DNA from: Bacteroidota bacterium
GTDB taxonomy: Bacteria > Bacteroidota > Bacteroidia > Chitinophagales > LD1
DNA length: 64,000 bases
Direction: 5' to 3'
NCBI GenBank assembly: GCA_947475165.1
Contig: CANJLD010000004.1
Coordinates: 9,791-73,790, forward strand
Numbering within the stretch: the first letter of the stretch is position 1; every line of letters starts with the position of its first letter. The notes beneath the pieces were generated by a model. The model worked only from the letters and a program-made list of their open reading frames with translations. It ran no database searches and was not told where the DNA came from. This document shows positions 1-64,000 of the stretch, piece by piece. The translations under genes and the position numbers were made by a program.

Positions 1-1856
1 GCTGTGGAGTTCGGGTGCAATTGCACTTTCACAATTTCACTTTCCGAATTCTGATTGGCGGTAAAGTAAAGAACCTTGCTTCCTGCAGATTCCTGTGTTA
101 AGTCATATTCCTTATCGCGGGTAACACCGGTTACGTTAAAGCGTTTTACAAAGGCGCGCTTGCTGCCCCCATCGTAATACGCCATGTTGTAGGCCGTGCG
201 TTCATCGTTCTTCTTCCACACACCTATGTGTAGAATGTCTTTCCCGATAAACTTCTTATCGCCAATACGGCTCACCATCATTTTGCCGCCTCGTGTAAAG
301 GCAATAATATCATCAAGGTCGCTGCACTCGCAAACAAATTCATCTTTGCGCAGACCGGTTCCGAAAAATCCTTCTTCGCTGTTTACATACAAGCGTGCGT
401 TGGTCGCTGCCACTTGTTTGATTTCTATTTCCTCAAAACCTTTTATCTCTGTTCTGCGCTCTCTGCCTTTACCGTATTTCTTCAGCAGGTTTTGGAAGTA
501 TGCAATCGCGTATTCTGTAAGATGTTTTAAATCATGCGCTACCGTTTTGAGTTCATTCTCGATAGATTTAATTTCTTCATCTGCTTTAAATCCATCAAAC
601 TTCGAAATGCGTTTGATTTTAATTTCCGTGAGTTTCGTAATGTCTTCAGTTGTTATTTCTCTCTTGAATAACTTCTTGTAAGGCTTCAACCCTTTGTCAA
701 TTCTTTCAATTACCGCCTCCCAGGTGGTAGCTTCTTCAATATCGCGGTAAATTCTCTTCTCTATAAATATTTTCTCAAGCGAAGAGAAATGCCATTTCTC
801 ATTTAACTCAGCCAAACGTATTTCCAATTCCTTCTTCAGCAAATCTTTAGTGCGAACTGTTGAGAGTTCAAGAATTTCATTTACCGAAAGGAACATCGGC
901 CTATCATTCACAATCACGCAGGCGTTGGTAGAAATTGAATTCTGACAATCGGTGAAAGCATAAAGCGCATCAATAGTTACATCAGGGTCGCTGCCCGGTG
1001 CAAGGTCAATCTGTATCTCTACATCCTTGGCGGTGTTATCTACCACCTTCTTGATTTTTATTTTGCCCTTATCGTTTGCCTTCAGAATGCTATCAATCAG
1101 GCTTCCGGTGGTAGTGCCGAAAGGAATTTCGCGGATGGCAAGCGTCTTCTTGTCAACTACTTCAATCTTGGCACGAACTTTTACTTTTCCTCCGCGCTCG
1201 CCTTTGTTGTATTCGCTTACATCTACAAAGCCACCGGTGAGGAAATCAGGTAGTAAGCGGAAACGCTTTCCTTCTAGGTGATTGATACTTGCTTCACATA
1301 ACTCAATAAAGTTGTGCGGAAGAATTTTTGTAGAAAGACCAACTGCAATTCCATCTGCTCCTTGTGAAAGAAGCAAAGGAAATTTCATCGGCAGGTTTAC
1401 CGGTTCTTTCTTTCTGCCGTCATAACTCAACTGCCATTCGGTAGTCTGGTCGTTGAAGGCAACTTCTTTGGCGAACTTCGAAAGACGGACTTCAATATAT
1501 CTTGGAGCAGCAGCAGAGTCACCGGTGCGCACATCGCCCCAGTTACCTTGTGTATCGAACAGCAATTCTTTCTGACCCATGTTCACCAAAGCATCACCAA
1601 TACTTGCATCACCGTGTGGGTGATACTGCATACTCTGACCGATTACGTTCGCTACTTTGTTGAAGCGTCCGTCATCCATTTCGTTGAGTGCGTGTAAAAT
1701 TCTCCGCTGCACCGGTTTCAAGCCATCTTCAATGGCGGGAACGGCACGCTCAAGAATTACATAGCTGGCATAATCCAGAAACCAGTTCTGAAACATACCA
1801 TCCACATGCAATGCACCAGTTGCTTTTTCGTCTTTGTTTTCTTCTTTCTCTTTCAT
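1..1856 (-). CDS. parC: DNA topoisomerase IV subunit A (GyrA/ParC family), C-terminal part lies beyond the window edge
   Basis: Absent from the ORF track because there is no stop in the window. Manual minus-strand translation from the ATG at 1856 gives MKEKEENKDEKATGALHVDGMFQNWFLDYASYVILERAVPAIEDGLKPVQRRILHALNEMDDGRFNKVANVIGQSMQYHPHGDASIGDALV..., a type IIA topoisomerase A-subunit N-terminus. It starts 15 nt after the stop of the B-subunit gene. Confidence 0.85.
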   Translation of the reverse strand, partial: MKEKEENKDEKATGALHVDGMFQNWFLDYASYVILERAVPAIEDGLKPVQRRILHALNEMDDGRFNKVANVIGQSMQYHPHGDASIGDALVNMGQKELLFDTQGNWGDVRTGDSAAAPRYIEVRLSKFAKEVAFNDQTTEWQLSYDGRKKEPVNLPMKFPLLLSQGADGIAVGLSTKILPHNFIELCEASINHLEGKRFRLLPDFLTGGFVDVSEYNKGERGGKVKVRAKIEVVDKKTLAIREIPFGTTTGSLIDSILKANDKGKIKIKKVVDNTAKDVEIQIDLAPGSDPDVTIDALYAFTDCQNSISTNACVIVNDRPMFLSVNEILELSTVRTKDLLKKELEIRLAELNEKWHFSSLEKIFIEKRIYRDIEEATTWEAVIERIDKGLKPYKKLFKREITTEDITKLTEIKIKRISKFDGFKADEEIKSIENELKTVAHDLKHLTEYAIAYFQNLLKKYGKGRERRTEIKGFEEIEIKQVAATNARLYVNSEEGFFGTGLRKDEFVCECSDLDDIIAFTRGGKMMVSRIGDKKFIGKDILHIGVWKKNDERTAYNMAYYDGGSKRAFVKRFNVTGVTRDKEYDLTQESAGSKVLYFTANQNSESEIVKVQLHPNST

Positions 1857-1871
1857 TTTCTGATTCTTCTT

Positions 1872-3761
1872 TTATGCAGTTGCTTCTTCCTCCACTAAAG
1901 CAACACCTTCCACTTCATCTTTTTCATATCTCAAATTCTTGATAATAAACTTCTGTCTGTCCTCCGTGTTTTTGCCCATGTAGTAGGAGAGGACATCTTC
2001 AATTTTTATTTTGTCTTCTGTAATTACCGGACTCACCCGCATCTCTTCTCCTATAAAACCTTCAAACTCTTCGGGCGATATTTCTCCCAAACCTTTAAAG
2101 CGCGTTATCTCGGGGTTTCCTTTCAGTTCTTTAATTGCGGTTTGTTTTTCCTGTTCGTTATAGCAGTAGAACGTTTTGGTTTTGTTGCGCACACGAAAGA
2201 GCGGAGTCTCCAGAATTTTTACGTGACCGTTGCGCACCATATCCGGAAAGAACTGCAGGAAGAAAGTAAGCAACAGTAAGCGAATGTGCATACCATCCAC
2301 ATCGGCATCGGTAGCTACAATGATGTTGTTGTAGCGCAAATTGTCAATGCTGTCTTCGATGTTGAGTGCGTGCTGCAATAGATTGAACTCTTCGTTTTCA
2401 TACACCACCTTCTTCGTCATCCCATAACAGTTCAACGGCTTACCGCGCAAGCTGAACACCGCCTGCAAATCAGGATTGCGGCTCTTGGTAATTGAACCAC
2501 TCGCAGAATCTCCCTCGGTGATAAACAAAGTGGTGAGCAACCGGTCGGCTGCTTTTTCATCGTTAAAGTGAACGCGGCAATCGCGCAGTTTCTTGTTGTG
2601 GATGTTCGCTTTTTTGGCGCGCTCGTTTGCCAGTTTCTTGATGCCTGCAATTTCTTTCCGCTCTCTTTCGCTTTGCAAAATGCGCTTGAGCAATGCTTCT
2701 GCTGTTTGCGGATTCTTGTGCAGGTAATTATCTAAGTTCTCTTTTACAAACTCCAGCAAAAACTGCTTCATGGTTTTTTCTTCGCCATGCAGTTTATCGG
2801 TTCCCAGTTTTGTTTTGGTCTGAGATTCAAAAACCGGTTCTTGAATACGTATGGATACCGCGCCTACAATTGCTTCGCGCACATCAACCGCATCAAAATC
2901 TTTCTTGTAAAAATCGCGCACGGTTTTTACAATGGCTTCGCGGAAGGCGAGCAGGTGCGTTCCGCCCTGCACGGTGTATTGTCCGTTTACAAACGAATAA
3001 AACTCTTCACCATATTGATGGTTGTGTGTGAGTGCAATTTCAATGTCTTCGCTTACTAAGTGAATGATTGGGTAAATCAAATCGGCATTCTCTTTCTTCT
3101 TCGCCAGCAAATCGTACAAGCCGCGCTGCGAAATATATTTGTTGCCGTTGTAGTAAAACGTTAAACCGGTGTTCAGGTAGGCGTAGTTCTGAATCATCTG
3201 CTCTACATACTCGTGCAGGTAGTGATAGTTCTTGAAAATCTTATTGTCCGGCAAAAACTCAACGTAAGTTCCGTTTGGCTCATCGGTTTTTTCCAGCTTG
3301 TGGTCTTTAGTCAGCTTGCCCGCTTCAAACTCGGCAATCTTCTTTTGCCCTTCGCGCACCGCGTATGCTTTAAAGTAAACGGAGAGCGCGTTTACCGCCT
3401 TGGTTCCCACACCGTTCAAACCCACCGATTTCTTAAACGCTTTGGAATCATATTTGGCACCAGTGTTAATCTGGCTAACACAATCCACCAGTTTGCCCAA
3501 AGGAATCCCTCGACCATAATCGCGCACTGCCACTTTCTCTTTGGTCACCGTCAGGTCTACTTTTTTGCCGTAGCCCATTTGGTATTCATCTACACAGTTA
3601 TCGAGGGTTTCTTTGAGCAGGATATAAATACCATCATCCATACTGCTGCCATCGCCCGTTTTGCCAATATACATACCGGGGCGTATGCGGATGTGCTCCA
3701 GCCAGTCGAGGGTCTTAACTTCGTCTTCGGTATATCTTGCTTCTACTATTTCTTTTGCCAT
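1872..3761 (-). CDS. parE: DNA topoisomerase IV subunit B (type IIA topoisomerase B subunit, GyrB/ParE family)
   Basis: 629-aa ORF with GHKL ATPase motifs ([26 protein letters not shown]), a Toprim motif ([11 protein letters not shown]) and SLRGKPLN. It sits directly upstream of the A-subunit gene, the parE-parC arrangement. Confidence 0.85.
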
Positions 3762-4058
3762 GCTGCAATAATGTTAGGGTTAAGCGCAATGTATCTGCGC
3801 TTCAAAAAATCTGCGTGAAATTAGCGAGGCGCGAATGTAGAAATGCGATAGAAATGAACAAGTGAACGGTGTTGATAAAAAAGAGGACAATCAAAATATG
3901 TCATAGTGAGCATATGCCGCCCTAAGCACAGCCGAAGGCTGCTAGAAGAGAACTATGGGGTTCCCGCTCAAAGCAGCGGACGCGCTATACACTCCAATCT
4001 TTTTTGCTGCCTTTAAAATGCCCCTCCTTATTTTCAAGGAGAGGTGCCCGTCTCGGTC

Positions 4059-4088
4059 AAAGCCCCTCATTTCTGAGGGGCTTTTTTT
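4059..4088. terminator. GC-rich hairpin terminator (aaagcccctca-tttc-tgaggggcttt plus T-run)
   Basis: 11-bp perfect stem with a 4-nt loop. It lies 26 nt downstream of the minus-strand serine hydrolase stop, but the T-run (4082-4088) is on the plus strand and the A-run is on the minus-strand side. Orientation is therefore ambiguous. Confidence 0.6.
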
Positions 4089-4113
4089 CGTTCCATTACA
4101 ATATCGTCCGGCT

Positions 4114-5253
4114 TTATTTCTGTTTCACCATCCCCAAAACCTCCTTCACCAACACCCGGCTGTATTCGGAAAGCTTTTCCTTGTCAACCAAATCAGTATT
4201 ACCAAGGCGCACTATCACCAAATTGTATTCAGGCACCGTAATAATATACTGCCCGCAAAAACCCCATTGGAAAAACGCCTTAGTGCCCTGCGTATTATCA
4301 AGCCAAAAAGAATAACCGTAATTAGGCGACAGCGCAGGCGCAGTAGCCATTTGCACAAACGCAGTATCAAGCACCTGCGTGCCGTTCCAGTTGCCCTGGT
4401 GCAGCATCATTTTACCAAAATGCGCAAAATCGCGCGCGTTCGTATTAAAACAGCAATACGCCATTTCAGTTCCTTTTTCATCCGTATGCCATTTGGCATC
4501 GTGCGTGGTTTGCAAAGGTTTCCAAAGCCACTCGCTAGCAAGCTGGGAGAGTGACTTACCGGTGGCCTGTATTAAACAAAGCCCGAGCAATTGAGTAGAG
4601 CCGCTCTGGTAATTGAAAGCCTTACCGGGCTCATCACTAATAGGCAGCGTAAACATCAACTCTCGTATATCATCGCTGTAATAAGCCTTAGCCGTAACCG
4701 ACCACGGGTTTTTATAACTCTCATCCCAATCAAGCCCCGAGCTCATAGTGCTCAGGTGCCACAACTCCAATTCCTCAGCGTGCTTACCTTTTACCTGCGG
4801 CAGAATACTGTTTACCTTCTGATGCCAACCGGTCAGAATTTTTTTCTGAATAGCAATTTGCGCCAGCATAGTAGTAATACTCTTCGCCATCGAAAACGAA
4901 TTAGTCTGCGCGGTTTCATCCCCGCGCTCAGCATAGTGTTCGTGAACTATACTATCGTTTTGAATAACGAGGAAAGCAACGGTGCCCGTTTCGTCTAAAG
5001 TCTTTTTCAGCTTTTCGGGCAAGGCTTGTTTGTTGTAATCAATACTGTTTGCCCAGTCCCATTTTTCCTTCCCGGCCTCAATATTGGTTGTCTTAAAATA
5101 TTTGGCATCGGTAATAGTTGCAGAACTTTCACCGTGCAGGTAAGTAGTCCAAAGCCCTTTAAGAAGGTATTGGTCGCCTCTGATAATTGTAACGCCAATT
5201 AGTAATGCAATAACAATTGCAATACCGGTGATGATTTTGAAGAATGTTTTCAT
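4114..5253 (-). CDS. serine hydrolase, beta-lactamase (class C / PBP4*-like) family, N-terminal membrane anchor
   Basis: 379 aa with an N-terminal hydrophobic helix, an S-x-x-K motif (FSMAKSITT) and a later YQSGS (Y-x-S/N) motif. Confidence 0.7.
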   Translation of the reverse strand: MKTFFKIITGIAIVIALLIGVTIIRGDQYLLKGLWTTYLHGESSATITDAKYFKTTNIEAGKEKWDWANSIDYNKQALPEKLKKTLDETGTVAFLVIQNDSIVHEHYAERGDETAQTNSFSMAKSITTMLAQIAIQKKILTGWHQKVNSILPQVKGKHAEELELWHLSTMSSGLDWDESYKNPWSVTAKAYYSDDIRELMFTLPISDEPGKAFNYQSGSTQLLGLCLIQATGKSLSQLASEWLWKPLQTTHDAKWHTDEKGTEMAYCCFNTNARDFAHFGKMMLHQGNWNGTQVLDTAFVQMATAPALSPNYGYSFWLDNTQGTKAFFQWGFCGQYIITVPEYNLVIVRLGNTDLVDKEKLSEYSRVLVKEVLGMVKQK

Positions 5254-5329
5254 GTAGTGGATTATGATGATGACGAATGTAATTGAAAACTTAAATCATC
5301 AAATCAAATCCTGCAATAAATGGCTGTGC

Positions 5330-5476
5330 TTACTTTCTTGCGTGGTAATATGTCACTGCCGCAATGCCAATCCAAATCAATCCTTTAATAAGGAAGAATA
5401 GAAAGCCCGCTGCCCCTATCCGCTTGAGCCAGAGTTTTACTTTGCTTTCTTCAGCAGGTTTTTCTTCTTCGTTCAT
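5330..5476 (-). CDS. small single-pass membrane protein (48 aa), unknown family
   Basis: The track ORF 5330..5551 is trimmed to the internal Met giving MNEEEKPAEESKVKLWLKRIGAAGFLFFLIKGLIWIGIAAVTYYHARK. This start aligns with the paralogue at 61545..61685 (MNETENRETKAKFWLKRIGVLGFLFFLIKGLLWVGVAVFAGKALFD). Confidence 0.6.
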   Translation of the reverse strand: MNEEEKPAEESKVKLWLKRIGAAGFLFFLIKGLIWIGIAAVTYYHARK

Positions 5477-5516
5477 GTTGCTTGAAATAATTCGTGCTAT
5501 TCGTGGCTTCTCTATC

Positions 5517-5660
5517 TTATCTCTTCGGGCAACGTTTGCATTGCTTCCCATCTTTATAATTCTTGCAACACTTATCCTTTTTAGTGCAGCATAATTTAGG
5601 AACGAAGGATTTTAATACTTCGGTAAATTCTTTCAACTCATTGTTTAGCTTCTGTTCCAT
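5517..5660 (-). CDS. candidate 47-aa Cys-rich small protein (below the ORF-track size cut-off)
   Basis: Manual translation gives MEQKLNNELKEFTEVLKSFVPKLCCTKKDKCCKNYKDGKQCKRCPKR*. The ATG lies 12 nt after the TonB-receptor stop codon and the ORF ends 40 nt before the small membrane protein gene, on the same strand. Confidence 0.4.
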   Translation of the reverse strand: MEQKLNNELKEFTEVLKSFVPKLCCTKKDKCCKNYKDGKQCKRCPKR

Positions 5661-5672
5661 ATCATCTATTGT

Positions 5673-8114
5673 TTAGAAAGTGTTCCAGTTTGTTTCTTTA
5701 ACCTGTTCATTCAGTTTAATGCCAAGCGTAAAATAAAACGTAAGCGGCTCGCTCGGAATAATGCCGGGACCGGGATAACTCACCGCTCTGCGCGTGTAAT
5801 AAATATTATTGGTAAAGTTGTTTACCCCCGCCTGAAACTGCAAGCACTTGATAGAATACTTCGCGCTCCAATCCATTACATAATAAGCCGGAATCAATCC
5901 GTTCACTGCAGTAGGTGTAAACTTTGCATTAGTAGCATCGGTAAACTGCTCACCGGTGAAAGAGGCGTTGATGGTAGTAGAAAATTTTTTATACCGGTAA
6001 GTAATTCCTCCGCGGAAAGTAATTTGCGGAGCGAACTCTAAAAATTTTCCTTCCACATTATTGTAGTTCGATTTCACATACACAGCGTTGGTATAGCCAA
6101 CTGATGTGAACAGCACAAAATTTCCTGCCTTCTTAGAAATTTTAGCTGCGTTGAAAATGTCGGCTTCCAGATAAACTTCTGCTCCTAAACTGCGGGTTGT
6201 TCCCACATTGGTGGTGTAGCGATAAATATTGTATGCACTATCCACCACCTGAATCTGCCCGATGCGGTTGTTGTATTGTAGCCAGAAACCACTCACATCA
6301 AAATTGAACCAGGTATTTATATCTCCGCGATAACCTATGTCGAGATTGTATCCGGTTTCATCCTTTAGATTCGGGTCAACTAATTGGCTGATACGAATTA
6401 CACGCATATCTGTGAAGGTAATGCCGCGATAGTTTTGGGAGAAGTTAGCGTAGAGTTCGGTGTTTTCCCAAAAGTGGTAACTGATACCCAAACCGAGCAA
6501 CACAAAATTTCTTTTGAAAGAACGTTCTTCATTTCGCAAAACACTATCCACTACTTCGTTTACTGTTTGGCGGTAATTGCCATCTGCCTTAGTGCTGATA
6601 TGTTCGAAGCGAATGCCCGGAATAATTTTCACTTTGTTCGAAATATTGAAAACGTTTTCGGCAAACAGCGCAATGTTCATTCCGGGAAAAGTATAGTCGG
6701 AGCTTTTCAAACTGTCATTGACAAAACTGAAATCCGCATCGTAACCGTTATCGCCAAAGCCCTGCGTTTTTTTTGTTTCGCCTTTATAAAAACGTCCGCC
6801 AACCAATAAAGACGAAAGACTTTTTTTGATGTAATACTTCCAAACGTATCGGGCCTCTGCACCAACATTACGGTAAGTATCTTTTATCAAATCTCTGTTT
6901 TTCGAAACATCATCGGTGCGGTTAGCCGGCCCTAAATAACCAACTGCGTTTCGCGAACCAAGAAACCCCCACACACGCACATTCACCTGATGAAATGCAT
7001 TGTGCTTGTAGTTCATGCTCAACGCAAGAATGTTCCAGTTGGTAGAAAACCAATTGCGGTTGCGCAACGATTTTTGGGCATTATTCGCAAACTGCACATC
7101 GGTCAATCCGCCAGATTGCTGTGTTATGTATTTCGAGAAAGTATATTCTGCATTTATAGCTAATCGCTCGCTGCATTGATAGCCTATGCTCGCAAAAGCA
7201 TTGTGCAATTTGTATCCGGCATTCGGTCGCCAGCTTTCGCCCTGCTTGTAATTGTAGTACCCGTAGTATTGAAAACATTTTACGGTTCCGCCAATGCTAT
7301 TGAATGTGCTGACTAATTTATAAGCACCGGCTGTGGTGTAGCTCGTCCATTCAATCTTTTTATCCGTTTGTGCCCGCTGCAAAACGTAATTAAGCATGCC
7401 GCCAAACTGCGGACCATATTGCAGCGATGCCGCCCCACGTACTACTTCAATCCGGTCAATAGCTTCGGCAGGTGGCACATAATAACTTTCGGGATAGCCG
7501 AGAGCATCTGCACTCATATCATAACCGTTTTGTCGCGTGTTGAAATTAGAAGTGCGGTTAGGGTCTAAGCCTCGTGTAGCAACACCCAATTGCAAACCGG
7601 CTGCATCGCTTTCCCAAATATTAATGCCCGGAACTTTCGAAAAAATCTGTCGCGATGAATTGGTAGCGAGAGAAACATTCATGTCCTTCATCACAATCAC
7701 TTCATTTTTCTTTCCGTCATAAATGGCTGTGCCTTCAACAGCTTTCAATCGCGTAACCCCGAAACTGCCTTGATTGCCTTGAATTGTAACTGTTGAGAGT
7801 TCGTTGATAAACGGCTTGAGCAGGATAGTTTCTAACTGAAGATGAGAATCGGTAACGATTGCATCCACGCTTTTTTTCTCGAACAATAAATTGCGAAAAG
7901 AGACTTTGTATTTCCCGGGATAGAGATTGTTGAAAGCAAAGTTGCCGAGTGAATCTGTAAATGTTTTGGTTCCGGTTTTTTCCAGAACAACGGTAACGCC
8001 TACAACCGGTTCACCGGTGGCTTCGTTTTTTACAGTGCCGCTGATGGTGTAATATTTTGCGTGCAACAAGCCAACCACAAAAAATAATAAGATAGAGAAC
8101 ATGTATTTCTTCAT
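5673..8114 (-). CDS. TonB-dependent receptor with N-terminal CarboxypepD_reg domain
   Basis: Signal peptide MKKYMFSILLFFVVGLLHA, a carboxypeptidase-regulatory-like fold (YTISGTVKNEATGEPVVGVTVV), plug and barrel, and a C-terminal aromatic residue (..NWNTF). The start at 8114 overlaps the upstream stop by 1 nt (TAATG). Confidence 0.85.
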   Translation of the reverse strand: MKKYMFSILLFFVVGLLHAKYYTISGTVKNEATGEPVVGVTVVLEKTGTKTFTDSLGNFAFNNLYPGKYKVSFRNLLFEKKSVDAIVTDSHLQLETILLKPFINELSTVTIQGNQGSFGVTRLKAVEGTAIYDGKKNEVIVMKDMNVSLATNSSRQIFSKVPGINIWESDAAGLQLGVATRGLDPNRTSNFNTRQNGYDMSADALGYPESYYVPPAEAIDRIEVVRGAASLQYGPQFGGMLNYVLQRAQTDKKIEWTSYTTAGAYKLVSTFNSIGGTVKCFQYYGYYNYKQGESWRPNAGYKLHNAFASIGYQCSERLAINAEYTFSKYITQQSGGLTDVQFANNAQKSLRNRNWFSTNWNILALSMNYKHNAFHQVNVRVWGFLGSRNAVGYLGPANRTDDVSKNRDLIKDTYRNVGAEARYVWKYYIKKSLSSLLVGGRFYKGETKKTQGFGDNGYDADFSFVNDSLKSSDYTFPGMNIALFAENVFNISNKVKIIPGIRFEHISTKADGNYRQTVNEVVDSVLRNEERSFKRNFVLLGLGISYHFWENTELYANFSQNYRGITFTDMRVIRISQLVDPNLKDETGYNLDIGYRGDINTWFNFDVSGFWLQYNNRIGQIQVVDSAYNIYRYTTNVGTTRSLGAEVYLEADIFNAAKISKKAGNFVLFTSVGYTNAVYVKSNYNNVEGKFLEFAPQITFRGGITYRYKKFSTTINASFTGEQFTDATNAKFTPTAVNGLIPAYYVMDWSAKYSIKCLQFQAGVNNFTNNIYYTRRAVSYPGPGIIPSEPLTFYFTLGIKLNEQVKETNWNTF

Positions 8115-9409
8115 TACCGCTCTGCCTGCGCCAGAATCCATTTTTTGTCAGAGAAATCATCCTTCACGTTTGCCAGATTTATTTTCGGATCGAAGAAAAG
8201 ATTGCTGCCCTTTCCATTTACTGTTACATACGCTTCCGCATAAACTTCATCGGTTTGGAAATTATTTTTCAGGAACTGCGCAAACTGCAAAATCATATCG
8301 GGCTGCGTGCTCATTTGCTTTTCCTGTTGGTCTGTCAAAAAATCATGATTGTTGATTTCATGCAATTTTCCATTCTTATCTTTTACGTGGAAGAAAACCA
8401 ATCCTGCTTTTTCCATCAGCATTACCCGCCAGCTAAACCGGTAGCCCTGCTCGGTGTAGAAAAGCCTGTTGTGATAAAGGGCGTAGCGAAACGGTAAAGT
8501 GAATTGAATAATAAAGTGAATTGCTAAGACCGAGACTAGAAGATATTGGAAAGTTGAAATTGAAGGAGATTGCGGATTGCGGATTTGCGATTGCGGATTG
8601 AATTTAAATGCTCTCAGTATTCGTTCATGAAATTGAGCAGGAAGAAATATTGTGGCACAAACAATCATGATAAACGGAAACATTCCAATGCCGGGGAACA
8701 GAGTCGCTGTTAACACATGAAAGATTACCACGACTCCATACGCATACCAAACCGTTCTCCGATTGAAAAGAAAGAATGCAATACTTATATCAAACAACAT
8801 TCCACACCAACTGAAAAGGTAAGCAACTATGGTTTCATCCAAAAGGAAGCCGAAAGGAGTATCAGTTCTTGTTGGTAGCCAGATTTTAAGCGGCATTGCA
8901 TTCAACAGCCAGTCAGCATTTACTTTAGCTATGCCTGCAAAAAAGTAAACGATTGCCATTTGTAATTGCAGCGTGAGAATTGCCCAGCGCGGTACTGTTT
9001 TCTTAGTAGCAGGCAATAAACACATCAGCAAACTGATGATGCTGATAAAATAATAGTGATTGAGATAATTGGTTTTGTCGAGCAACTCTACATAAGTAAA
9101 GAGCAGAAAAAAAATTAGCGCACTAAAACGATAAAGGAAACCTGCGGCAAGGAAAAGCGCGGCAAGCATCATTAAGCCAAACACGATGTACATGCCCGTT
9201 GCGTTCAATGGCTTTATCCATTCAAATCCATAATAAGTGAAAAAGAATTTCGGTTGAACATAAAGCGAATCAATCCATCCGTTGGCAGCAAAACGCACGA
9301 GCGATAGAAACATCATTACACCAAAAGCAATTCTGAAAACAATCAGCGGAGCGGATGATGTTTCTTTAAACAGAAAGGATTTTAGTTTTTTAATCTCCAT
9401 CGTTATCAC
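8114..9409 (-). CDS. HTTM domain-containing polytopic membrane protein (vitamin K-dependent gamma-carboxylase-like N-terminal domain family)
   Basis: 431 aa. The N-terminus APLIVFRIAFGVMMFLSLVRFAANGWIDSLYVQPKFFFTYYGFEWIKPL matches the HTTM signature as I remember it, and there are many TM helices. Operon context with imelysin. Confidence 0.65.
   Translation of the reverse strand: MITMEIKKLKSFLFKETSSAPLIVFRIAFGVMMFLSLVRFAANGWIDSLYVQPKFFFTYYGFEWIKPLNATGMYIVFGLMMLAALFLAAGFLYRFSALIFFLLFTYVELLDKTNYLNHYYFISIISLLMCLLPATKKTVPRWAILTLQLQMAIVYFFAGIAKVNADWLLNAMPLKIWLPTRTDTPFGFLLDETIVAYLFSWCGMLFDISIAFFLFNRRTVWYAYGVVVIFHVLTATLFPGIGMFPFIMIVCATIFLPAQFHERILRAFKFNPQSQIRNPQSPSISTFQYLLVSVLAIHFIIQFTLPFRYALYHNRLFYTEQGYRFSWRVMLMEKAGLVFFHVKDKNGKLHEINNHDFLTDQQEKQMSTQPDMILQFAQFLKNNFQTDEVYAEAYVTVNGKGSNLFFDPKINLANVKDDFSDKKWILAQAER
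8568..8602. repeat. five tandem heptamers GATTGNN inside the HTTM coding region
   Basis: gattgcg gattgcg gatttgc gattgcg gattgaa. These encode ..NPQSQIRNPQS.. on the minus strand. Confidence 0.6.
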
Positions 9410-10466
9410 TGTAATTGATAATTACTCCGAGTTGCGAACTCATATCTACTTTCAGCATTACTGTCAACTTTTTTAATTCCAGAAACAGCGATTCCATATC
9501 GGGACGTTTGGTGGTTAGGGCTGTTGCATAATCCACCGGTATAATTTCTGCCTTCTGAATAACCAAATCAAATTGATTTGAAATAGCCGGTGCGAGCGGC
9601 TGACCGTTGTATTCTGCGTTCAGATAAACTAAGTAATCATCGAAACCGTTACCGGTGCCGCCTTCATACAATTTTTTTAACTCCCGAAGATTGGCTGCTA
9701 ATAACTCTTTCGAAAATGCTGAATGATATGCTTCGAGAAAATGTGCATCAACATTTCCTGATGAAATAAAACCAATGTAGCCGAGTGAGTTTCCCACTCT
9801 TTCTCTTCTGCATCTTTCCGATTCAAAAGATAAATCGTTTACCAGCATACCAACTGAACTCCCAATGTCTGTACCCGATGCGCCTATAAACTGGGAGAGA
9901 GAATTGTTCCATTCAGTAGAAGCACTGGCAGAAACAGTTTCAATTTCGTTGGTGATATCGTTTAAGTATTGTATTCGCTTTGCTGCATTTACATCTGTTG
10001 TAAATAGGTTTACTATTTCATTACTACTTCTGCTGAATAATAAATAGTCAATTGCGGGGAAACCTTTTGCCTGAATATTATTAGCAGCACTTAAATTATA
10101 TGTACCGGTCGAAATGTTGGTATTAATTTGCGTTGTGTCGGTTACAAAAACATTCAGGTTGCGCGTTTCACCTGAGGCCGTAAAACTGTAGGCTTCCACT
10201 TTCATATAGGCAGTGTATGCCGATAGAAAAGCTGCTTTCAGTGAATCGAGTGTAACAGAAGAAGGATTCCCTGTAAAGGAATCCTTCATTGTTTTTAAAG
10301 CCGCTGCGGAATTATTAAACTGTTGATGTGCCGGCAAAATTATGTTGTTACCTAAGTTGGTGAGCATACCTGCTCTGTCAAACTTATCGCCCCCATCCTT
10401 GGGCTTACAGCCATTCAACAAAATCAATAAAGCCGCAGCGGCATATATATATTTAAGCATCTGCAA
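9390..10466 (-). CDS. imelysin-like (peptidase M75 fold) lipoprotein
   Basis: 358 aa with a lipoprotein signal (LLNGC). The helical protein with the ILPAHQQF.. region, together with the conserved DUF4856/HTTM/TonB-receptor neighbourhood, is typical of Bacteroidota imelysin-like genes. Confidence 0.55.
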   Translation of the reverse strand: MQMLKYIYAAAALLILLNGCKPKDGGDKFDRAGMLTNLGNNIILPAHQQFNNSAAALKTMKDSFTGNPSSVTLDSLKAAFLSAYTAYMKVEAYSFTASGETRNLNVFVTDTTQINTNISTGTYNLSAANNIQAKGFPAIDYLLFSRSSNEIVNLFTTDVNAAKRIQYLNDITNEIETVSASASTEWNNSLSQFIGASGTDIGSSVGMLVNDLSFESERCRRERVGNSLGYIGFISSGNVDAHFLEAYHSAFSKELLAANLRELKKLYEGGTGNGFDDYLVYLNAEYNGQPLAPAISNQFDLVIQKAEIIPVDYATALTTKRPDMESLFLELKKLTVMLKVDMSSQLGVIINYSDNDGD

Positions 10467-11516
10467 TTATAATTGGTCTTTAACGGCATCAAAACCGTAA
10501 ATGCTGCTGAGTAAATTTTTAGCTGCCTGCAAATCGCTAGTGCTGGTAGTCCAGAAATTTGTGCCGAAATAGCCAAGCAGAGTTGCAATCTGTGCATCGG
10601 TAACTTTCTTTGTCGGGTTGTATTTGAGCGACTTCACCAGGAAGTAACCTTCAGAAAGTGTATGGCTGCGAACTGCATTATCGCCAATGTTAGCTAAGGC
10701 TTCGTTGATGTAATGAACCGCAGTTCCGGCAAGCCCACGTTCTACATTGTCGCGGATGATGGCGATTTGCTCAGTCACTGTTTCATTATCATCATTATCA
10801 ATAGCTGCGCGTCCTTTCAAAAAGGCATTCATAACAACTGTGGCATTTCCTAAAAGTGCATTTCTATCGTTGGCATATTCACCTAAATGAAATAAGCCTG
10901 TTGTGTTGCTCGGGTAATTAATCGGCACTCCGAAATAACCGAAAGATTCATCCCAATGATGCTGACGGTCGGCAAGTGCTACCTGTGCTCCAACCTGGTC
11001 TTCGCTTAAGTAAACAGCTGTAAGCTGATAATAAATAAGAGCCCCCTGCAAATGTTTTTCTACACCTTCTTTAAAATCAAAACCATTCGCATCCACCAGG
11101 TACGATTTTGTTCCGTTGGTTACAATACCCGAAGTTCCGTTAGAACCGGTACCGCCTGATGCACTGGCAGTGGCTGCATTGTCAATCCAGGTTTCAACTG
11201 TTGCCTGGTCTGCCAAAAAAGTTTTATTCTTTAATTGTTTGCCCGAAGTGTCCAGCGCGGCAATGCCAAAGGGGTTACCGCTGTTGCTATACATATTTTT
11301 TAAAATGGTGGCGTTAAGCACTGTCCCCGAAGTGTTACCTGCTTTTACAGCATCTACCAACGCGTCAATCATACTTAAACGGATAATTTGCCCGCTGTAA
11401 TCAACGTTGCTGAAGTTATAAGTAGTGGGAACTGTGTAATTTTTTTTAGGTTCTTTACAGGATTGAAAAGTGAGAATAAAGGCAAAGGCTACTAGCGAAT
11501 AGGTAAATTTTTTCAT
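10467..11516 (-). CDS. DUF4856-like lipoprotein, first gene of the imelysin operon
   Basis: 349 aa with a lipoprotein signal (TFQSC) and the HHWDESFGYFG motif. It abuts the imelysin gene with no gap. Confidence 0.55.
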   Translation of the reverse strand: MKKFTYSLVAFAFILTFQSCKEPKKNYTVPTTYNFSNVDYSGQIIRLSMIDALVDAVKAGNTSGTVLNATILKNMYSNSGNPFGIAALDTSGKQLKNKTFLADQATVETWIDNAATASASGGTGSNGTSGIVTNGTKSYLVDANGFDFKEGVEKHLQGALIYYQLTAVYLSEDQVGAQVALADRQHHWDESFGYFGVPINYPSNTTGLFHLGEYANDRNALLGNATVVMNAFLKGRAAIDNDDNETVTEQIAIIRDNVERGLAGTAVHYINEALANIGDNAVRSHTLSEGYFLVKSLKYNPTKKVTDAQIATLLGYFGTNFWTTSTSDLQAAKNLLSSIYGFDAVKDQL

Positions 11517-11543
11517 TGTGTAGTTTATGGTTGTTTAGATTAG

Positions 11544-11626
11544 TTCTAAATAATGTCGACCACAAATTTAGAAGCAGAATACAATTATCCAAATTATTTA
11601 GACAGAATCTAAATGATTTTAATCAT
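11544..11626. promoter_or_regulatory. nested inverted repeats in a divergent promoter region (candidate metalloregulator operator)
   Basis: Three inverted repeats: TTCTAAAT (11544-11551) with ATTTAGAA (11566-11573); ATTTAGA-cagaa-TCTAAAT (11596-11614); and ATGATTttAATCAT (11613-11626), whose AATGAT/ATCAT arms resemble a Fur box. The region lies between two divergent TonB-receptor operons. Confidence 0.3.
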
Positions 11627-11704
11627 GCAGAGCCAAGAATAGAGAAATCTATCGTTTTTCGTAATTCGAAAACAAATTTTAGGTTTGTCTAAAATTTATT
11701 CAAG

Positions 11705-13933
11705 GTGTATCGAAAATATTCTCTTGTTGTTGCTTTTCTTTTGGTAAATCTTCTGAGCCGAGCGCAGGAGATTGCCATAAAAGGAAATGTGAAAGATGCA
11801 TCAAGCGGAGAAGGGATTGCCTTTGCAAATATTCAGATAACGGGAACGGGCAACGGAACAACTACTGATGAGTTCGGGAATTTTATTCTGAATGTAAATT
11901 CTGCATCTGCACTTAAAGTTTCTGCGGTTGGTTATAAAACAGATACCGTTCAGCTTAAGCCCTGGAAAAATTCTGTCTCTATTGTTTTAAAATCGTCTGA
12001 GAGTAGTCTGAATGAAGTGGTGGTAAGTGGAACAATGCAGGAAACATCGAAAACAGAATCTCCTATACCGGTGGAGGTTTATACTGCCAAACTCTTTCGC
12101 AAAAATCCTTCTCCTAATATTTTTGAAGCCATGAATATGGTAAACGGTGTGCAGCCGCAACTGAATTGCAACGTTTGCAACACCGGTGACATACACATCA
12201 ATGGAATGGAAGGACCATACACCATGATTTTGATTGACGGTATGCCGGTGGTTTCTTCGCTCTCTACGGTTTACGGGTTAATGGGGATTCCTCAAAGTAT
12301 TGTAAAACGTATTGAAGTAGTAAAAGGACCGGCTTCTACTTTATACGGCAGCGAAGCGGTTGCCGGATTGGTGAACATTATTACTACCTCACCGGAGCAT
12401 TCACCGAGATTGAAAATTGAGCAAACCGCCACCAGTGCCGGTGAATTTAATACAGACATTGCTGCGGCATTTAAAATGAAACGTGCGCAGATCATGCTTG
12501 GAGTGAACTATTTTAACTTCTTATTTAAGTGGGATGTAAACCACGATAACTTTACCGATGTTACTTTACAGAACCGTGTTTCGCTGTTTAATAAATGGAA
12601 CTTTACACGCAACAGCGGTAAGCTTGCTTCGCTGGCTGTACGCTACATATATGAGAACCGCTGGGGAGGTGAGCTGCAATGGAATAAAAGTTTCCGCGGC
12701 AACGATTCGGTTTACGGAGAAAGTATCTACACACAGCGAGTAGAACTTATTGGAGTTTATCAGTTGCCCACCGGTAAGGAAAATGTATTTCTTGATTACA
12801 GCTACAACTTCCATTATCAAGATAGCTACTATGGCACCATAAAGTATCTGGCAAAACAACATGTAGTGTTTGCGCAGTTGCGGTGGAGTAAGAATTGGAA
12901 ACGTGTTTCGTTGCTTGCCGGTGTGCCTTTCCGGTTTATACATTATGATGATAATACTCCCGCTACCGCCAGTGATTTACTTAGTACCACTAAACCTTCG
13001 GTGACGGTTCTGCCCGGAGTATTTGCACAAACCGAATGGAAACCGGTAGAGCAGTTTACAGTGCTTGCCGGTATGCGTTACGAATACCACAACGAGCATA
13101 AAAGTATTTTCTCTCCAAGATTGTCGTTTAAAATAAGTCCGCACCGTGACCATACCATACGTTTGAGTGCAGGCAACGGTTTTCGTGTAGTGAACCTGTT
13201 TACCGAAGACCATGCTGCCCTTACCGGTGCGCGTAAAGTGGTAATTGCAGAGAAGCTAAAGCCCGAACAAAGCTGGAACGGAAATATCAACTATACGACT
13301 ATTATTCAGCATAAAAAGGGTTTTGTGGGTATTGATGTAAGCGGTTTCTATACTTACTTTACTAATAAGATTGTAGCTGATTTTATAACCGACCCGCAAA
13401 AGATAATTTACGATAACCTAAATGGCTATGCGGTTAGTGCAGGCGCTTCTGCCAATCTCGATTTCAACTTTACTAACGGATTGAAAATTCTGATTGGGGG
13501 AACATATATGCAGGTGTATCAGATAGAGAATAAAATACGCACCCCTCAACTTCATGCTCCCAATTTTTCAGCAACATACGCTGTTAGTTACACTTTTAAT
13601 AAAATAGGATTAAGTATAGACTACACCGGTAAATTGAACAGCCCCATGTTTCTGCCGGTGGTGCCGAACGATTTCCGTCCTTCTAAATCGCCCTGGTTCT
13701 GTATTATGAATGTTCAGTTTACCAAGAAGTTCCGGAAAGGAGTGGAGGTGTTTGCAGGTGTAAAGAACTTCCTGAATTTTATTCCTAAGAACCCTATTCT
13801 GCGCCCCGATGACCCTTTCAACAAACAGGTTTCGGTAGATAATCCTTATAACTACACCTTCGACCCCAGTTATAATTATGCGCCTATACAAGGTGCAAAG
13901 GGATATGTTGGTTTACGGTATACGTTACAGTAG
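11705..13933 (+). CDS. TonB-dependent receptor with N-terminal CarboxypepD_reg domain (GTG start)
   Basis: 742 aa with a signal peptide, IAIKGNVKDASSGEGIAFANIQI, a plug (GVQPQLN...IEVVKGPASTLYGSEAVAGLVNI), and a C-terminal ..GLRYTLQ barrel strand. Confidence 0.85.
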   Translation: MYRKYSLVVAFLLVNLLSRAQEIAIKGNVKDASSGEGIAFANIQITGTGNGTTTDEFGNFILNVNSASALKVSAVGYKTDTVQLKPWKNSVSIVLKSSESSLNEVVVSGTMQETSKTESPIPVEVYTAKLFRKNPSPNIFEAMNMVNGVQPQLNCNVCNTGDIHINGMEGPYTMILIDGMPVVSSLSTVYGLMGIPQSIVKRIEVVKGPASTLYGSEAVAGLVNIITTSPEHSPRLKIEQTATSAGEFNTDIAAAFKMKRAQIMLGVNYFNFLFKWDVNHDNFTDVTLQNRVSLFNKWNFTRNSGKLASLAVRYIYENRWGGELQWNKSFRGNDSVYGESIYTQRVELIGVYQLPTGKENVFLDYSYNFHYQDSYYGTIKYLAKQHVVFAQLRWSKNWKRVSLLAGVPFRFIHYDDNTPATASDLLSTTKPSVTVLPGVFAQTEWKPVEQFTVLAGMRYEYHNEHKSIFSPRLSFKISPHRDHTIRLSAGNGFRVVNLFTEDHAALTGARKVVIAEKLKPEQSWNGNINYTTIIQHKKGFVGIDVSGFYTYFTNKIVADFITDPQKIIYDNLNGYAVSAGASANLDFNFTNGLKILIGGTYMQVYQIENKIRTPQLHAPNFSATYAVSYTFNKIGLSIDYTGKLNSPMFLPVVPNDFRPSKSPWFCIMNVQFTKKFRKGVEVFAGVKNFLNFIPKNPILRPDDPFNKQVSVDNPYNYTFDPSYNYAPIQGAKGYVGLRYTLQ

Positions 13934-13941
13934 GCAAGAAC

Positions 13942-16425
13942 CTACTTCAACTGCGCTTCAATAATTTTTCGCTCCCAGTCCTTCCATACCATTAAGCTGA
14001 AAAGTGCTTTTGCCTTTTCGAGGTTCTCCGGTTTCTTTAATACTGTTTTCAGCGTTCTTGATGCAGGATTTGCCAGACGGCTATTGGTATAAAGACAGGC
14101 GTTGAATAAATTCTTTATCAGCTCTTCATCGCAGTAATTCAAATGCTCGATGGCCTCCATAGCTTTTGTGCGCGTGCGGAACTCATACCGGTTAGAGGTA
14201 TACTCCACCAATTGTTTTTCGAACGTGAAAGTATTTTTGTCTGCCGGCTGCTCTTTACTGCTTATTTCTAACCAGGTTATGCGCACATTGTTGTGTATGC
14301 CCATTACATTTTTGGTTGCGTTAAGATACTGCTGCACCTTTGCCGGGTAAAGCTTATACAGTTTCCGCAAAGCTATTTCTATAGTATAATACGAAGTATC
14401 GCTGAGCAGTTTTTCGAAATCGGGTAAAATACTTTCGGCAACTTCCTCTGTGTTTTCGGCTACTGTTTTGCGTATCAGAAAATCTTTATCGTGCAAAGCA
14501 TGCCTGATAAATTCAATAGAAGCAGGATTATTGTCTTTAGCAAGTTGTATCACTACCTCAGCTTTTATCTGGTTGAAAATTTCCTTGCCAAAAACCTTTA
14601 TCAGAAAATCTCTCTTCTTATCGGCATCATACTCCCGCAGTGCCATTACGGCATCGTACCGGTCAATCATATTCTTTGCCTTATCTGCCTGTGCGATTAA
14701 TTCTTCATAACTCTTTTTAAAACCAACAGTCTTCAAAACATTACCTGCGGGGTCAAAGAGGGTGTAATCAATTTCTTTTCCTTCCGGTGCAGTTATATAT
14801 ACCGTATCGGATGCATGACTAAGCCAAACTTTCTTAGAGGACGAAGAACCGTCTTTAAAATACACTTCGAACACAAAAGGCATTTTAAAATAACCGGTCA
14901 GCTCATCCACCTTATGCGTTTGGTTTATATAAAAAGCAATGCGGTCGGTTTGTCTTTCGTAATGCACATCGTAAGTCGGCACTCCCGCGCGGTAAACCCA
15001 TTCATCAAAAAACCAATCCAGGTTTACACCGGCAGTTTCCATAAACGCCAGTTGAAAATCGTGATTGCTCACATTGTCGTAAGCATGTTTCTTTAAATAA
15101 TTTGTAATGCAGCGTTTGTAAACCGAATCGCCCACTACATAGCGCAGCATATCAATCACAAAACTTCCTTTGGGATAATGACGTGCTGAACCTCCTCTGC
15201 TGCTGGCAACCGGATAACGGTCGCCCTTATCAGCCAGAAAAGCCTGATACGATTCGGAGCGCTTGGCCCACTGATAGTAATCTTCGCCATACACGGTATG
15301 CAAAAACTGCTTGCTGTAATACGTGGCAAAGCTTTCGTGCAGCCAATGATGCTGCGCGCTGTATTCGGTAATGTAATCGCCAAACCACTGGTGTGTAAGC
15401 TCATGCGCATTGGTGCCCACATACGAACGCTCCAATGCTATGCGCCAATCGTTTAATAAAAAATCGCCATACACAGTGGCGCTGGTATTTTCCATAGCAC
15501 CATACATAAAATCCTGCACCGGTACGTTGCAGTAGCTCTGCCATGGGTAAGGCACACCCGTTTCTTTCACCAGCCAGTCCATCATTTCGGCACTGTACTG
15601 GTAACTCGGGTCAGCGGTCTCCGGCCTGTCAGAATAAAAATACTGACGGCTCACATTTCCGTTCTTGCTCTTAAAATCTTTATAGCCGTATTTATCAATG
15701 GCAATCATAATCAGGTAAGGCACCATGGGCTTGTTCATAGCATAATGCCAGGTAGCGGTGCCATCGGGGTTTTTCTTTTTCTCTTTCAGCAGCCCGTTCG
15801 AAATAACGGTGTAAGCCGAATCGAAAGTGATGGTGGTTTCGGTCACCAGTTTATCGTTTACATCATCGTAGCACGGTATCCAATGACGGTTATCAATACC
15901 CTGCCCTTGTGTCCAGATTTGATGGCGGGTAAAGTACCTGTCGTTGTCTGTGTTCTTCGCATCTACATTCCAGCCTATAAAATACAGACCCTTGCGCGGT
16001 GTGGCTTCGTAATTTATTTCCAGCCTGTAACTTTTGTTCCAGTCCATTGCCTGCATAAACCGGATGGTTACACCGGTGCTGTCGGTGCTGTAAGGAGTTT
16101 CCTTGCCATCGAGCAATACCTTTTTAATCTCCATGTCTTCGGCATTCAGAAAAAGCGTATCCACCACAAACTGTATGGGGCTAAAATCGTATTGCACCTT
16201 GCCCAGCACCTTGCCCTCTTTGGTATTGAACTTTACATCCAGCTTCATTCGGGTAAAATCAACATTATGCTCACGTATGCGTCCGCCTGCATCGCGCAGA
16301 TAACAGATGGAAGTATCCTGAGAGAATGCGGATTGCGGAATGCTGAATGCAGAACAGAATACAACAGAGAGCAGAAGCGGAAGTGAAGAGAGTTTCATAG
16401 AAACGTGTTTGATTGATAACAACAA
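13942..16425 (-). CDS. M1 family aminopeptidase (secreted), C-terminal HEAT/ARM-like region
   Basis: GAMEN exopeptidase motif (YGAMENTSA) and the zinc motif HELTHQWFGD...E. The likely true start is MKLSSLPLLL at 16398. Confidence 0.85.
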   Translation of the reverse strand: MLLSIKHVSMKLSSLPLLLSVVFCSAFSIPQSAFSQDTSICYLRDAGGRIREHNVDFTRMKLDVKFNTKEGKVLGKVQYDFSPIQFVVDTLFLNAEDMEIKKVLLDGKETPYSTDSTGVTIRFMQAMDWNKSYRLEINYEATPRKGLYFIGWNVDAKNTDNDRYFTRHQIWTQGQGIDNRHWIPCYDDVNDKLVTETTITFDSAYTVISNGLLKEKKKNPDGTATWHYAMNKPMVPYLIMIAIDKYGYKDFKSKNGNVSRQYFYSDRPETADPSYQYSAEMMDWLVKETGVPYPWQSYCNVPVQDFMYGAMENTSATVYGDFLLNDWRIALERSYVGTNAHELTHQWFGDYITEYSAQHHWLHESFATYYSKQFLHTVYGEDYYQWAKRSESYQAFLADKGDRYPVASSRGGSARHYPKGSFVIDMLRYVVGDSVYKRCITNYLKKHAYDNVSNHDFQLAFMETAGVNLDWFFDEWVYRAGVPTYDVHYERQTDRIAFYINQTHKVDELTGYFKMPFVFEVYFKDGSSSSKKVWLSHASDTVYITAPEGKEIDYTLFDPAGNVLKTVGFKKSYEELIAQADKAKNMIDRYDAVMALREYDADKKRDFLIKVFGKEIFNQIKAEVVIQLAKDNNPASIEFIRHALHDKDFLIRKTVAENTEEVAESILPDFEKLLSDTSYYTIEIALRKLYKLYPAKVQQYLNATKNVMGIHNNVRITWLEISSKEQPADKNTFTFEKQLVEYTSNRYEFRTRTKAMEAIEHLNYCDEELIKNLFNACLYTNSRLANPASRTLKTVLKKPENLEKAKALFSLMVWKDWERKIIEAQLK
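16324..16351. repeat. four tandem heptamers GAWTGNN inside the signal-peptide region of the M1 aminopeptidase gene
   Basis: gaatgcg gattgcg gaatgct gaatgca. These encode ..SAFSIPQSAFS.. on the minus strand. Confidence 0.5.
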
Positions 16426-16451
16426 ATAAATTCTATTTCTGTAATAAGGAA

Positions 16452-16484
16452 AACGGTGGCACGGTTCTAAACCGTGTCACCGTT
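16452..16484 (-). terminator. rho-independent terminator of the PNGase F-like gene
   Basis: 14-bp stem (aacggtggcacggt / accgtgtcaccgtt, one G:T). The minus strand continues with tttt. It lies 25 nt downstream of the stop at 16509. Confidence 0.6.
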
Positions 16485-16508
16485 AAATCGGTTGAGGAAT
16501 AAATTTTT

Positions 16509-18548
16509 CTACTGCACAATCACCCTCTTGCAAACACTAATTCCCTTCGAGGTAAAGTTTACAAAATACATTCCCTTAGCTAGCTCAGCCGTAGGCAGTG
16601 TAACAAAATGATGCGTTGAATTATCTACATGCACAGTGCGCACCGCTCTTCCCGATATATCGGTGAGTTGAATTACACCATCCGCTTCTTTACTCAAATT
16701 AATTTCAATGTTCAGCATGTTATTGGTGGGGTTCGGAAACACATTCATCAGCATATCATCACCGGTAACATTATTTATACCCGTGCTGTGCACCGGTGCA
16801 ATGGGTGCGGTTTTAGGAGTATTAAAGCCAAGCGAGTAACCGGTGGTAAACTCGTAATGTATGTTGCCGCCAAAGTCGCCCACAAAGTTTTTAATAACCG
16901 TGTTGTTCAGCCTGCGCAAATTAACCTGACCGGTGGTTTCATAACCGTTTTGTGTATTCAGCCACCACGAAATTCCGTCACCGCAGCCCCACATAGTAGT
17001 GTCTAAATCAAAAATATCAATGGCGTAACTGCCCGGTGCTAAATGCAGCGTGTCTTTGTAAATAGTATTGTTGGCAGAAAAGCTTTTAAAGCTTAATGTA
17101 TCACCGTCTTCGTTCTTAACGGTATACCAATTCTCTTCAGGATGATTGTTGGTTTTAAAATAAATGTAAAACACCGAATCCATTTTTGGTGTCATGTTAA
17201 AGGCAGATTCTATTTTATTGTTGTAAGTGTATTCATCCGGTACCTGATTAGGCCAGCTTGCCTGCGCGTAAAACACTTTGTCGGTAGTATCTAAACCAAA
17301 CCAATCAAAAGCAGGCAGCGTAATCAACTCCGATTCAAACGGAGGAAGGTTACCGGTCCACTCGTAATACCAATACGTTCCACCTTTCACCCAGTATTTA
17401 ATTTCGGCATAAGTCAGGTTCTGCTTACCGGTGTTCTTTATTTTTACTTTTGGTTGAGTGCAGATAGGATTCCAGTGCAGATACGGCTTGTCGTTATTCG
17501 GTGCAATAATTTCTTCCATCATTACATCGTTATTCTTTTGCGCGGTGTAAGTAATCAGGTGCGCAGAAATTCCGTAACCGGCAGACTCACCGGATTGAAT
17601 TACAAAATCATCTAGGTCTAAATCAACCGTTACGTTTTGTCCGGGTGTGATGTAAGGGGTAATGTCCACTTCAAAAATGGGAACTTTATCACCGGGGCAC
17701 CAGTTAGCTCGGTGAAAAATCCAGGTGCCGCCCTGCGGACCAACGGGGTTTACATCGCAGTCATCTTTCCATAAAAGATGGCTGTAAACTTCACCGCTGT
17801 TTACTTTAATATGTATGTAACGCGGGTCAAACTCTCCCTGCGAACCGTGACCGGTCATGTGAATCAAAACTTTGGCAGAAGTAACATTGGGGCCGATAGG
17901 AAATGTTTTTGGCGTTACCTGATTTTCGAAATCGGAAGAAGTGCCATACCCGAAGTATCCATTGTAAATTTCACGCACATTCTCCACCGTTCTGGTTGGC
18001 GGACCTTCCACAAAAATAAATTCAACCTTCGCGCTGAAGGCATCGCTCCAGCCGTCATAATGCACGCGTACGTTTACCGAATCTTTCAGCATCGCAGCAT
18101 AATCGGTTATATCATAATAATAAGGGTGCGTCCAGCTATTGTTGAAACCGTTTGAACCGGCAGCCATGTATGTTCCGTAAGGAGTAATCAGTCTTCCTAT
18201 CTCGGTAAAATTCACATGGTCAGCATAACTCCAGGTGGTGTCATGTAATAAAGTATCAATGGAAACAATCGTAGAATCAACCGCTCCGTTCTTTTTCCCA
18301 AGCGAAGTATTAACGGTGTAATCCCAACCGGAACATTGTGGAGTTCCGCAGCCGAGTGTGAACTTCATAATTATCTTTTGATAAGTGGTTGATGTGTTCG
18401 GAAACACGGTCCAGATATCATCGTTGGATGGGGGAGAAGCCAGATTGGAAAGTGTATGTGCGGTGATAACAGTGGTATCACCGGTGGCTCCGAAAGATGC
18501 AAAAGCAAAAAATACGAATGCAGTGAAAGTGAGAAAACGTTTAGTCAT
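16509..18548 (-). CDS. peptide-N-glycosidase F-related protein with T9SS type A C-terminal sorting domain
   Basis: 679 aa with a signal peptide. Segments resemble the PNGase F sequence as I remember it (CSGWDY.., IGRLITPYGT.., HRANWCPGDKVP vs DRAGWCPGMAVP). The C-terminus NVFPNPTNNMLNIEINL...GMYFVNF...KRVIVQ is a T9SS CTD. Confidence 0.55.
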   Translation of the reverse strand: MTKRFLTFTAFVFFAFASFGATGDTTVITAHTLSNLASPPSNDDIWTVFPNTSTTYQKIIMKFTLGCGTPQCSGWDYTVNTSLGKKNGAVDSTIVSIDTLLHDTTWSYADHVNFTEIGRLITPYGTYMAAGSNGFNNSWTHPYYYDITDYAAMLKDSVNVRVHYDGWSDAFSAKVEFIFVEGPPTRTVENVREIYNGYFGYGTSSDFENQVTPKTFPIGPNVTSAKVLIHMTGHGSQGEFDPRYIHIKVNSGEVYSHLLWKDDCDVNPVGPQGGTWIFHRANWCPGDKVPIFEVDITPYITPGQNVTVDLDLDDFVIQSGESAGYGISAHLITYTAQKNNDVMMEEIIAPNNDKPYLHWNPICTQPKVKIKNTGKQNLTYAEIKYWVKGGTYWYYEWTGNLPPFESELITLPAFDWFGLDTTDKVFYAQASWPNQVPDEYTYNNKIESAFNMTPKMDSVFYIYFKTNNHPEENWYTVKNEDGDTLSFKSFSANNTIYKDTLHLAPGSYAIDIFDLDTTMWGCGDGISWWLNTQNGYETTGQVNLRRLNNTVIKNFVGDFGGNIHYEFTTGYSLGFNTPKTAPIAPVHSTGINNVTGDDMLMNVFPNPTNNMLNIEINLSKEADGVIQLTDISGRAVRTVHVDNSTHHFVTLPTAELAKGMYFVNFTSKGISVCKRVIVQ

Positions 18549-18801
18549 GTAGTTAATTTGAGTGCCCGAAAGTAGGTATTTAAAAACACATAGTTCAGCT
18601 TGTTTTTCTAAACTGAAACAAACCGGTATTTCCCTATGAAAAAGATTCAGAAATAGTGTAACCTTTTCTGTAACCCTGCCGTATAATTAGGTATATGGCT
18701 TAAAGCACAAAACATATACAAACTCTTTCCTACCTTCTTTATTTAAAGGAAGTTCAAAAGGAAGATAAAACGAGAAGTTCTTTAGTTAAAAGGCGAAAAT
18801 G

Positions 18802-18827
18802 AAAAAGCCCGGTTCAAAGAACCGAGC
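18802..18827 (-). terminator. rho-independent terminator of the adhesin gene
   Basis: On the minus strand: gctcggttc-ttt-gaaccgggc followed by tttttcatttt. It lies about 30 nt downstream of the stop at 18856. Confidence 0.55.
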
Positions 18828-18855
18828 TTGAAGAAGATAAAAGAGAGTAAAAAAA

Positions 18856-21800
18856 TTAACGCACTAAGGTAACAGTACCCTTCTTGTCCATTTTTTTACC
18901 ATCTAAATAAGTAGCAGTTACTTCGTAGACAAACACATTGGTGTTTTGAATAGCGCCTTTATAAGTACCATCCCAACCATCAAACTGGTTGTTCGATTCA
19001 TAAACTTTCTCTCCCCAGCGGTTGAACACTTTTAAGTCAACGCTACGGATGCCTTCACCAAATACCATGAAGACATCATTATTTCCATCACCATTAGGAG
19101 TAAACGCGTTTGGAACAAACGGCTCCGGATGACCAGCCACATTTACTTTAGCCGTAGCAGTAACAGTGCAGTGTCCGTTATAGGTAACGGTAAGCGTGTA
19201 ATCATTATTCTTGCTGTAAGAATTCACCGTAGGGTTAGCACAATCCACACAAGTCAATCCTTCGTTTGGTGACCAGGTATACGATACGATAGATGAAGCA
19301 CTATATGGCGCGAATGAAGTATTCAGTTGAATGCTTCCGCCTAATTCAATAGTAGTATCACCGGGAACAATTTCCAAAGTTGCTTCAGCCGGTTGAGCAA
19401 CCATAATAGTAGTATCAGTAGTGCAACCGTTGTTGTTGATGATATGCAACTGGTGTGCACCACCGCTTACATTAGTGAATTCATTCAGTTGCTGATTTCC
19501 CATTCCGTCTAATGCATACAGGTACGGTTGGTTCAGGATAGAGATTGGAGTGATGATGATAGTTCCATCATTGTGACCTGCACCAAAGCATGACACCGGT
19601 GTGGTGGAGAATTGGAATTCATCAGCCGGAGGAACTGGTAAGTTCAGGTTGGCAATCTTCACACAGTTGTTAGCATCGCTCACGCTGATTACATAATCAC
19701 CGGCAGCAAGACTTGCAAACGCACCGTTGTTGTTGGTTTGAACAACCGAACCGTTAAAGCCTAAAGTGAACACGTAAGATGCTGTTCCACCGGTGCAGTT
19801 AGCAGTAACAGTTCCGTTAGTTGTATTGAAACAAAGTGGAGCCATAGATGAAGCTGTTACGCTCATTGGTTGTGGCTCAGTTAATGTAGCAGCAGCCGAT
19901 GCAGAACAGTTATTAGCATCAGTAACTACTACCGCATAGTTTCCGGCAACTAAGTTGTTGATACCAGGAGTTACATCGGCAGTAGCCGTATTCCATAAGA
20001 AAGTATAAGGAAGAGTTCCTCCGGTTGCGCTTGCGCTGGCAGTTCCGTCTTGTCCTGCATTTGGAGTGATAGATGTTCCTGCACCACCTGGATTACAGGT
20101 AATGTTTGTTGAAATTAAAATAAGGTTCATCTGCGCAGGAGCAGCAAGAATCATGGTGGTATCAGCTACACAACCGTTAGCATCAGTTGCAGAAACAGTG
20201 TAAGAGTTGGCTGTAAGACCTGTAGCAGTAGTACCGGTTCCGCCAATATTCCATAAGTAAGTAATGTTACCTGCACCACCGGCAGCAGTAATGTCAATGC
20301 TGCCATCGTTGCCACCAAAACATTTAACGTTAGTAATAGCCGGAGTGCTGAAATAAATAGGCGTAGTAGAAGCAACGGTAACGCTTGCGCTTGCCGAGCA
20401 TCCTGAATTATCAGTAACAATTACAGAATAATTTCCACCGGTTAATCCGCTTACATTTTGTGTAGCATCACTATTGCTCCATTGGTAAACGTAAGGTAAA
20501 GTTCCGTTGGCAGTAACCGAAGCCGTTCCGTTATTAGCACCAAAACAAGTTTCGTTAGTTGAAGTAGCATTTACGTTTAAGCTGCCAAGTGTAACGCTGA
20601 TAGTATCGCTCATTTTGCAGTTTCCGCTGGCAACCTGCACTACATAACTGGTAGTAACAGTAGGCGATGCAACCGGATTAGCAATGTTAGTGGCACTTAA
20701 AGTTGCAGCCGGTGACCAGTTATAAGTAAAGGCATTTCCGTTTACCATGTTACCGGTAACCACTGCGTTCAATTGAATGTTTGGTGTAGTGCAGCTTGAT
20801 GCATCCGGTCCGGCACTTATACTGAATGGCGGAGCAATAACTGTTACGGTTACTGTATCGCTTGAATGACAAACACCTAAATCAGCAACTACGGTATAAG
20901 TTGTAGTAGTAAGCGGGCTTGCAATAGGGCTTAAAGTTGAAGCGTTGTTTAAGGTGGCAGCTGGTGTCCAAGCAAATAAACCAAGACCCGAAGCATTTAA
21001 CTGTGCCTGGTCGCCAGTGCAAACATTCATTCCAACACCTGCATCAACTCCAAAAGAATCAATTAATAATAGAACCGCACTATCGTAAGGCAGGTTACTA
21101 CATGCAGCAAAAAGACTGATTACTACCGTTTCTGTTCCTTCAACTAAGTTGTCAGAAATTGGATTAATGAAAAGAGAAACAACAGTATCTCCGGCAGGAA
21201 TAACTATGCTGGTTGGTATATTGTTGTAATCTGCTCCGTTGGTAGCACTACCGGTAATAGTGTAATTAACTGTAGTAGGATAAGGAACCGGATTTTGTAA
21301 ACGGAAATTGATAATTCCCTGCACACAACCTTCCATTGCATTTTGCACATTCGGAACGTTTGTTTCTGCGGTATCAATGCTCACGTAGTTTGAAGTCAAA
21401 CTGTTGGCTTCTAAAAACACACCTGAATCGTAAATGCCATCACCGGCATCAGCAATCACTAACTTTAAGTGATAAGTCTGGCAAGGTTGTAAGTTTTTTC
21501 TCTTGGCAGTTAATACAGTAGTAAAACCATCGTATTGAATGTAAGAGGCAGAAGCATTAAACGGGGGAGTATATCCATCGCCATTATCTACATAGTATTG
21601 CGAGTAGCTACCTGTGTTTACATTATCAATGGTAACCGGTGTGTTAGTTCCCGGAACCAAAGCAATGTTTTGCTGACCGCCAATACCGGGACCACTGATG
21701 AAGAAAGCAAACGCATCATTGTATCCTGAATTAACCCACTCTAAATATTCTTCTGAACCAAACACATAACGGAACTCAACGCTATCTGTTTGAACGTTCA

Positions 21801-22158
21801 TATCAAATTCTAAAGAACAACCATCATGCGTTGTAGCACCGGCTAAAGTGTTAAGTGCCGGAATACCGGCTGCTAAATTGTCTAAGCCATCAGAACCAAC
21901 ATCATTAGGTCCTGAAACTAAAATTGAAGAACCGGTTGTAAGCACAATACCTTGTTGCATACCTAAGTTAGTGCCTACCGAAGTAAAAGTTCCTGCTGCA
22001 CCGTTAGGGCAGTTCATTACTACGTTGGTAATAACCACACCATTGCCGCCAAGAATTTGCGCCAATTGGTTTCCGTTAGAATTAGAAGTTGCAGTAAGCT
22101 GTGCAAAAGTGCATTGCAACGATAGCAATAGGGCGAGTGTGGTAATTAGCTTGTTCAT
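18856..22158 (-). CDS. large surface adhesin: choice-of-anchor L domain, Calx-beta-like domain, SprB repeats, T9SS type B (gliding-motility CHU_C) sorting domain
   Basis: 1100 aa. The N-terminal domain carries FRYVFGSEEYLEWVNSGYNDAFAFFISGPGI...YDGFTTVL...LVIADAGDGIYDSGVFLE. Repeats follow the pattern C.G..NG.....A.GG..PY.Y.W. The C-terminus is FVPNAFTPNGDGNNDVFMVFG...VFNRWGEKVYES...WDGTYKG...GTVTLVR. Confidence 0.85.
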   Translation of the reverse strand: MNKLITTLALLLSLQCTFAQLTATSNSNGNQLAQILGGNGVVITNVVMNCPNGAAGTFTSVGTNLGMQQGIVLTTGSSILVSGPNDVGSDGLDNLAAGIPALNTLAGATTHDGCSLEFDMNVQTDSVEFRYVFGSEEYLEWVNSGYNDAFAFFISGPGIGGQQNIALVPGTNTPVTIDNVNTGSYSQYYVDNGDGYTPPFNASASYIQYDGFTTVLTAKRKNLQPCQTYHLKLVIADAGDGIYDSGVFLEANSLTSNYVSIDTAETNVPNVQNAMEGCVQGIINFRLQNPVPYPTTVNYTITGSATNGADYNNIPTSIVIPAGDTVVSLFINPISDNLVEGTETVVISLFAACSNLPYDSAVLLLIDSFGVDAGVGMNVCTGDQAQLNASGLGLFAWTPAATLNNASTLSPIASPLTTTTYTVVADLGVCHSSDTVTVTVIAPPFSISAGPDASSCTTPNIQLNAVVTGNMVNGNAFTYNWSPAATLSATNIANPVASPTVTTSYVVQVASGNCKMSDTISVTLGSLNVNATSTNETCFGANNGTASVTANGTLPYVYQWSNSDATQNVSGLTGGNYSVIVTDNSGCSASASVTVASTTPIYFSTPAITNVKCFGGNDGSIDITAAGGAGNITYLWNIGGTGTTATGLTANSYTVSATDANGCVADTTMILAAPAQMNLILISTNITCNPGGAGTSITPNAGQDGTASASATGGTLPYTFLWNTATADVTPGINNLVAGNYAVVVTDANNCSASAAATLTEPQPMSVTASSMAPLCFNTTNGTVTANCTGGTASYVFTLGFNGSVVQTNNNGAFASLAAGDYVISVSDANNCVKIANLNLPVPPADEFQFSTTPVSCFGAGHNDGTIIITPISILNQPYLYALDGMGNQQLNEFTNVSGGAHQLHIINNNGCTTDTTIMVAQPAEATLEIVPGDTTIELGGSIQLNTSFAPYSASSIVSYTWSPNEGLTCVDCANPTVNSYSKNNDYTLTVTYNGHCTVTATAKVNVAGHPEPFVPNAFTPNGDGNNDVFMVFGEGIRSVDLKVFNRWGEKVYESNNQFDGWDGTYKGAIQNTNVFVYEVTATYLDGKKMDKKGTVTLVR

Positions 22159-22385
22159 GATAGTTTGCTTGTGTGTGCGTTTACGCCTCTAAATTAAACT
22201 CAAATTTAACTTCTGTCAAGTTTTTTTAGGGCTTATGCAAGGTTTCTCTCCAACCTTCTTACCAAGCGCAGTTTTACCTGCACAAAACCGACTTTGTTTT
22301 TGCCTCAAAAGACGAGTATAAGGGCCGAAGGGATGCACTGTTATGACAATAAATTCCTTCAACTTTCGTCCATCAGTCGGATTAC

Positions 22386-22393
22386 TATATTTG
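22386..22393 (+). promoter_or_regulatory. exact match to the Bacteroidota sigma-A -7 box TAnnTTTG (TATATTTG) upstream of yidC
   Basis: Sequence tatatttg lies 60 nt upstream of the yidC ATG. The consensus is taken from the published Bacteroides/Flavobacterium promoter motif. Confidence 0.35.
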
Positions 22394-22453
22394 CGCGCCT
22401 TAAAAAAAGATGTTAGCGGTTTAACCGTTAACCGTCAACCCTGAACTCAAAAC

Positions 22454-24367
22454 ATGAAAAACAAAGAAACTATTATAGGTTGGATACTGATTGCCGCCCT
22501 TATGGCTGGCTTTTTCTACTACCAGAACAAAAAATTCACCGCAGACCAGAAGCTGAAAGCTGAAACCGAACAAGCTGCCAAACAGGATTCTATTAAACTG
22601 GCAAAGAGCCGCCCGCAGCCAATTGCAGCAACTGCCGATACTGGACAATCGGCAACAACAAACAACAAACAAGAAACAACAAACGGAATTCCGGCTGCTG
22701 TCGATACTGCTTCCATGCAATCGCAATACGGTGCATTTGCTGCTGCCGCTATCGGTGAGGAGAAAACCTTTGTGATAGAAAACGAGTTGCAAAAAATAAC
22801 CCTGAGCAGCAAAGGCGGACAGATTAAAAGTGTGCAACTGAAGAAATACAAAACATGGGACGGCAAGCCGCTCGTTCTTGTTTCTGACAAAAATAATTCG
22901 CTCAGCTATCAGTTTTTTATTGATAACAATCGCGAAGTAGATACCAAGAACTTCTACTTTCAGCCCGTAGGCGAAACCTTTACGGTAAAAGGCGATTCTT
23001 CCAAATCATTTACGCTTCGTTTATCTGTTGGTGAAGGAAAATACTTTGAACAAAAGTATACGCTGAAAGGAAATTCGTATTTGTTGAACTACGATGTAAA
23101 CATGGTAGGCTTAAACTCGGTAATTCCCGATAACAGCACTTTTATTTGGACCAACTGGACCAACTCTTTACAAAGTGTAGAGCATAACATTGAACTGGAA
23201 AGACGCTACAGTGCCCTTTACTTCCGCTACAATCAAAGCGATGTAGAACACCTGAGCGAGGACAAAGAACAGGATGAACTTACCTATGCCGCGCCTCTTG
23301 AATGGATTTCGTTCAAGCAGCAGTTCTTCAACGCTACTTTGTTCAGCAACAAAGGCGAAATTCAAAAAGGCGGTTTGCTTAAAACCCATTACACTAAAGA
23401 CGACCACAGCTTCGTAAAAAAATACGATGCCCGCTTTACCTTACCTTATAAGAACGAAGCGCAAAACTCTTATTCGTTTCAATACTATATAGGCCCTAAC
23501 CACTTTAACACCTTAGCCGGCTTAGATAAAGAAACCGAAAGCATCATTAAACTGGGTCCCGATTTTTGGGCGTTCAGTTGGATTACCTACATCACTCGTT
23601 TTATCATCTGGGTGTTTAGCTGGTTCGATAGCGTTCACCTAAACTACGGTATCATCATTCTATTGATGACCCTCATTCTAAAAATTGCTCTGCACCCGCT
23701 TACCGCAAAATCTATTGAGAGTGCCGCTAAAATGAAAATTCTGGCACCTGAGTTGGCCGAGCTGAAAGTGAAATACGGTGACGACCAAACCAAAATAGGA
23801 GCGGAGCAAATGAAGATTTACCAAAAGGCAGGAGTAAGTCCTTTTGGAGGCTGCTTACCGTTGCTGCTTCAAATGCCTATCCTTATGGCTATGTATTATT
23901 TCTTCCCTGCATCTATCGAGTTGCGGCAAGAGCATTTTTTATGGGCAAGCGACCTTAGCAGCTACGATTCTATTTACACCTTTGCCACTGCGCTTCCGCT
24001 TATTGGCGACCACATTAGTTTGTTCACCATACTTATGACCATTACCTCGGTAGGGCAAGCGGTAATGAACAACCAGATGAACGCCATGCAAAACCAGCAG
24101 CCGGGTATGAAATACATGCCTTACTTTATGCCCGTAATGCTCATGTTTATGTTCAACAGTTTTCCTGCGGCACTTACTTACTATTACCTGTTGCAGAATT
24201 TGTTGGGCATGGCTCACCAGTGGATTATTCAAAAGTTCTTTATTGACGATGCCAAACTCCGCAGACAAATAGAAGAGAACAAAAAGAACCCTAAACAGGC
24301 AAGCGGCTGGCAAAAGAAATTAGCCGATATGCAAAAACAGGCGCAACAACAACAGAAGAAGAAGTAA
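22454..24367 (+). CDS. yidC: membrane protein insertase YidC (long Bacteroidota form)
   Basis: 637 aa with an N-terminal TM, a large periplasmic domain, and the C-terminal 60-kDa insertase core (PLTAKS..SAAKMKILAPELAELKVKYGDDQ...MKIYQKAGVSPFGGCLPLLLQMPILMAMYYFF). Confidence 0.9.
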   Translation: MKNKETIIGWILIAALMAGFFYYQNKKFTADQKLKAETEQAAKQDSIKLAKSRPQPIAATADTGQSATTNNKQETTNGIPAAVDTASMQSQYGAFAAAAIGEEKTFVIENELQKITLSSKGGQIKSVQLKKYKTWDGKPLVLVSDKNNSLSYQFFIDNNREVDTKNFYFQPVGETFTVKGDSSKSFTLRLSVGEGKYFEQKYTLKGNSYLLNYDVNMVGLNSVIPDNSTFIWTNWTNSLQSVEHNIELERRYSALYFRYNQSDVEHLSEDKEQDELTYAAPLEWISFKQQFFNATLFSNKGEIQKGGLLKTHYTKDDHSFVKKYDARFTLPYKNEAQNSYSFQYYIGPNHFNTLAGLDKETESIIKLGPDFWAFSWITYITRFIIWVFSWFDSVHLNYGIIILLMTLILKIALHPLTAKSIESAAKMKILAPELAELKVKYGDDQTKIGAEQMKIYQKAGVSPFGGCLPLLLQMPILMAMYYFFPASIELRQEHFLWASDLSSYDSIYTFATALPLIGDHISLFTILMTITSVGQAVMNNQMNAMQNQQPGMKYMPYFMPVMLMFMFNSFPAALTYYYLLQNLLGMAHQWIIQKFFIDDAKLRRQIEENKKNPKQASGWQKKLADMQKQAQQQQKKK

Positions 24368-24474
24368 ACTTAAGTTGTTAGTTTATCCACTAATCAACGG
24401 GTAGTCCGTTTGGTAAAATCAAAATCCTTATCACCTTTGCCGCGCCTGAAAATAGGTAGCGTAAAACATGTATT

Positions 24475-25575
24475 ATGAGTGATGTAAAAAGCGTAATGAA
24501 AACGGTAGAAAAGCAAGAGGCGCGGGTATTTGAAATGATGGAACCTATGGAGCATGAGCAAGTCATGTTCTTTAACGATAAACCAACCGGACTTAAAGGA
24601 ATAATAGCCGTGCACAACACCGTCCTCGGCCCCTCGCTGGGCGGCTGCCGTATATGGAACTACGATAACGAAAGCGATGCCCTTTGGGATGTGCTTCGCC
24701 TCTCTCGCGGCATGACTTTTAAAAGCAGTATCAGCGGTATCAACTTAGGAGGTGGCAAAGCAGTTATCATAGGCAACCCAAAAGTAAAACGCGATGAAGC
24801 TTTCTGGCGCAGGTTCGGCAAATTTGTAGACAGCCTGAACGGAAAATACATTACAGCCGAAGATGTGGGCACCAGCACCGAAGTAATGAGTTACGTAATG
24901 CAGGAAACCAAATACGTAACCGGCAAACCGGTAAGCGCAGGCGGCACAGGCGACCCTTCGCCTTTTACTGCTTACGGTGTTTTTGTTGGTTTAAAGGCGA
25001 GTGTAAAACAAGCCTTCGGTAACGATTCGCTGGAAGGAAAGAAGGTAGCTGTGCAAGGTGTGGGGCATGTGGGGCATAGCTTAGTTGGCTATTTAACCAA
25101 AGCCGGAGCCAAGGTTTTTATTACAGATATCAACCAAACCAATTTGGAAGCTACTGCTAAAGAATTCAACGCAACCGTAGTAGGCACACACGAAATTTAT
25201 GATTTAGATGTAGACGTTTATGCTCCATGCGCCCTCGGTGCCACACTAAACTCCGATACTATTTCTACGCTGCGTTGCTCGGTAATTGCCGGTGCGGCAA
25301 ACAACCAGTTAGCCGATGAAAACCTGCACGGACAAATGCTGCTTGATAAAGGAATTGTTTTTGCGCCCGATTTCTTAATCAATGCAGGAGGGGTAATCAA
25401 CTGCTACCGCGAAGTGCAACACCTGAGCGAAGCCGAAGCAAACACCTTGATTGAAAACATTTATACTCGCACACTCGATATCTTCAAAAAATCGAAAGCC
25501 GAAAATATACCAACGCAGGAAGCTGCTATTAAATTAGCAGTGGAGAGAATTGAGAAAGAAAAAGCAAAAAAATAA
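24475..25575 (+). CDS. Leu/Phe/Val dehydrogenase (Glu/Leu/Phe/Val dehydrogenase family)
   Basis: 366 aa with the catalytic Lys motif GINLGGGKAVIIG and the Rossmann motif VAVQGVGHVGHSL. Confidence 0.8.
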   Translation: MSDVKSVMKTVEKQEARVFEMMEPMEHEQVMFFNDKPTGLKGIIAVHNTVLGPSLGGCRIWNYDNESDALWDVLRLSRGMTFKSSISGINLGGGKAVIIGNPKVKRDEAFWRRFGKFVDSLNGKYITAEDVGTSTEVMSYVMQETKYVTGKPVSAGGTGDPSPFTAYGVFVGLKASVKQAFGNDSLEGKKVAVQGVGHVGHSLVGYLTKAGAKVFITDINQTNLEATAKEFNATVVGTHEIYDLDVDVYAPCALGATLNSDTISTLRCSVIAGAANNQLADENLHGQMLLDKGIVFAPDFLINAGGVINCYREVQHLSEAEANTLIENIYTRTLDIFKKSKAENIPTQEAAIKLAVERIEKEKAKK

Positions 25576-25686
25576 ATCGTGTTTAAGTGCGAAGGTGTGT
25601 AGGTGTTTAAGTCGCGCACCTAAACACCTAAATACTTTAACACGTAAATACAAACATTAAAATAACCGTTCTTTAAAAATTGAGTG

Positions 25687-26628
25687 ATGTTAGGAAGAAG
25701 GAATTTGAGAATTAAAGTAATGCAGGAACTGTATTCGTGGGAAATGGACAACGAGATTCCGCTTAACAAATTAGAAGGTCACCTTAACGGGCAAATGAGC
25801 AAATCTATTTCGCTCTACCTTACCAACCTGCTTTATCTGGTAGAAGTATGCAACTACTCTATGGTAGATAAAGCAAAACGCCTATCCAAGTATATTCAAA
25901 CCGAAGACGATGCCAATGCAAGAACCACTATTGCGGCAAACTCAATTATTCAAAACCTGCAAGCCGATGCGCAGTTTACCGAAGCGGTAAAAAAAGAAGG
26001 CATCCGCAATTATATATCCGAAGATATAGTGCGCGATATCTTCAACGAGTTTGCTACCAAGCAGAAATATAAAGACTACTCCGCCCTCGAAAAACCAAGC
26101 CTGGAACAGGATAAAGAAATTATCACCTATGTATTGCGTAAACTGTTCGACACGCACAAAGACCTCGAGCATCACCTCGAGGAAATTTTCATTAACTACG
26201 ATGATGATAACTCGTTGCTGCTGCACGTACTCAGCAAATACATAGATGCCTTCAGTCCCGAGAAACCCAATAATTTTTTCCCGGGCATGAAAGACTGGGA
26301 AGAAGAAAAAAAATTCGGCTTGCTTTTGCTGTCAAGAACCATTCAGCAGAATCAGGAACTGATTAGCCTGATAGAACCCAAATTGAAAAACTGGGATATG
26401 GATCGCGTAGCTGTTCTCGATTTAATATTGATGAAGATGGCAGTGTGTGAGCTAAAGTATTTCCCAAACATACCGGTAAAGGTTTCCATCAATGAATACA
26501 TTGATATTTCGAAATTCTACAGCACACCTAAAAGCAAAGACTTTGTAAACGGAGTATTAGATAAAGTAAAAAACGAAATGCTCGATAAGGGAGAGATTAA
26601 GAAATTCGGAAGAGGGTTGATGGAATAG
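25687..26628 (+). CDS. nusB: transcription antitermination factor NusB (extended Bacteroidota form)
   Basis: N-terminal RRNLRIKVMQELYSW and a C-terminal NusB fold (DRVAVLDLILMKMAVCELKYFPNIPVKVSINEYIDISKFYSTPKSKDFVNGVLDKV). The ATG at 25687 is preferred over the GTG at 25684. Confidence 0.8.
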   Translation: MLGRRNLRIKVMQELYSWEMDNEIPLNKLEGHLNGQMSKSISLYLTNLLYLVEVCNYSMVDKAKRLSKYIQTEDDANARTTIAANSIIQNLQADAQFTEAVKKEGIRNYISEDIVRDIFNEFATKQKYKDYSALEKPSLEQDKEIITYVLRKLFDTHKDLEHHLEEIFINYDDDNSLLLHVLSKYIDAFSPEKPNNFFPGMKDWEEEKKFGLLLLSRTIQQNQELISLIEPKLKNWDMDRVAVLDLILMKMAVCELKYFPNIPVKVSINEYIDISKFYSTPKSKDFVNGVLDKVKNEMLDKGEIKKFGRGLME

Positions 26629-26714
26629 AAAGCGTTTGTTGTTTCTTGTTTATGGTTCATGGTTAAATAAATACAACACGAAAAAAGAGACAAGAAACCA
26701 GAAACTGAAAAATA

Positions 26715-26722
26715 TATATTTG
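26715..26722 (+). promoter_or_regulatory. exact TAnnTTTG -7 box (TATATTTG) upstream of the DUF1573 gene
   Basis: Sequence tatatttg lies 24 nt upstream of the ATG at 26746. Confidence 0.35.
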
Positions 26723-26745
26723 CGCCCTCTCAAAATCACAAACCA

Positions 26746-27183
26746 ATGAAGAAGATATTTGTAATCGCTTTCTCACTCACTTTAGTTCTCGGCATATTTT
26801 CGTGCCGCAAAAAAGGCGAAACACCACTAGGCGCAAAACTCGATGCCGAGTTAATGAAAGACACTACCACCATCGCATTCGTAGATTCAACAACCTTTCC
26901 GTTCGATACTATTAACGAAGATGACAAAGTGCAGCACACCTTCCGCATAGTAAACACCGGCACCAAGAACTTGCTCATTGCCCGCGCCTTTGGCTCATGC
27001 GGCTGCACCGTTCCTGAATATCCAAAAGACCCTGTTAAGCCGGGCGATACCGCATCTATTGCAGTAACGTTTAATTCAGCAGGCAAGCAAGGCGAACAGC
27101 ATAAAAACGTAACCATCGTTTGCAACACCGTAACCAGAAACGAAATGGTTTACCTCACCGGCTTTGTAATACCTAAAAAGTAA
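26746..27183 (+). CDS. DUF1573 domain-containing lipoprotein
   Basis: 145 aa with a lipoprotein signal (GIFSC) and FRIVNTGTKNLLIARAFGSCGCTVPEYPKDPVKPGD..I.VTFNSAGKQG, typical of DUF1573. Conserved position between nusB and yajC. Confidence 0.75.
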   Translation: MKKIFVIAFSLTLVLGIFSCRKKGETPLGAKLDAELMKDTTTIAFVDSTTFPFDTINEDDKVQHTFRIVNTGTKNLLIARAFGSCGCTVPEYPKDPVKPGDTASIAVTFNSAGKQGEQHKNVTIVCNTVTRNEMVYLTGFVIPKK

Positions 27184-27228
27184 ATCTGTATTTCAATTAT
27201 CATTAATCAATAACAAACAATCAATAAA

Positions 27229-27537
27229 ATGGATAGCATAGGATTAGTATTTATGGGTGCCATGTTTTTAGTAATGTGGCTTTTCTTTATTCGCCCACAG
27301 GCAAAACAGGCTAAGTTGGCTAAAGAATTTCAAACAAGTATTGACAAAGGAGCCAGAATTGTAACCACCGGTGGCATACACGGCAAAATTATTAAGACCG
27401 ATGAAACAACCGTGCTGCTCGAAGTAGATAGCAGCACTAAAATCCGAATCGAGAAATCAGGCATCTCAATGGACCTGACCAAAGCCGCTTACGGAGAAGG
27501 AGAGAAGAAGGCAGAAGTAGCGGAGGTGAAATCGTAA
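27229..27537 (+). CDS. yajC: preprotein translocase subunit YajC
   Basis: 102 aa with a single TM followed by FFIRPQAKQAK... and ARIVTTGGIHGKI. Confidence 0.85.
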   Translation: MDSIGLVFMGAMFLVMWLFFIRPQAKQAKLAKEFQTSIDKGARIVTTGGIHGKIIKTDETTVLLEVDSSTKIRIEKSGISMDLTKAAYGEGEKKAEVAEVKS

Positions 27538-27599
27538 TCGACAAATGTCATTGCGAGGCTTTGCGAAGCAATCCTCTAATAAAAATATATTTTCAGATA

Positions 27600-27640
27600 A
27601 ACGGCATTAAGAATAATATATCTTAGTGCCGTTTCGTTTT
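27600..27640 (+). terminator. rho-independent terminator after yajC
   Basis: 13-bp stem with one mismatch (aacggcattaaga / tcttagtgccgtt), an 8-nt loop, then ttcgtttt. It covers the ORF-track GTG start of coaE, which supports the downstream ATG at 27659. Confidence 0.6.
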
Positions 27641-27658
27641 ATAGTTAACCCTATAACT

Positions 27659-28276
27659 ATGAAACGAAGAAAACTATCTACCCATTACGTGATTAAAGTA
27701 GGCATAACAGGCGGAATTGGCAGCGGTAAAACAACCGTATGCAAAATGTTTGAAGAACTGGGAGTACCGGTGTATTATTCCGATGACCGTGCCAAATACT
27801 TAATGCAACACGAGCATCATTTGATTGATGAAATCAAAAAAAGCTTTGGCGATGATGTGTACGAAAACTGCAAACTAAACCGCAAACTATTAGCAGAAAG
27901 AGTCTTCAACGATAAAGCAAAACTCGATTTGCTCAACTCGCTCGTTCACCCTGCCGTATTTCGCGATACGGAACGTTGGCTCGAAGAACAAAAAGAAAGA
28001 AAGGTGCCTTACGTAATAAAAGAAGCAGCCCTGCTTGTAGAAACCGGTTCCTATAAAACTCTTGATAAACTAATTGTAGTTACCGCACCACTCGATACAA
28101 GAATAAAGAGAGTGATGACACGCGACCAGTTAGAATTGGAAGAAGTACAAGCAAGAGTTCGCAATCAACTCCCCGAAAGCGAAAAAGTAAAGCTTGCCGA
28201 CTTTGTAATTACAAACGATAAATACCTAGACCACCTCCAAAAACAGGTCAAAGACATCCATTTCAGGCTATTTTAG
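27659..28276 (+). CDS. coaE: dephospho-CoA kinase
   Basis: P-loop VGITGGIGSGKTTV near the N-terminus, with length and layout typical of CoaE. The start is moved to the ATG at 27659. Confidence 0.85.
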   Translation: MKRRKLSTHYVIKVGITGGIGSGKTTVCKMFEELGVPVYYSDDRAKYLMQHEHHLIDEIKKSFGDDVYENCKLNRKLLAERVFNDKAKLDLLNSLVHPAVFRDTERWLEEQKERKVPYVIKEAALLVETGSYKTLDKLIVVTAPLDTRIKRVMTRDQLELEEVQARVRNQLPESEKVKLADFVITNDKYLDHLQKQVKDIHFRLF

Positions 28277-28287
28277 GGGGGGTGTTT

Positions 28288-28411
28288 TGCCCAATTTAGA
28301 GTAAAAAAATATCTTCAAAAAATTCTTCAAAAATTACCTCTTTTTCATTGGTAATTTTGCTTTCTACCTTCGCCAAATCTTGAGCAAAAAATGCCCATTT
28401 TAGAGTAAAAA
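28288..28411. repeat. pair of 20-bp direct repeats (19/20 identical) flanking a hairpin in a gene-free gap
   Basis: tgcccaatttagagtaaaaa (28288-28307) and tgcccattttagagtaaaaa (28392-28411). Between them are tcttcaaaaa x2 and the inverted repeat aaattacc...ggtaattt. Confidence 0.5.
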
Positions 28412-28563
28412 GTGGCAAAATCTGTCCTTGGTTATTTTTTCCCTTCCAAATACTCTCGCCTGTTGTTCTTAAAGCCTGTGCCTTTTAAATAACAATACAG
28501 CACCTGCCCAAAACAAGAACCCTATTAAATAACCACTCCGTAACAGGAGTAAAAAACAATTTT

Positions 28564-28884
28564 ATGAAAAATTTTTTACTCGTATGCCTATTAGGCATGG
28601 GCGCGCTGTTGCCCGCAACAACAACTACAGCAAAAGAAAGTATTTCTAAACGTATCATTAACGTAACCATGGAAGATTGGGTGTTGGTTGGCACTTCGCA
28701 AACGGAAGATGGACCTATTGTTAATATGTCAGTGTTAACAATCCCAGGAGGATTGAGAGTTGCAACACAATCATGCAACGGTTACACTTGCTCTTTGAGT
28801 GTGGCTGATTTACCTTCTGGAGCTTATGTAGCACGTGTAACTACCACTAATGGAGTTTACACAGAGCAATTCAAAAAGTATTAA
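28564..28884 (+). CDS. small secreted protein consisting of a signal peptide plus a T9SS CTD-like domain
   Basis: 106 aa with signal peptide MKNFLLVCLLGMGALLPA. The C-terminus SLSVADLPSGAYVARVTTTNGVYTEQFKKY resembles the last strands of T9SS type A sorting domains. Confidence 0.5.
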   Translation: MKNFLLVCLLGMGALLPATTTTAKESISKRIINVTMEDWVLVGTSQTEDGPIVNMSVLTIPGGLRVATQSCNGYTCSLSVADLPSGAYVARVTTTNGVYTEQFKKY

Positions 28885-30359
28885 ACTATTGAATGGTCAT
28901 GCAATAGTTGTTGTGTGACCATTCTTTTTGTTCTTCCATTTTTATGAGTCAATTGCTCAATCTGCCAGTTACTTCCCGGAAAATATTCTTCTGCTTTTAA
29001 TTCTTGAAGAATTTCGTCAGTCTTATGCTTATTTGCTTTTACCAGTTTTGTGGCGTAACCAATAAAGCTGTAGAATGTTTTGGAAAGATGTTGGATCTGT
29101 TTCTCGTTTCGTTGCAGATAGTGGTTATACGAGTCAAGTTGATTCAATAACTCATCAGTATCATAAGGGTCATACTCATAAGCACTCATCCATTGCCAGC
29201 GTCTGATAATGCTGTTAAATACAACTTCTTCTTTTGCCTGCGCCAATAAAAAAAAGCGAATAGCATCTTTATGCTTTTGAAGAGAATAAGAATGAAGACC
29301 TCTGGCAAAAGCCAAGTTGGTTTCATAATGTTCTTCAGGCAAACGGGGCGCGTAGATTTTAATTATTTGGTCTATCCACTCTGGATTCTTTTTGTTTTGC
29401 GTTGCAATGCTCACAATGTTGCGAAAAGTAATTGGCAACATTTTGGCATGCTGTAGAAGGAAATTGTGTTTGATTTTAAATTCCATCCACCACAGATATT
29501 CATTACCGGCATCTTGGTAGCCTCTACTGTACCAAGTAAGGCAGTGATTAATCGCATAAGTCATACTTTCAGCAATACTTAAGGGAAGTGCTGTGGAATT
29601 GTGGTTTGTGGCGTATTGCTTAATAAGTTGATAATAAAGGCTACTCTCTTCATACGTCTTTTCTGCAAGCATATGATAAACATTTACAAAAAGATACGCG
29701 TATGGATATTTCTCATTGGTATATGGTTCCAGAATCTGTAACAAACTTGGAATTTGAGCATCGTAGGAGATATTACCAAATACTTGCTGGCGATTAAGTG
29801 CTTCACAGAGGTAACGCAATTTCTTTACTGCGTAAGATTCATCAAGTGTTTGAATAACCGAAACTATATTGTGATTGGAAGTGCGATTCAACTTGGCATC
29901 GAAGCCATTAAAGGAAAGTTCAGTAACAAGATGACGGTGAAAAAAAGTTTGAACGTCCTGCTCTGGACATGCTTTTAACCGTATCATTTCCTCTTCGTAA
30001 CCCTTATCGAACTGTCCGGTAAGTTGAAGTTCTTTAAAGCCGCTAAGACGATTCAATGTTGTGGAATGTTTGTGTTTCTGCCAGTTTTCAATAGCAATAA
30101 ACTGCTCTAATGCTTCCAATAGTTCACTTCCTACACGTGATTGTTTAGCTGGTGTAGATATAAACTGCGCAACTTGTCCTATTACTTCGGGGGTTATTTT
30201 GTTTGGTGGAAAGCGAGGATGTAAAGGTGCAAAATAGTCGAACATAATGACCGCACCTTCAGGAACTTTGAAATAAGGAGAGTGTATGAAACTCTTTAAA
30301 CTCTTCACTTGCTGAGCGTCTAAAGCCTTGAGCGTAGAAATTAGTTTATGGAGATGCAT
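28881..30359 (-). CDS. hypothetical all-alpha protein (492 aa), no recognisable catalytic motif
   Basis: Long ORF with no signal peptide. N-terminus LISTLKALDAQQVKSLKSFIHSPYF. Its 3' end overlaps the convergent small gene by 4 nt. Confidence 0.7.
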   Translation of the reverse strand: MHLHKLISTLKALDAQQVKSLKSFIHSPYFKVPEGAVIMFDYFAPLHPRFPPNKITPEVIGQVAQFISTPAKQSRVGSELLEALEQFIAIENWQKHKHSTTLNRLSGFKELQLTGQFDKGYEEEMIRLKACPEQDVQTFFHRHLVTELSFNGFDAKLNRTSNHNIVSVIQTLDESYAVKKLRYLCEALNRQQVFGNISYDAQIPSLLQILEPYTNEKYPYAYLFVNVYHMLAEKTYEESSLYYQLIKQYATNHNSTALPLSIAESMTYAINHCLTWYSRGYQDAGNEYLWWMEFKIKHNFLLQHAKMLPITFRNIVSIATQNKKNPEWIDQIIKIYAPRLPEEHYETNLAFARGLHSYSLQKHKDAIRFFLLAQAKEEVVFNSIIRRWQWMSAYEYDPYDTDELLNQLDSYNHYLQRNEKQIQHLSKTFYSFIGYATKLVKANKHKTDEILQELKAEEYFPGSNWQIEQLTHKNGRTKRMVTQQLLHDHSIV

Positions 30360-30564
30360 AGCAGGTTAAATTAGAAAGGGACAATTTTGGGTTAAAACGT
30401 TAATCTCTGTAGCTGGTTGTTTTTTAATCTTCCTGCTTGTGTAACCAAATATAAATAAAAAAGCTATCGAAAAAATGAAACAAAATTTCTATTCGTTTAA
30501 GGCAAGTAAAAAATAGTTCCTTATTGCTGAATGCTATTTGGTAATGCTGGTTAAATTTGAGCTG

Positions 30565-31695
30565 ATGAACAAACCTTTACGAATTGGAATTCTTGGTGGC
30601 GGACAGTTGGGAAGAATGTTATTGCAAACAGCCGCTAACTATCACGTAGAAACTTTTGTTCTTGAATCCGGGAAAAATCCACCCGCATCTTCACTCTGCC
30701 ATTATTTTATTGAAGGTGACATAAAAGATTACGATACTGTTTACAAATTCGGCAAGTTGGTAGATGTGCTGACTATTGAAATAGAAAACGTAAATCTTGA
30801 GGCGCTGTTTAAATTAGAAGAAGAAGGATTGAAAATTTTTCCTCGACCAAGTGCCTTGAAAATTATCAAGGATAAGGGATTGCAGAAAGAGTTTTACAAA
30901 CAACATCGTATTCCAACTTCTGAATTTTACTTAATCAACCGTAAGCACGAGTTGAACAGCTACTTTAATTTTTTGCCGGTGGCGCAAAAACTCCGCAACG
31001 GAGGTTACGATGGCAAGGGAGTAGAAATATTGCGCGATGAAACTGATTTTACCAAAGCATTCGATGCTCCGTGTGTAATTGAAAAACTCGTTTCAATTCG
31101 AAAAGAAATTTCAGTAATAGTTGCGAAGAATGAAAATGGAGAAACGTCTGTTTACCCTCCGGTCGAAATGGTTTTCGACCCGCGTTATAATCTGGTTGAT
31201 TATCTTCTTTCTCCTGCAGAATTAACAGAAGCACAAATTAATCGTGCGCAAAGTATTGCAATTGATGTAATGAATGCACTTGACAGTCCGGGAATTTTTG
31301 CGGTAGAAATGTTTTTAGATACAAACGGAAATATTCTGGTAAACGAAACTGCACCACGTGCGCATAACAGTGGACATCAAAGCATAGAAGGAAATTACTC
31401 TTCACAATATGAAATGCAGATGCGAGTGTTGCAGAATTTCCCTTTGGGCGATACCTCATCAATTAAACCATCGCTGATGTTAAACCTTATTGGCGAGCCA
31501 AAATGTACCGGTGCGGTAAAATACAAAGGACTGGAAGAAGTGATGAAAATGAAAGGTGTTTACATCCATTTTTACGGCAAGCACGAAACCAAACCAGGGC
31601 GAAAGATGGGACATGTAACTATTCTTGGAGAAGACAAAGACGAGTTGTTGCAGAAAGCAGAGTTTATTAAAGATAAATTGAAAGTTATTTCATAA
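30565..31695 (+). CDS. purK: 5-(carboxyamino)imidazole ribonucleotide synthase
   Basis: N-terminal RIGILGGGQLGRM, an ATP-grasp region, and C-terminal GRKMGHVT. Followed by purE. The start is moved to MNKPL. Confidence 0.9.
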   Translation: MNKPLRIGILGGGQLGRMLLQTAANYHVETFVLESGKNPPASSLCHYFIEGDIKDYDTVYKFGKLVDVLTIEIENVNLEALFKLEEEGLKIFPRPSALKIIKDKGLQKEFYKQHRIPTSEFYLINRKHELNSYFNFLPVAQKLRNGGYDGKGVEILRDETDFTKAFDAPCVIEKLVSIRKEISVIVAKNENGETSVYPPVEMVFDPRYNLVDYLLSPAELTEAQINRAQSIAIDVMNALDSPGIFAVEMFLDTNGNILVNETAPRAHNSGHQSIEGNYSSQYEMQMRVLQNFPLGDTSSIKPSLMLNLIGEPKCTGAVKYKGLEEVMKMKGVYIHFYGKHETKPGRKMGHVTILGEDKDELLQKAEFIKDKLKVIS

Positions 31696-31722
31696 TTATA
31701 GTTTTACAGCAAATATCCATCT

Positions 31723-32241
31723 ATGAGCAAACCGCAGGTAGGAATTATAATGGGCAGCGAAAGCGATTTAAAAATAATGCAAGAATCAGCCGATGTGCTG
31801 AAAAATTTTGGAATTGAATTTGAATTGACTGTTGTAAGTGCGCATCGCACACCTGAAAGAATGATGGAATATGCGAGCACTGCAAGCGAAAGAGGATTGA
31901 AAGTAATTATAGCCGGTGCCGGTGGCGCTGCACACCTTCCAGGTATGGTAGCTGCTGTTACAACCTTGCCGGTTATTGGCGTTCCTATTAAATCATCTAA
32001 CTCTATTGATGGTTGGGATTCTGTTCTTTCTATTCTTCAAATGCCTTCGGGTGTGCCGGTGGCAACTGTTGCATTAAACGGAGCAAAGAATGCAGGAATA
32101 CTTGCCGCGCAAATAATCGGCTCATCTGATAAATCTATTTCTGAAAAGCTTGTTGCATTCAAAAAAGAGTTGAAACAAAAAGTAGAAACTTCTATCCGTG
32201 AAATAAAAATTGCAGGATTTAAGAATGAGTTTGATTCCTGA
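31723..32241 (+). CDS. purE: 5-(carboxyamino)imidazole ribonucleotide mutase
   Basis: 172 aa with [18 protein letters not shown] and [13 protein letters not shown] motifs. Confidence 0.9.
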
Positions 32242-32243
32242 AA

Positions 32244-32648
32244 TTACTTGATGGTAATTCCGTTCCCAGAACTGTTTATTTCTAATTGAGTAGTGTTTGC
32301 CTGTATGGAAACACAAGAAACAGTTTTCTCTCCGTTGAGTATGCACACCACTTCGTTTACGTGAACGTATAGAACGTTTTTACTCAACCCACCAGCGGTT
32401 CTTTTCTTCGCCAGGTTTTTTAGTTCATCTTTTGGTCCTGCAAAAATGACGATGGTTCCTTCAGAAAGATTTTTTAAAGTAACGGTTACTTCTTTGCCAA
32501 CAACCGGTGAAGGTTTCTTTGCAGTAGTTGTTGTTTTAGGTTTGGTTGTTGTTTTAGTTTTTTTCTTTACAGTTGTCTGCGCATACGAATTAGTGAATGC
32601 AAAACTTAGTAGCACAATGCTTAAAACTATTTTCAATAAAGGTTTCAT
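32244..32648 (-). CDS. hypothetical secreted protein with a Lys/Thr-rich linker
   Basis: 134 aa with a signal peptide (..SFAFTNSYAQ) followed by KKKTKTTTKPKTTTTAKKP. Confidence 0.6.
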   Translation of the reverse strand: MKPLLKIVLSIVLLSFAFTNSYAQTTVKKKTKTTTKPKTTTTAKKPSPVVGKEVTVTLKNLSEGTIVIFAGPKDELKNLAKKRTAGGLSKNVLYVHVNEVVCILNGEKTVSCVSIQANTTQLEINSSGNGITIK

Positions 32649-32657
32649 GCGGTGAAG

Positions 32658-33383
32658 TTACACTAACTTCATCAGGTCTTCTACTCCGGGAATTCGGTTC
32701 AATGTAAATGCCTCCGCATATTTTACTCCTATAGGAACGCCAAAGTGCATGGCGCGCGCTTTTACAAATTCTAAAAATTCGGGTGACGAAATGAAAGTTT
32801 CATCTTCGGTTGAATTGGGATTGAAAAATTGCGATTTGAAAGCAAGAATAGCTTGCTGTTTTCTATCGAAATATTTCGTTATGTCAACTACAAAATCCGG
32901 CTCGGCATGTATGGCTTGGATATAGTGATATAAAGCCTTTGGGCGAAACGCTTTTTGTTTTTCGCCTTTCAGTTTGGTTTCAATTTTAGAAAGACCGGAA
33001 AGAAAGCAGGCATCGTAAGTAAGTTGTGCGCTGCGTCCGTGGTCAGGATGCCGGTCGTATTTAGCATTGCTGATAACTACTGCGGGCTGGTATTTGCGGA
33101 TTATTTTAATGAGTTCGAGTTGGTGCGCTTTATCGTTCACAAAAAAACCGTCTTCAAAACCAAGATTCTCACGAACTTTAACGCCAAGAATTTTTGAGGA
33201 AGACTCCACTTCTTTCATTCGCAATTTTGCGGTGCCGCGCGTTCCCAATTCACCTTTGGTTAAATCGAGAATACCCACTTTGTATCCTGCGTCAATTTGT
33301 TTCATTAAAGTACCGGAACAGCCAAGTTCTACATCATCGGGGTGAACGCCTATGGCGAGTATGTCTAATTTCATATTATACAC
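32658..33383 (-). CDS. bshB1: PIG-L family deacetylase, bacillithiol biosynthesis deacetylase BshB1-like
   Basis: LDILAIGVHPDDVELGCSGT, DLTKGELGTRGT and YDRHPDHGRSAQL are closely colinear with Bacillus BshB1 as I remember it. Confidence 0.65.
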   Translation of the reverse strand: MYNMKLDILAIGVHPDDVELGCSGTLMKQIDAGYKVGILDLTKGELGTRGTAKLRMKEVESSSKILGVKVRENLGFEDGFFVNDKAHQLELIKIIRKYQPAVVISNAKYDRHPDHGRSAQLTYDACFLSGLSKIETKLKGEKQKAFRPKALYHYIQAIHAEPDFVVDITKYFDRKQQAILAFKSQFFNPNSTEDETFISSPEFLEFVKARAMHFGVPIGVKYAEAFTLNRIPGVEDLMKLV

Positions 33384-33828
33384 CGAACTGCTTTAGATGA
33401 TGGTTAAAATGTATTACAAGTAAATCTCTCCATTGCTTTTTGTCAAGTTTGCCAAATAGTGGATGTGGTTTTAGTTTTTCCTCTTCACGCTCATTAAATA
33501 CATCGAGCATCTTTTTCAGAAACTCCAATTCAGTATAAAAGTCGCGCGGTTTGCTGCCTTCTATCTTCTGATTTATTTCTACCGGTGCATTTGAATTCTT
33601 TGGAAAAAAACCTAATCCATAAACAACCAACGGAAATAAAATCTTATTCCAGAAAAAATTCGATTTGTCTTTTGCTTCTTTCATTCCCAGGCTAAGACGA
33701 AAAGCATCGTTCATATGCGTAAGCATTTGAGTTACGTTCATGCTCCCCCATTGTGACTTTGTATCTGGCGTAAGTTTATCTAAACGCTTCGTGAATTCAG
33801 AAATATTATGTTCAGAGAAATTGTTCAT
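33376..33828 (-). CDS. DUF1569 (DinB-superfamily-like) protein
   Basis: 150 aa with C-terminal HPLFGKLDKKQWRDLLVIHFNHHLKQFGV. Overlaps bshB1 by 8 nt. Confidence 0.55.
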   Translation of the reverse strand: MNNFSEHNISEFTKRLDKLTPDTKSQWGSMNVTQMLTHMNDAFRLSLGMKEAKDKSNFFWNKILFPLVVYGLGFFPKNSNAPVEINQKIEGSKPRDFYTELEFLKKMLDVFNEREEEKLKPHPLFGKLDKKQWRDLLVIHFNHHLKQFGV

Positions 33829-33837
33829 GAATATTTT

Positions 33838-34611
33838 CTAATGTGGTTGCTGCCCGTATTGTTGCTGTAAACGTTTCATCATTTCTTCGCGCTCCTTCGG
33901 ACTCATGTTTTTTAGCTTCTCCATCATTTCCTGCATACCTTCACCACCAGGCATTCCCGAAAAGCCGTTTCCTTTGGTGTAGCCGCTTAAACTAAAAAGG
34001 ACAGCTGGATTATTTCTTTTCTCTACTTTCACTAATTCCATCTGCATACCTTGACCACGCTCTTCAATTTTAATTCTAACAGTCATTCCATCGGCACCTT
34101 TGGCAGCAAGGGCTTTATACATGTTCTCTTTGCCGGTGTATTTAGATTTTACTTTCGAGAAATCAACATAACCTGCTATATCCTTAGTCGTCCATAATTC
34201 TTCGCGCTGCTTGCCGTTTATTTTTATGATGACATGTGTGGTATTATAGCCGTTCACGGTTTCTTTGCCAACCACGGTTATTTCATATTCTGCCTGCGCA
34301 CGGTCTTTCCACTCGTCATCGTTGCTGCTTTCAATTTCGCTGTATGTTTTATCCTTCTCGTTAAGTAAGTAAATTTTGCTCGGCTCGGCTTTAAGTGTAA
34401 GCGATGTAATTTTCATTTCTCCGCCCGGCATTTGCGGTACAGCCATATTTACTTCTGCACGGGTGTTTCCATCTTGTGAAAAGGATTTCATTGTTCCACT
34501 TCCGGCAGCTTCTTTTCCCGTAGAAGTTATTTTGAATTCCATATAAAAGCCCTGAGAGAATAGAGAGAGTGTGATGATTGCCAAAGCAATTGTGCTAAGT
34601 GCTCTTTTCAT
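33838..34611 (-). CDS. hypothetical secreted protein (possibly DUF4412-like)
   Basis: 257 aa with a signal peptide, a beta-rich body and a Met/Gln/Glu-rich tail (PGGEGMQEMMEKLKNMSPKEREEMMKRLQQQYGQQPH). Confidence 0.6.
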   Translation of the reverse strand: MKRALSTIALAIITLSLFSQGFYMEFKITSTGKEAAGSGTMKSFSQDGNTRAEVNMAVPQMPGGEMKITSLTLKAEPSKIYLLNEKDKTYSEIESSNDDEWKDRAQAEYEITVVGKETVNGYNTTHVIIKINGKQREELWTTKDIAGYVDFSKVKSKYTGKENMYKALAAKGADGMTVRIKIEERGQGMQMELVKVEKRNNPAVLFSLSGYTKGNGFSGMPGGEGMQEMMEKLKNMSPKEREEMMKRLQQQYGQQPH

Positions 34612-34664
34612 AACAACTATTTTTTGTTTTGTAAAAATAAAAGTATGAGTGAAACAAAGATGAA

Positions 34665-36653
34665 TTATTGCCCAATCAAACTTCTTAAATATTGCGCTTG
34701 GGTTTTATTGCCGGTCATTTCATAGGCAATACTCAGGTAGTAAATAGCGTTTGGATTTTCTTTGTTTAAAGATAAGCAGGTGTTCAACGCATTCATTCCT
34801 TTCTGCACGCGCGATGGATCTGTTTGTGCTGTTTGTAAATAAGCTAAGCCCAGGTTCATCAAGGCAAAATCATTCTTAGGGTATTTTGCGCAATACGGTT
34901 CCAGTAATCGAAGCGCAGTTTCAAAATCATTTTTCTTTATTGCTTCACTAGCCAGATAATCGCTCTTGTCATCTTTCCTTATCACACACGAAAGAGGAAC
35001 GCCATCGGCATAAACGGTATGCACACTTTGCTCGGGAGGGAAACATTGATTGCGCAACAATTCACAATCTACAAAGCGACAGTACATAATTTCATAGTCT
35101 GCATCCTTCTCGCTTCGTTGACGATAACTGGCGTAGCCAACCGGTGCCACTTTAGCTGAGTCAACTTTAAAATAAAAGCCCACCGGTCCTACCGCGTTGG
35201 TATATATAGTGGTTCTTCTTCCATCTGTGCGTTTTAAATTTTCATGTTCATGCATCCAGTCGGCACACTGCTTCACGCTGTTCATGTAGTAATCGGTTTC
35301 GTAATTGCTAAAAGCACCTTTAATGCCCCCAACTATTTCATTGAAATAAACGTACTCGTTAGGATGATTCGCAAACATAAAGCGCGCGGGAAGTGCAATA
35401 AAAACAAGCAACACCGCCACTGCGGCATACTTCATGTTCTTCTGTAGCAGATTAATGAAATAACTAAAAGCAAGACCGGTAAGAATGATAATACTAGGAT
35501 AAACAAAGAAGAAGTGGCGCATAGTATCATACAAAACAGACTTCTTGTATATGACATAACCCAAAGGAAATACAATAGTGAAATACAAAAAACCAAGCAG
35601 CAATAATTTGTTTTCTCTCTTCATAAAATTGAAAAGCCCGAACGATAAAACCAATCCGATTAATCCGAAAAGAGGAGTGGAGATAAGCAGCCACTTAGGG
35701 ATATAATGCCACGGCACTTCAGTAGATGAAATGTGTGCGCCTTCAAACAGAATTTTTATTTGTACCGGAAACTTCTGAGCTACATTCAAAGCTTCCATTG
35801 GATGACTGAACGGACTCACTAAGCCATACGGCCAGAATAGCAAACTGATAAAATATCCGAGTGCCGATGCGATCAAAACAAACTTAAAGCTCGGCCATAC
35901 ATTCTCTTTGAATTTTGAGAAGTTGAACAATTCGCCAAAGCCAAGCAAGCCCCACATAGCCAAACCATAAAACAAAAACAGGTATGGAATCAACAGCAAT
36001 CCACCGATACGGATACCCATAGCCATACCAATACTTAGTCCTAAACCAATCGCAGTATTAAGTGTCGGCTTGGGAAGTTGTTTCAAAAATTTAAGAATGA
36101 AAACATACGTAATCATATAACCCGCTGCCATGGTTATATCCTTCGGGTTGTTCATGCTCTCACCAAAAAAGCGCGGAGAGAATGCCATTAGTATGAGCGT
36201 AATTAAGCCGGCTTGCCAACCGGCTATCTCCACGGCAACAAGTGCCGCACAAAACATAGCAAACCATCCGAACATCGAATTCCATGCGTGACGGACATCC
36301 CATTCATTTACCGAGGGAAGTGCCTTGGAGAGGACTGCTGCTGTGCCGTCATAAAACCCACCGTAATAAACCATCAGTGAATCGGGACCAACATTCGAAG
36401 CCGCAGTTTTATCTTTTCCAAACGATGTATAGAAGTTCACTACATCATGCCCGTACATCCGGTGAAAATTCTCATCGCCCGAAATGCCGTATTGATGGCT
36501 GACAGAAACCATCAGGAGAAAAAGTGCAATAGCAAAACCGAAGAATAGTTTTTTTGAGAGTGCTTCGGAAAGAAGAGGAGTCAGATTGAATTCTTTTTTA
36601 GGTTCAACCTTCTTTTCGGCTTTTGGTTGAGGTTTGTTCTGCTGCTTTGCCAT
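34665..36653 (-). CDS. GT-C fold glycosyltransferase (PMT/ArnT-like, family 39/83-like) with C-terminal TPR domain
   Basis: 662 aa with about 11 TM helices, an acidic loop-1 motif (GISGDENFH, compare the DE motif of PMTs) and C-terminal TPR-like repeats (..ALMNLGLAYLQ.., NAIYYLSIAYEMTGNKTQA). Confidence 0.6.
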   Translation of the reverse strand: MAKQQNKPQPKAEKKVEPKKEFNLTPLLSEALSKKLFFGFAIALFLLMVSVSHQYGISGDENFHRMYGHDVVNFYTSFGKDKTAASNVGPDSLMVYYGGFYDGTAAVLSKALPSVNEWDVRHAWNSMFGWFAMFCAALVAVEIAGWQAGLITLILMAFSPRFFGESMNNPKDITMAAGYMITYVFILKFLKQLPKPTLNTAIGLGLSIGMAMGIRIGGLLLIPYLFLFYGLAMWGLLGFGELFNFSKFKENVWPSFKFVLIASALGYFISLLFWPYGLVSPFSHPMEALNVAQKFPVQIKILFEGAHISSTEVPWHYIPKWLLISTPLFGLIGLVLSFGLFNFMKRENKLLLLGFLYFTIVFPLGYVIYKKSVLYDTMRHFFFVYPSIIILTGLAFSYFINLLQKNMKYAAVAVLLVFIALPARFMFANHPNEYVYFNEIVGGIKGAFSNYETDYYMNSVKQCADWMHEHENLKRTDGRRTTIYTNAVGPVGFYFKVDSAKVAPVGYASYRQRSEKDADYEIMYCRFVDCELLRNQCFPPEQSVHTVYADGVPLSCVIRKDDKSDYLASEAIKKNDFETALRLLEPYCAKYPKNDFALMNLGLAYLQTAQTDPSRVQKGMNALNTCLSLNKENPNAIYYLSIAYEMTGNKTQAQYLRSLIGQ

Positions 36654-36680
36654 TCGGGAAATTTGAGCGGCAAAATAGAA

Positions 36681-37388
36681 TTATTTCATGGCAGAAATAA
36701 AAATGGACTGCGAAACGTTTTTCGCTAAAGGAATCTTTTCCAGCACATCGCCCAGAACAACAGACGGTGTAATTAACACATCGGGAACACCGGGCAGAAG
36801 AAAATCTTTGTATTCTACTTTAATGCTTTTGTAACCTGCCTTCGCCAGTTTTTCCGAAACAAATCTTTTTGAAAAGGCCATTTCATCAGGCTCCAGATGC
36901 GTTGCCTTGCGCAGCGCAGCATAAGAGAATATCAGATACACATACGGGTTGTAAATGTTCGGCTCGAGGAAAATCATTTTGCCGCCATCTTTCAATAAGT
37001 GAAGCATGTTGCCGAAGGCTTCATCCAGATGATAATACAAGTGATGCAGAATGCCGTTGCCGATAATGTAGTCGAACTTCTCTCCCTTAAACTGATCGGC
37101 TTTATTGAAATCAAGAATGTCGTAACGCAGATTGGTAAGGGGGAAATTCTTTTTTGCTTCTTCAATGAACGGAACACATAAGTCGGTTCCCAAAACCTGC
37201 ATGCCCGATTTCTTTGCCAGCATAAAAGCATTCTTACCGGTTCCGCAACCTATTTCCATTACTGATTTATCGGAACGCACTTCCATTTGCGAAATCATGT
37301 AATCGCATCTACGCTCAGCACGTATGTGGGTAGATTTGCTGTCGCCCCAAACCTGATTAAAACCTCTATCGTCTTTAATGTTTGCCAT
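36681..37388 (-). CDS. class I SAM-dependent methyltransferase
   Basis: 235 aa with motif I VMEIGCGTGKN. Confidence 0.75.
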   Translation of the reverse strand: MANIKDDRGFNQVWGDSKSTHIRAERRCDYMISQMEVRSDKSVMEIGCGTGKNAFMLAKKSGMQVLGTDLCVPFIEEAKKNFPLTNLRYDILDFNKADQFKGEKFDYIIGNGILHHLYYHLDEAFGNMLHLLKDGGKMIFLEPNIYNPYVYLIFSYAALRKATHLEPDEMAFSKRFVSEKLAKAGYKSIKVEYKDFLLPGVPDVLITPSVVLGDVLEKIPLAKNVSQSIFISAMK

Positions 37389-38129
37389 TTACTTTTTTAC
37401 TATGATGGTGTACCCCAGCGGGTCTTCATCGCTTCCGAGATTTAAAACTAAGGAAAGATGCGCTAGCAAAACTACAGTGATGAGAATAGGAGAAAGTGCC
37501 ATCCAAACCGGAACAAAAATCCATTTCCAAATTTGAGAAGGAAGAAGGTTCCTAAACCACAGCACAATTACCTTGTTTGCAATATTCGCAATGTCAGTTC
37601 CGCGGTTGGTAATTTTTGCAGATCTGAATTTGCTGAACATGGTTTTTAAAGTGCTAGGTGTATATCGGAAGAAATCGTAAGGAATGTAATGATACCTCAC
37701 GCTCCACGGAATAGTGATGATACCGGTGCCGCCTTTCTTCATTACGCGGTGCATTTCATCAATCAACTTCTGATAATTCTGAACATGCTCTAACACTTCG
37801 GTGCAAATCAATCCGTCAAACTTTTCGTTTTCAAACGGAATGTTCTCCCCATCAAAAGGAGTAATGTCAGAGTTGTCGTAATCGAACTTTTCTGCATCTA
37901 CTATATCCACTCCGAAGTATTTGGTTTCACCTGCGTTCAACAAAAACTTGTAAGGCGACTGTCCGCATCCAACATCCAGCACATTTCCTTTGAAGGATGG
38001 AATTGTCTTTACGATGTCGCGGTAAATGGTGAGTATCTGCAAATCCAAAAGCATTCGCCCGTAAAACTTTAGTTTACTGGAGAACGAGTTAGGGGGAGTA
38101 TTGCTATAGGGACGAAAACCTTCTGCCAT
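37389..38129 (-). CDS. class I SAM-dependent methyltransferase with C-terminal TM helices
   Basis: 246 aa with motif I VLDVGCGQSPY and a hydrophobic C-terminus (WIFVPVWMALSPILITVVLLAHL). Confidence 0.7.
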   Translation of the reverse strand: MAEGFRPYSNTPPNSFSSKLKFYGRMLLDLQILTIYRDIVKTIPSFKGNVLDVGCGQSPYKFLLNAGETKYFGVDIVDAEKFDYDNSDITPFDGENIPFENEKFDGLICTEVLEHVQNYQKLIDEMHRVMKKGGTGIITIPWSVRYHYIPYDFFRYTPSTLKTMFSKFRSAKITNRGTDIANIANKVIVLWFRNLLPSQIWKWIFVPVWMALSPILITVVLLAHLSLVLNLGSDEDPLGYTIIVKK

Positions 38130-40060
38130 TAGTAAACTTTACGGTAAATATTTCTTCTGATAAACTTCGGTCTGCGCTTGCTCTCTTCCAATATCTTACC
38201 CTGATACTCTCCAAGAACAGAAATGGCCAACATGTTCAATCCGCCAAAAAAGAGAATGAGAACAATGATGGTAGTAATGCCGTGAGGAACATTTCTGAAA
38301 ATAAAATAAGCTGCAACTTGAACGATGATGGCAATGAACGAAAGCAGAGTAAGCGACCAACCCAAATAAGTCATCAACTCCAATGGCACAAAACTGAAAC
38401 TGAAAATGGCTTTGCGTGCCCACGCAATATTCTTGCGCCAGTTGTTGGTAGTAACTCCAAACATTCTTTCGGGGCGGGTGTAATCAACACCGGTTTGCTT
38501 AAAGCCAACCCAAGCACGCAAGCCGCGCATAAACTGGTCGGTTTCGGGTAGCTTCACTAATTCATTCACCACTTTTCTATCCATCAAACTAAAGTCACCT
38601 GCATCGAGTGGAATCGGTACATAGCTTACACTACGGAATAAACGATAGAACATTTTATAAAACGAAACCAATGTTTGATTTCCTTCACGCGCTACTCTTC
38701 TGCCATATACCACATCAAATCCTTTCTGATATTCTGCGTAAAACTGCTCAATCAATTCAGGCGGGTCCTGTAAATCACCATCAAGCAGAATCACACCGTC
38801 ACCGGTAGATATTTCCATGCCCGAAAGAAAAGCCGCCTGCGAACCGAAGTTGCGGGAGTGCTCAATAGCAATAACATGGTCATCATCGTTCACTATCTTC
38901 TGTAAAACTTCGTTTGTGTTATCGGGTGAGCAATCGTTCACGAAAATTATTTCATAGTCGACTGCAATCTTCTGAAATGTTTTCGAGAGCCGCTCATACA
39001 TAAACGGAATTGCCTGTTCGTCTTTATAACAAGCAATAACGGCAGTAAGCTTATGGCGTATTTTATCCTGCACCAACTTCTTTTCATACAGCGGCATTGA
39101 GTACGCTTTCTGCCATTCTGCATTTTTACTCAAGCCTTCTTTAAGCGGAGTCTCGTTCTGCCAGCCAATTAATTCTTTTGCCAGCGAAGAATCGCCATAC
39201 CATTCTTTCAAATCCCATTTGCGGTTGGGCATATCACCCCAATCCGGATTCTTTTCTATACTGAAAATATCTTTGATAGCCGAAGCGATATCGCGAATGG
39301 TCGTTTTATGATTGCTGGCAATGTTCAGTGACTTGCCTCTAATGTTTTGAATATTGGTAGCGGAAAGCAATGTTGCAAGCACCGCATCATCTATGTAAAC
39401 AAAATCACGAGAGATATCGGGCTGCACCAAAGGAGGATACGTCCCCTTCATCCCTTTATCAATCAACTGCGGAATTAATCTATCCGGTTCTTCAAATGCC
39501 CCGTAGATACTATAGTAGCGCAGATTTGCTACCGGAACTTCTTTAATGGTTCCGTAGAATTTTATCATGTGCGCAGCACCAACTTTAGTTACTGCATAAT
39601 GCGAGTTAGGCTGAAGCGGTTCGTCTTCTTTTGGTGCCGATGCATTCAATCCGTATTCCGATGAACTGCCGGCATGAATAAAGGCTTTGATAGCAAACTG
39701 TGAAGAGATTTCCAACAGGTTGAGCAGACCAATAAAATTGGTTTCGTAAATCAAATCAACGTCCGACTGCTTACTGTAAGCACCGTAAGCAGCCAAATCG
39801 AAAATGGTTTTAAAGCGGTGCTCTTTGAAAATATCCTCAACCTGGTTTTTCTTAATGATGTTGCAGTGAAGAATGTGTTTTGGATTAATGTCATCCAGCC
39901 TCCACGGAATAAACGGCTTGCTGGTAACAGCAAAAACATCTTTGCGGTATTCCAGAATACTGCGAAGCAGGTTTGCACCGATAAAACCACCGGCACCAAA
40001 AATTACAATCGGGCCTTCCAGCTTAAGGACTTCTGCCTGTATTTTATAGGGTAAAGACAT
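38129..40060 (-). CDS. fusion protein: extended-SDR NAD-dependent epimerase/decarboxylase-like domain plus GT2 polyprenol-phosphate glycosyltransferase (ArnC/GtrB/DPM1-like) domain
   Basis: 643 aa. The N-terminal half has FGAGGFIGANL, SSSEYG and YAVTK (Y-x3-K). The C-terminal half has FVNDCSPDNT, DGDLQDPPE and two C-terminal TM helices. Confidence 0.75.
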   Translation of the reverse strand: MSLPYKIQAEVLKLEGPIVIFGAGGFIGANLLRSILEYRKDVFAVTSKPFIPWRLDDINPKHILHCNIIKKNQVEDIFKEHRFKTIFDLAAYGAYSKQSDVDLIYETNFIGLLNLLEISSQFAIKAFIHAGSSSEYGLNASAPKEDEPLQPNSHYAVTKVGAAHMIKFYGTIKEVPVANLRYYSIYGAFEEPDRLIPQLIDKGMKGTYPPLVQPDISRDFVYIDDAVLATLLSATNIQNIRGKSLNIASNHKTTIRDIASAIKDIFSIEKNPDWGDMPNRKWDLKEWYGDSSLAKELIGWQNETPLKEGLSKNAEWQKAYSMPLYEKKLVQDKIRHKLTAVIACYKDEQAIPFMYERLSKTFQKIAVDYEIIFVNDCSPDNTNEVLQKIVNDDDHVIAIEHSRNFGSQAAFLSGMEISTGDGVILLDGDLQDPPELIEQFYAEYQKGFDVVYGRRVAREGNQTLVSFYKMFYRLFRSVSYVPIPLDAGDFSLMDRKVVNELVKLPETDQFMRGLRAWVGFKQTGVDYTRPERMFGVTTNNWRKNIAWARKAIFSFSFVPLELMTYLGWSLTLLSFIAIIVQVAAYFIFRNVPHGITTIIVLILFFGGLNMLAISVLGEYQGKILEESKRRPKFIRRNIYRKVY

Positions 40061-40097
40061 GGTGTAAATATGCTGAAATTACGCAGACTCGGAAATC

Positions 40098-40994
40098 TTA
40101 GCCGAGAAAAGCGCTCAGCTCTTTCAGCATTCCTTCTCCGCCTAAATTGTTTTCCGCCTGGTGAAATTTCTGGTCTCCGTATTTGCCGCTCGGGTAACCG
40201 GAGGCAGCGAGTGAATGCATTTTGATATTCGAAGTCAACTGATTCATTAAATGATACGATAGCGTTTCGCGCAATCCGCACTCGCCGTTGTGTTCTTCTA
40301 TCGTAATTAATTTCTGTGTGGCGTTGATAGACGAAACCAATTCACTTGGCAGTTCAACAATCGGGAAGACACTTACAACCCAAACTTCTAAATCATCTGC
40401 AAATTCTGAATTCAGAATATTTTCTGTAACCGGTCCTGTACCTACTACTACTCCTTTAGTTCCATCTTTTATCTTTCTCCATTGCGCAAAGGGCGCCACC
40501 GGATGACTGATTTTCGCGCCCATGTTCAATCGCAGATAGTTCGGACTTTTATCGGCAATCATTTGCTCCACCGCCTGCTCTACATCGCTTACGGTAAAAG
40601 GAACATAAACCCGCATGTTTTGCAGAATGCGCATCGCGCCAATGTCTTCAATATTGTGGTGCGTGGCTCCCATAATGCCGTAGCCGTAGCCGCCACCGTT
40701 GCCCACAATCTTTACAGGCAAGTTATGCAGACAAACATCATTTCTAATTTGCTCGTACGGGCGAAGCGTTACAAAAGGAGAGATGCTGTATATCCACGGA
40801 ATAAAACCTTCGTGAGCCAGTGCCGCAGAAACAGTCACCATGTTTTGCTCGGCTACACCTGCGTTAATAAACTTCTCGCCAAACTTCTCCTGCACTTTCT
40901 CCAAAGCCATATAGCCCAGGTCTCCGGTTATAAAAACGAGGTTCTCGTTTTTATCGAAGGCGTTAATCATACTCTGTGCAAACTCAACTCTCAT
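40098..40994 (-). CDS. transketolase, C-terminal (pyrimidine-binding) subunit
   Basis: 298 aa with FINAGVAEQNMVTVSAALA and GATHHNIEDIGAMR. Its start overlaps the N-terminal subunit gene (ATGA). Confidence 0.8.
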   Translation of the reverse strand: MRVEFAQSMINAFDKNENLVFITGDLGYMALEKVQEKFGEKFINAGVAEQNMVTVSAALAHEGFIPWIYSISPFVTLRPYEQIRNDVCLHNLPVKIVGNGGGYGYGIMGATHHNIEDIGAMRILQNMRVYVPFTVSDVEQAVEQMIADKSPNYLRLNMGAKISHPVAPFAQWRKIKDGTKGVVVGTGPVTENILNSEFADDLEVWVVSVFPIVELPSELVSSINATQKLITIEEHNGECGLRETLSYHLMNQLTSNIKMHSLAASGYPSGKYGDQKFHQAENNLGGEGMLKELSAFLG

Positions 40995-41812
40995 CCTATG
41001 GCTGTAAGTCTTTTTTCAAAATCGTTTTTCACTTCTTCTGTAATCAAACTGTATTGGTCATCCTTCATCGGTAAGTAATGACAGTCAACTTTATCTTCAT
41101 AAGTTTTCCAGCCATGTCCTTTAGTTGTGTTGCATATAATTGCTGTAGGAACTTTTAGCTTTTCACTTTCCACTTTTGCCTTCTCTAACGCTTCAAAATC
41201 ATGTCCGTCAGCAATCAAAACATTAAACCCAAACGCCTCCAGCTTCTTATCCAACGGTTCCAACCCCATCACATCCTCTGTTCTTCCGTAACCCTGTAAT
41301 TTATTGCGGTCAATCAACCACACCACATTGTTCAGCTTATGATGCGCAATAAACAACGCTGCTTCCCAGGTACTGCCTTCATTAATTTCTCCATCGCTGG
41401 TTATACAGAAAACCTTCTTGTCTTTCTTCTTCAGCTTTTGTGCAAGTCCTAATCCTGCCGCAAGCGACAGCCCGTGCCCGAGGCTACCGGTAGCAAAAGG
41501 AATGCGCTTAATTTTATTCACCGGTGGATGTGCCGCGAGGTGTGTTCCGTTCTTATAAAAAGTTTTGATATCCTCTTCGCTCAACGTGCCGTCTTCGGCA
41601 AGCATCGAGTAAAGCGCGGCCGCTGCATGGCCCTTGCTTAAAATAATTTCATCGTCCTCCTTCATCCAGCCAAAACGCACAAAGGTCAGCATCTCCGCCA
41701 CGCTCAGCGAGCAGCCTACATGACCGGCATTCGCCTGTTTATACATGCCCAGAAAACGGTTCTTGATGTTCAGCGCCCCAAAAAGGAGCATTCTATGTGT
41801 GGCTTTATCCAT
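40991..41812 (-). CDS. transketolase, N-terminal (thiamine-diphosphate-binding) subunit
   Basis: 273 aa with GHVGCSLS, LSKGHAAAALY, GSLGHGLS and TSDGEINEGSTWEA. Confidence 0.8.
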   Translation of the reverse strand: MDKATHRMLLFGALNIKNRFLGMYKQANAGHVGCSLSVAEMLTFVRFGWMKEDDEIILSKGHAAAALYSMLAEDGTLSEEDIKTFYKNGTHLAAHPPVNKIKRIPFATGSLGHGLSLAAGLGLAQKLKKKDKKVFCITSDGEINEGSTWEAALFIAHHKLNNVVWLIDRNKLQGYGRTEDVMGLEPLDKKLEAFGFNVLIADGHDFEALEKAKVESEKLKVPTAIICNTTKGHGWKTYEDKVDCHYLPMKDDQYSLITEEVKNDFEKRLTAIG

Positions 41813-41824
41813 CGGCGCGCAATA

Positions 41825-42334
41825 TTAAATTATTTCCCCGCGCTTGCCCAACTCCACCACCTCCAGGTTCTCAATCTTCTTATCGTTCAGCGTAAACCGC
41901 AGCACCGTCTTCATTTTATGGAAACCATGCACACCCGCAGCACCGGGGTTCATCACCACCATGTTGTTGTATTTCGCATCGCGCATCACCTTCAAAATGT
42001 GCGAGTGCCCGCAGATAAAAATATCGGGCATCACCTCCTCAATCTGCCTGCGCGCCTTGGGCTCGTAGTTGTTGGGGTAGCCGCCAATATGCGTCATCAA
42101 TATTTTAAAACCCTCGCGCTCCAACACCAGGTTCAGCTGATAATCCATGCGGATATCCTTGTTGTCAATGTTACCATAAACGGCAAAAAAGGGTTTGAAA
42201 TTTTTCAGCTCATCGCACAGCTCAATGGTTCCCAAATCACCGGCATGCCATATTTCGTCAACGTCTTTAAACACCTCGAAAACTTTTTTGTCGAGGTAGC
42301 TGTGGGTGTCGCTGATGAGGCCGATTTTTATCAT
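41825..42334 (-). CDS. metallophosphoesterase (YfcE/MJ0936 family)
   Basis: MIKIGLISDTHSY, WHAGDLG, GNID and CGHSH motifs. The start is trimmed from the track ORF (42415) to the Met preceding the DxH motif. Confidence 0.75.
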   Translation of the reverse strand: MIKIGLISDTHSYLDKKVFEVFKDVDEIWHAGDLGTIELCDELKNFKPFFAVYGNIDNKDIRMDYQLNLVLEREGFKILMTHIGGYPNNYEPKARRQIEEVMPDIFICGHSHILKVMRDAKYNNMVVMNPGAAGVHGFHKMKTVLRFTLNDKKIENLEVVELGKRGEII

Positions 42335-42442
42335 AAGGGACGAATTTAAGAAACCAAGATTTCCAAGTATAATTTTATAAATAGGTATAAAATCTAAATT
42401 CGCTGTTGTATTCAATCCAAAACCACATTTCTAAAATCTAAA

Positions 42443-44251
42443 ATGTCTATGGCAGTAAAATCAAATCTTACCGGTGGAGCTTTTTTATTTAAAGACACCA
42501 ACACTGCCGATGTTTTTATTCCCGAAGAATTCACCGAAGAGCAGCACATGGTGCACGCTACGGTAAAAAATTTTATGATTAAGGAAGTGCATGGGCTGGG
42601 TATTGGCAGAGTGGCGAGTCTTGATGCAGAAAAAGATAAAGACTTGGTGTTGGAGATATTCCATAAAGCTTCTGCACTCGGTTTCAGTGGAGTATCGGTA
42701 GAAGAGAAATACGGTGGCGGAGGTTTGGATTTTAATACCGCTCTTTATTTTACCGAAGGCTTAGCCGGTGGCTTTTCTTTTGCCACTACTATCGGTTGTC
42801 AAACTTCAATCGGCTCATTACCCATTGCCTGGTATGGCACCGAAGAACAAAAAGCAAAATACCTACCGGGCATTGCCAGCGGAGAAAAAGGATGTTCGTA
42901 TTGTTTGACAGAACCGAGTGCCGGATCTGATGCTAACAGTGGAAAGACTCGTGCTGTATTAAATGAAGAAGGCACACATTACATTTTGAACGGACAAAAA
43001 ATGTGGATTACCAACGGTGGCTTTGCCGAAATATTTACGGTGTTCGCTAAAATTGATAACGATGAAAAGCTTTCAGCATTCATTGTAGAAAAAGCATTTG
43101 GAGGAATATCGCTAGGGAAAGAAGAAAAGAAGATGGGGATTAAAGCATCGAGCACAGTGCAGGTGTTCTTCAACAATGTAAAAATTCCGAAAGAGAATTT
43201 GTTAGGCGAGCGCGGAAAGGGCTTTAATATGGCGTTGAACATTTTGAACAGCGGAAGAATAAAAATTGCAGCTGGTGGGGTAGGAGGAATGAAGTTTGGT
43301 TTAGATAGAACTGTAGATTATTGCAATACAAGAATTCAGTTCAATAAACCTATTGCCGATTTTGGAGCAATGAAACAGAAGCTCGGAGTTATTGCTACTA
43401 ATATTTTTGCCATTGAATCTGGAGTTTACCGCGTAGGTGCCGATGTAGATAAAAAGCGCGAAGAACTTTTAAAGAGCGGCAGCAGCGGAAATGATTCGGA
43501 AATAAACTCGATGCGCGAATACGCTATTGAATGTGCTGTATTAAAAGTATTAGGCAGCGAAGCCATGTGCAACACCGGTGATGAAGCCATTCAGATTTTC
43601 GGAGGAATGGGTTACAGTATGGAGACCGGTGTGGAGATGGCTTACCGCGATGCACGTATCACAAAAATTTACGAAGGTACGAACGAGATTAACCGGATGC
43701 TTACACTGGCTGAGTTTTATAAACGCGCTTTTGTTACTAAGGAGTTGGAATTAAAAGACGCAAAATCGTTTGTTCCTTCGGTTGTTTTCAAAAACTATGT
43801 TCCGTTCACCGGTAGTGGTTTTTTAGGAACTGAGTTCGAATTCGTGAACAACCTGAAAAGCATCTTCCTGATTATTACCGGTGCGGCAGGTGCCAAGCTG
43901 AAAGAGAAATTGGTTGACGAACAGGAGATAGTAATGAACCTGGCAGATATTCTTTCTATGGCTTTTGTTACCGAGTCGGCTTTTCTGCGCGTAAAAAAGT
44001 TGAGCGAGAAAGGGATCAACAAAACCGAACTCGACATTAAAACCAAAATGGCGCAGTTGTATTTATACGATGCGTTAGACACAGCACGCAAGTCAGCCAA
44101 CAATGCAATTGATAGTTACGCGAAAGGCGCAGAGAAGGCTCTCTTAAAATCTTTAATGCGCAGAATGTTGAGGACTTATAACATCAACCCGAAAGATGTA
44201 AGAAGAGAAGTGGCTGATTTTATGATTAAGCAGAACGGGTATTATTTCTGA
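42443..44251 (+). CDS. acyl-CoA dehydrogenase family protein (long form with C-terminal helical extension)
   Basis: 602 aa with CLTEPSAGSDA, QIFGGMGY and ARITKIYEGTNEI. Confidence 0.85.
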   Translation: MSMAVKSNLTGGAFLFKDTNTADVFIPEEFTEEQHMVHATVKNFMIKEVHGLGIGRVASLDAEKDKDLVLEIFHKASALGFSGVSVEEKYGGGGLDFNTALYFTEGLAGGFSFATTIGCQTSIGSLPIAWYGTEEQKAKYLPGIASGEKGCSYCLTEPSAGSDANSGKTRAVLNEEGTHYILNGQKMWITNGGFAEIFTVFAKIDNDEKLSAFIVEKAFGGISLGKEEKKMGIKASSTVQVFFNNVKIPKENLLGERGKGFNMALNILNSGRIKIAAGGVGGMKFGLDRTVDYCNTRIQFNKPIADFGAMKQKLGVIATNIFAIESGVYRVGADVDKKREELLKSGSSGNDSEINSMREYAIECAVLKVLGSEAMCNTGDEAIQIFGGMGYSMETGVEMAYRDARITKIYEGTNEINRMLTLAEFYKRAFVTKELELKDAKSFVPSVVFKNYVPFTGSGFLGTEFEFVNNLKSIFLIITGAAGAKLKEKLVDEQEIVMNLADILSMAFVTESAFLRVKKLSEKGINKTELDIKTKMAQLYLYDALDTARKSANNAIDSYAKGAEKALLKSLMRRMLRTYNINPKDVRREVADFMIKQNGYYF

Positions 44252-44257
44252 TAAAGC

Positions 44258-44293
44258 AGATCTGCCAGGTTTTAGAAACCTGGCAGGTCTTTT
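44258..44293 (+). terminator. rho-independent terminator after the acyl-CoA dehydrogenase gene
   Basis: 14-bp stem with one mismatch (agatctgccaggtt / aacctggcaggtct) followed by tttt. Confidence 0.7.
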
Positions 44294-44298
44294 CCTAA

Positions 44299-44661
44299 TT
44301 ACCTTAGTAGTACAAACACCAAAGCAATAATTGCTGGAACTGCCTGCACAAAAAATATCTTCTTATCAGCAGTAAACGCTCCGTAAATACCGGCAACAAT
44401 TACACAGCCTAAAAAGAAGATAGCAACGTTGCCGCTCCACACAGCATCGGTTATCGTCAACGACCAGATTAAGCCCGCTGATAAAAAACCATTATACAAT
44501 CCTTGGTTTGCTGCCAACGAAGTTGTTTGTGCAAACAGTTCTTTTGGGAATGATTTGAAGACTTTTGGTGCGCGTGTGGTCCACGCAAACATTTCTAACC
44601 ATAGAATATAGAGATGCTCTACGGCTACTAACCCAATCAGTATTTCAGAAATTAATTTCAT
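44299..44661 (-). CDS. DUF1304 family membrane protein
   Basis: 120 aa with four TM helices and the motifs HLYILWLEMFAWT and ANQGLYNGFLSAGLIW. Confidence 0.7.
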   Translation of the reverse strand: MKLISEILIGLVAVEHLYILWLEMFAWTTRAPKVFKSFPKELFAQTTSLAANQGLYNGFLSAGLIWSLTITDAVWSGNVAIFFLGCVIVAGIYGAFTADKKIFFVQAVPAIIALVFVLLR

Positions 44662-44839
44662 AGTGGGAATATTATTCTGCTAAGGTAATTTTTAAAACGC
44701 TGTTTGTTTAATATCAGTGAGTTACGCATCATTCTTCGTTCTTCATTATCATTTCGCATTTAAAATTGAATTGATTGCGCCTATGCTGTGGTGCATGTTT
44801 GCATCATCAAATCATTGTTCATCACTTAAAACAAACAAC

Positions 44840-46213
44840 ATGAAAACTATTGCAAAAATTTCAAATGCAGTTCTGGCTCTTGTAGCATTAGTAACAGTTA
44901 GCAGTTGCCATTTAGATGGTAACGAGTTAAACCGTATTTGCAACGAGCCAACCGTTGGCGTAAACACCACCGAACAGGGAGACGATGTAGACGGACTTTG
45001 CGATGGGACAATTTCCTGCACTATCCGCAAAGCCATCTATACCGCCAATCACTCCTGTGTTACTAAAACTATTGTGCTGGGTACCGGTGTTAAGTATACC
45101 ATAACAACACACGAAACCGGTCACGATGCAGCTTCATCTGAAGCAACTGTTGGCCTTATGGCATTTCCTCCTATTACTGGAGATGTGATTATAGAAGGTA
45201 ACGGAGCAATTATTGAGCGTGATACCGCGGCTACTGATTTATTCCGTCTGTTCTATGTAAAAGCCGGTGGTAAACTCACCTTGCGCAACGTAACTATACA
45301 AGGTGGTAGAGCCGGAGAGTTTGGCGCCTCAACCACAAATGAAGAAGCACGCGGAGGTGCTTTATTGAACGAAGGTGAACTGGTTTTAGAGAATGCTTCC
45401 TTCTCTTATAATAAGGCATGGGATGAAGGAGGGGCAGTATACAATAAAGGAACGCTGATAACGGCTAGCTCTGCTTTTAAGTATAACCATGCAAATGGAA
45501 CGGGAGGAACCAATAGTTCATCTGGCGGAGCTATCTTTTCAAACGGTGCAGCCACTTTAAATAGCACCTGGTTTTTTGAAAACAACGGAGGTGGCAGAGA
45601 AGGAGGCGCACTTGCATTTGAAAGTTCTTTTGTAGTAAATAACTGCCTGTTTGAAAGGAACACCAGTTCATCGGGAGGCTTTGCGGTATATTCAAATTCG
45701 TCATTTTCTTCTGCTTCAGGCAGTATAACCAACTGCACTTTCTATCAGAACTATAGTTCAGGTCAGGATAATGGTGTAATAGCAATGACCGGCGCGGGCA
45801 CTTTAAACATTGCTTTTTGCACCTTTAGTCATAACTTAAATGGGGGACAGTTTGGCAATTGTCTGTATCTTACTACCCCTTCAATTGCTAACGTTAGCAA
45901 CTGTATTTTCGATGCCAACCTGCCTCATAATATATTTCCGGAACCGGTAATTACTTTTTCCGGCACTACTATTTCAAACGATAATTCAGTCACTACAATC
46001 AGCCATCCAAGCACTAATCCGATGTTAGGACCGCTTGAAATGCACAGTGGTTTTACCAAAACAATGGTGCCGCTTACCGGTAGCCCGGCAATTGATGCCG
46101 TTGCAGATTGCGGAACAACTACTACCGACCAACGCGGAAATACGCGTCCCTTAGACGGAAATGGAGACGGTATTTCGAGAGGCGATGCAGGAGCGGTTGA
46201 AGTAAATCCATAA
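44840..46213 (+). CDS. lipoprotein with parallel beta-helix / polymorphic-membrane-protein-like repeats and choice-of-anchor Q-like C-terminus
   Basis: Lipoprotein signal MKTIAKISNAVLALVALVTVSSC, repeated GGA[LVI]...N motifs, and C-terminal TDQRGNTRPLDGNGDGISRGDAGAVE. The start is trimmed from 44717. Confidence 0.65.
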   Translation: MKTIAKISNAVLALVALVTVSSCHLDGNELNRICNEPTVGVNTTEQGDDVDGLCDGTISCTIRKAIYTANHSCVTKTIVLGTGVKYTITTHETGHDAASSEATVGLMAFPPITGDVIIEGNGAIIERDTAATDLFRLFYVKAGGKLTLRNVTIQGGRAGEFGASTTNEEARGGALLNEGELVLENASFSYNKAWDEGGAVYNKGTLITASSAFKYNHANGTGGTNSSSGGAIFSNGAATLNSTWFFENNGGGREGGALAFESSFVVNNCLFERNTSSSGGFAVYSNSSFSSASGSITNCTFYQNYSSGQDNGVIAMTGAGTLNIAFCTFSHNLNGGQFGNCLYLTTPSIANVSNCIFDANLPHNIFPEPVITFSGTTISNDNSVTTISHPSTNPMLGPLEMHSGFTKTMVPLTGSPAIDAVADCGTTTTDQRGNTRPLDGNGDGISRGDAGAVEVNP

Positions 46214-46265
46214 TTAATAAAGCAACTGGTGAGGAACACCGGTTATAAAATATAGGAAATAACCG

Positions 46266-46303
46266 GAAAGGCGAATGAAGGAATCATTCGCCTTTCTTTT
46301 TTT
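46266..46303 (+). terminator. rho-independent terminator whose 3' arm contains the stop codon of the convergent gene
   Basis: gaaaggcgaatga-aggaa-tcattcgcctttc followed by ttttttt. The last codons of the minus-strand ORF 46284..47813 (..KKKGE*) lie inside the 3' arm and T-run. Confidence 0.6.
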
Positions 46304-47813
46304 GTGCGGCTGCAAACACATGTATTTTTTGGTTCGCCAGTTTGGCATCTAAAAAACTCTGCACTATAGGAAGCAAAGCCAAATGTTGACGGTTTGAAGC
46401 ATTGCCACCGGAAGCATCCAATTCTTCTTTCAATTTTTGAATTTCTTTTTTATGCTGAGAGTAGTCCTGCATTTCAGAAATCTTTTTGAAAACATGCATG
46501 AGCGTACTTTCAAATTCGCCTTTGTATTGGTTGCGCAAAAAATAGCGGTAAACATTCTGAATAGTATTGTTCACGTAAAGCATATTACCCATTTCAAGGT
46601 GGCAGATAAACTCATACACATACAACATCAGCAGCGCATCCATCCGTATTCCTGAATCGTAATTGGTCAAAAAATCTTCGCTCACGTCAATAGCGGTTTC
46701 GTATTCGCCATACTCAACAAAGGCCGAGATTGTTGTAATGGTAATTGCCAAGCGCACATCGGGGCGTAACCGGTTTTTGAATTGTTTCAGATGCGAAACC
46801 GTTTCGTGCAAAAGTTCTTTCAGTTGTTTTTCATTGCGCTTAAAATCGAAAAGTGTAATGGCGAGTTGGGTGTAATAAGTGAACTGCGCCATTGTTTCTG
46901 TATGATTGTTTACCGCGATTACTTTCAGTTCGTTCAGATACTTTTCAAGTTCTTTCCATTGTTGCGTGTAGTAACACGCCTGCGTTAATTGAGAATAAGC
47001 CCAAAGCACGCGCATCATCGGAAATTTTTCGATGCCTTCCTTTTTTAAGTATTCAGTCAACGTTTTAGCTTCTGCAAAAAAATCTTTCCAGTTATTGAAG
47101 ATTTGAAAGTGATGTAGACGAATTGTGTGAAAGATAAAACACGAGTCTCTGCTGTCAGCAAGTTTTTTCTGCTGAACAATTTTCTGATTGAAAATTTCGT
47201 TCAGTGCTTTTAAATCTTCATCGCTACGCGCCTGCATGGCTTTGCGCATTACACGTAATTGTTGAACAAGCAATGCATCGTATTCGTGGTAGCGTTGCAT
47301 TTGTGCCAGCAAAACTCCGCGTTGCTCTACCCAGTTGTTCAATTCGCTGAACTCATTTTTCTTATCTGATAGAAACTGGTTTGAGGCATAGTGAATGTTT
47401 CTGCTTAAGGCATTCCATTTTTCAATAAATGAACCTTCGTTGGAAGTATTCTTTGCTAAACGCACGGAAAGTTTAAGTGCCTCTTCGTCTAAGCCTCTGT
47501 CTTCAAGCAAACTTATTTTGGCAGATTCATAAGATGTATCAAAGCCCTTAATTCTTTCTTTGTTGTACCACAACAGCGTATCAAGTAGTAATTCGTAGAG
47601 GTATGTTTTGAGATGCGAAATCTGCTTATCAAGTTTCACACGTTTCAGGCGGTTGATGATTTTTTCTTCGTCAAATTCATCCAGCGCATCTATTATTTCA
47701 AAAAGCGTTTCAGTATTACTCTTCCCTTTCGACTCATCTTTTAACCCGAAACGCCTGAAGTATTTCTTCTCGTTGGCGTCTAAACTCTTAATTAAATGAT
47801 AGAGTTCCTGCAT
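46284..47813 (-). CDS. hypothetical all-alpha protein (509 aa), conserved-looking Bacteroidota N-terminus
   Basis: N-terminus MQELYHLIKSLDANEKKYFRRFG...ETLFEIIDALDEFDEEKI...LKTYLYELLLDTLLWY. No signal peptide and no catalytic motif. Confidence 0.7.
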   Translation of the reverse strand: MQELYHLIKSLDANEKKYFRRFGLKDESKGKSNTETLFEIIDALDEFDEEKIINRLKRVKLDKQISHLKTYLYELLLDTLLWYNKERIKGFDTSYESAKISLLEDRGLDEEALKLSVRLAKNTSNEGSFIEKWNALSRNIHYASNQFLSDKKNEFSELNNWVEQRGVLLAQMQRYHEYDALLVQQLRVMRKAMQARSDEDLKALNEIFNQKIVQQKKLADSRDSCFIFHTIRLHHFQIFNNWKDFFAEAKTLTEYLKKEGIEKFPMMRVLWAYSQLTQACYYTQQWKELEKYLNELKVIAVNNHTETMAQFTYYTQLAITLFDFKRNEKQLKELLHETVSHLKQFKNRLRPDVRLAITITTISAFVEYGEYETAIDVSEDFLTNYDSGIRMDALLMLYVYEFICHLEMGNMLYVNNTIQNVYRYFLRNQYKGEFESTLMHVFKKISEMQDYSQHKKEIQKLKEELDASGGNASNRQHLALLPIVQSFLDAKLANQKIHVFAAAQKKKGE

Positions 47814-47966
47814 TTATCTATGCTCTGTAACTAATTGATTTTAAAATAGGTAAGTCAAATATATGCTTTTGCAGTATTAAATGTATTCTAAAGTTGAATT
47901 GGTTTCGTTTACAGTACATTGCATATTTGCATTGTAAAATATTTTAAAAACATAAAAACAGAAACA

Positions 47967-48476
47967 ATGAACAAGATAATTTCAATATCAATTGCAGCAC
48001 TAACTCTACTCGTTACGGTTTCATCTTGTCACCGCGATAGCACTAGCGCTAATTGCCCCGGCACTCCATTTGCCACCTGGAAAGTAGATGGAGTAACACA
48101 GGAAAGTTACGTGTATGTTTATACCCATGCAGGTACGGTAAGTAATTTTACGTTAACCGCCTGCGTAAACGATGCTAACGACAAGATAGTGCAAATGGCT
48201 TTTATTCCTTACCCACCGGTGGTTGGTTCTTATCCGCTTAAATGGAGCGGTCAGGGAGTTTGGAATGGCTTTGGTTCGGGGCAGTACATTACGGACGATG
48301 ATGGCGATTATTTGACCGACAGCACAACCTATACTGGCTCATTTGATATTGCTTCGGTAAATACTACTGATAAACGGATTACCGGTTCATTTCATTTTGC
48401 AGCGCATGAGGTAAATCCGGGTACCCGCACTGTAAATGTTACCGATGGTATGTTTACTAATATGAAATACGAATAA
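47967..48476 (+). CDS. hypothetical lipoprotein
   Basis: MNKIISISIAALTLLVTVSSC lipobox, beta-rich, with C-terminal ITGSFHFAA...VTDGMF. The start is trimmed from 47919. Confidence 0.65.
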   Translation: MNKIISISIAALTLLVTVSSCHRDSTSANCPGTPFATWKVDGVTQESYVYVYTHAGTVSNFTLTACVNDANDKIVQMAFIPYPPVVGSYPLKWSGQGVWNGFGSGQYITDDDGDYLTDSTTYTGSFDIASVNTTDKRITGSFHFAAHEVNPGTRTVNVTDGMFTNMKYE

Positions 48477-48518
48477 GCAAGCACCCCTTAATTAATAATT
48501 CATTTAAAACTATAAGTT

Positions 48519-49922
48519 ATGAAAGCATCAATCATCTATATTCTTATTAAAAAAATGAATCGTATGCAAACTTCATTTAAAACATTCATTGCCTTTGCTG
48601 TGTTTCTTCTCGTTGTAACGCAACCGGTATCGGCTTCTGTAAAGCAATTGATTGGCGACCGCACCATTAACTGGAACACCGGTTCATCTTCGTTTGTCGG
48701 TTACGATCCTACCACTTACGAATATGATGGAAGCGGTAAAGTTACTTTGCAACATGGCTTCCTGTATAATACTTCAACCGGTTGGAAAGAAACCACACAA
48801 ACCTTTTATACCTACAGCGAAAATTTGCTGACCAACAAAACTACTTACGGTGTAAGCACCGGTACGCAGGTAAACAGTTTTAAAATAGATTATACCTATA
48901 ACGGAAATAATCAACTTACTGTAGAGGCAAGATGGTTGTGGGTTAGCGGTGCATGGATGGGCATAAACCGTTATACCAGTGTATATGATGTGCAGCAACA
49001 TTTAACTTCATATACTACCGAAAACTGGGTTTCCAACAACTGGAGAAATTTGAAGAGAGAACAATACTCTGATTTTACCGGTAATGTGCCGGTAACCGAG
49101 GTGCACCAGACCTGGAGTATCGGTACTAATACATGGCAGAACTACCGCAAATATATTCACACATTGTATGCTGCCACACTTAAAGATTCAGCTGTTGGAC
49201 AATCTAATTGGATATCCGGCTCATCTGCTTGGGATTTTATAGGCTTAACTGTTTATATGTATAATGGAAACGGAACTATGGCTTTGCAGAAGTATTATGA
49301 ATGGATTTCTCTTCCTCTTGTCGGCACTTTGCCTTTTATTCAATGGAAGTATACATATACCTACACAGGTGATATACTTACTTCTGTTTACCACGAAGTT
49401 TCTTACACCGGCAGCACCACTTTAACTCCAAAAGATGTTGCAAACTACACGCTTGATATTAACGACCACTATTATTCGCTGGTGCAACAAACGTATGATA
49501 CAACTGCACATGCTTTTGTAAATACCAAAAAATATTTTTTTGATTATGATGCCGATAATGATTTACGCCACCAGGTTTCGCAGGATTGGAGCGGAAGTGC
49601 ATGGGTAAATAATAACGAAGATTATTACTGGTACAACAGCGTGCTTACCGGTGTAGAGGAAATTGCAGAAACAAAACGGCTGAATGTTTTTCCAAACCCT
49701 TTTAACCAAACAGCTACGGTTGAATTTAATTTAATTGAAAACAGCACTGCAAAAATTCGGGTGTTTGATTTAAATGGTAGATTGCTGCAGGAAGCAGAAC
49801 ACTTTTTTACTGATGGTAACAACCAATGGGTGTTTGACGGCAGTGAACTCAACGCAGGCTTTTATTTTATAAAAATTGAAACCACTAAAGAAAAATTTGT
49901 TCAAAAAATTTCGAAACTCTAG
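48519..49922 (+). CDS. T9SS type A sorting domain protein with W/Y-rich YD-like repeats (paralogue 1)
   Basis: 467 aa with a signal peptide (..VTQPVSA). Repeats follow Y.Y[DNST].N...T ... W..G.W (e.g. YEYDGSGKVT, YTYNGNNQLT, WSGSAWVNN). CTD: LNVFPNPFNQTATVEF...GFYFIKIETTKEKFVQKISKL. Confidence 0.8.
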   Translation: MKASIIYILIKKMNRMQTSFKTFIAFAVFLLVVTQPVSASVKQLIGDRTINWNTGSSSFVGYDPTTYEYDGSGKVTLQHGFLYNTSTGWKETTQTFYTYSENLLTNKTTYGVSTGTQVNSFKIDYTYNGNNQLTVEARWLWVSGAWMGINRYTSVYDVQQHLTSYTTENWVSNNWRNLKREQYSDFTGNVPVTEVHQTWSIGTNTWQNYRKYIHTLYAATLKDSAVGQSNWISGSSAWDFIGLTVYMYNGNGTMALQKYYEWISLPLVGTLPFIQWKYTYTYTGDILTSVYHEVSYTGSTTLTPKDVANYTLDINDHYYSLVQQTYDTTAHAFVNTKKYFFDYDADNDLRHQVSQDWSGSAWVNNNEDYYWYNSVLTGVEEIAETKRLNVFPNPFNQTATVEFNLIENSTAKIRVFDLNGRLLQEAEHFFTDGNNQWVFDGSELNAGFYFIKIETTKEKFVQKISKL

Positions 49923-49961
49923 ACGATTTACTTTCTTTTAAATTCGACAAAACCCAAAGAC

Positions 49962-51443
49962 ATGAAACCATCAATCATTTATATGCTTACTAGGAAAGTA
50001 AGAAAACAAATTCTTCTTGTTGCTAGCTGTGTTTTGTTTATTAGCACTAATGCGCAAACCGGTTCGCGTTTAATTGGTTATGGGAAGTATGACTATAGCG
50101 GGGGAATGTGGTACAATGTTGACAGTTTAAAAATGCAGTGGTTGGGTAATTTCGGTGGCGATCAAGACCATGCTGACCCTTGGATTCTTACTTACCGGGA
50201 GAGCGTTAACAGCAACTATGTAAGTATTAACTATGGCTATAAAGATTATTATACTTACAACGCCAATAACCTGGTTGTAACTGCCCTTCATTTAGAATGG
50301 GATGGCTCTATCTTTCAAAACTATTCGCGCAGCACCGATAGTTTTGATGTACAAAACAGAAGGGTGCAAACCGTAGGGGAAAGGTGGGTGGGTGGTACTT
50401 GGGTGAAGAGCGAACTTTATGTTTATACTTTCGATAGCAATAACCTCGTTATCAGTGCAGATATAAAACAATGGAACACCGGAACCGGTATCTGGCAGCC
50501 TTTGCAGATTTATACCAGAGAGTATAATGCAGCAGGTAAAACAACTTTATACCAGATTGTTTACTGGAATGGAACTTCATGGGTAAATTCAGATAAGATT
50601 GAATATGTGTATGATGCAAATAACTACCTGCTTACCCAAACTTCTTATACGGGTAGCGGTTCCACATGGATAAATTACCAGCGGTTTTCGCATCAGTACG
50701 ATGTAAACAATAATGAAACTATCTACACTTATTTTTTATGGAATTCTCCTGCCAGTGCATGGAAAAATGTGCGGAGAGATTTATATACTTATAACGGCAA
50801 CAACTTAAAAATCGAGTGGACTGAACAAACATGGAGTACTGTTTGGGATAATTCTTTTAAATACTTTTTTACCTACACTGCTGCTGGTCAGTTTGAAACA
50901 CGTACCCGCCAAAATTGGTCGGGCAGTTGGGTAAATGCTACCAAATATCTTAACACTTACAATGGGAACGGATTCGGGTTAGAAGATAAAACGCAAATCT
51001 GGGATGGTGTTACATGGGTAGATGCGAGTAGGACCACTTACGTTCGAAACAGTTTCGACCAAAGAACTTTAACCATGGAACAAACTTATGCCGTAGGTGC
51101 ATGGACTACTACCAGTGAAAAATACAATTACTACGAAGCCTATTCACCGGTGTCTGGTGTGGATGACCTTTCAGCGACTAAGAACTTAAAAGCATATCCG
51201 AATCCTTTTATTCAAAATTGCATAATTGAATTTGAAAGCAGTGCTTTCGGAAAGCAATTGATTCAGGTTTTTGACTTAAGCGGCAGGTTGATAAAACAAA
51301 CGGAAGAATATTTTCCAGCTGGTACCAACAACTGGCTGTTTGACGGAAAGGATAATAGCGGCAATGAAATAGCAAAAGGGTTTTATGTGGTAAGAATTGA
51401 GACAGTGAACGAAAAATTTGTTCAAAAAATAACAAAGATGTAA
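49962..51443 (+). CDS. T9SS type A sorting domain protein with W/Y-rich YD-like repeats (paralogue 2)
   Basis: 493 aa with about 8 repeats of W.G..WVN....Y.YD.NN.L. CTD: LKAYPNPFIQNCIIEF...GFYVVRIETVNEKFVQKITKM. Confidence 0.8.
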   Translation: MKPSIIYMLTRKVRKQILLVASCVLFISTNAQTGSRLIGYGKYDYSGGMWYNVDSLKMQWLGNFGGDQDHADPWILTYRESVNSNYVSINYGYKDYYTYNANNLVVTALHLEWDGSIFQNYSRSTDSFDVQNRRVQTVGERWVGGTWVKSELYVYTFDSNNLVISADIKQWNTGTGIWQPLQIYTREYNAAGKTTLYQIVYWNGTSWVNSDKIEYVYDANNYLLTQTSYTGSGSTWINYQRFSHQYDVNNNETIYTYFLWNSPASAWKNVRRDLYTYNGNNLKIEWTEQTWSTVWDNSFKYFFTYTAAGQFETRTRQNWSGSWVNATKYLNTYNGNGFGLEDKTQIWDGVTWVDASRTTYVRNSFDQRTLTMEQTYAVGAWTTTSEKYNYYEAYSPVSGVDDLSATKNLKAYPNPFIQNCIIEFESSAFGKQLIQVFDLSGRLIKQTEEYFPAGTNNWLFDGKDNSGNEIAKGFYVVRIETVNEKFVQKITKM

Positions 51444-51480
51444 AGTGATTCTATTTTCATTTTCTAAATTCACGGGCAAT

Positions 51481-52059
51481 ATGATGAAACTGCTGTTGCC
51501 CGTGTTTTTTATGTTTTCGCTAACGCTCACCGCACAAAAGCATACCTATACTGTTGAACTCTTTGGGAAAAAAATTGGGCAAACCACTATTGAGCGTATT
51601 GATAAAGGCAAAGGAGAAGTGGAATACAGATTGAGCAGTAAAAGTGATGTGCATATTTTCTTTACGCACAAAACTTCTGACATGGTGCTTAACGCTACCT
51701 ACAAAGACGGAAAATTATTTTCGAGTTACTGTAAGAATGTAAAAGATGATATTACAGAAGTAGTATCCATTGCGTGGAACGGAACAAAGTATATTATTAA
51801 AAAAGGAGAGGAGACTTTGCAGCTAACTCAGTTGGTTGATTTTTCGGCTGTGCAGCTTTACTTTATGGAACCGAGAGGAAGAGCAAGAATATTTTCGGAG
51901 CGCATTGGCGAGTTTTGCAGCTTTGTAAAAAAAGCGGAGGGCGTTTATGAATGTAAACTCGCCAACGGTGTTACCAATATTTACCGTTACCGCAACGGCA
52001 TTTTATACGAGCTGGAAATGAGCAAAGGTGCCAGTGTGTTTATGAAATTGGTTCAATAG
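51481..52059 (+). CDS. hypothetical secreted protein
   Basis: MMKLLLPVFFMFSLTLTAQ signal and a beta-rich body. The start is trimmed from the GTG at 51445. Confidence 0.6.
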   Translation: MMKLLLPVFFMFSLTLTAQKHTYTVELFGKKIGQTTIERIDKGKGEVEYRLSSKSDVHIFFTHKTSDMVLNATYKDGKLFSSYCKNVKDDITEVVSIAWNGTKYIIKKGEETLQLTQLVDFSAVQLYFMEPRGRARIFSERIGEFCSFVKKAEGVYECKLANGVTNIYRYRNGILYELEMSKGASVFMKLVQ

Positions 52060-52110
52060 TATGTAGTGCATCTGGTTGAGCATCTGTACAGATATGTAAA
52101 GCGAGAGGAA

Positions 52111-52140
52111 TCGAAACCTTTACGCGTATCCTTGTGGTAG
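52111..52140. repeat. left copy of a 30-bp imperfect direct repeat bracketing the tandem array
   Basis: tcgaaacctttacgcgtatccttgtggtag compared with the copy at 52761: 24 of 30 positions identical by my hand alignment. Confidence 0.5.
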
Positions 52141-52339
52141 CCTATTCGTATGCTCAGTATTACATTTCTCATCACACTTATCCCTCCCCGAATTCGGGCA
52201 TAATAAACAAGTTATAGTAAATCTTGTATTTGCAGGGTGCAGAATAGGCGTTACCAGGTTTATCGGCATGACAATGCCTGCTTTTGCTTCAAACTGTCTT
52301 TTTTTACTCTTTTCTGTGTCTTTTTAACAATGATTTTCC

Positions 52340-52717
52340 GTGAACTAACGAGTACACGAAAAAACAGCGTCACGATTTTTCGTAATGTGATGAGTATATG
52401 AAGTAACATCATCACGATTTATTGTAACGTGACGAGTACACGAAGTAACATCGTCACGATTTTTCGTAATGTGATGAGTATATGAAGTAACATCGTCACG
52501 ATTTTTCGTAACGTGATGAGAATATGAAGTAACATCATCACGATTTATTGTAACGTGACGAGTACACGAAGTAACATCGCCACGATTTTTGGTAACGTAA
52601 CGAGTACACGAAGTAACATCCTCACGATTTATTGTAACGTGATGAGTACACGAAGTAACATCGCCACGATTTTTGGTAACGTAACGAGCACACGAAGTAA
52701 TCTCATCACGATTTTTC
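52340..52717. repeat. tandem array of nine 42-bp units (18 phased 21-bp GTAAC half-units), each with an internal 8-bp inverted repeat; non-coding
   Basis: Unit boundaries are 52340, 52382, 52424, 52466, 52508, 52550, 52592, 52634 and 52676, ending at 52717. The consensus is gtaacgtgaYgagtacacgaagtaacatcRtcacgatttttY. CGTGACGA (positions 5-12) pairs with TCGTCACG (positions 28-35). Confidence 0.9.
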
Positions 52718-52760
52718 AGAACAAGATGATACTTTGATAAAGCATGTCAGGCGAACGGTG

Positions 52761-52790
52761 TCGAAGTCTTTGCGCACATCCTTCTGGTAG
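52761..52790. repeat. right copy of the 30-bp imperfect direct repeat bracketing the tandem array
   Basis: tcgaagtctttgcgcacatccttctggtag, located 650 bp from the left copy. Confidence 0.5.
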
Positions 52791-52985
52791 GCTCATGATG
52801 ACGCCTCTCTCTTCAAACTGATGCACCACCCAATAGCGCAGAAGAATGTCACCTTGAGCATGGGCGAAGGGCAAGAAGCAACTATAACAGGTTTCTTTAA
52901 ATATTTTGTGAAGAAATGTTTTGGGGATATTTGTGCACAAAAATTATTTTCGTTCCATTAATTAATAACCTAAATAAATTAAATC

Positions 52986-53219
52986 ATGAAAAAAGGGATA
53001 ATCCTAACGTTTGCCGTAGCAGCAATACTGGCTGGCTGTGGCGAGAAGTTTACTCCGCTTAGCCAAGAACAAATCAACGCACAAGTTGATTCATTAGTAA
53101 CCGCTCAATCTGAAGCTAAACTTACCGAGCTTCGCGCAGCCTGCGAAAGTGGACTGGAAGCACAGGTGAATGCAAAAGTGGAAGCATTGAAGGGCGCAGA
53201 AGTTGCCGAAGTGAAATAA
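52986..53219 (+). CDS. small helical lipoprotein (77 aa)
   Basis: MKKGIILTFAVAAILAGC lipobox. The remainder is Ala/Glu/Lys/Gln-rich. Confidence 0.6.
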   Translation: MKKGIILTFAVAAILAGCGEKFTPLSQEQINAQVDSLVTAQSEAKLTELRAACESGLEAQVNAKVEALKGAEVAEVK

Positions 53220-53245
53220 TTCTAAAACCGAAAAAATAACACACA

Positions 53246-53668
53246 ATGAAAAAAATATTCATGAATCTTTCGGCAGGCACCACTTTCGCGGTAGCTATTG
53301 CCCTTGCCTCTTGCAACAATGCCGAGCAGGTAAAAAAACAAGTTGAAGAACAAAACGCAAAAATTCAAACTGCGGTTGACGAAAAATTAAACGGTTTGGC
53401 AGAAACAGTAAATGCTGAATGTACGGCTAAGGTTGATTCATTGGCAAACGTTGCTTACGCAGCATGGGTTGAGGAAGAAGCTGCCGCTGCCAAGAAAGGC
53501 GGAAAGAAACTGGCCCCGAAACCAAAACCGCAGACCAAGAAAGAAGAACCGAAAAAAGATCCACAAAAAGAAAGAGCAGGTGGAGCAACAACTAAGGAAG
53601 AAATTCAAAAACAAAGAAATTCGGACCCTAAAAAGACTGAGTTGGAAAATCAGAAAAAGAGAAATTGA
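53246..53668 (+). CDS. small lipoprotein with helical N-terminal half and Lys/Glu/Pro-rich tail (140 aa)
   Basis: Lipobox IALASC. The segment VDEKLNGLAETVNAECTAKVDSLA parallels QVDSLVTAQSEAKLTELRAACESGLEAQVNAKVEAL of the upstream gene. Confidence 0.6.
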   Translation: MKKIFMNLSAGTTFAVAIALASCNNAEQVKKQVEEQNAKIQTAVDEKLNGLAETVNAECTAKVDSLANVAYAAWVEEEAAAAKKGGKKLAPKPKPQTKKEEPKKDPQKERAGGATTKEEIQKQRNSDPKKTELENQKKRN

Positions 53669-53680
53669 GTTTGCTGTATT

Positions 53681-53725
53681 CCCTAAAAAAAAGTCCACCC
53701 AAAAGGGTGGACTTTTTTTTTAGGG
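53681..53725. terminator. bidirectional rho-independent terminator between convergent genes
   Basis: ccct-A8-gtccaccc / aaaa / gggtggac-T9-aggg. The core stem spans 53692-53713, with an A-run upstream and a T-run downstream. Confidence 0.8.
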
Positions 53726-53738
53726 AAGCAGTTAATTA

Positions 53739-54167
53739 TTAAAGAGCAACCGTTACGTTACAAGTCTCAGTAGTATTATCCGTGTAAACCACTGTATAAG
53801 TCAAAGTGATTATGTTTCCAGACACTGAACCTGTACCTGTAAATTTTCTGCCTGTTGCATCAATAAAGTTAGTGTAAGAGAAAGTAGTTCCTGAAACTTT
53901 CGCTTTAACAACGGCTGGAGTAGTAAAGTTTCCTAAATTGCTAAATACAATATATTCAACATCGCTATCAGCAGTAATAGACATATTGTACCCTGACCCA
54001 GCGCAGTTATCTGTAGTGACTTTGTTGTTAGCTAAGAATTTAGTTCTAACTTCAGTTTTGCAATCACTGCCTTCGTATCCCGGATCACAAGTTTTAGTAC
54101 AAGAAGAAATAGAAGCTACAGAAGCCATTACAGCTACGATTAAAAATGAATTGAAAATCTTTTTCAT
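53739..54167 (-). CDS. lipoprotein with an EGF-like Cys motif immediately after the lipobox (paralogue A)
   Basis: 142 aa: ..SISSCTKTCDPGYEGSDCKTEVRTKF.., followed by a beta-rich domain. Confidence 0.65.
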   Translation of the reverse strand: MKKIFNSFLIVAVMASVASISSCTKTCDPGYEGSDCKTEVRTKFLANNKVTTDNCAGSGYNMSITADSDVEYIVFSNLGNFTTPAVVKAKVSGTTFSYTNFIDATGRKFTGTGSVSGNIITLTYTVVYTDNTTETCNVTVAL

Positions 54168-54246
54168 GATGTTTTTGTTTTAGTTTAAATAATATAAGGC
54201 AAATCTATAAACTTTGAAATAACGGCAAAACGTAAAATACGCACGC

Positions 54247-54669
54247 TTACTTTTGCACCCAAGTGCAATTAGCATCCGTTAAGCCAGCTATGGTAACTAC
54301 GTATGAAATATTAATTTTTCCATTGTTGGTTACACTTCCACTAATAGTACCGGTGCCGAAAGTTTGCGGAGCAATAGTGATAGAGCCGTTTGCCAACACA
54401 GTACCAATGGTATTAAACCCGGCATTGTAAATATTATTGATTTTTATTTTGGTTACATCTCCGCTTATTGGAATTATAGCTATTGAAAAAGTATCGGTAG
54501 CAGCACTGCAGGTTTGTGTGCCGTTGAAAGTTCCTGCAAATTTATCGCGAACAGGAGTAACACAGTGGTCGCCTTCGTAGCCAAGGTCGCACACGCGGGT
54601 GCAAGATGCTATAGTGAACAAAACAGCAATGGCAGTAATTCCTAAAATAGTTTTTATAATGTTTTTCAT
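54247..54669 (-). CDS. lipoprotein with an EGF-like Cys motif immediately after the lipobox (paralogue B)
   Basis: 140 aa: ..TIASCTRVCDLGYEGDHCVTPVRDKF.., followed by a beta-rich domain. Confidence 0.65.
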   Translation of the reverse strand: MKNIIKTILGITAIAVLFTIASCTRVCDLGYEGDHCVTPVRDKFAGTFNGTQTCSAATDTFSIAIIPISGDVTKIKINNIYNAGFNTIGTVLANGSITIAPQTFGTGTISGSVTNNGKINISYVVTIAGLTDANCTWVQK

Positions 54670-54726
54670 ATACGTTGATTAGCGTAGGGCAAAACTATAA
54701 ATAGGCGAAGAACCGCCAAATGGAAT

Positions 54727-54767
54727 AAAATCCGTGCTCACGGTTCTGAGCCATGAGCACGGATTTT
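54727..54767 (-). terminator. rho-independent terminator of the TonB-receptor operon
   Basis: 14-bp perfect stem (aaaatccgtgctca / tgagcacggatttt) with a 13-nt loop. The minus strand continues ttttattcc. Confidence 0.65.
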
Positions 54768-54911
54768 ATATTGTATTAGTTTAGATTTGACGGTAAGCTG
54801 TTGATGATAATATTGACAAAAAAGTAAATGGACAAAACAGACAAAAATATTTTAGCCGTAGGACTTGGCTTGTTGCTGATAATGGTGACCTGCTAAGACA
54901 TAAATCACATA

Positions 54912-57305
54912 TTATCTCTTGCTTACCCCAAACTCTAAAGGAAAAGTAATCTTAACGCTCACATTTCTTCCCATATTCCAAATACCATTGCGACCGGTAG
55001 CCGGATTTACATCAAGATACTTTAACCGGCTAAGGTGACTTTGATAAGCCGTGTTCGTCATGTTTTCTATGGCAACAATCAAAGTGAAAAGTTTCAACTT
55101 GCCGCTGTCATACAAATCGAACCCGGCACTGGCGCCCAGCAACCCGTAACCGGAGGTAGGTGTTTCGGTATTATCTGCACGCAGCACATTCTTTTGCCTA
55201 AAGAAATAATCGAACCGGATGCCTGCAAACAAACCGCGTACCCATACACCGGTCTTCGGCACATCAAACCGCAGTTCGCCACGGTAATGCGCAGGCGGGG
55301 TAAAGGGAAGATACTTTGCGCTGTCTGGTTGATTCAGATTGACCGCATACACATAGCCAAAACTGTTTTCAAAATGCAGCCAGTCGGCAGGATGCGGGTG
55401 AATGTCCATGGTAATTTCGGCACCGGCAAGCAGGGCATTGTTTTGCCGGAACTGAAAAGCGGGAATCAAATCGCCATCCTCACCGGGCATCAGACTATCG
55501 CCACCGGTTACACGGCTAAGCTTTTGTACGTAGATGTAATTCAGAATGGTATTCTCAAACACATCTAAGTTCACATTCACATGCTCGCTCGAATACGAAA
55601 CACCAGCATCTGTCTGATAGCTTGATTCAGGCTTTAGCTTCGTGTTGCCGTATTCGTACCGGTAAGTTCCTTCGTGTTCACCGTTAGCGCCCAACTCGGC
55701 TGCCACCGGTGCGCGGAAACCTTTTGCCACATTAAACTTAAGCACCCAGCTTTCATCTGCCTTATACGATAAACCAATACTGCCCGAAATATTCCAGAAC
55801 ATTCTTTTAAAACCGGCAAAGCGTTCAAGGCTGTCTTCATTAAAACTTTGTGAACGGAAAAACCGTTGGTCGAACCGAAGACCGGTTTCTAAGAAAACCT
55901 TTTTGAACCTGCGCTGTGTAACACCAAAAATTCCGTAGTCGAATAAGTTATAGGCCGGAATTAAAACCTCGCTGCCCTTGTTCCTGCTTTGCTGATACAT
56001 GCCGCTGATGCCGAAGGTGGTGTTCCATTCTTTCATTTCGGGCAAATGATATTTCAAATCAACCGAGCCGGTGTGCATCACAAAATGCAAGCCTGCCATA
56101 TCGGGGTTCAATACATCGCCAAACTCTCTGCGTTCATTCATCTGCCAGCCGGCATTCAACGCCAAACTTCCGCGACCGATAAATATTTTATTCTGCACAG
56201 AAACCCGCTGATGATTAATGCGTTGATAAGGCACAGAAATAGTAAATCCCTTTAAAGCATTACCGGTAGCAGATAAAGTCAAAGTGCTGTCGCCACTTGC
56301 TTCATCATAAAGAAACTTACCGCTGCTGTCGCGCACACCTTTATTAAAACCAATCTGCTGATTAAACGAACTGAAAGAAAGATTCGAATAGCCCCACTTT
56401 TTCGTTACTCCAAATCCACCATTCATATTCCATTCGCGGAAACCGCTGTTCCATACTTTGCCATCGTACCGGTTGCTGTAAGCACCGGCAGTTTTATTAC
56501 TGCCGCGAATATTCCAGTTATATCCGTTAATATTTCCGGCATTAAATAAACTTGAACTAAGCAGGTTGTTGTTCGATTGATAATTGAACATGGCGTTCAC
56601 CGCTACCAGTCCATCTGCCAAAGGCTCGTGCGGTAGAAAATTGATGACACCGGCAATAGCATCGCTGCCATACATCAAGCTACCGGGACCGCGCAAAATT
56701 TCCACTCGCCCCACACCGGCTTCATCAATTTCAATTCCGTGTTCATCGCCCCATTGCTGGCCTTCCTGTTTAAAGCCATCATTCAAAGTAACCACCCGGT
56801 TGTAACCCAAACCGCGTATCACCGGTTTAGAAATTGCCGCACCGGTACTGATGGAAGAGATACCCGGAAGTTTTGAAATGGCATCTACAATATTGGTAGC
56901 TGTTGTAGTTTCCAGTTCTTTCTGACTAACCAGCGTAATAGCAATTGGCGATTCTTTCACCTCGGTTGCTTTGCTCACACCGGTTACAATTACATCGTTA
57001 AGTTCCGCAGCAGTAGAGGGAAGTGTAATATCAATTATCGTATCGCTGTAAAGTTTAAGTTGAATATTGAGTGAAACATAACCCACGTATTTAATATTGA
57101 GCAGGTAATTGCCTTTAGGTAAATTGTTGAATGCAAAACCACCGGTGGCATCGGCAACTGCTCCGCGCTTTAATTCTGGAATAGAAACAACAGCACTTTC
57201 TAATTTTTCGTTTGTCGTTTTGTCAGAAACAGTTCCTCTCAAATTTATTTGTGAATACGCCATTGATGCCGAAAGGCTCATCAACAGCAATAGAATATTT
57301 TTCAT
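54912..57305 (-). CDS. TonB-dependent receptor with N-terminal CarboxypepD_reg domain
   Basis: Signal MKNILLLLMSLSASMAYSQ, LRGTVSDKTTNEKLESAVVSI, and a plug (IEILRGPGSLMYGSDAIAGVINF). The start is trimmed from 57344. Confidence 0.85.
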   Translation of the reverse strand: MKNILLLLMSLSASMAYSQINLRGTVSDKTTNEKLESAVVSIPELKRGAVADATGGFAFNNLPKGNYLLNIKYVGYVSLNIQLKLYSDTIIDITLPSTAAELNDVIVTGVSKATEVKESPIAITLVSQKELETTTATNIVDAISKLPGISSISTGAAISKPVIRGLGYNRVVTLNDGFKQEGQQWGDEHGIEIDEAGVGRVEILRGPGSLMYGSDAIAGVINFLPHEPLADGLVAVNAMFNYQSNNNLLSSSLFNAGNINGYNWNIRGSNKTAGAYSNRYDGKVWNSGFREWNMNGGFGVTKKWGYSNLSFSSFNQQIGFNKGVRDSSGKFLYDEASGDSTLTLSATGNALKGFTISVPYQRINHQRVSVQNKIFIGRGSLALNAGWQMNERREFGDVLNPDMAGLHFVMHTGSVDLKYHLPEMKEWNTTFGISGMYQQSRNKGSEVLIPAYNLFDYGIFGVTQRRFKKVFLETGLRFDQRFFRSQSFNEDSLERFAGFKRMFWNISGSIGLSYKADESWVLKFNVAKGFRAPVAAELGANGEHEGTYRYEYGNTKLKPESSYQTDAGVSYSSEHVNVNLDVFENTILNYIYVQKLSRVTGGDSLMPGEDGDLIPAFQFRQNNALLAGAEITMDIHPHPADWLHFENSFGYVYAVNLNQPDSAKYLPFTPPAHYRGELRFDVPKTGVWVRGLFAGIRFDYFFRQKNVLRADNTETPTSGYGLLGASAGFDLYDSGKLKLFTLIVAIENMTNTAYQSHLSRLKYLDVNPATGRNGIWNMGRNVSVKITFPLEFGVSKR

Positions 57306-57362
57306 TGCATCGAATTTTATAAAGAAGAAAAAGTATTGCGCCAACGCGCTGAGAAGAAAACC

Positions 57363-57692
57363 CTAAACTAAAACGGGAGGGCCGCGTAGAGAGAGATTGA
57401 CGATTGAAGATTGAAGATTGCAGGATTGGTACTTGTCAAACAATCTTGCTTCATCAAAAACTAAAGGAGAATTATCCGGTGTAAAAACTTCATCGGTAAA
57501 CAGCGAAACATCGAACTTACAAACCGAGCAATGTGAATATTCATCCTGCCCGTGCAAGTGGTTATCGCAATGCTCATTTACTGCATGATGTTCTGAAAAC
57601 AGGTAGTGTGTATCGCGGACACTAACCGTAAACAGCACAATGGTTGTAAGGACAAAAGCAAAAAGAGATTTTAAAACACAGTTGCGTTTCAT
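57363..57692 (-). CDS. small membrane-anchored His/Cys-rich protein, first gene of the TonB-receptor operon
   Basis: MKRNCVLKSLFAFVLTTIVLFTV anchor followed by HYLFSEHHAVNEHCDNHLHGQDEYSHCSVCKF. The start is trimmed from 57749. Confidence 0.55.
   Translation of the reverse strand: MKRNCVLKSLFAFVLTTIVLFTVSVRDTHYLFSEHHAVNEHCDNHLHGQDEYSHCSVCKFDVSLFTDEVFTPDNSPLVFDEARLFDKYQSCNLQSSIVNLSLRGPPVLV
57395..57428. repeat. four to five tandem heptamers GATTGNN at the 3' end of the His/Cys-rich gene
   Basis: gattgac gattgaa gattgaa gattgca then ggattgg, shifted by 1 nt. These encode ..CNLQSSIVNLS.. on the minus strand. Confidence 0.55.
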
Positions 57693-57734
57693 TGCATGGC
57701 GAAGATATAAACTGAAATGAGTTTCCGCTTTACT

Positions 57735-57748
57735 TGAAATTAAATTCA
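57735..57748. promoter_or_regulatory. 14-bp near-palindrome TGAAATTAAATTCA in a divergent intergenic region (candidate operator)
   Basis: The half-sites match at 6 of 7 positions. It lies between the His/Cys-rich gene (start 57692) and sixA (start 57775). Confidence 0.25.
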
Positions 57749-57774
57749 TGTTAATTCGTAGCTATATTCATTCT

Positions 57775-58269
57775 ATGAAACGCGAACTCATTTTAATCCG
57801 TCACACCAAATCAAGCTGGGCAGACCTAAACATGCACGACTTTGACCGTCCACTAAAAAAAGACAGAACAAACGATGCCCGCAACATGGCAGCTAAACTC
57901 AAAGACTTAAAACTTCAACCGGACCTTGTTATTTGCAGCCCTGCCCTGCGCACCAAACAAACTGCTGAATACTTTACCACCAAGCTTGAATACGATTACG
58001 ATAAAATACTTTTTGAAGAAAGATTCTATGAATCATCTGCCGATGATTATATGCAGGTAATTCGCGAAACCGATAAGCAAGTAGAAACACTCGTGCTTGT
58101 CGGACACAACCCTTCCATCACTAATTTTGTAAACCAGTTTTTAGAAGATAAGATTTTTGAATTGCCTACAACCGGTGTGGTATGGCTAACCTTCGAAAGT
58201 GAAGACTGGGAAATTTATAAAACAACGCCTTGCAAACTCCGCTATTTTCTTACGCCTAAAACAATTTAA
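57775..58269 (+). CDS. sixA: histidine phosphatase family protein (SixA-like phosphohistidine phosphatase)
   Basis: MKRELILIRHTKSSW (RH motif) and VGHNPSITNF. Located upstream of ppk1-ppx. Confidence 0.7.
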   Translation: MKRELILIRHTKSSWADLNMHDFDRPLKKDRTNDARNMAAKLKDLKLQPDLVICSPALRTKQTAEYFTTKLEYDYDKILFEERFYESSADDYMQVIRETDKQVETLVLVGHNPSITNFVNQFLEDKIFELPTTGVVWLTFESEDWEIYKTTPCKLRYFLTPKTI

Positions 58270-58508
58270 GTTTCAATACCCCGTTCAATAATTGTGTTGA
58301 AAGCCGGCAAAACCTTTCTGCTTACTCTCTTGTCACTATTCATATTGGCTACCCAATCATGCACCGTAAAGAAGGACTGTCGCGGGCGCACCAAACACCG
58401 GTTGGCAAACGGTATTTGGATGTGAATTTTGCGTTAAATATGGCTGATTCATATTCTAATCATTTTTCAGTGCCGGTTAATCTTCTATTTTAGTCGCACT
58501 CGACTATT

Positions 58509-60545
58509 ATGGCAAAGAAGAATAAATTGATAAATCGTGAGATAAGCTGGCTAAGTTTTAACGAGCGCGTATTACAGGAAGCTACCGATAATTCGGTGCC
58601 GGTGCTGGAGCGGTTGCGCTTTCTCGGCATTTTTAGTAACAATCAGGATGAATTCTTTCGTGTGCGCGTGGCTACTGTAAAACGCATTTCGCAGCTCGGC
58701 AAAAAAGTGCGCGATGTTTACAGCAAACCAAAAAAGGTTTTGCAGGAGGTACACGATGAAGTAGTTCGTCAAGGAAAAAGTTTTGATGAAATTTACAAAG
58801 CCATTCAACAGGAGCTAAGACGCAATAACGTCTTTATCATCAACGAAACGCAGTTGACTAAAGCGCAAAGCGAGTTCGTGAAAAAATATTTCGATGAACA
58901 TGTGCGTCCGGCATTGGTGCCAATTATGCTCAATCAGGTAAAACAGTTTCCTTACCTCAAAGACAAAGTAATTTACCTCGCCATAAAACTCACCAACGGA
59001 AATACAAAACAATATTCGCTGGTAGAAGTGCCGTCCGATTCTACCGACCGGTTCGTCATTGTTCCCTCGCACAATCAAAATCAATACATCATTTTACTCG
59101 ATGATATTATCCGTCACAACCTGCCGGAAGTGTTTTCTACTTTTCAATTCAAGGCGATTGAAGCCTTCACCATCAAAGTAACGCGCGATGCGGAGTTGGA
59201 TATTGACAATGATATTTCACAAAGTTTTATTGATAAAATTTCGAAAGGCGTAAAGGCCAGAAGCAAAGGCAATCCGGTTCGTTTCGTATACGACAATCGT
59301 CTTTCGCGCGATTTGCTCGCCTTCATAAAATCGAAAATGAAGTTACAGGATTTGAATAACCTGATTCCCGGTGGGCGTTATCACAACTTTAAAGACTTCA
59401 TGAATTTTCCGAGAGTGGGCGATAAAAATTTGCTCTACGAAAAACAAAAACCATTAGCGCATCCGCTCTTGCCTTTCAACAAAAGTTATTTTGAAGTGCT
59501 GAAGAAACAGGATGTGATGCTGCACTATCCTTATCAGAATTTCGCCCACTTTATTGAGTGGCTTCGCGAAGCTGCCATCGACCCGAATGTGAAGAGCATC
59601 AAGATTACTCTGTATCGTGTAGCGCGAAATTCAAGAGTAATTAATGCGCTGATTAATGCTGCGAAAAATGGTAAGCATGTAGTGGCAGTTGTAGAAGTGC
59701 AGGCGCGCTTTGATGAAGAAGCAAACATCCGATGGGCAAAACAATTGCAGGATGAAGGTATTCAGGTAATTTATGGTGTGCCCGGTTTAAAAGTGCATTC
59801 AAAATTGTGTTTGATTTCAAGAAATGAAAACGGAAAGCACGCGCTTTACGTCAATATTACCACCGGTAACTACAACGAATCCACTTCGCAGGTTTATTCA
59901 GACGATGCGCTCTTTACAGCCGACACAAAAATCACCAACGAGGTTGAACACGTGTTTGAGTTCTTCGAGCGTAATTATAAAGTGCATTCATTCAAACATT
60001 TAATTCTTTCTCCTCTTTCTACGCGCAAAAAATTTCTGCGTTTTATTGAGAACGAAATTGATAATGTGCAGAAAGGAAAGCGAGCAGGCATCTTTTTAAA
60101 GATGAACAGTTTGGTAGATGAAGAAATGATTGAAACACTTTATAAAGCTTCGAAGGCTGGAGTTAAAATCAGAATAATTGTTCGCGGCATTTGCGCCATC
60201 GTTGCAGGTGTAGAAGGGTTGAGTGAAAACATTGAAGTCATCAGCATCATTGATAAATATCTGGAACATTCGCGCATTTTCATTTTCGAAAACGAAGGCG
60301 AACCGCTTTACTATTTCTCATCTGCCGACTGGATGACACGAAATCTCGATTCGCGCATCGAAGTAAGCTGTCCGGTTTATGACAAAAAAATTCAGAAGGA
60401 AATCCGCGACATTATGGAGATACAATGGAAGGATAATGTAAAAGCCAGAGTAATTGACCCTTTGCTTAAAAACGAACATCGCGTTTCTTTAACCAAGCGT
60501 GCAGTAAGGTCTCAGGAAGCAATTTATAATTACCTTAAAAAGTAA
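58509..60545 (+). CDS. ppk1: polyphosphate kinase 1
   Basis: 678 aa with N-terminal NREISWLSFNERVLQEA, RFLGIFSNNQDEFFRVR, the autophosphorylation region KVHSKLCLI, and two PLD-like HKD-type C-terminal domains. Confidence 0.9.
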   Translation: MAKKNKLINREISWLSFNERVLQEATDNSVPVLERLRFLGIFSNNQDEFFRVRVATVKRISQLGKKVRDVYSKPKKVLQEVHDEVVRQGKSFDEIYKAIQQELRRNNVFIINETQLTKAQSEFVKKYFDEHVRPALVPIMLNQVKQFPYLKDKVIYLAIKLTNGNTKQYSLVEVPSDSTDRFVIVPSHNQNQYIILLDDIIRHNLPEVFSTFQFKAIEAFTIKVTRDAELDIDNDISQSFIDKISKGVKARSKGNPVRFVYDNRLSRDLLAFIKSKMKLQDLNNLIPGGRYHNFKDFMNFPRVGDKNLLYEKQKPLAHPLLPFNKSYFEVLKKQDVMLHYPYQNFAHFIEWLREAAIDPNVKSIKITLYRVARNSRVINALINAAKNGKHVVAVVEVQARFDEEANIRWAKQLQDEGIQVIYGVPGLKVHSKLCLISRNENGKHALYVNITTGNYNESTSQVYSDDALFTADTKITNEVEHVFEFFERNYKVHSFKHLILSPLSTRKKFLRFIENEIDNVQKGKRAGIFLKMNSLVDEEMIETLYKASKAGVKIRIIVRGICAIVAGVEGLSENIEVISIIDKYLEHSRIFIFENEGEPLYYFSSADWMTRNLDSRIEVSCPVYDKKIQKEIRDIMEIQWKDNVKARVIDPLLKNEHRVSLTKRAVRSQEAIYNYLKK

Positions 60546-60642
60546 ATTCTTCAACCCGATTTATCTCTTGCACATTTCATGGTTGAAAACTCCCCTTTCA
60601 ATCACCCTTCACTGAAGCTACTTTCGGATAAAATTATTCGCC

Positions 60643-61548
60643 TTGGAAATACGGAGGTTTGCCGCAATTGATATCGGTTCCAACTCAGTTCGTTTACTGA
60701 TAGAAAATGTTTTGCAAAATGGCGAAGGGCCAATCTTCAAAAAAAGTGCTCTCATCCGTGTGCCGGTTCGCTTAGGCGGAAACGCATTCAGTCTGCATAG
60801 CATTCCTGAAATTACAGTTCGGCAATTGGTAGATACCATGATTGGATTTAAACACATCATGCGCGCCAATAACGTATTGCATTATAAAGGTTGTGCTACA
60901 TCAGCCATGCGCGAGGCAAGCAACGGAGCGCAAATTATTAAGCGCATAAAAAAGGAAGCAGGTATAGATATTGAGCTTATAAGCGGCAATACCGAAGCGC
61001 ATATCATCTTCAATAGCCAAAGAGCAGTGCGTGAAAAAATGGCGAAGAACTGCGTGTTTGTAGATGTAGGCGGTGGCAGTACTGAAATAACTGTTTTCAA
61101 AAACGGGAAAGTAGATTCAGCCAAATCATTTAAAATAGGAACCATCCGGCTACTGCAAAAGACCGTTTCAAAAGCCGAGTGGAAAAAAATGAAAGACTGG
61201 CTGCATACAAAAACACTTCGCATGCGCGAAGTAAGCATGATTGGTTCGGGTGGCAACATCAACCGCATCTCAAAAATGGCTCAGCTGAAAACCGAAAAGC
61301 CGCTGACCTACGATAAGCTGAATGACATTGTCGAAGAACTCAAACAATACAGCTTTGATGACCGCATCAAAAAATTTGATTTAAACCCCGACCGTGCCGA
61401 TGTAATTGTTCCGGCAGGGGAAATTTTTGTCACACTAATGCAATGGCTTAAAGCTGAAAAAATATTTATTCCCAAAGTAGGTTTAGGCGATGGAATTGTA
61501 CGAGAGGTTTATAAAGAATATCTGAACGGAAAGAAGAGTTCGTTCTAA
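60643..61548 (+). CDS. ppx: exopolyphosphatase (Ppx/GppA family, short form), TTG start
   Basis: 301 aa with FAAIDIGSNSVRLL and VDVGGGSTE (ASKHA phosphate-binding motifs). Confidence 0.8.
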   Translation: MEIRRFAAIDIGSNSVRLLIENVLQNGEGPIFKKSALIRVPVRLGGNAFSLHSIPEITVRQLVDTMIGFKHIMRANNVLHYKGCATSAMREASNGAQIIKRIKKEAGIDIELISGNTEAHIIFNSQRAVREKMAKNCVFVDVGGGSTEITVFKNGKVDSAKSFKIGTIRLLQKTVSKAEWKKMKDWLHTKTLRMREVSMIGSGGNINRISKMAQLKTEKPLTYDKLNDIVEELKQYSFDDRIKKFDLNPDRADVIVPAGEIFVTLMQWLKAEKIFIPKVGLGDGIVREVYKEYLNGKKSSF

Positions 61549-61685
61549 TCGAATAGAGCTTTCCCTGCAAATACTGCAACACCTACCCAAAGCAATCCTT
61601 TTATAAGGAAGAAAAGAAAGCCTAAAACTCCAATTCTTTTCAGCCAAAACTTCGCTTTCGTTTCTCTGTTTTCAGTTTCATTCAT
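61545..61685 (-). CDS. small single-pass membrane protein (46 aa), paralogue of 5330..5476; absent from the ORF track
   Basis: Manual translation gives MNETENRETKAKFWLKRIGVLGFLFFLIKGLLWVGVAVFAGKALFD*. Its stop overlaps the ppx stop. It lies 14 nt downstream of the CDGSH gene on the same strand. Confidence 0.55.
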   Translation of the reverse strand: MNETENRETKAKFWLKRIGVLGFLFFLIKGLLWVGVAVFAGKALFD

Positions 61686-61699
61686 ACTATTATCCATTA

Positions 61700-61909
61700 T
61701 TACAATATTGATGCTAAAGCTTTATGCGCACCATCGCAAATAGGCATTTTCTGACTCATGCCACAACGGCAAATAGAAAGCTTTTCGCGTTTTTCTAAAA
61801 CAGTTCCATCTTCCATTATTACTTCAAAGTTACCGGTAATGGTCACCGGTCCGCGTGGCTTTAGTTGTATGGTGGCGTAATCCTTCTTTTCAATTTCAAG
61901 TTCTTCCAT
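61700..61909 (-). CDS. CDGSH-type iron-sulfur domain protein
   Basis: 69 aa. CRCGMSQKMPICDGAH matches the signature C-x-C-x2-S-x3-P-x-C-D-G-[SA]-H. Confidence 0.8.
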   Translation of the reverse strand: MEELEIEKKDYATIQLKPRGPVTITGNFEVIMEDGTVLEKREKLSICRCGMSQKMPICDGAHKALASIL

Positions 61910-61923
61910 AAATCAAAAATAAA

Positions 61924-61947
61924 AAACCCTCTCGCTTGAGAGGGTTT
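61924..61947 (-). terminator. rho-independent terminator of the SprB-repeat adhesin gene
   Basis: aaaccctctc-gctt-gagagggttt. The minus strand continues ttttttatttttg. Confidence 0.7.
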
Positions 61948-61953
61948 GTATTT

Positions 61954-64000
61954 TTAGTGAAGCAAAGTTACTGTTCCTTTATATCGTGCATCGCTATGGT
62001 TATTCAGCCAAACAAACTTGGCTACATAGCTGTAAACACCCGGAGGAGCATCTTTACCTTTATATGTCCCATCCCATTTAAAATTGATGTCATTGCTTTC
62101 AAAAACCTTTTCACCAATGCGGTTAAACACCATCACTTCAAGTTGCTTAATACCCGGTATGTTGCCGAATATTTGCCAGTAATCATTTACGCCATCACCA
62201 TTAAGGGGAGTAAAAGCATTCGGAATAAAAACATCGTAGTTCGGAATAACCGTTACCACAAATTGCGCAACTCCGGTGCAACCGGCAGATGTAGTTAACA
62301 CCACCGTATACGGCTGCGAATAAACTCCGTCAAATATTGGGGTAGCGCAATCATAACAACTCAAACCAAAATTCGGACTCCAGTTGTAGGTAACTGAACC
62401 GGTTGTGTTGGTAGTGGTGTTCAATTGCAAAGTATTTCCAAGTTTCACCTCTACCGGTGTAGGCGTAACAAATAAGGTTACTGAATCTGGTTCTGTAACA
62501 ACCGCGCTGTCAGACAGTGTGCATCCTCCAGCATCTGTAATAGTGAACGAATAGGAGTTTGCACTTAATCCTGTGAAGTTTCCTGTCGAATTAGCATCAC
62601 CATTCGAAAGCGTGAAATTGTAAGTCGGATTTCCACCCGATGGAGTAATCACAATACTCCCATCCGAATAATGATAACACGTAGCCGGTGTTACATCTAT
62701 AATAGTTGAAAGCGCTGCCGGTTCCGTTATAATTGCGGTAGCTGTAGAGGTGCAGGCATTTTGGTCAGTTACAACTACACCATAAGTTCCTGCAATCAGA
62801 TTACTAAATTGACCGGTAGCGGAGGTAAACACATTAGTCCCATCTGATGCTGTATAACTATAGTTAGGGACACCGCCTCCGGCAGTAGAAGTGATAATGC
62901 CGGTAGCAGTTCCAAAACAAAGTGCCGCTGTTGGTGTGGCTGTAAGAGTAAGCAATGGCGGTTCTGTAACCGTTGCAGTTTGCACAGCCGTGCAGGCATT
63001 GGTGTCTGAAACTGTAATACTGTATAAGCCGGCAGCAATATTTGTTGCAGTGTTTGTATTACTTATATTCGGATTCCAGGTATAAGTATAACCCGGTGTT
63101 CCTCCGTTTGCTGTTACATCTATTGAACCGGTGGCGTTACCGTTGCACAAAACATTTACGTGCGTTTCGGATGTTGTAACCTGAGTTGGTTGAGTAATGA
63201 TAAAATTATTGGATGTGGTGCAACTATTGTTATCGGTAACAGTTAAACCGTAATTACCGGCAGCCAACCCGGTAGCAGAAAAAGTAGTACTTACATTCGG
63301 ACCCCACGCAAAACCGTACGGAGCGGTTCCACCATTAGTAATTACTGAAGCACTCCCATTATTACTTTGAAAACAGGTTAAATCAACTTGTGATGGCGTA
63401 ATAGAAAGCGGCTGCGATGGTTCAGTAAGTGTAACATTCGGATTCACACTACAGCCGTTGGCATCGGCAACAGTAATAGCATAATTACCGGGCCCTAAAT
63501 TAGATGCGGAATTGGTATTAGTAATATTCGGGTTCCATGTATAACCATAAGGTGATGTACCACCTGAGGTTCCAATAGTAATAGAGCCATCATTGGCTCC
63601 AAAGCATGAAATATTATTCGACTGAATATTAATAGTAAGCGGCACTGCCGGTTGAGTAAGTGTAACTGTAATTGTTGCCGTACAACTTGACTGGTCGGTT
63701 ACTGTTGTAGTATATGCTCCTGCAGTAAGTAAACCCGCAAAATTAGTGGTACTCACATTCGGGTTCCATGCGTAAGTATAATTTGGACCAGAACCTCCGG
63801 TTACAGTTAATGTTATATCTCCATCTGCATCTCCAAAGCAATCCAAGTTGGTATGTGATTCTGTTACAGTCATACCTGCAGGCTCTGTAATAATCAGTGA
63901 AGCAGTTTGCTGACAAGTACTGGCATCAGTTGCAGTAACAGTATAATTACCTGCTGGTTTTACCACAGTTTGTCCACTGGTTCCACCAAGCCCACTCCAT
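61954..64000 (-). CDS. SprB-repeat surface protein with T9SS type B (CHU_C) sorting domain, N-terminal part lies beyond the window edge
   Basis: At least 7 repeats of C.G..[ND]G.I......GG..PY.Y.WNPN. C-terminus: FIPNAFTPLNGDGVNDYWQIFG...VFNRIGEKVFES..WDGTYKG...GTVTLLH. The frame stays open upstream of the track start (63966) through position 64000. Confidence 0.85.
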   Translation of the reverse strand, partial: WSGLGGTSGQTVVKPAGNYTVTATDASTCQQTASLIITEPAGMTVTESHTNLDCFGDADGDITLTVTGGSGPNYTYAWNPNVSTTNFAGLLTAGAYTTTVTDQSSCTATITVTLTQPAVPLTINIQSNNISCFGANDGSITIGTSGGTSPYGYTWNPNITNTNSASNLGPGNYAITVADANGCSVNPNVTLTEPSQPLSITPSQVDLTCFQSNNGSASVITNGGTAPYGFAWGPNVSTTFSATGLAAGNYGLTVTDNNSCTTSNNFIITQPTQVTTSETHVNVLCNGNATGSIDVTANGGTPGYTYTWNPNISNTNTATNIAAGLYSITVSDTNACTAVQTATVTEPPLLTLTATPTAALCFGTATGIITSTAGGGVPNYSYTASDGTNVFTSATGQFSNLIAGTYGVVVTDQNACTSTATAIITEPAALSTIIDVTPATCYHYSDGSIVITPSGGNPTYNFTLSNGDANSTGNFTGLSANSYSFTITDAGGCTLSDSAVVTEPDSVTLFVTPTPVEVKLGNTLQLNTTTNTTGSVTYNWSPNFGLSCYDCATPIFDGVYSQPYTVVLTTSAGCTGVAQFVVTVIPNYDVFIPNAFTPLNGDGVNDYWQIFGNIPGIKQLEVMVFNRIGEKVFESNDINFKWDGTYKGKDAPPGVYSYVAKFVWLNNHSDARYKGTVTLLH

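Follow-up and report, generated by a model that had tools for sequence, protein, structure and literature searches.

The 64,000-nucleotide stretch of a Chitinophagales (Bacteroidota) genome analyzed here (the window) carries seven closely packed minus-strand genes between positions 34665 and 42334 (Table 1). All junctions were verified by reading them from the sequence: 12 nt separate the stop of the phosphoesterase gene (MPE) from the start of TK-N, the two transketolase (TK) genes share an ATGA overlap (40991-40994), 37 nt lie between TK-C and the SDR-GT2 fusion gene, the fusion and MT-A genes meet in a TAATG overlap at 38129, MT-A and MT-B are joined by TAAATG, and the GT-C gene follows MT-B after 27 nt. 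The checked ORF coordinates are those of a first-pass annotation of this DNA, whose gene layout and spacings were confirmed at each junction. Such spacing suggests that the cluster genes are co-transcribed. The tight co-directional run extends past 34665 through four further genes, as far as 32244, with successive spacings of 53 nt, 9 nt, an overlap and 9 nt, and synteny of these four was found in none of the relatives whose loci were compared.

Table 1. Genes of the cluster, listed from the 5' end of the run.
Feature	Coordinates	Strand	Evidence and place in the cluster
MPE, YfcE-family metallophosphoesterase, 169 aa from ATG	41825..42334	-	PF12850, TIGR00040; membership doubtful
TK-N, ThDP (PP-domain) subunit of a non-canonical split transketolase, 273 aa	40991..41812	-	PF00456; core part
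TK-C, pyrimidine-binding and C-terminal-domain subunit, 298 aa, altered acceptor site	40098..40994	-	PF02779; core part
Fusion of an extended SDR and a predicted GtrB-type polyprenyl-phosphate glycosyltransferase, 643 aa	38129..40060	-	PF01370 and PF00535; core part
MT-A, class-I SAM methyltransferase, 246 aa, C-terminal hydrophobic membrane anchor	37389..38129	-	Methyltransf_11/23/31; frequent accessory part
MT-B, soluble class-I SAM methyltransferase, 235 aa	36681..37388	-	Methyltransf_12/25/31/11; core part
GT-C-fold membrane glycosyltransferase, 662 aa, periplasmic domain, C-terminal TPR tail	34665..36653	-	AF2 and Foldseek; lineage-specific, putative final transferase

Profile and structure matches agreed with the seven identities proposed in the first-pass annotation, except for a decarboxylase type of SDR. 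Of all genes in the cluster the fusion is best conserved, the 120 database clusters listed being 78-100% identical. Its SDR domain (about residues 15-320; PF01370, 132 bits) precedes a GT2 domain (about residues 331-640; PF00535, 96 bits) that matches Synechocystis GtrB (5EKP) with 222 bits over residues 331-639, which is full length and includes the TM helices. Two C-terminal TM segments lie near residues 562 and 586. This domain thus appears to be a full-length GtrB-type polyprenyl-phosphate glycosyltransferase, as the earlier call of an ArnC/GtrB-type GT2 with two TM helices had it. The SDR had been described as of epimerase/decarboxylase type, and the epimerase side of that description stands: the domain scores 95 bits against UDP-glucose 4-epimerase 4ZRM, and its SSSEYG aligns with the SSSVYG of UDP-hexuronate 4-epimerases, so that the Glu occupies the Val position. 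It does not correspond to the catalytic Glu of UXS/ArnA decarboxylases. Judged by these matches, the SDR is closest to 4-epimerases and not to ArnA-type decarboxylases.

The last gene can be assigned the GT-C fold with confidence from its AF2 model (pLDDT 88.2, pTM 0.86), for which Foldseek returned STT3, ArnT, AglB, PglB, ALG12, Pmt4 and AftA, all with probability 1.0 and TM scores of 0.36-0.57. Residues D60-E61 in the first loop are invariant among orthologues. The PMT_2 profile gave 19.8 bits, under its cutoff of 26.1, and TPR matches were weak. The earlier description of a GT-C enzyme with a TPR tail was confirmed. That tail hints at a protein acceptor. The gene is lineage-specific: an orthologue is adjacent in about 25 loci, and elsewhere other polytopic membrane proteins take its position. 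Relatives at about 40% identity are either single GT2+GT-C chains or lie beside a GT2 and a methyltransferase.

The two SAM methyltransferases proposed are both of class I; the TM helices ascribed to one of them come down to a single C-terminal hydrophobic segment in MT-A, from about residue 202. Searches of PDB and NCBIfam returned no specific relative of MT-A, and the PDB search returned only generic relatives of MT-B. The MPE (alternative start TTG at 42415) is of YfcE type as previously called (PF12850, 112.5 bits; TIGR00040, 75.8 bits, over the cutoff of 56.25). Its place in the pathway is doubtful: it is upstream-adjacent to TK-N in the closest clade only (25 loci) and absent from every more distant version of the cluster among the loci compared, and is probably a lineage-specific bystander.

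In the split transketolase, profile matches were to Transketolase_N in TK-N (PF00456, 109 bits) and to Transket_pyr (PF02779, 92.5 bits) and Transketolase_C in TK-C. TK-N scores 164 bits against the N chain of the split transketolase from C. hydrogenoformans (6YAK) and TK-C 97 bits against 6YAJ. Against the NCBIfam transketolase model NF004559 (cutoff 488), TK-N reaches 208 bits and TK-C only 86, level with its DXS score. The equivalents of EcTK H26, H66, H100, D155, N185 and H261 are kept across 58 TK-N orthologues, and all donor and cofactor residues are retained in this subunit. TK-C retains the cofactor Glu and the H473 equivalent, and its Arg at position 2, equivalent to R358, is about 90% conserved. 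The acceptor residues, in contrast, are replaced: all 60 TK-C orthologues have GNGGGYGYGIMGATHH in place of ATHAGLTVGEDGASHQ, with H461 changed to Gly and D469 to Met, and R520, replaced in most, is Met in about 70% of the 60. The altered motif recurs in all 130 full-length sequences among the best 150 database representatives. Seven distant subfamily members were sampled, and all seven have sugar or glycan gene neighborhoods; most adjoin nucleotidyltransferase, dehydratase, FdtA, DegT, GT2 or Wzx genes, and beside one TK pair (L090) only a dTDP-sugar isomerase shows. With cofactor and donor residues kept, acceptor residues replaced and a glycan context, the pair does not look like a housekeeping enzyme, which weakens a caveat of the first-pass annotation, and appears to be part of a large non-canonical subfamily whose members occur in glycan clusters.

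We compared 66 related loci with enough flanking sequence from Chitinophagales, Cytophagales and Bacteroidales. The first-pass annotation had named lack of synteny in relatives as a point against its reading; synteny was found, with the TK pair flanking or preceding the fusion in at least 53 of the 66 loci, across three Bacteroidota orders, and again in two very distant contigs, L089 and L091 (TK-C 33-34% and fusion 44-46% identical). The linkage holds from > 90% to 33% TK-C identity and through rearrangements, such as the order TK-N, fusion, TK-C in Cytophagales, where loci with the TK pair and fusion include those of the cultured Rudanella paleaurantiibacter and Arsenicibacter rosenii. In L089 an MT-B counterpart (42% identical) adjoins the fusion; L091 also carries a GtrA-family flippase gene and encodes a polytopic membrane protein for which eight TM segments are predicted. 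The seven tightly spaced genes had been taken as one unit, but co-occurrence is confined to four or five: the conserved unit comprises TK-N, TK-C, the fusion and MT-B (54 loci), joined in about half of loci by MT-A (35 loci), whereas the MPE gene is adjacent in 25 loci only and this GT-C orthologue is present in about 25. The order TK-N, TK-C, fusion, methyltransferase is repeated in dozens of species, an arrangement beyond chance. Eight loci, from three or four small lineages, have a fusion gene with no TK gene within 10 kb; a fusion gene thus need not lie near a TK, and the fusion may function without one.

Our combined findings suggest that the cluster forms a Gtr/Arn/Pgf-type module for extracytoplasmic glycosylation to which a thiamine-dependent step of sugar tailoring has been added, a reading to which we give a probability of roughly 0.6. 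The full-length GtrB-type GT2, the GT-C fold and the conserved linkage give computational support to the polyprenol-linked modification logic proposed earlier. From the domains identified, the folds of GtrB and GT-C type, the altered TK acceptor site and the linkage of TK pair, fusion and methyltransferase, we infer the chemistry and order of the steps, and the sugar, ketol donor and acceptor involved, as follows. The SDR of the fusion would act in the cytoplasm, generating a keto or aldehyde sugar by oxidation of a common nucleotide sugar or, alternatively, of a lipid-linked sugar freshly made by the GT2 domain of the same protein. The split TK, with its donor site kept and its acceptor site rebuilt, would then place a two-carbon dihydroxyethyl (glycolaldehyde) unit on the carbonyl, yielding a C2-branched or chain-extended sugar that the SDR might re-reduce. 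One or two SAM methyltransferases, one of them membrane-anchored, would methylate the product, the GtrB-type domain would attach it to undecaprenyl phosphate, and once flipped it would be passed by the GT-C enzyme to a periplasmic acceptor. As no flippase gene is encoded within the window, a flippase is presumed. A point against the proposal is that 4-epimerases, the closest relatives of the SDR, normally release no keto intermediate.

That relationship fits an unlikely alternative, in which a plain 4-epimerase SDR feeds the fused GT2, as in PgfE/PgfS and Rv3634c/PpgS, and the TK makes or remodels a free sugar phosphate or ketose precursor before nucleotide activation, acting on neither nucleotide- nor lipid-linked sugar. 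UDP-hexose and UDP-hexuronate 4-epimerases are indeed the SDR's best structural relatives, and with the R358-equivalent Arg so widely conserved, an anionic substrate group may still bind the TK. However, the core module has no kinase, mutase or nucleotidyltransferase for activating a new sugar, the acceptor residues H461 and D469 are gone from all TK-C orthologues and R520 from most, and distant subfamily members lie between NDP-keto-sugar enzymes (FdtA, DegT, dehydratases). We consider it rather improbable that the TK acts by cleavage, as hypothesized for the steroid desmolase DesAB, and takes a two-carbon ketol unit off a longer or branched sugar before lipid loading: transketolase chemistry is reversible and the donor-side His residues are intact, but turnover would require an acceptor aldehyde and the module has no gene that would supply a heptose, an octose or a branched precursor.

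Some bacteria and archaea use a split transketolase for housekeeping (PMC7661550), and the pair could be an ordinary pentose-phosphate enzyme whose position beside an ordinary Gtr-like system for glucosylation is due to chance or co-regulation. This is very unlikely given scores far under the NCBIfam cutoff, the replaced acceptor residues, a linkage to the fusion that persists through divergence and rearrangement, and the location of subfamily members in glycan clusters. We give hardly any weight to a divergent DXS-like enzyme making an isoprenoid precursor for the polyprenyl carrier. TK-C scores nearly alike against DXS and transketolase models (84 and 86 bits) and reaches 50-54 bits against DXS structures, but the Asp of the DXS 'ADG' motif is Met in TK-C, TK-N keeps the EcTK H100-equivalent His that is consistently Phe in DXS, and its match to 6YAK compares with 129 bits to human transketolase and at most 33 to DXS.

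No system of such composition is known to have been studied experimentally, and known systems resemble the proposed module in part. In Gtr (GtrA/GtrB/GtrC) O-antigen glucosylation, a GtrB-type GT2 with two C-terminal TM helices likewise makes polyprenyl-P-sugar in the cytoplasm for use by a GT-C enzyme outside it, and a GtrA-family gene is present in the distant locus L091. Unlike in Gtr, the window holds no GtrA, the GT2 is fused to an SDR, the conserved unit includes a split transketolase and methyltransferases, and the GT-C enzyme bears a TPR tail. The Arn system (ArnA-ArnB-ArnC-ArnT) shares the logic of an SDR-modified nucleotide sugar, GT2 loading on undecaprenyl phosphate and GT-C transfer, and ArnT is among the best fold matches of the GT-C model. 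However, the GT2 reaches only 131 bits against ArnC (cutoff 529), the cluster has no formyltransferase domain, ArnB aminotransferase or ArnD, and its SDR has no ArnA/UXS Glu at the equivalent position. The Pgf system of Streptococcus mutans (PgfS, PgfE, PgfM1/M2) and mycobacterial PpgS/Rv3634c/Rv3779, which act on proteins or wall glycans, likewise pair an SDR of epimerase type with a GtrB-like synthase and a polytopic membrane transferase. Among NCBIfam models, PgfS matches the fusion GT2 best (243 bits, under the equivalog cutoff of 500). In the cluster, unlike in these systems, SDR and GT2 form one polypeptide, and to our knowledge Pgf and PpgS systems include no transketolase and no methyltransferases. 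TMTC O-mannosyltransferases and P. aeruginosa TfpW are likewise GT-C enzymes whose C-terminal part has TPR repeats, and they use polyprenyl-P-sugar donors to glycosylate proteins, but sequence similarity to the cluster enzyme is undetectable past the GT-C fold and the sub-threshold PMT_2 match.

In the three-component systems for pentofuranose (Citrobacter youngae O1/O2, GT136), a GalE-like SDR works on sugar already linked to undecaprenyl phosphate, ahead of periplasmic GT-C addition (PMC11127046). There, however, a PRPP-dependent phosphoribosyltransferase and not a GtrB-type GT2 loads the carrier, and there is no ThDP enzyme. For the tailoring step itself, split-gene TKs of the miharamycin/amipurimycin pathways have been suggested to attach a hydroxyacetyl branch to a keto sugar, a role unproven in vitro, and a review lists only 13 further candidates, all from Streptomycetes (PMC12247030). 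As described, these are likewise two-subunit TKs beside an oxidoreductase in a sugar-tailoring pathway, but belong to Streptomyces secondary metabolism, whereas the module here would serve Bacteroidota surface glycans and is tied to a lipid carrier. An Actinoplanes EPS cluster holds methyltransferase, split TK and DegT genes together (PMC13390465). For steroid-17,20-desmolase, the desAB genes carry the annotation of transketolase N- and C-terminal subunits, and DesAB is hypothesized to use transketolation to cleave the two-carbon ketol side chain from cortisol (PMC5408610). Its steroid substrate, catabolic role, cleavage direction and lack of glycan context set it apart; the likeness, by description, lies in the hypothesized action on a non-phosphorylated two-carbon ketol on a ring carbon (PMC5408610), formally the reverse of the reaction we propose for the cluster TK.

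The seven minus-strand genes lie exactly where the first-pass annotation had placed them, and the spacing at their junctions was confirmed from the sequence: 12 nt, an ATGA overlap, 37 nt, a TAATG overlap, TAAATG and 27 nt. Four more co-directional, tightly spaced genes continue the run beyond the membrane glycosyltransferase gene (GT-C), and an acyl-CoA dehydrogenase-like gene is located upstream of the cluster in divergent orientation. Three of the four (DUF4412, DUF1569 and BshB1) were excluded as parts of the system because tblastn found them at none of the related loci; the fourth, for a small secreted protein, is likewise not syntenic with the cluster in relatives. By its homologues, the organism belongs to Chitinophagales. 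A scan of positions 32000-43000 with a sigma-70 promoter/terminator model, which does not cover Bacteroidota promoters, returned 22 promoter-like sites versus 21.8 expected. Ordinary chromosomal genes fill the remainder of the 64-kb window (a gyrB-like gene, TonB receptors, yidC, purK, ppk and type IX secretion system (T9SS) cargo), and neither a second transketolase nor a further glycan gene is among them. The HTTM protein encoded there is vitamin-K-dependent gamma-carboxylase-like with a lumenal domain, and three ORFs had no Pfam match at E<=1e-5. In the T9SS cargo, three proteins have a Por_Secre_tail, one of which is PNGase-F-like, and a fourth is a 1100-aa SprB-repeat protein with CHU_C. 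These could be glycoprotein substrates, although no tie to the cluster was seen.

Positions of the cluster genes and of other features in the window
Feature	Position	Strand	Remarks
MPE (YfcE-family phosphoesterase)	41825-42334	minus	169 aa
TK-N (split transketolase subunit)	40991-41812	minus	273 aa
TK-C (split transketolase subunit)	40098-40994	minus	298 aa
SDR-GT2 fusion	38129-40060	minus	643 aa
MT-A (class-I SAM methyltransferase)	37389-38129	minus	246 aa
MT-B (class-I SAM methyltransferase)	36681-37388	minus	235 aa
GT-C (membrane glycosyltransferase)	34665-36653	minus	662 aa
DUF4412 gene	in 32244-34611	minus	follows GT-C in the run
DUF1569 (DinB-like) gene	in 32244-34611	minus	
Bacillithiol deacetylase BshB1	in 32244-34611	minus	TIGR04001, 288 bits, above cutoff
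Small Thr/Lys-rich secreted protein	run ends at 32244	minus	
TonB-dependent receptor, then HTTM protein, imelysin, DUF4856 protein	5673-11516	minus	
T9SS cargo genes	16509-22158	minus	
T9SS cargo genes	48519-51443	plus	
ORF without Pfam match	28881-30359	minus	~490-510 aa
ORF without Pfam match	44717-46213	plus	~490-510 aa
ORF without Pfam match	46284-47813	minus	~490-510 aa

We scanned the fusion protein against one genome per species, which yielded 80 loci, and analyzed these by tblastn and ORF clustering. The gene order TK-N, TK-C, fusion, (MT-A), MT-B is kept at identities of the fusion between 97% and 55%, in Chitinophagales (Ferruginibacter, Puia, Niastella, Terrimonas and Edaphocola MAGs among them) as well as in Bacteroidales and Lentimicrobiaceae MAGs. 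Cytophagales versions, including those of the cultured Rudanella paleaurantiibacter HX-22-17 and Arsenicibacter rosenii SM-1, have the order PMT_2-type GT-C, TK-N, fusion, TK-C. The transketolase (TK) pair is syntenic with the fusion in at least 53 of the 66 loci with enough flank, three further cases being detected by tblastn only. Orthologues of MT-B were found at 54 loci, of MT-A at 35, of MPE at 25 and of GT-C at ~25. The MPE loci all belong to the closest clade. In the GT-C slot, the other loci have different large membrane proteins, which are polytopic and mostly lack a Pfam match. Of the seven-gene unit originally proposed, four to five genes form the core, and GT-C is variable.

At eight loci the fusion is present with no transketolase within 10 kb. 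These fall into three or four small lineages, which are nested within transketolase-linked ones and have housekeeping genes around the fusion, a sign of secondary dispersal or loss. Two genes downstream of one such lone fusion gene lies bacA/uppP, coding for undecaprenyl-diphosphate phosphatase (L031:8879-9793). Small unrelated genes are inserted within the cluster in several species (L005-L083; e.g., L007, L012 and L006); they were ruled out as GtrA flippases, being TonB_C-like, four-helix-bundle (23S-rRNA-IVS type) or PIN/DUF5615-like. Cytophagales clusters also contain an acyltransferase_3, a GT2, two unannotated polytopic membrane proteins and a eukaryote-type UDP-galactopyranose mutase (L070:18485-19876; also L066, L068, L072-L074 and L077), the latter scoring 469 bits to the Aspergillus fumigatus enzyme and 467 bits to that of Trypanosoma cruzi. 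This suggests a galactofuranose-containing glycan in the Cytophagales versions.

The C-terminal half of the fusion is a GtrB-type glycosyltransferase. Residues 331-639 align end to end with Synechocystis GtrB (5EKP) at 222 bits, including both transmembrane (TM) helices, whereas ArnC structures score ~105 bits. This half has the GT-A domain, the DxD motif (as DGDLQD) and the two C-terminal TM helices of this type, near residues 562 and 586. The N-terminal half is an extended SDR, with UDP-glucose 4-epimerase 4ZRM and the UDP-glucuronate 4-epimerases MoeE5 and BcUGAepi as best relatives. It had been annotated as an epimerase/decarboxylase-type SDR, and the 4-epimerase likeness stands. Its SSSEYG aligns with SSSVYG of the 4-epimerases, with Glu at the Val position, so this Glu does not correspond to the catalytic Glu in the T-S-E motif of UXS/ArnA. 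MPE scores above the YfcE subfamily cutoff. MT-A, which has a C-terminal hydrophobic anchor, and MT-B are generic class-I methyltransferases; searches of PDB and NCBIfam for their substrate class gave generic matches only, the best being phosphoethanolamine N-methyltransferase at 50 bits. Methyltransferases adjoining distant GT-C relatives (L002 and L003) were rejected as MT-A/MT-B orthologues, as they share the class-I fold alone (E ~1e-3).

The closest characterized relative of both transketolase subunits is the split transketolase of Carboxydothermus hydrogenoformans (ChTK; 164 bits for TK-N and 97 for TK-C). Against the NF004559 transketolase equivalog, TK-N scores 208 and TK-C 86 bits; even their sum of 294 is lower than the cutoff of 488, which was set for the full-length protein while the subunits were scored separately. 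The ThDP/metal-binding and cofactor-Glu signatures (SDGE, DRN and AEQN) are kept in the pair. For residue positions we used the numbering of E. coli transketolase (EcTK), mapped onto TK-C through the ChTK alignment and the EcTK motif HDSIGLGEDGPTHQ; the list of donor-site histidines comes in part from PMC7661550. In 58 TK-N orthologues the equivalents of H26, H66, H100, D155, N185 and H261, which serve ThDP, metal and ketol donor, are conserved, and 60 TK-C orthologues retain the cofactor Glu and the H473 equivalent, with each of the donor-site histidines (H26, H66, H100, H261 and H473) conserved in at least 90%. The acceptor/phosphate site, by contrast, is altered in TK-C: H461 is replaced by Gly and D469 by Met in 60/60 orthologues, the R520 position is Met in ~70% of the 60, the canonical ATHAGLTVGEDGASHQ has become an invariant GNGGGYGYGIMGATHH, and the DLSKST loop of transketolase has become GDLGY.

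TK-C scores about the same against DXS models as against transketolase models. A DXS-like role was nevertheless rejected on active-site residues: DXS has Phe in place of EcTK H100 and an Arg and Asp that bind GAP (PMC7661550), whereas TK-N keeps the His (AAHP), and the Asp of the DXS ADG motif is Met in TK-C. The matches listed for TK-C and for the fusion were at least 72% and 78% identical, respectively, and included no distant contexts; more distant TK-C members came from HMMER, run exhaustively on 1.84 billion cluster representatives. This search retrieved 613 representatives at E<=1e-30. Of the best 150 representatives, the 130 that are full-length, with identity down to 32%, all carry the altered motif, in most of them as G-x-G-x-G-[YF]-x-Y-G...[ST]-H-H. 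The TK-C relatives form a large, distinct transketolase subfamily with a rebuilt acceptor site.

All seven distant subfamily members sampled (7/7) lie in sugar or glycan neighborhoods; among those in L084, L086 and L087, the genes next to them include SDR, aldo-keto reductase, FdtA and DegT genes. Two have an SDR-GT2 fusion next to TK-N/TK-C. One of these fusions (46% identity) is accompanied by an MT-B orthologue of 42% identity (L089), the other (44% identity) by a methyltransferase, a GtrA-family flippase (PF04138) and a protein of 681 aa for which eight TM segments are predicted (L091). The remaining neighborhoods contain GT2, Bac_transf and aldo-keto reductase genes with TK-N and TK-C (L084); Wzx, nucleotidyltransferase, dehydratase, two DegT, GT2 and methyltransferase genes (L086); GT2, nucleotidyltransferase, epimerase, FdtA and DegT genes (L087); GT2 and DUF2304 genes (L088); or a dTDP-sugar isomerase gene (L090). 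Given the altered acceptor site, the size of the subfamily and these neighborhoods, the TK pair seems unlikely to have a housekeeping role in the pentose-phosphate pathway.

Since GT-C had no match in a sequence search of PDB, fold comparison was needed. An AF2 model built with 43 homologues (pLDDT 88, pTM 0.86) matched STT3, ArnT, AglB, PglB, ALG12, Pmt4 and AftA at probability 1.0 in Foldseek. Like the PMT/GT39-TMTC clan, GT-C has an acidic DE motif, D60-E61, in its first loop outside the cytoplasm, and this pair is invariant in 43 homologues, down to 36% identity. PMT_2 scores 19.8 bits on this protein versus a gathering score of 26.1, and many homologues carry PF13231 or PF02366 in precomputed annotation. 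In its TPR tail, GT-C is reminiscent of TMTC and TfpW, both of them protein-directed enzymes of the GT-C class. Relatives of ~40% identity are fused to a GT2 or adjoin a GT2 and a methyltransferase, without a transketolase or SDR, so that the GT2/GT-C pairing is a general theme. The combination of transketolase, SDR-GT2 and methyltransferase is a specific, conserved elaboration of it. Single chains of GT2 and GT-C/TPR, 864-950 aa long (P0083-P0117; L002:10001-12733) and usually followed by a methyltransferase gene, are donor synthase and transferase in one polypeptide. Upstream of another GT-C relative (L003:1-12109) lie genes for ACP, SDR, AMP-ligase, LuxE, LuxC, acetyltransferase, GFO_IDH, DegT, GT2 and methyltransferase. 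The gene set resembles a route for making an acylated amino sugar, with a GT-C of this kind delivering it.

Our combined findings fit a Gtr/Arn/Pgf-type route with sugar tailoring before transfer. The SDR domain of the fusion would oxidize a sugar, to which the TK pair would add a C2 unit; with the transketolase-type His100 retained, this unit would be dihydroxyethyl and not, as in DXS, of the acetyl type. Re-reduction might follow, and the tailored sugar would be methylated, loaded on the carrier by the GtrB domain, flipped and transferred by GT-C to an extracytoplasmic acceptor. The polyprenol-linked pathway first proposed is supported by the GtrB and GT-C features and by synteny, once its core is trimmed to four or five genes. 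We give lipid-carrier glycan modification with a dedicated non-canonical transketolase a probability of about 0.6-0.7; the C2-addition chemistry specifically is tentative, at somewhat below even odds. The proposal is weakened by the resemblance of the SDR to 4-epimerases, by the occurrence of the fusion apart from the transketolase in some lineages, and by a window without a flippase.

Tailoring on a lipid-linked sugar would also be compatible with the SDR-GT2 fusion and with the membrane anchor of MT-A. The GT2 would then load undecaprenyl phosphate first, followed by SDR oxidation, carbon-carbon bond formation by the transketolase directly on the lipid-linked keto or aldehyde sugar, and finishing by the membrane-anchored methyltransferase. 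We consider this order improbable. If true, it would mean thiamine-dependent carbon-chain branching or extension on a polyprenyl-phosphate carrier, and the surface proteins or glycans of Bacteroidota would bear a methylated sugar, C2-branched or with eight carbons, that has not been described so far.

Periplasmic decoration via polyprenyl phosphate is well understood for glucose, aminoarabinose, GalNAc and pentofuranoses, and we know of no carbon-carbon bond-forming step in any of these systems. Here, a module found in many Bacteroidota couples a thiamine-dependent enzyme with a carrier-loading enzyme, and the transketolase subfamily recurs in polysaccharide clusters of unrelated bacteria, pointing to a broad, mis-annotated group. 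Published proposals of sugar-branching transketolases concern only a few Streptomyces antibiotic clusters. If our preferred reading, with tailoring before transfer, is true, it would add a new class of sugar-tailoring enzyme and a new bacterial sugar, and would revise a "transketolase" annotation that is widespread and leads to too many pentose-phosphate-pathway calls in metagenome-assembled genomes. The presence of the module in the cultured R. paleaurantiibacter and A. rosenii makes it directly testable.

Of the three-component Gtr system, the GtrB-type GT2 and the polytopic GT-C are present at fold/domain level, but no ORF for a GtrA-family small flippase was found in 32244-42415 and a flippase is absent from the window. 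The fusion falls short of the ArnC equivalog (NF007986, 131 bits versus a cutoff of 529), and the formyltransferase and aminotransferase (ArnB) domains of Arn are absent from the cluster. The PgfS equivalog was likewise not reached (NF047588, 243 bits versus 500), and equivalog assignment to transketolase and DXS failed too. For each unusual step of the proposed route there is a precedent in published work. The gene arrangement, a two-gene transketolase directly upstream of the SDR-GT2 fusion, is like that in miharamycin and amipurimycin biosynthesis, where the proposed role of split-gene transketolases, unproven in vitro, is to attach hydroxyacetyl as a branch to the keto sugar that a neighboring oxidoreductase makes; the 13 further candidates reported are all from Streptomycetes (PMC12247030). 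The desAB genes of steroid-17,20-desmolase are also annotated as N- and C-terminal transketolase subunits, and the hypothesis for DesAB is that transketolation removes the two-carbon ketol side chain from cortisol (PMC5408610), formally the reverse of C2 branching. A GalE-like SDR turns undecaprenyl-P-ribofuranose into its xylo epimer on the carrier lipid (PMC11127046), and an Actinoplanes EPS cluster groups methyltransferase, split transketolase and DegT genes (PMC13390465). Our literature searches turned up neither a GtrB- or GT-C-type system coupled with a transketolase nor this SDR-GtrB fusion. The framework is familiar, and the new part is a conserved, uncharacterized thiamine-dependent tailoring step.
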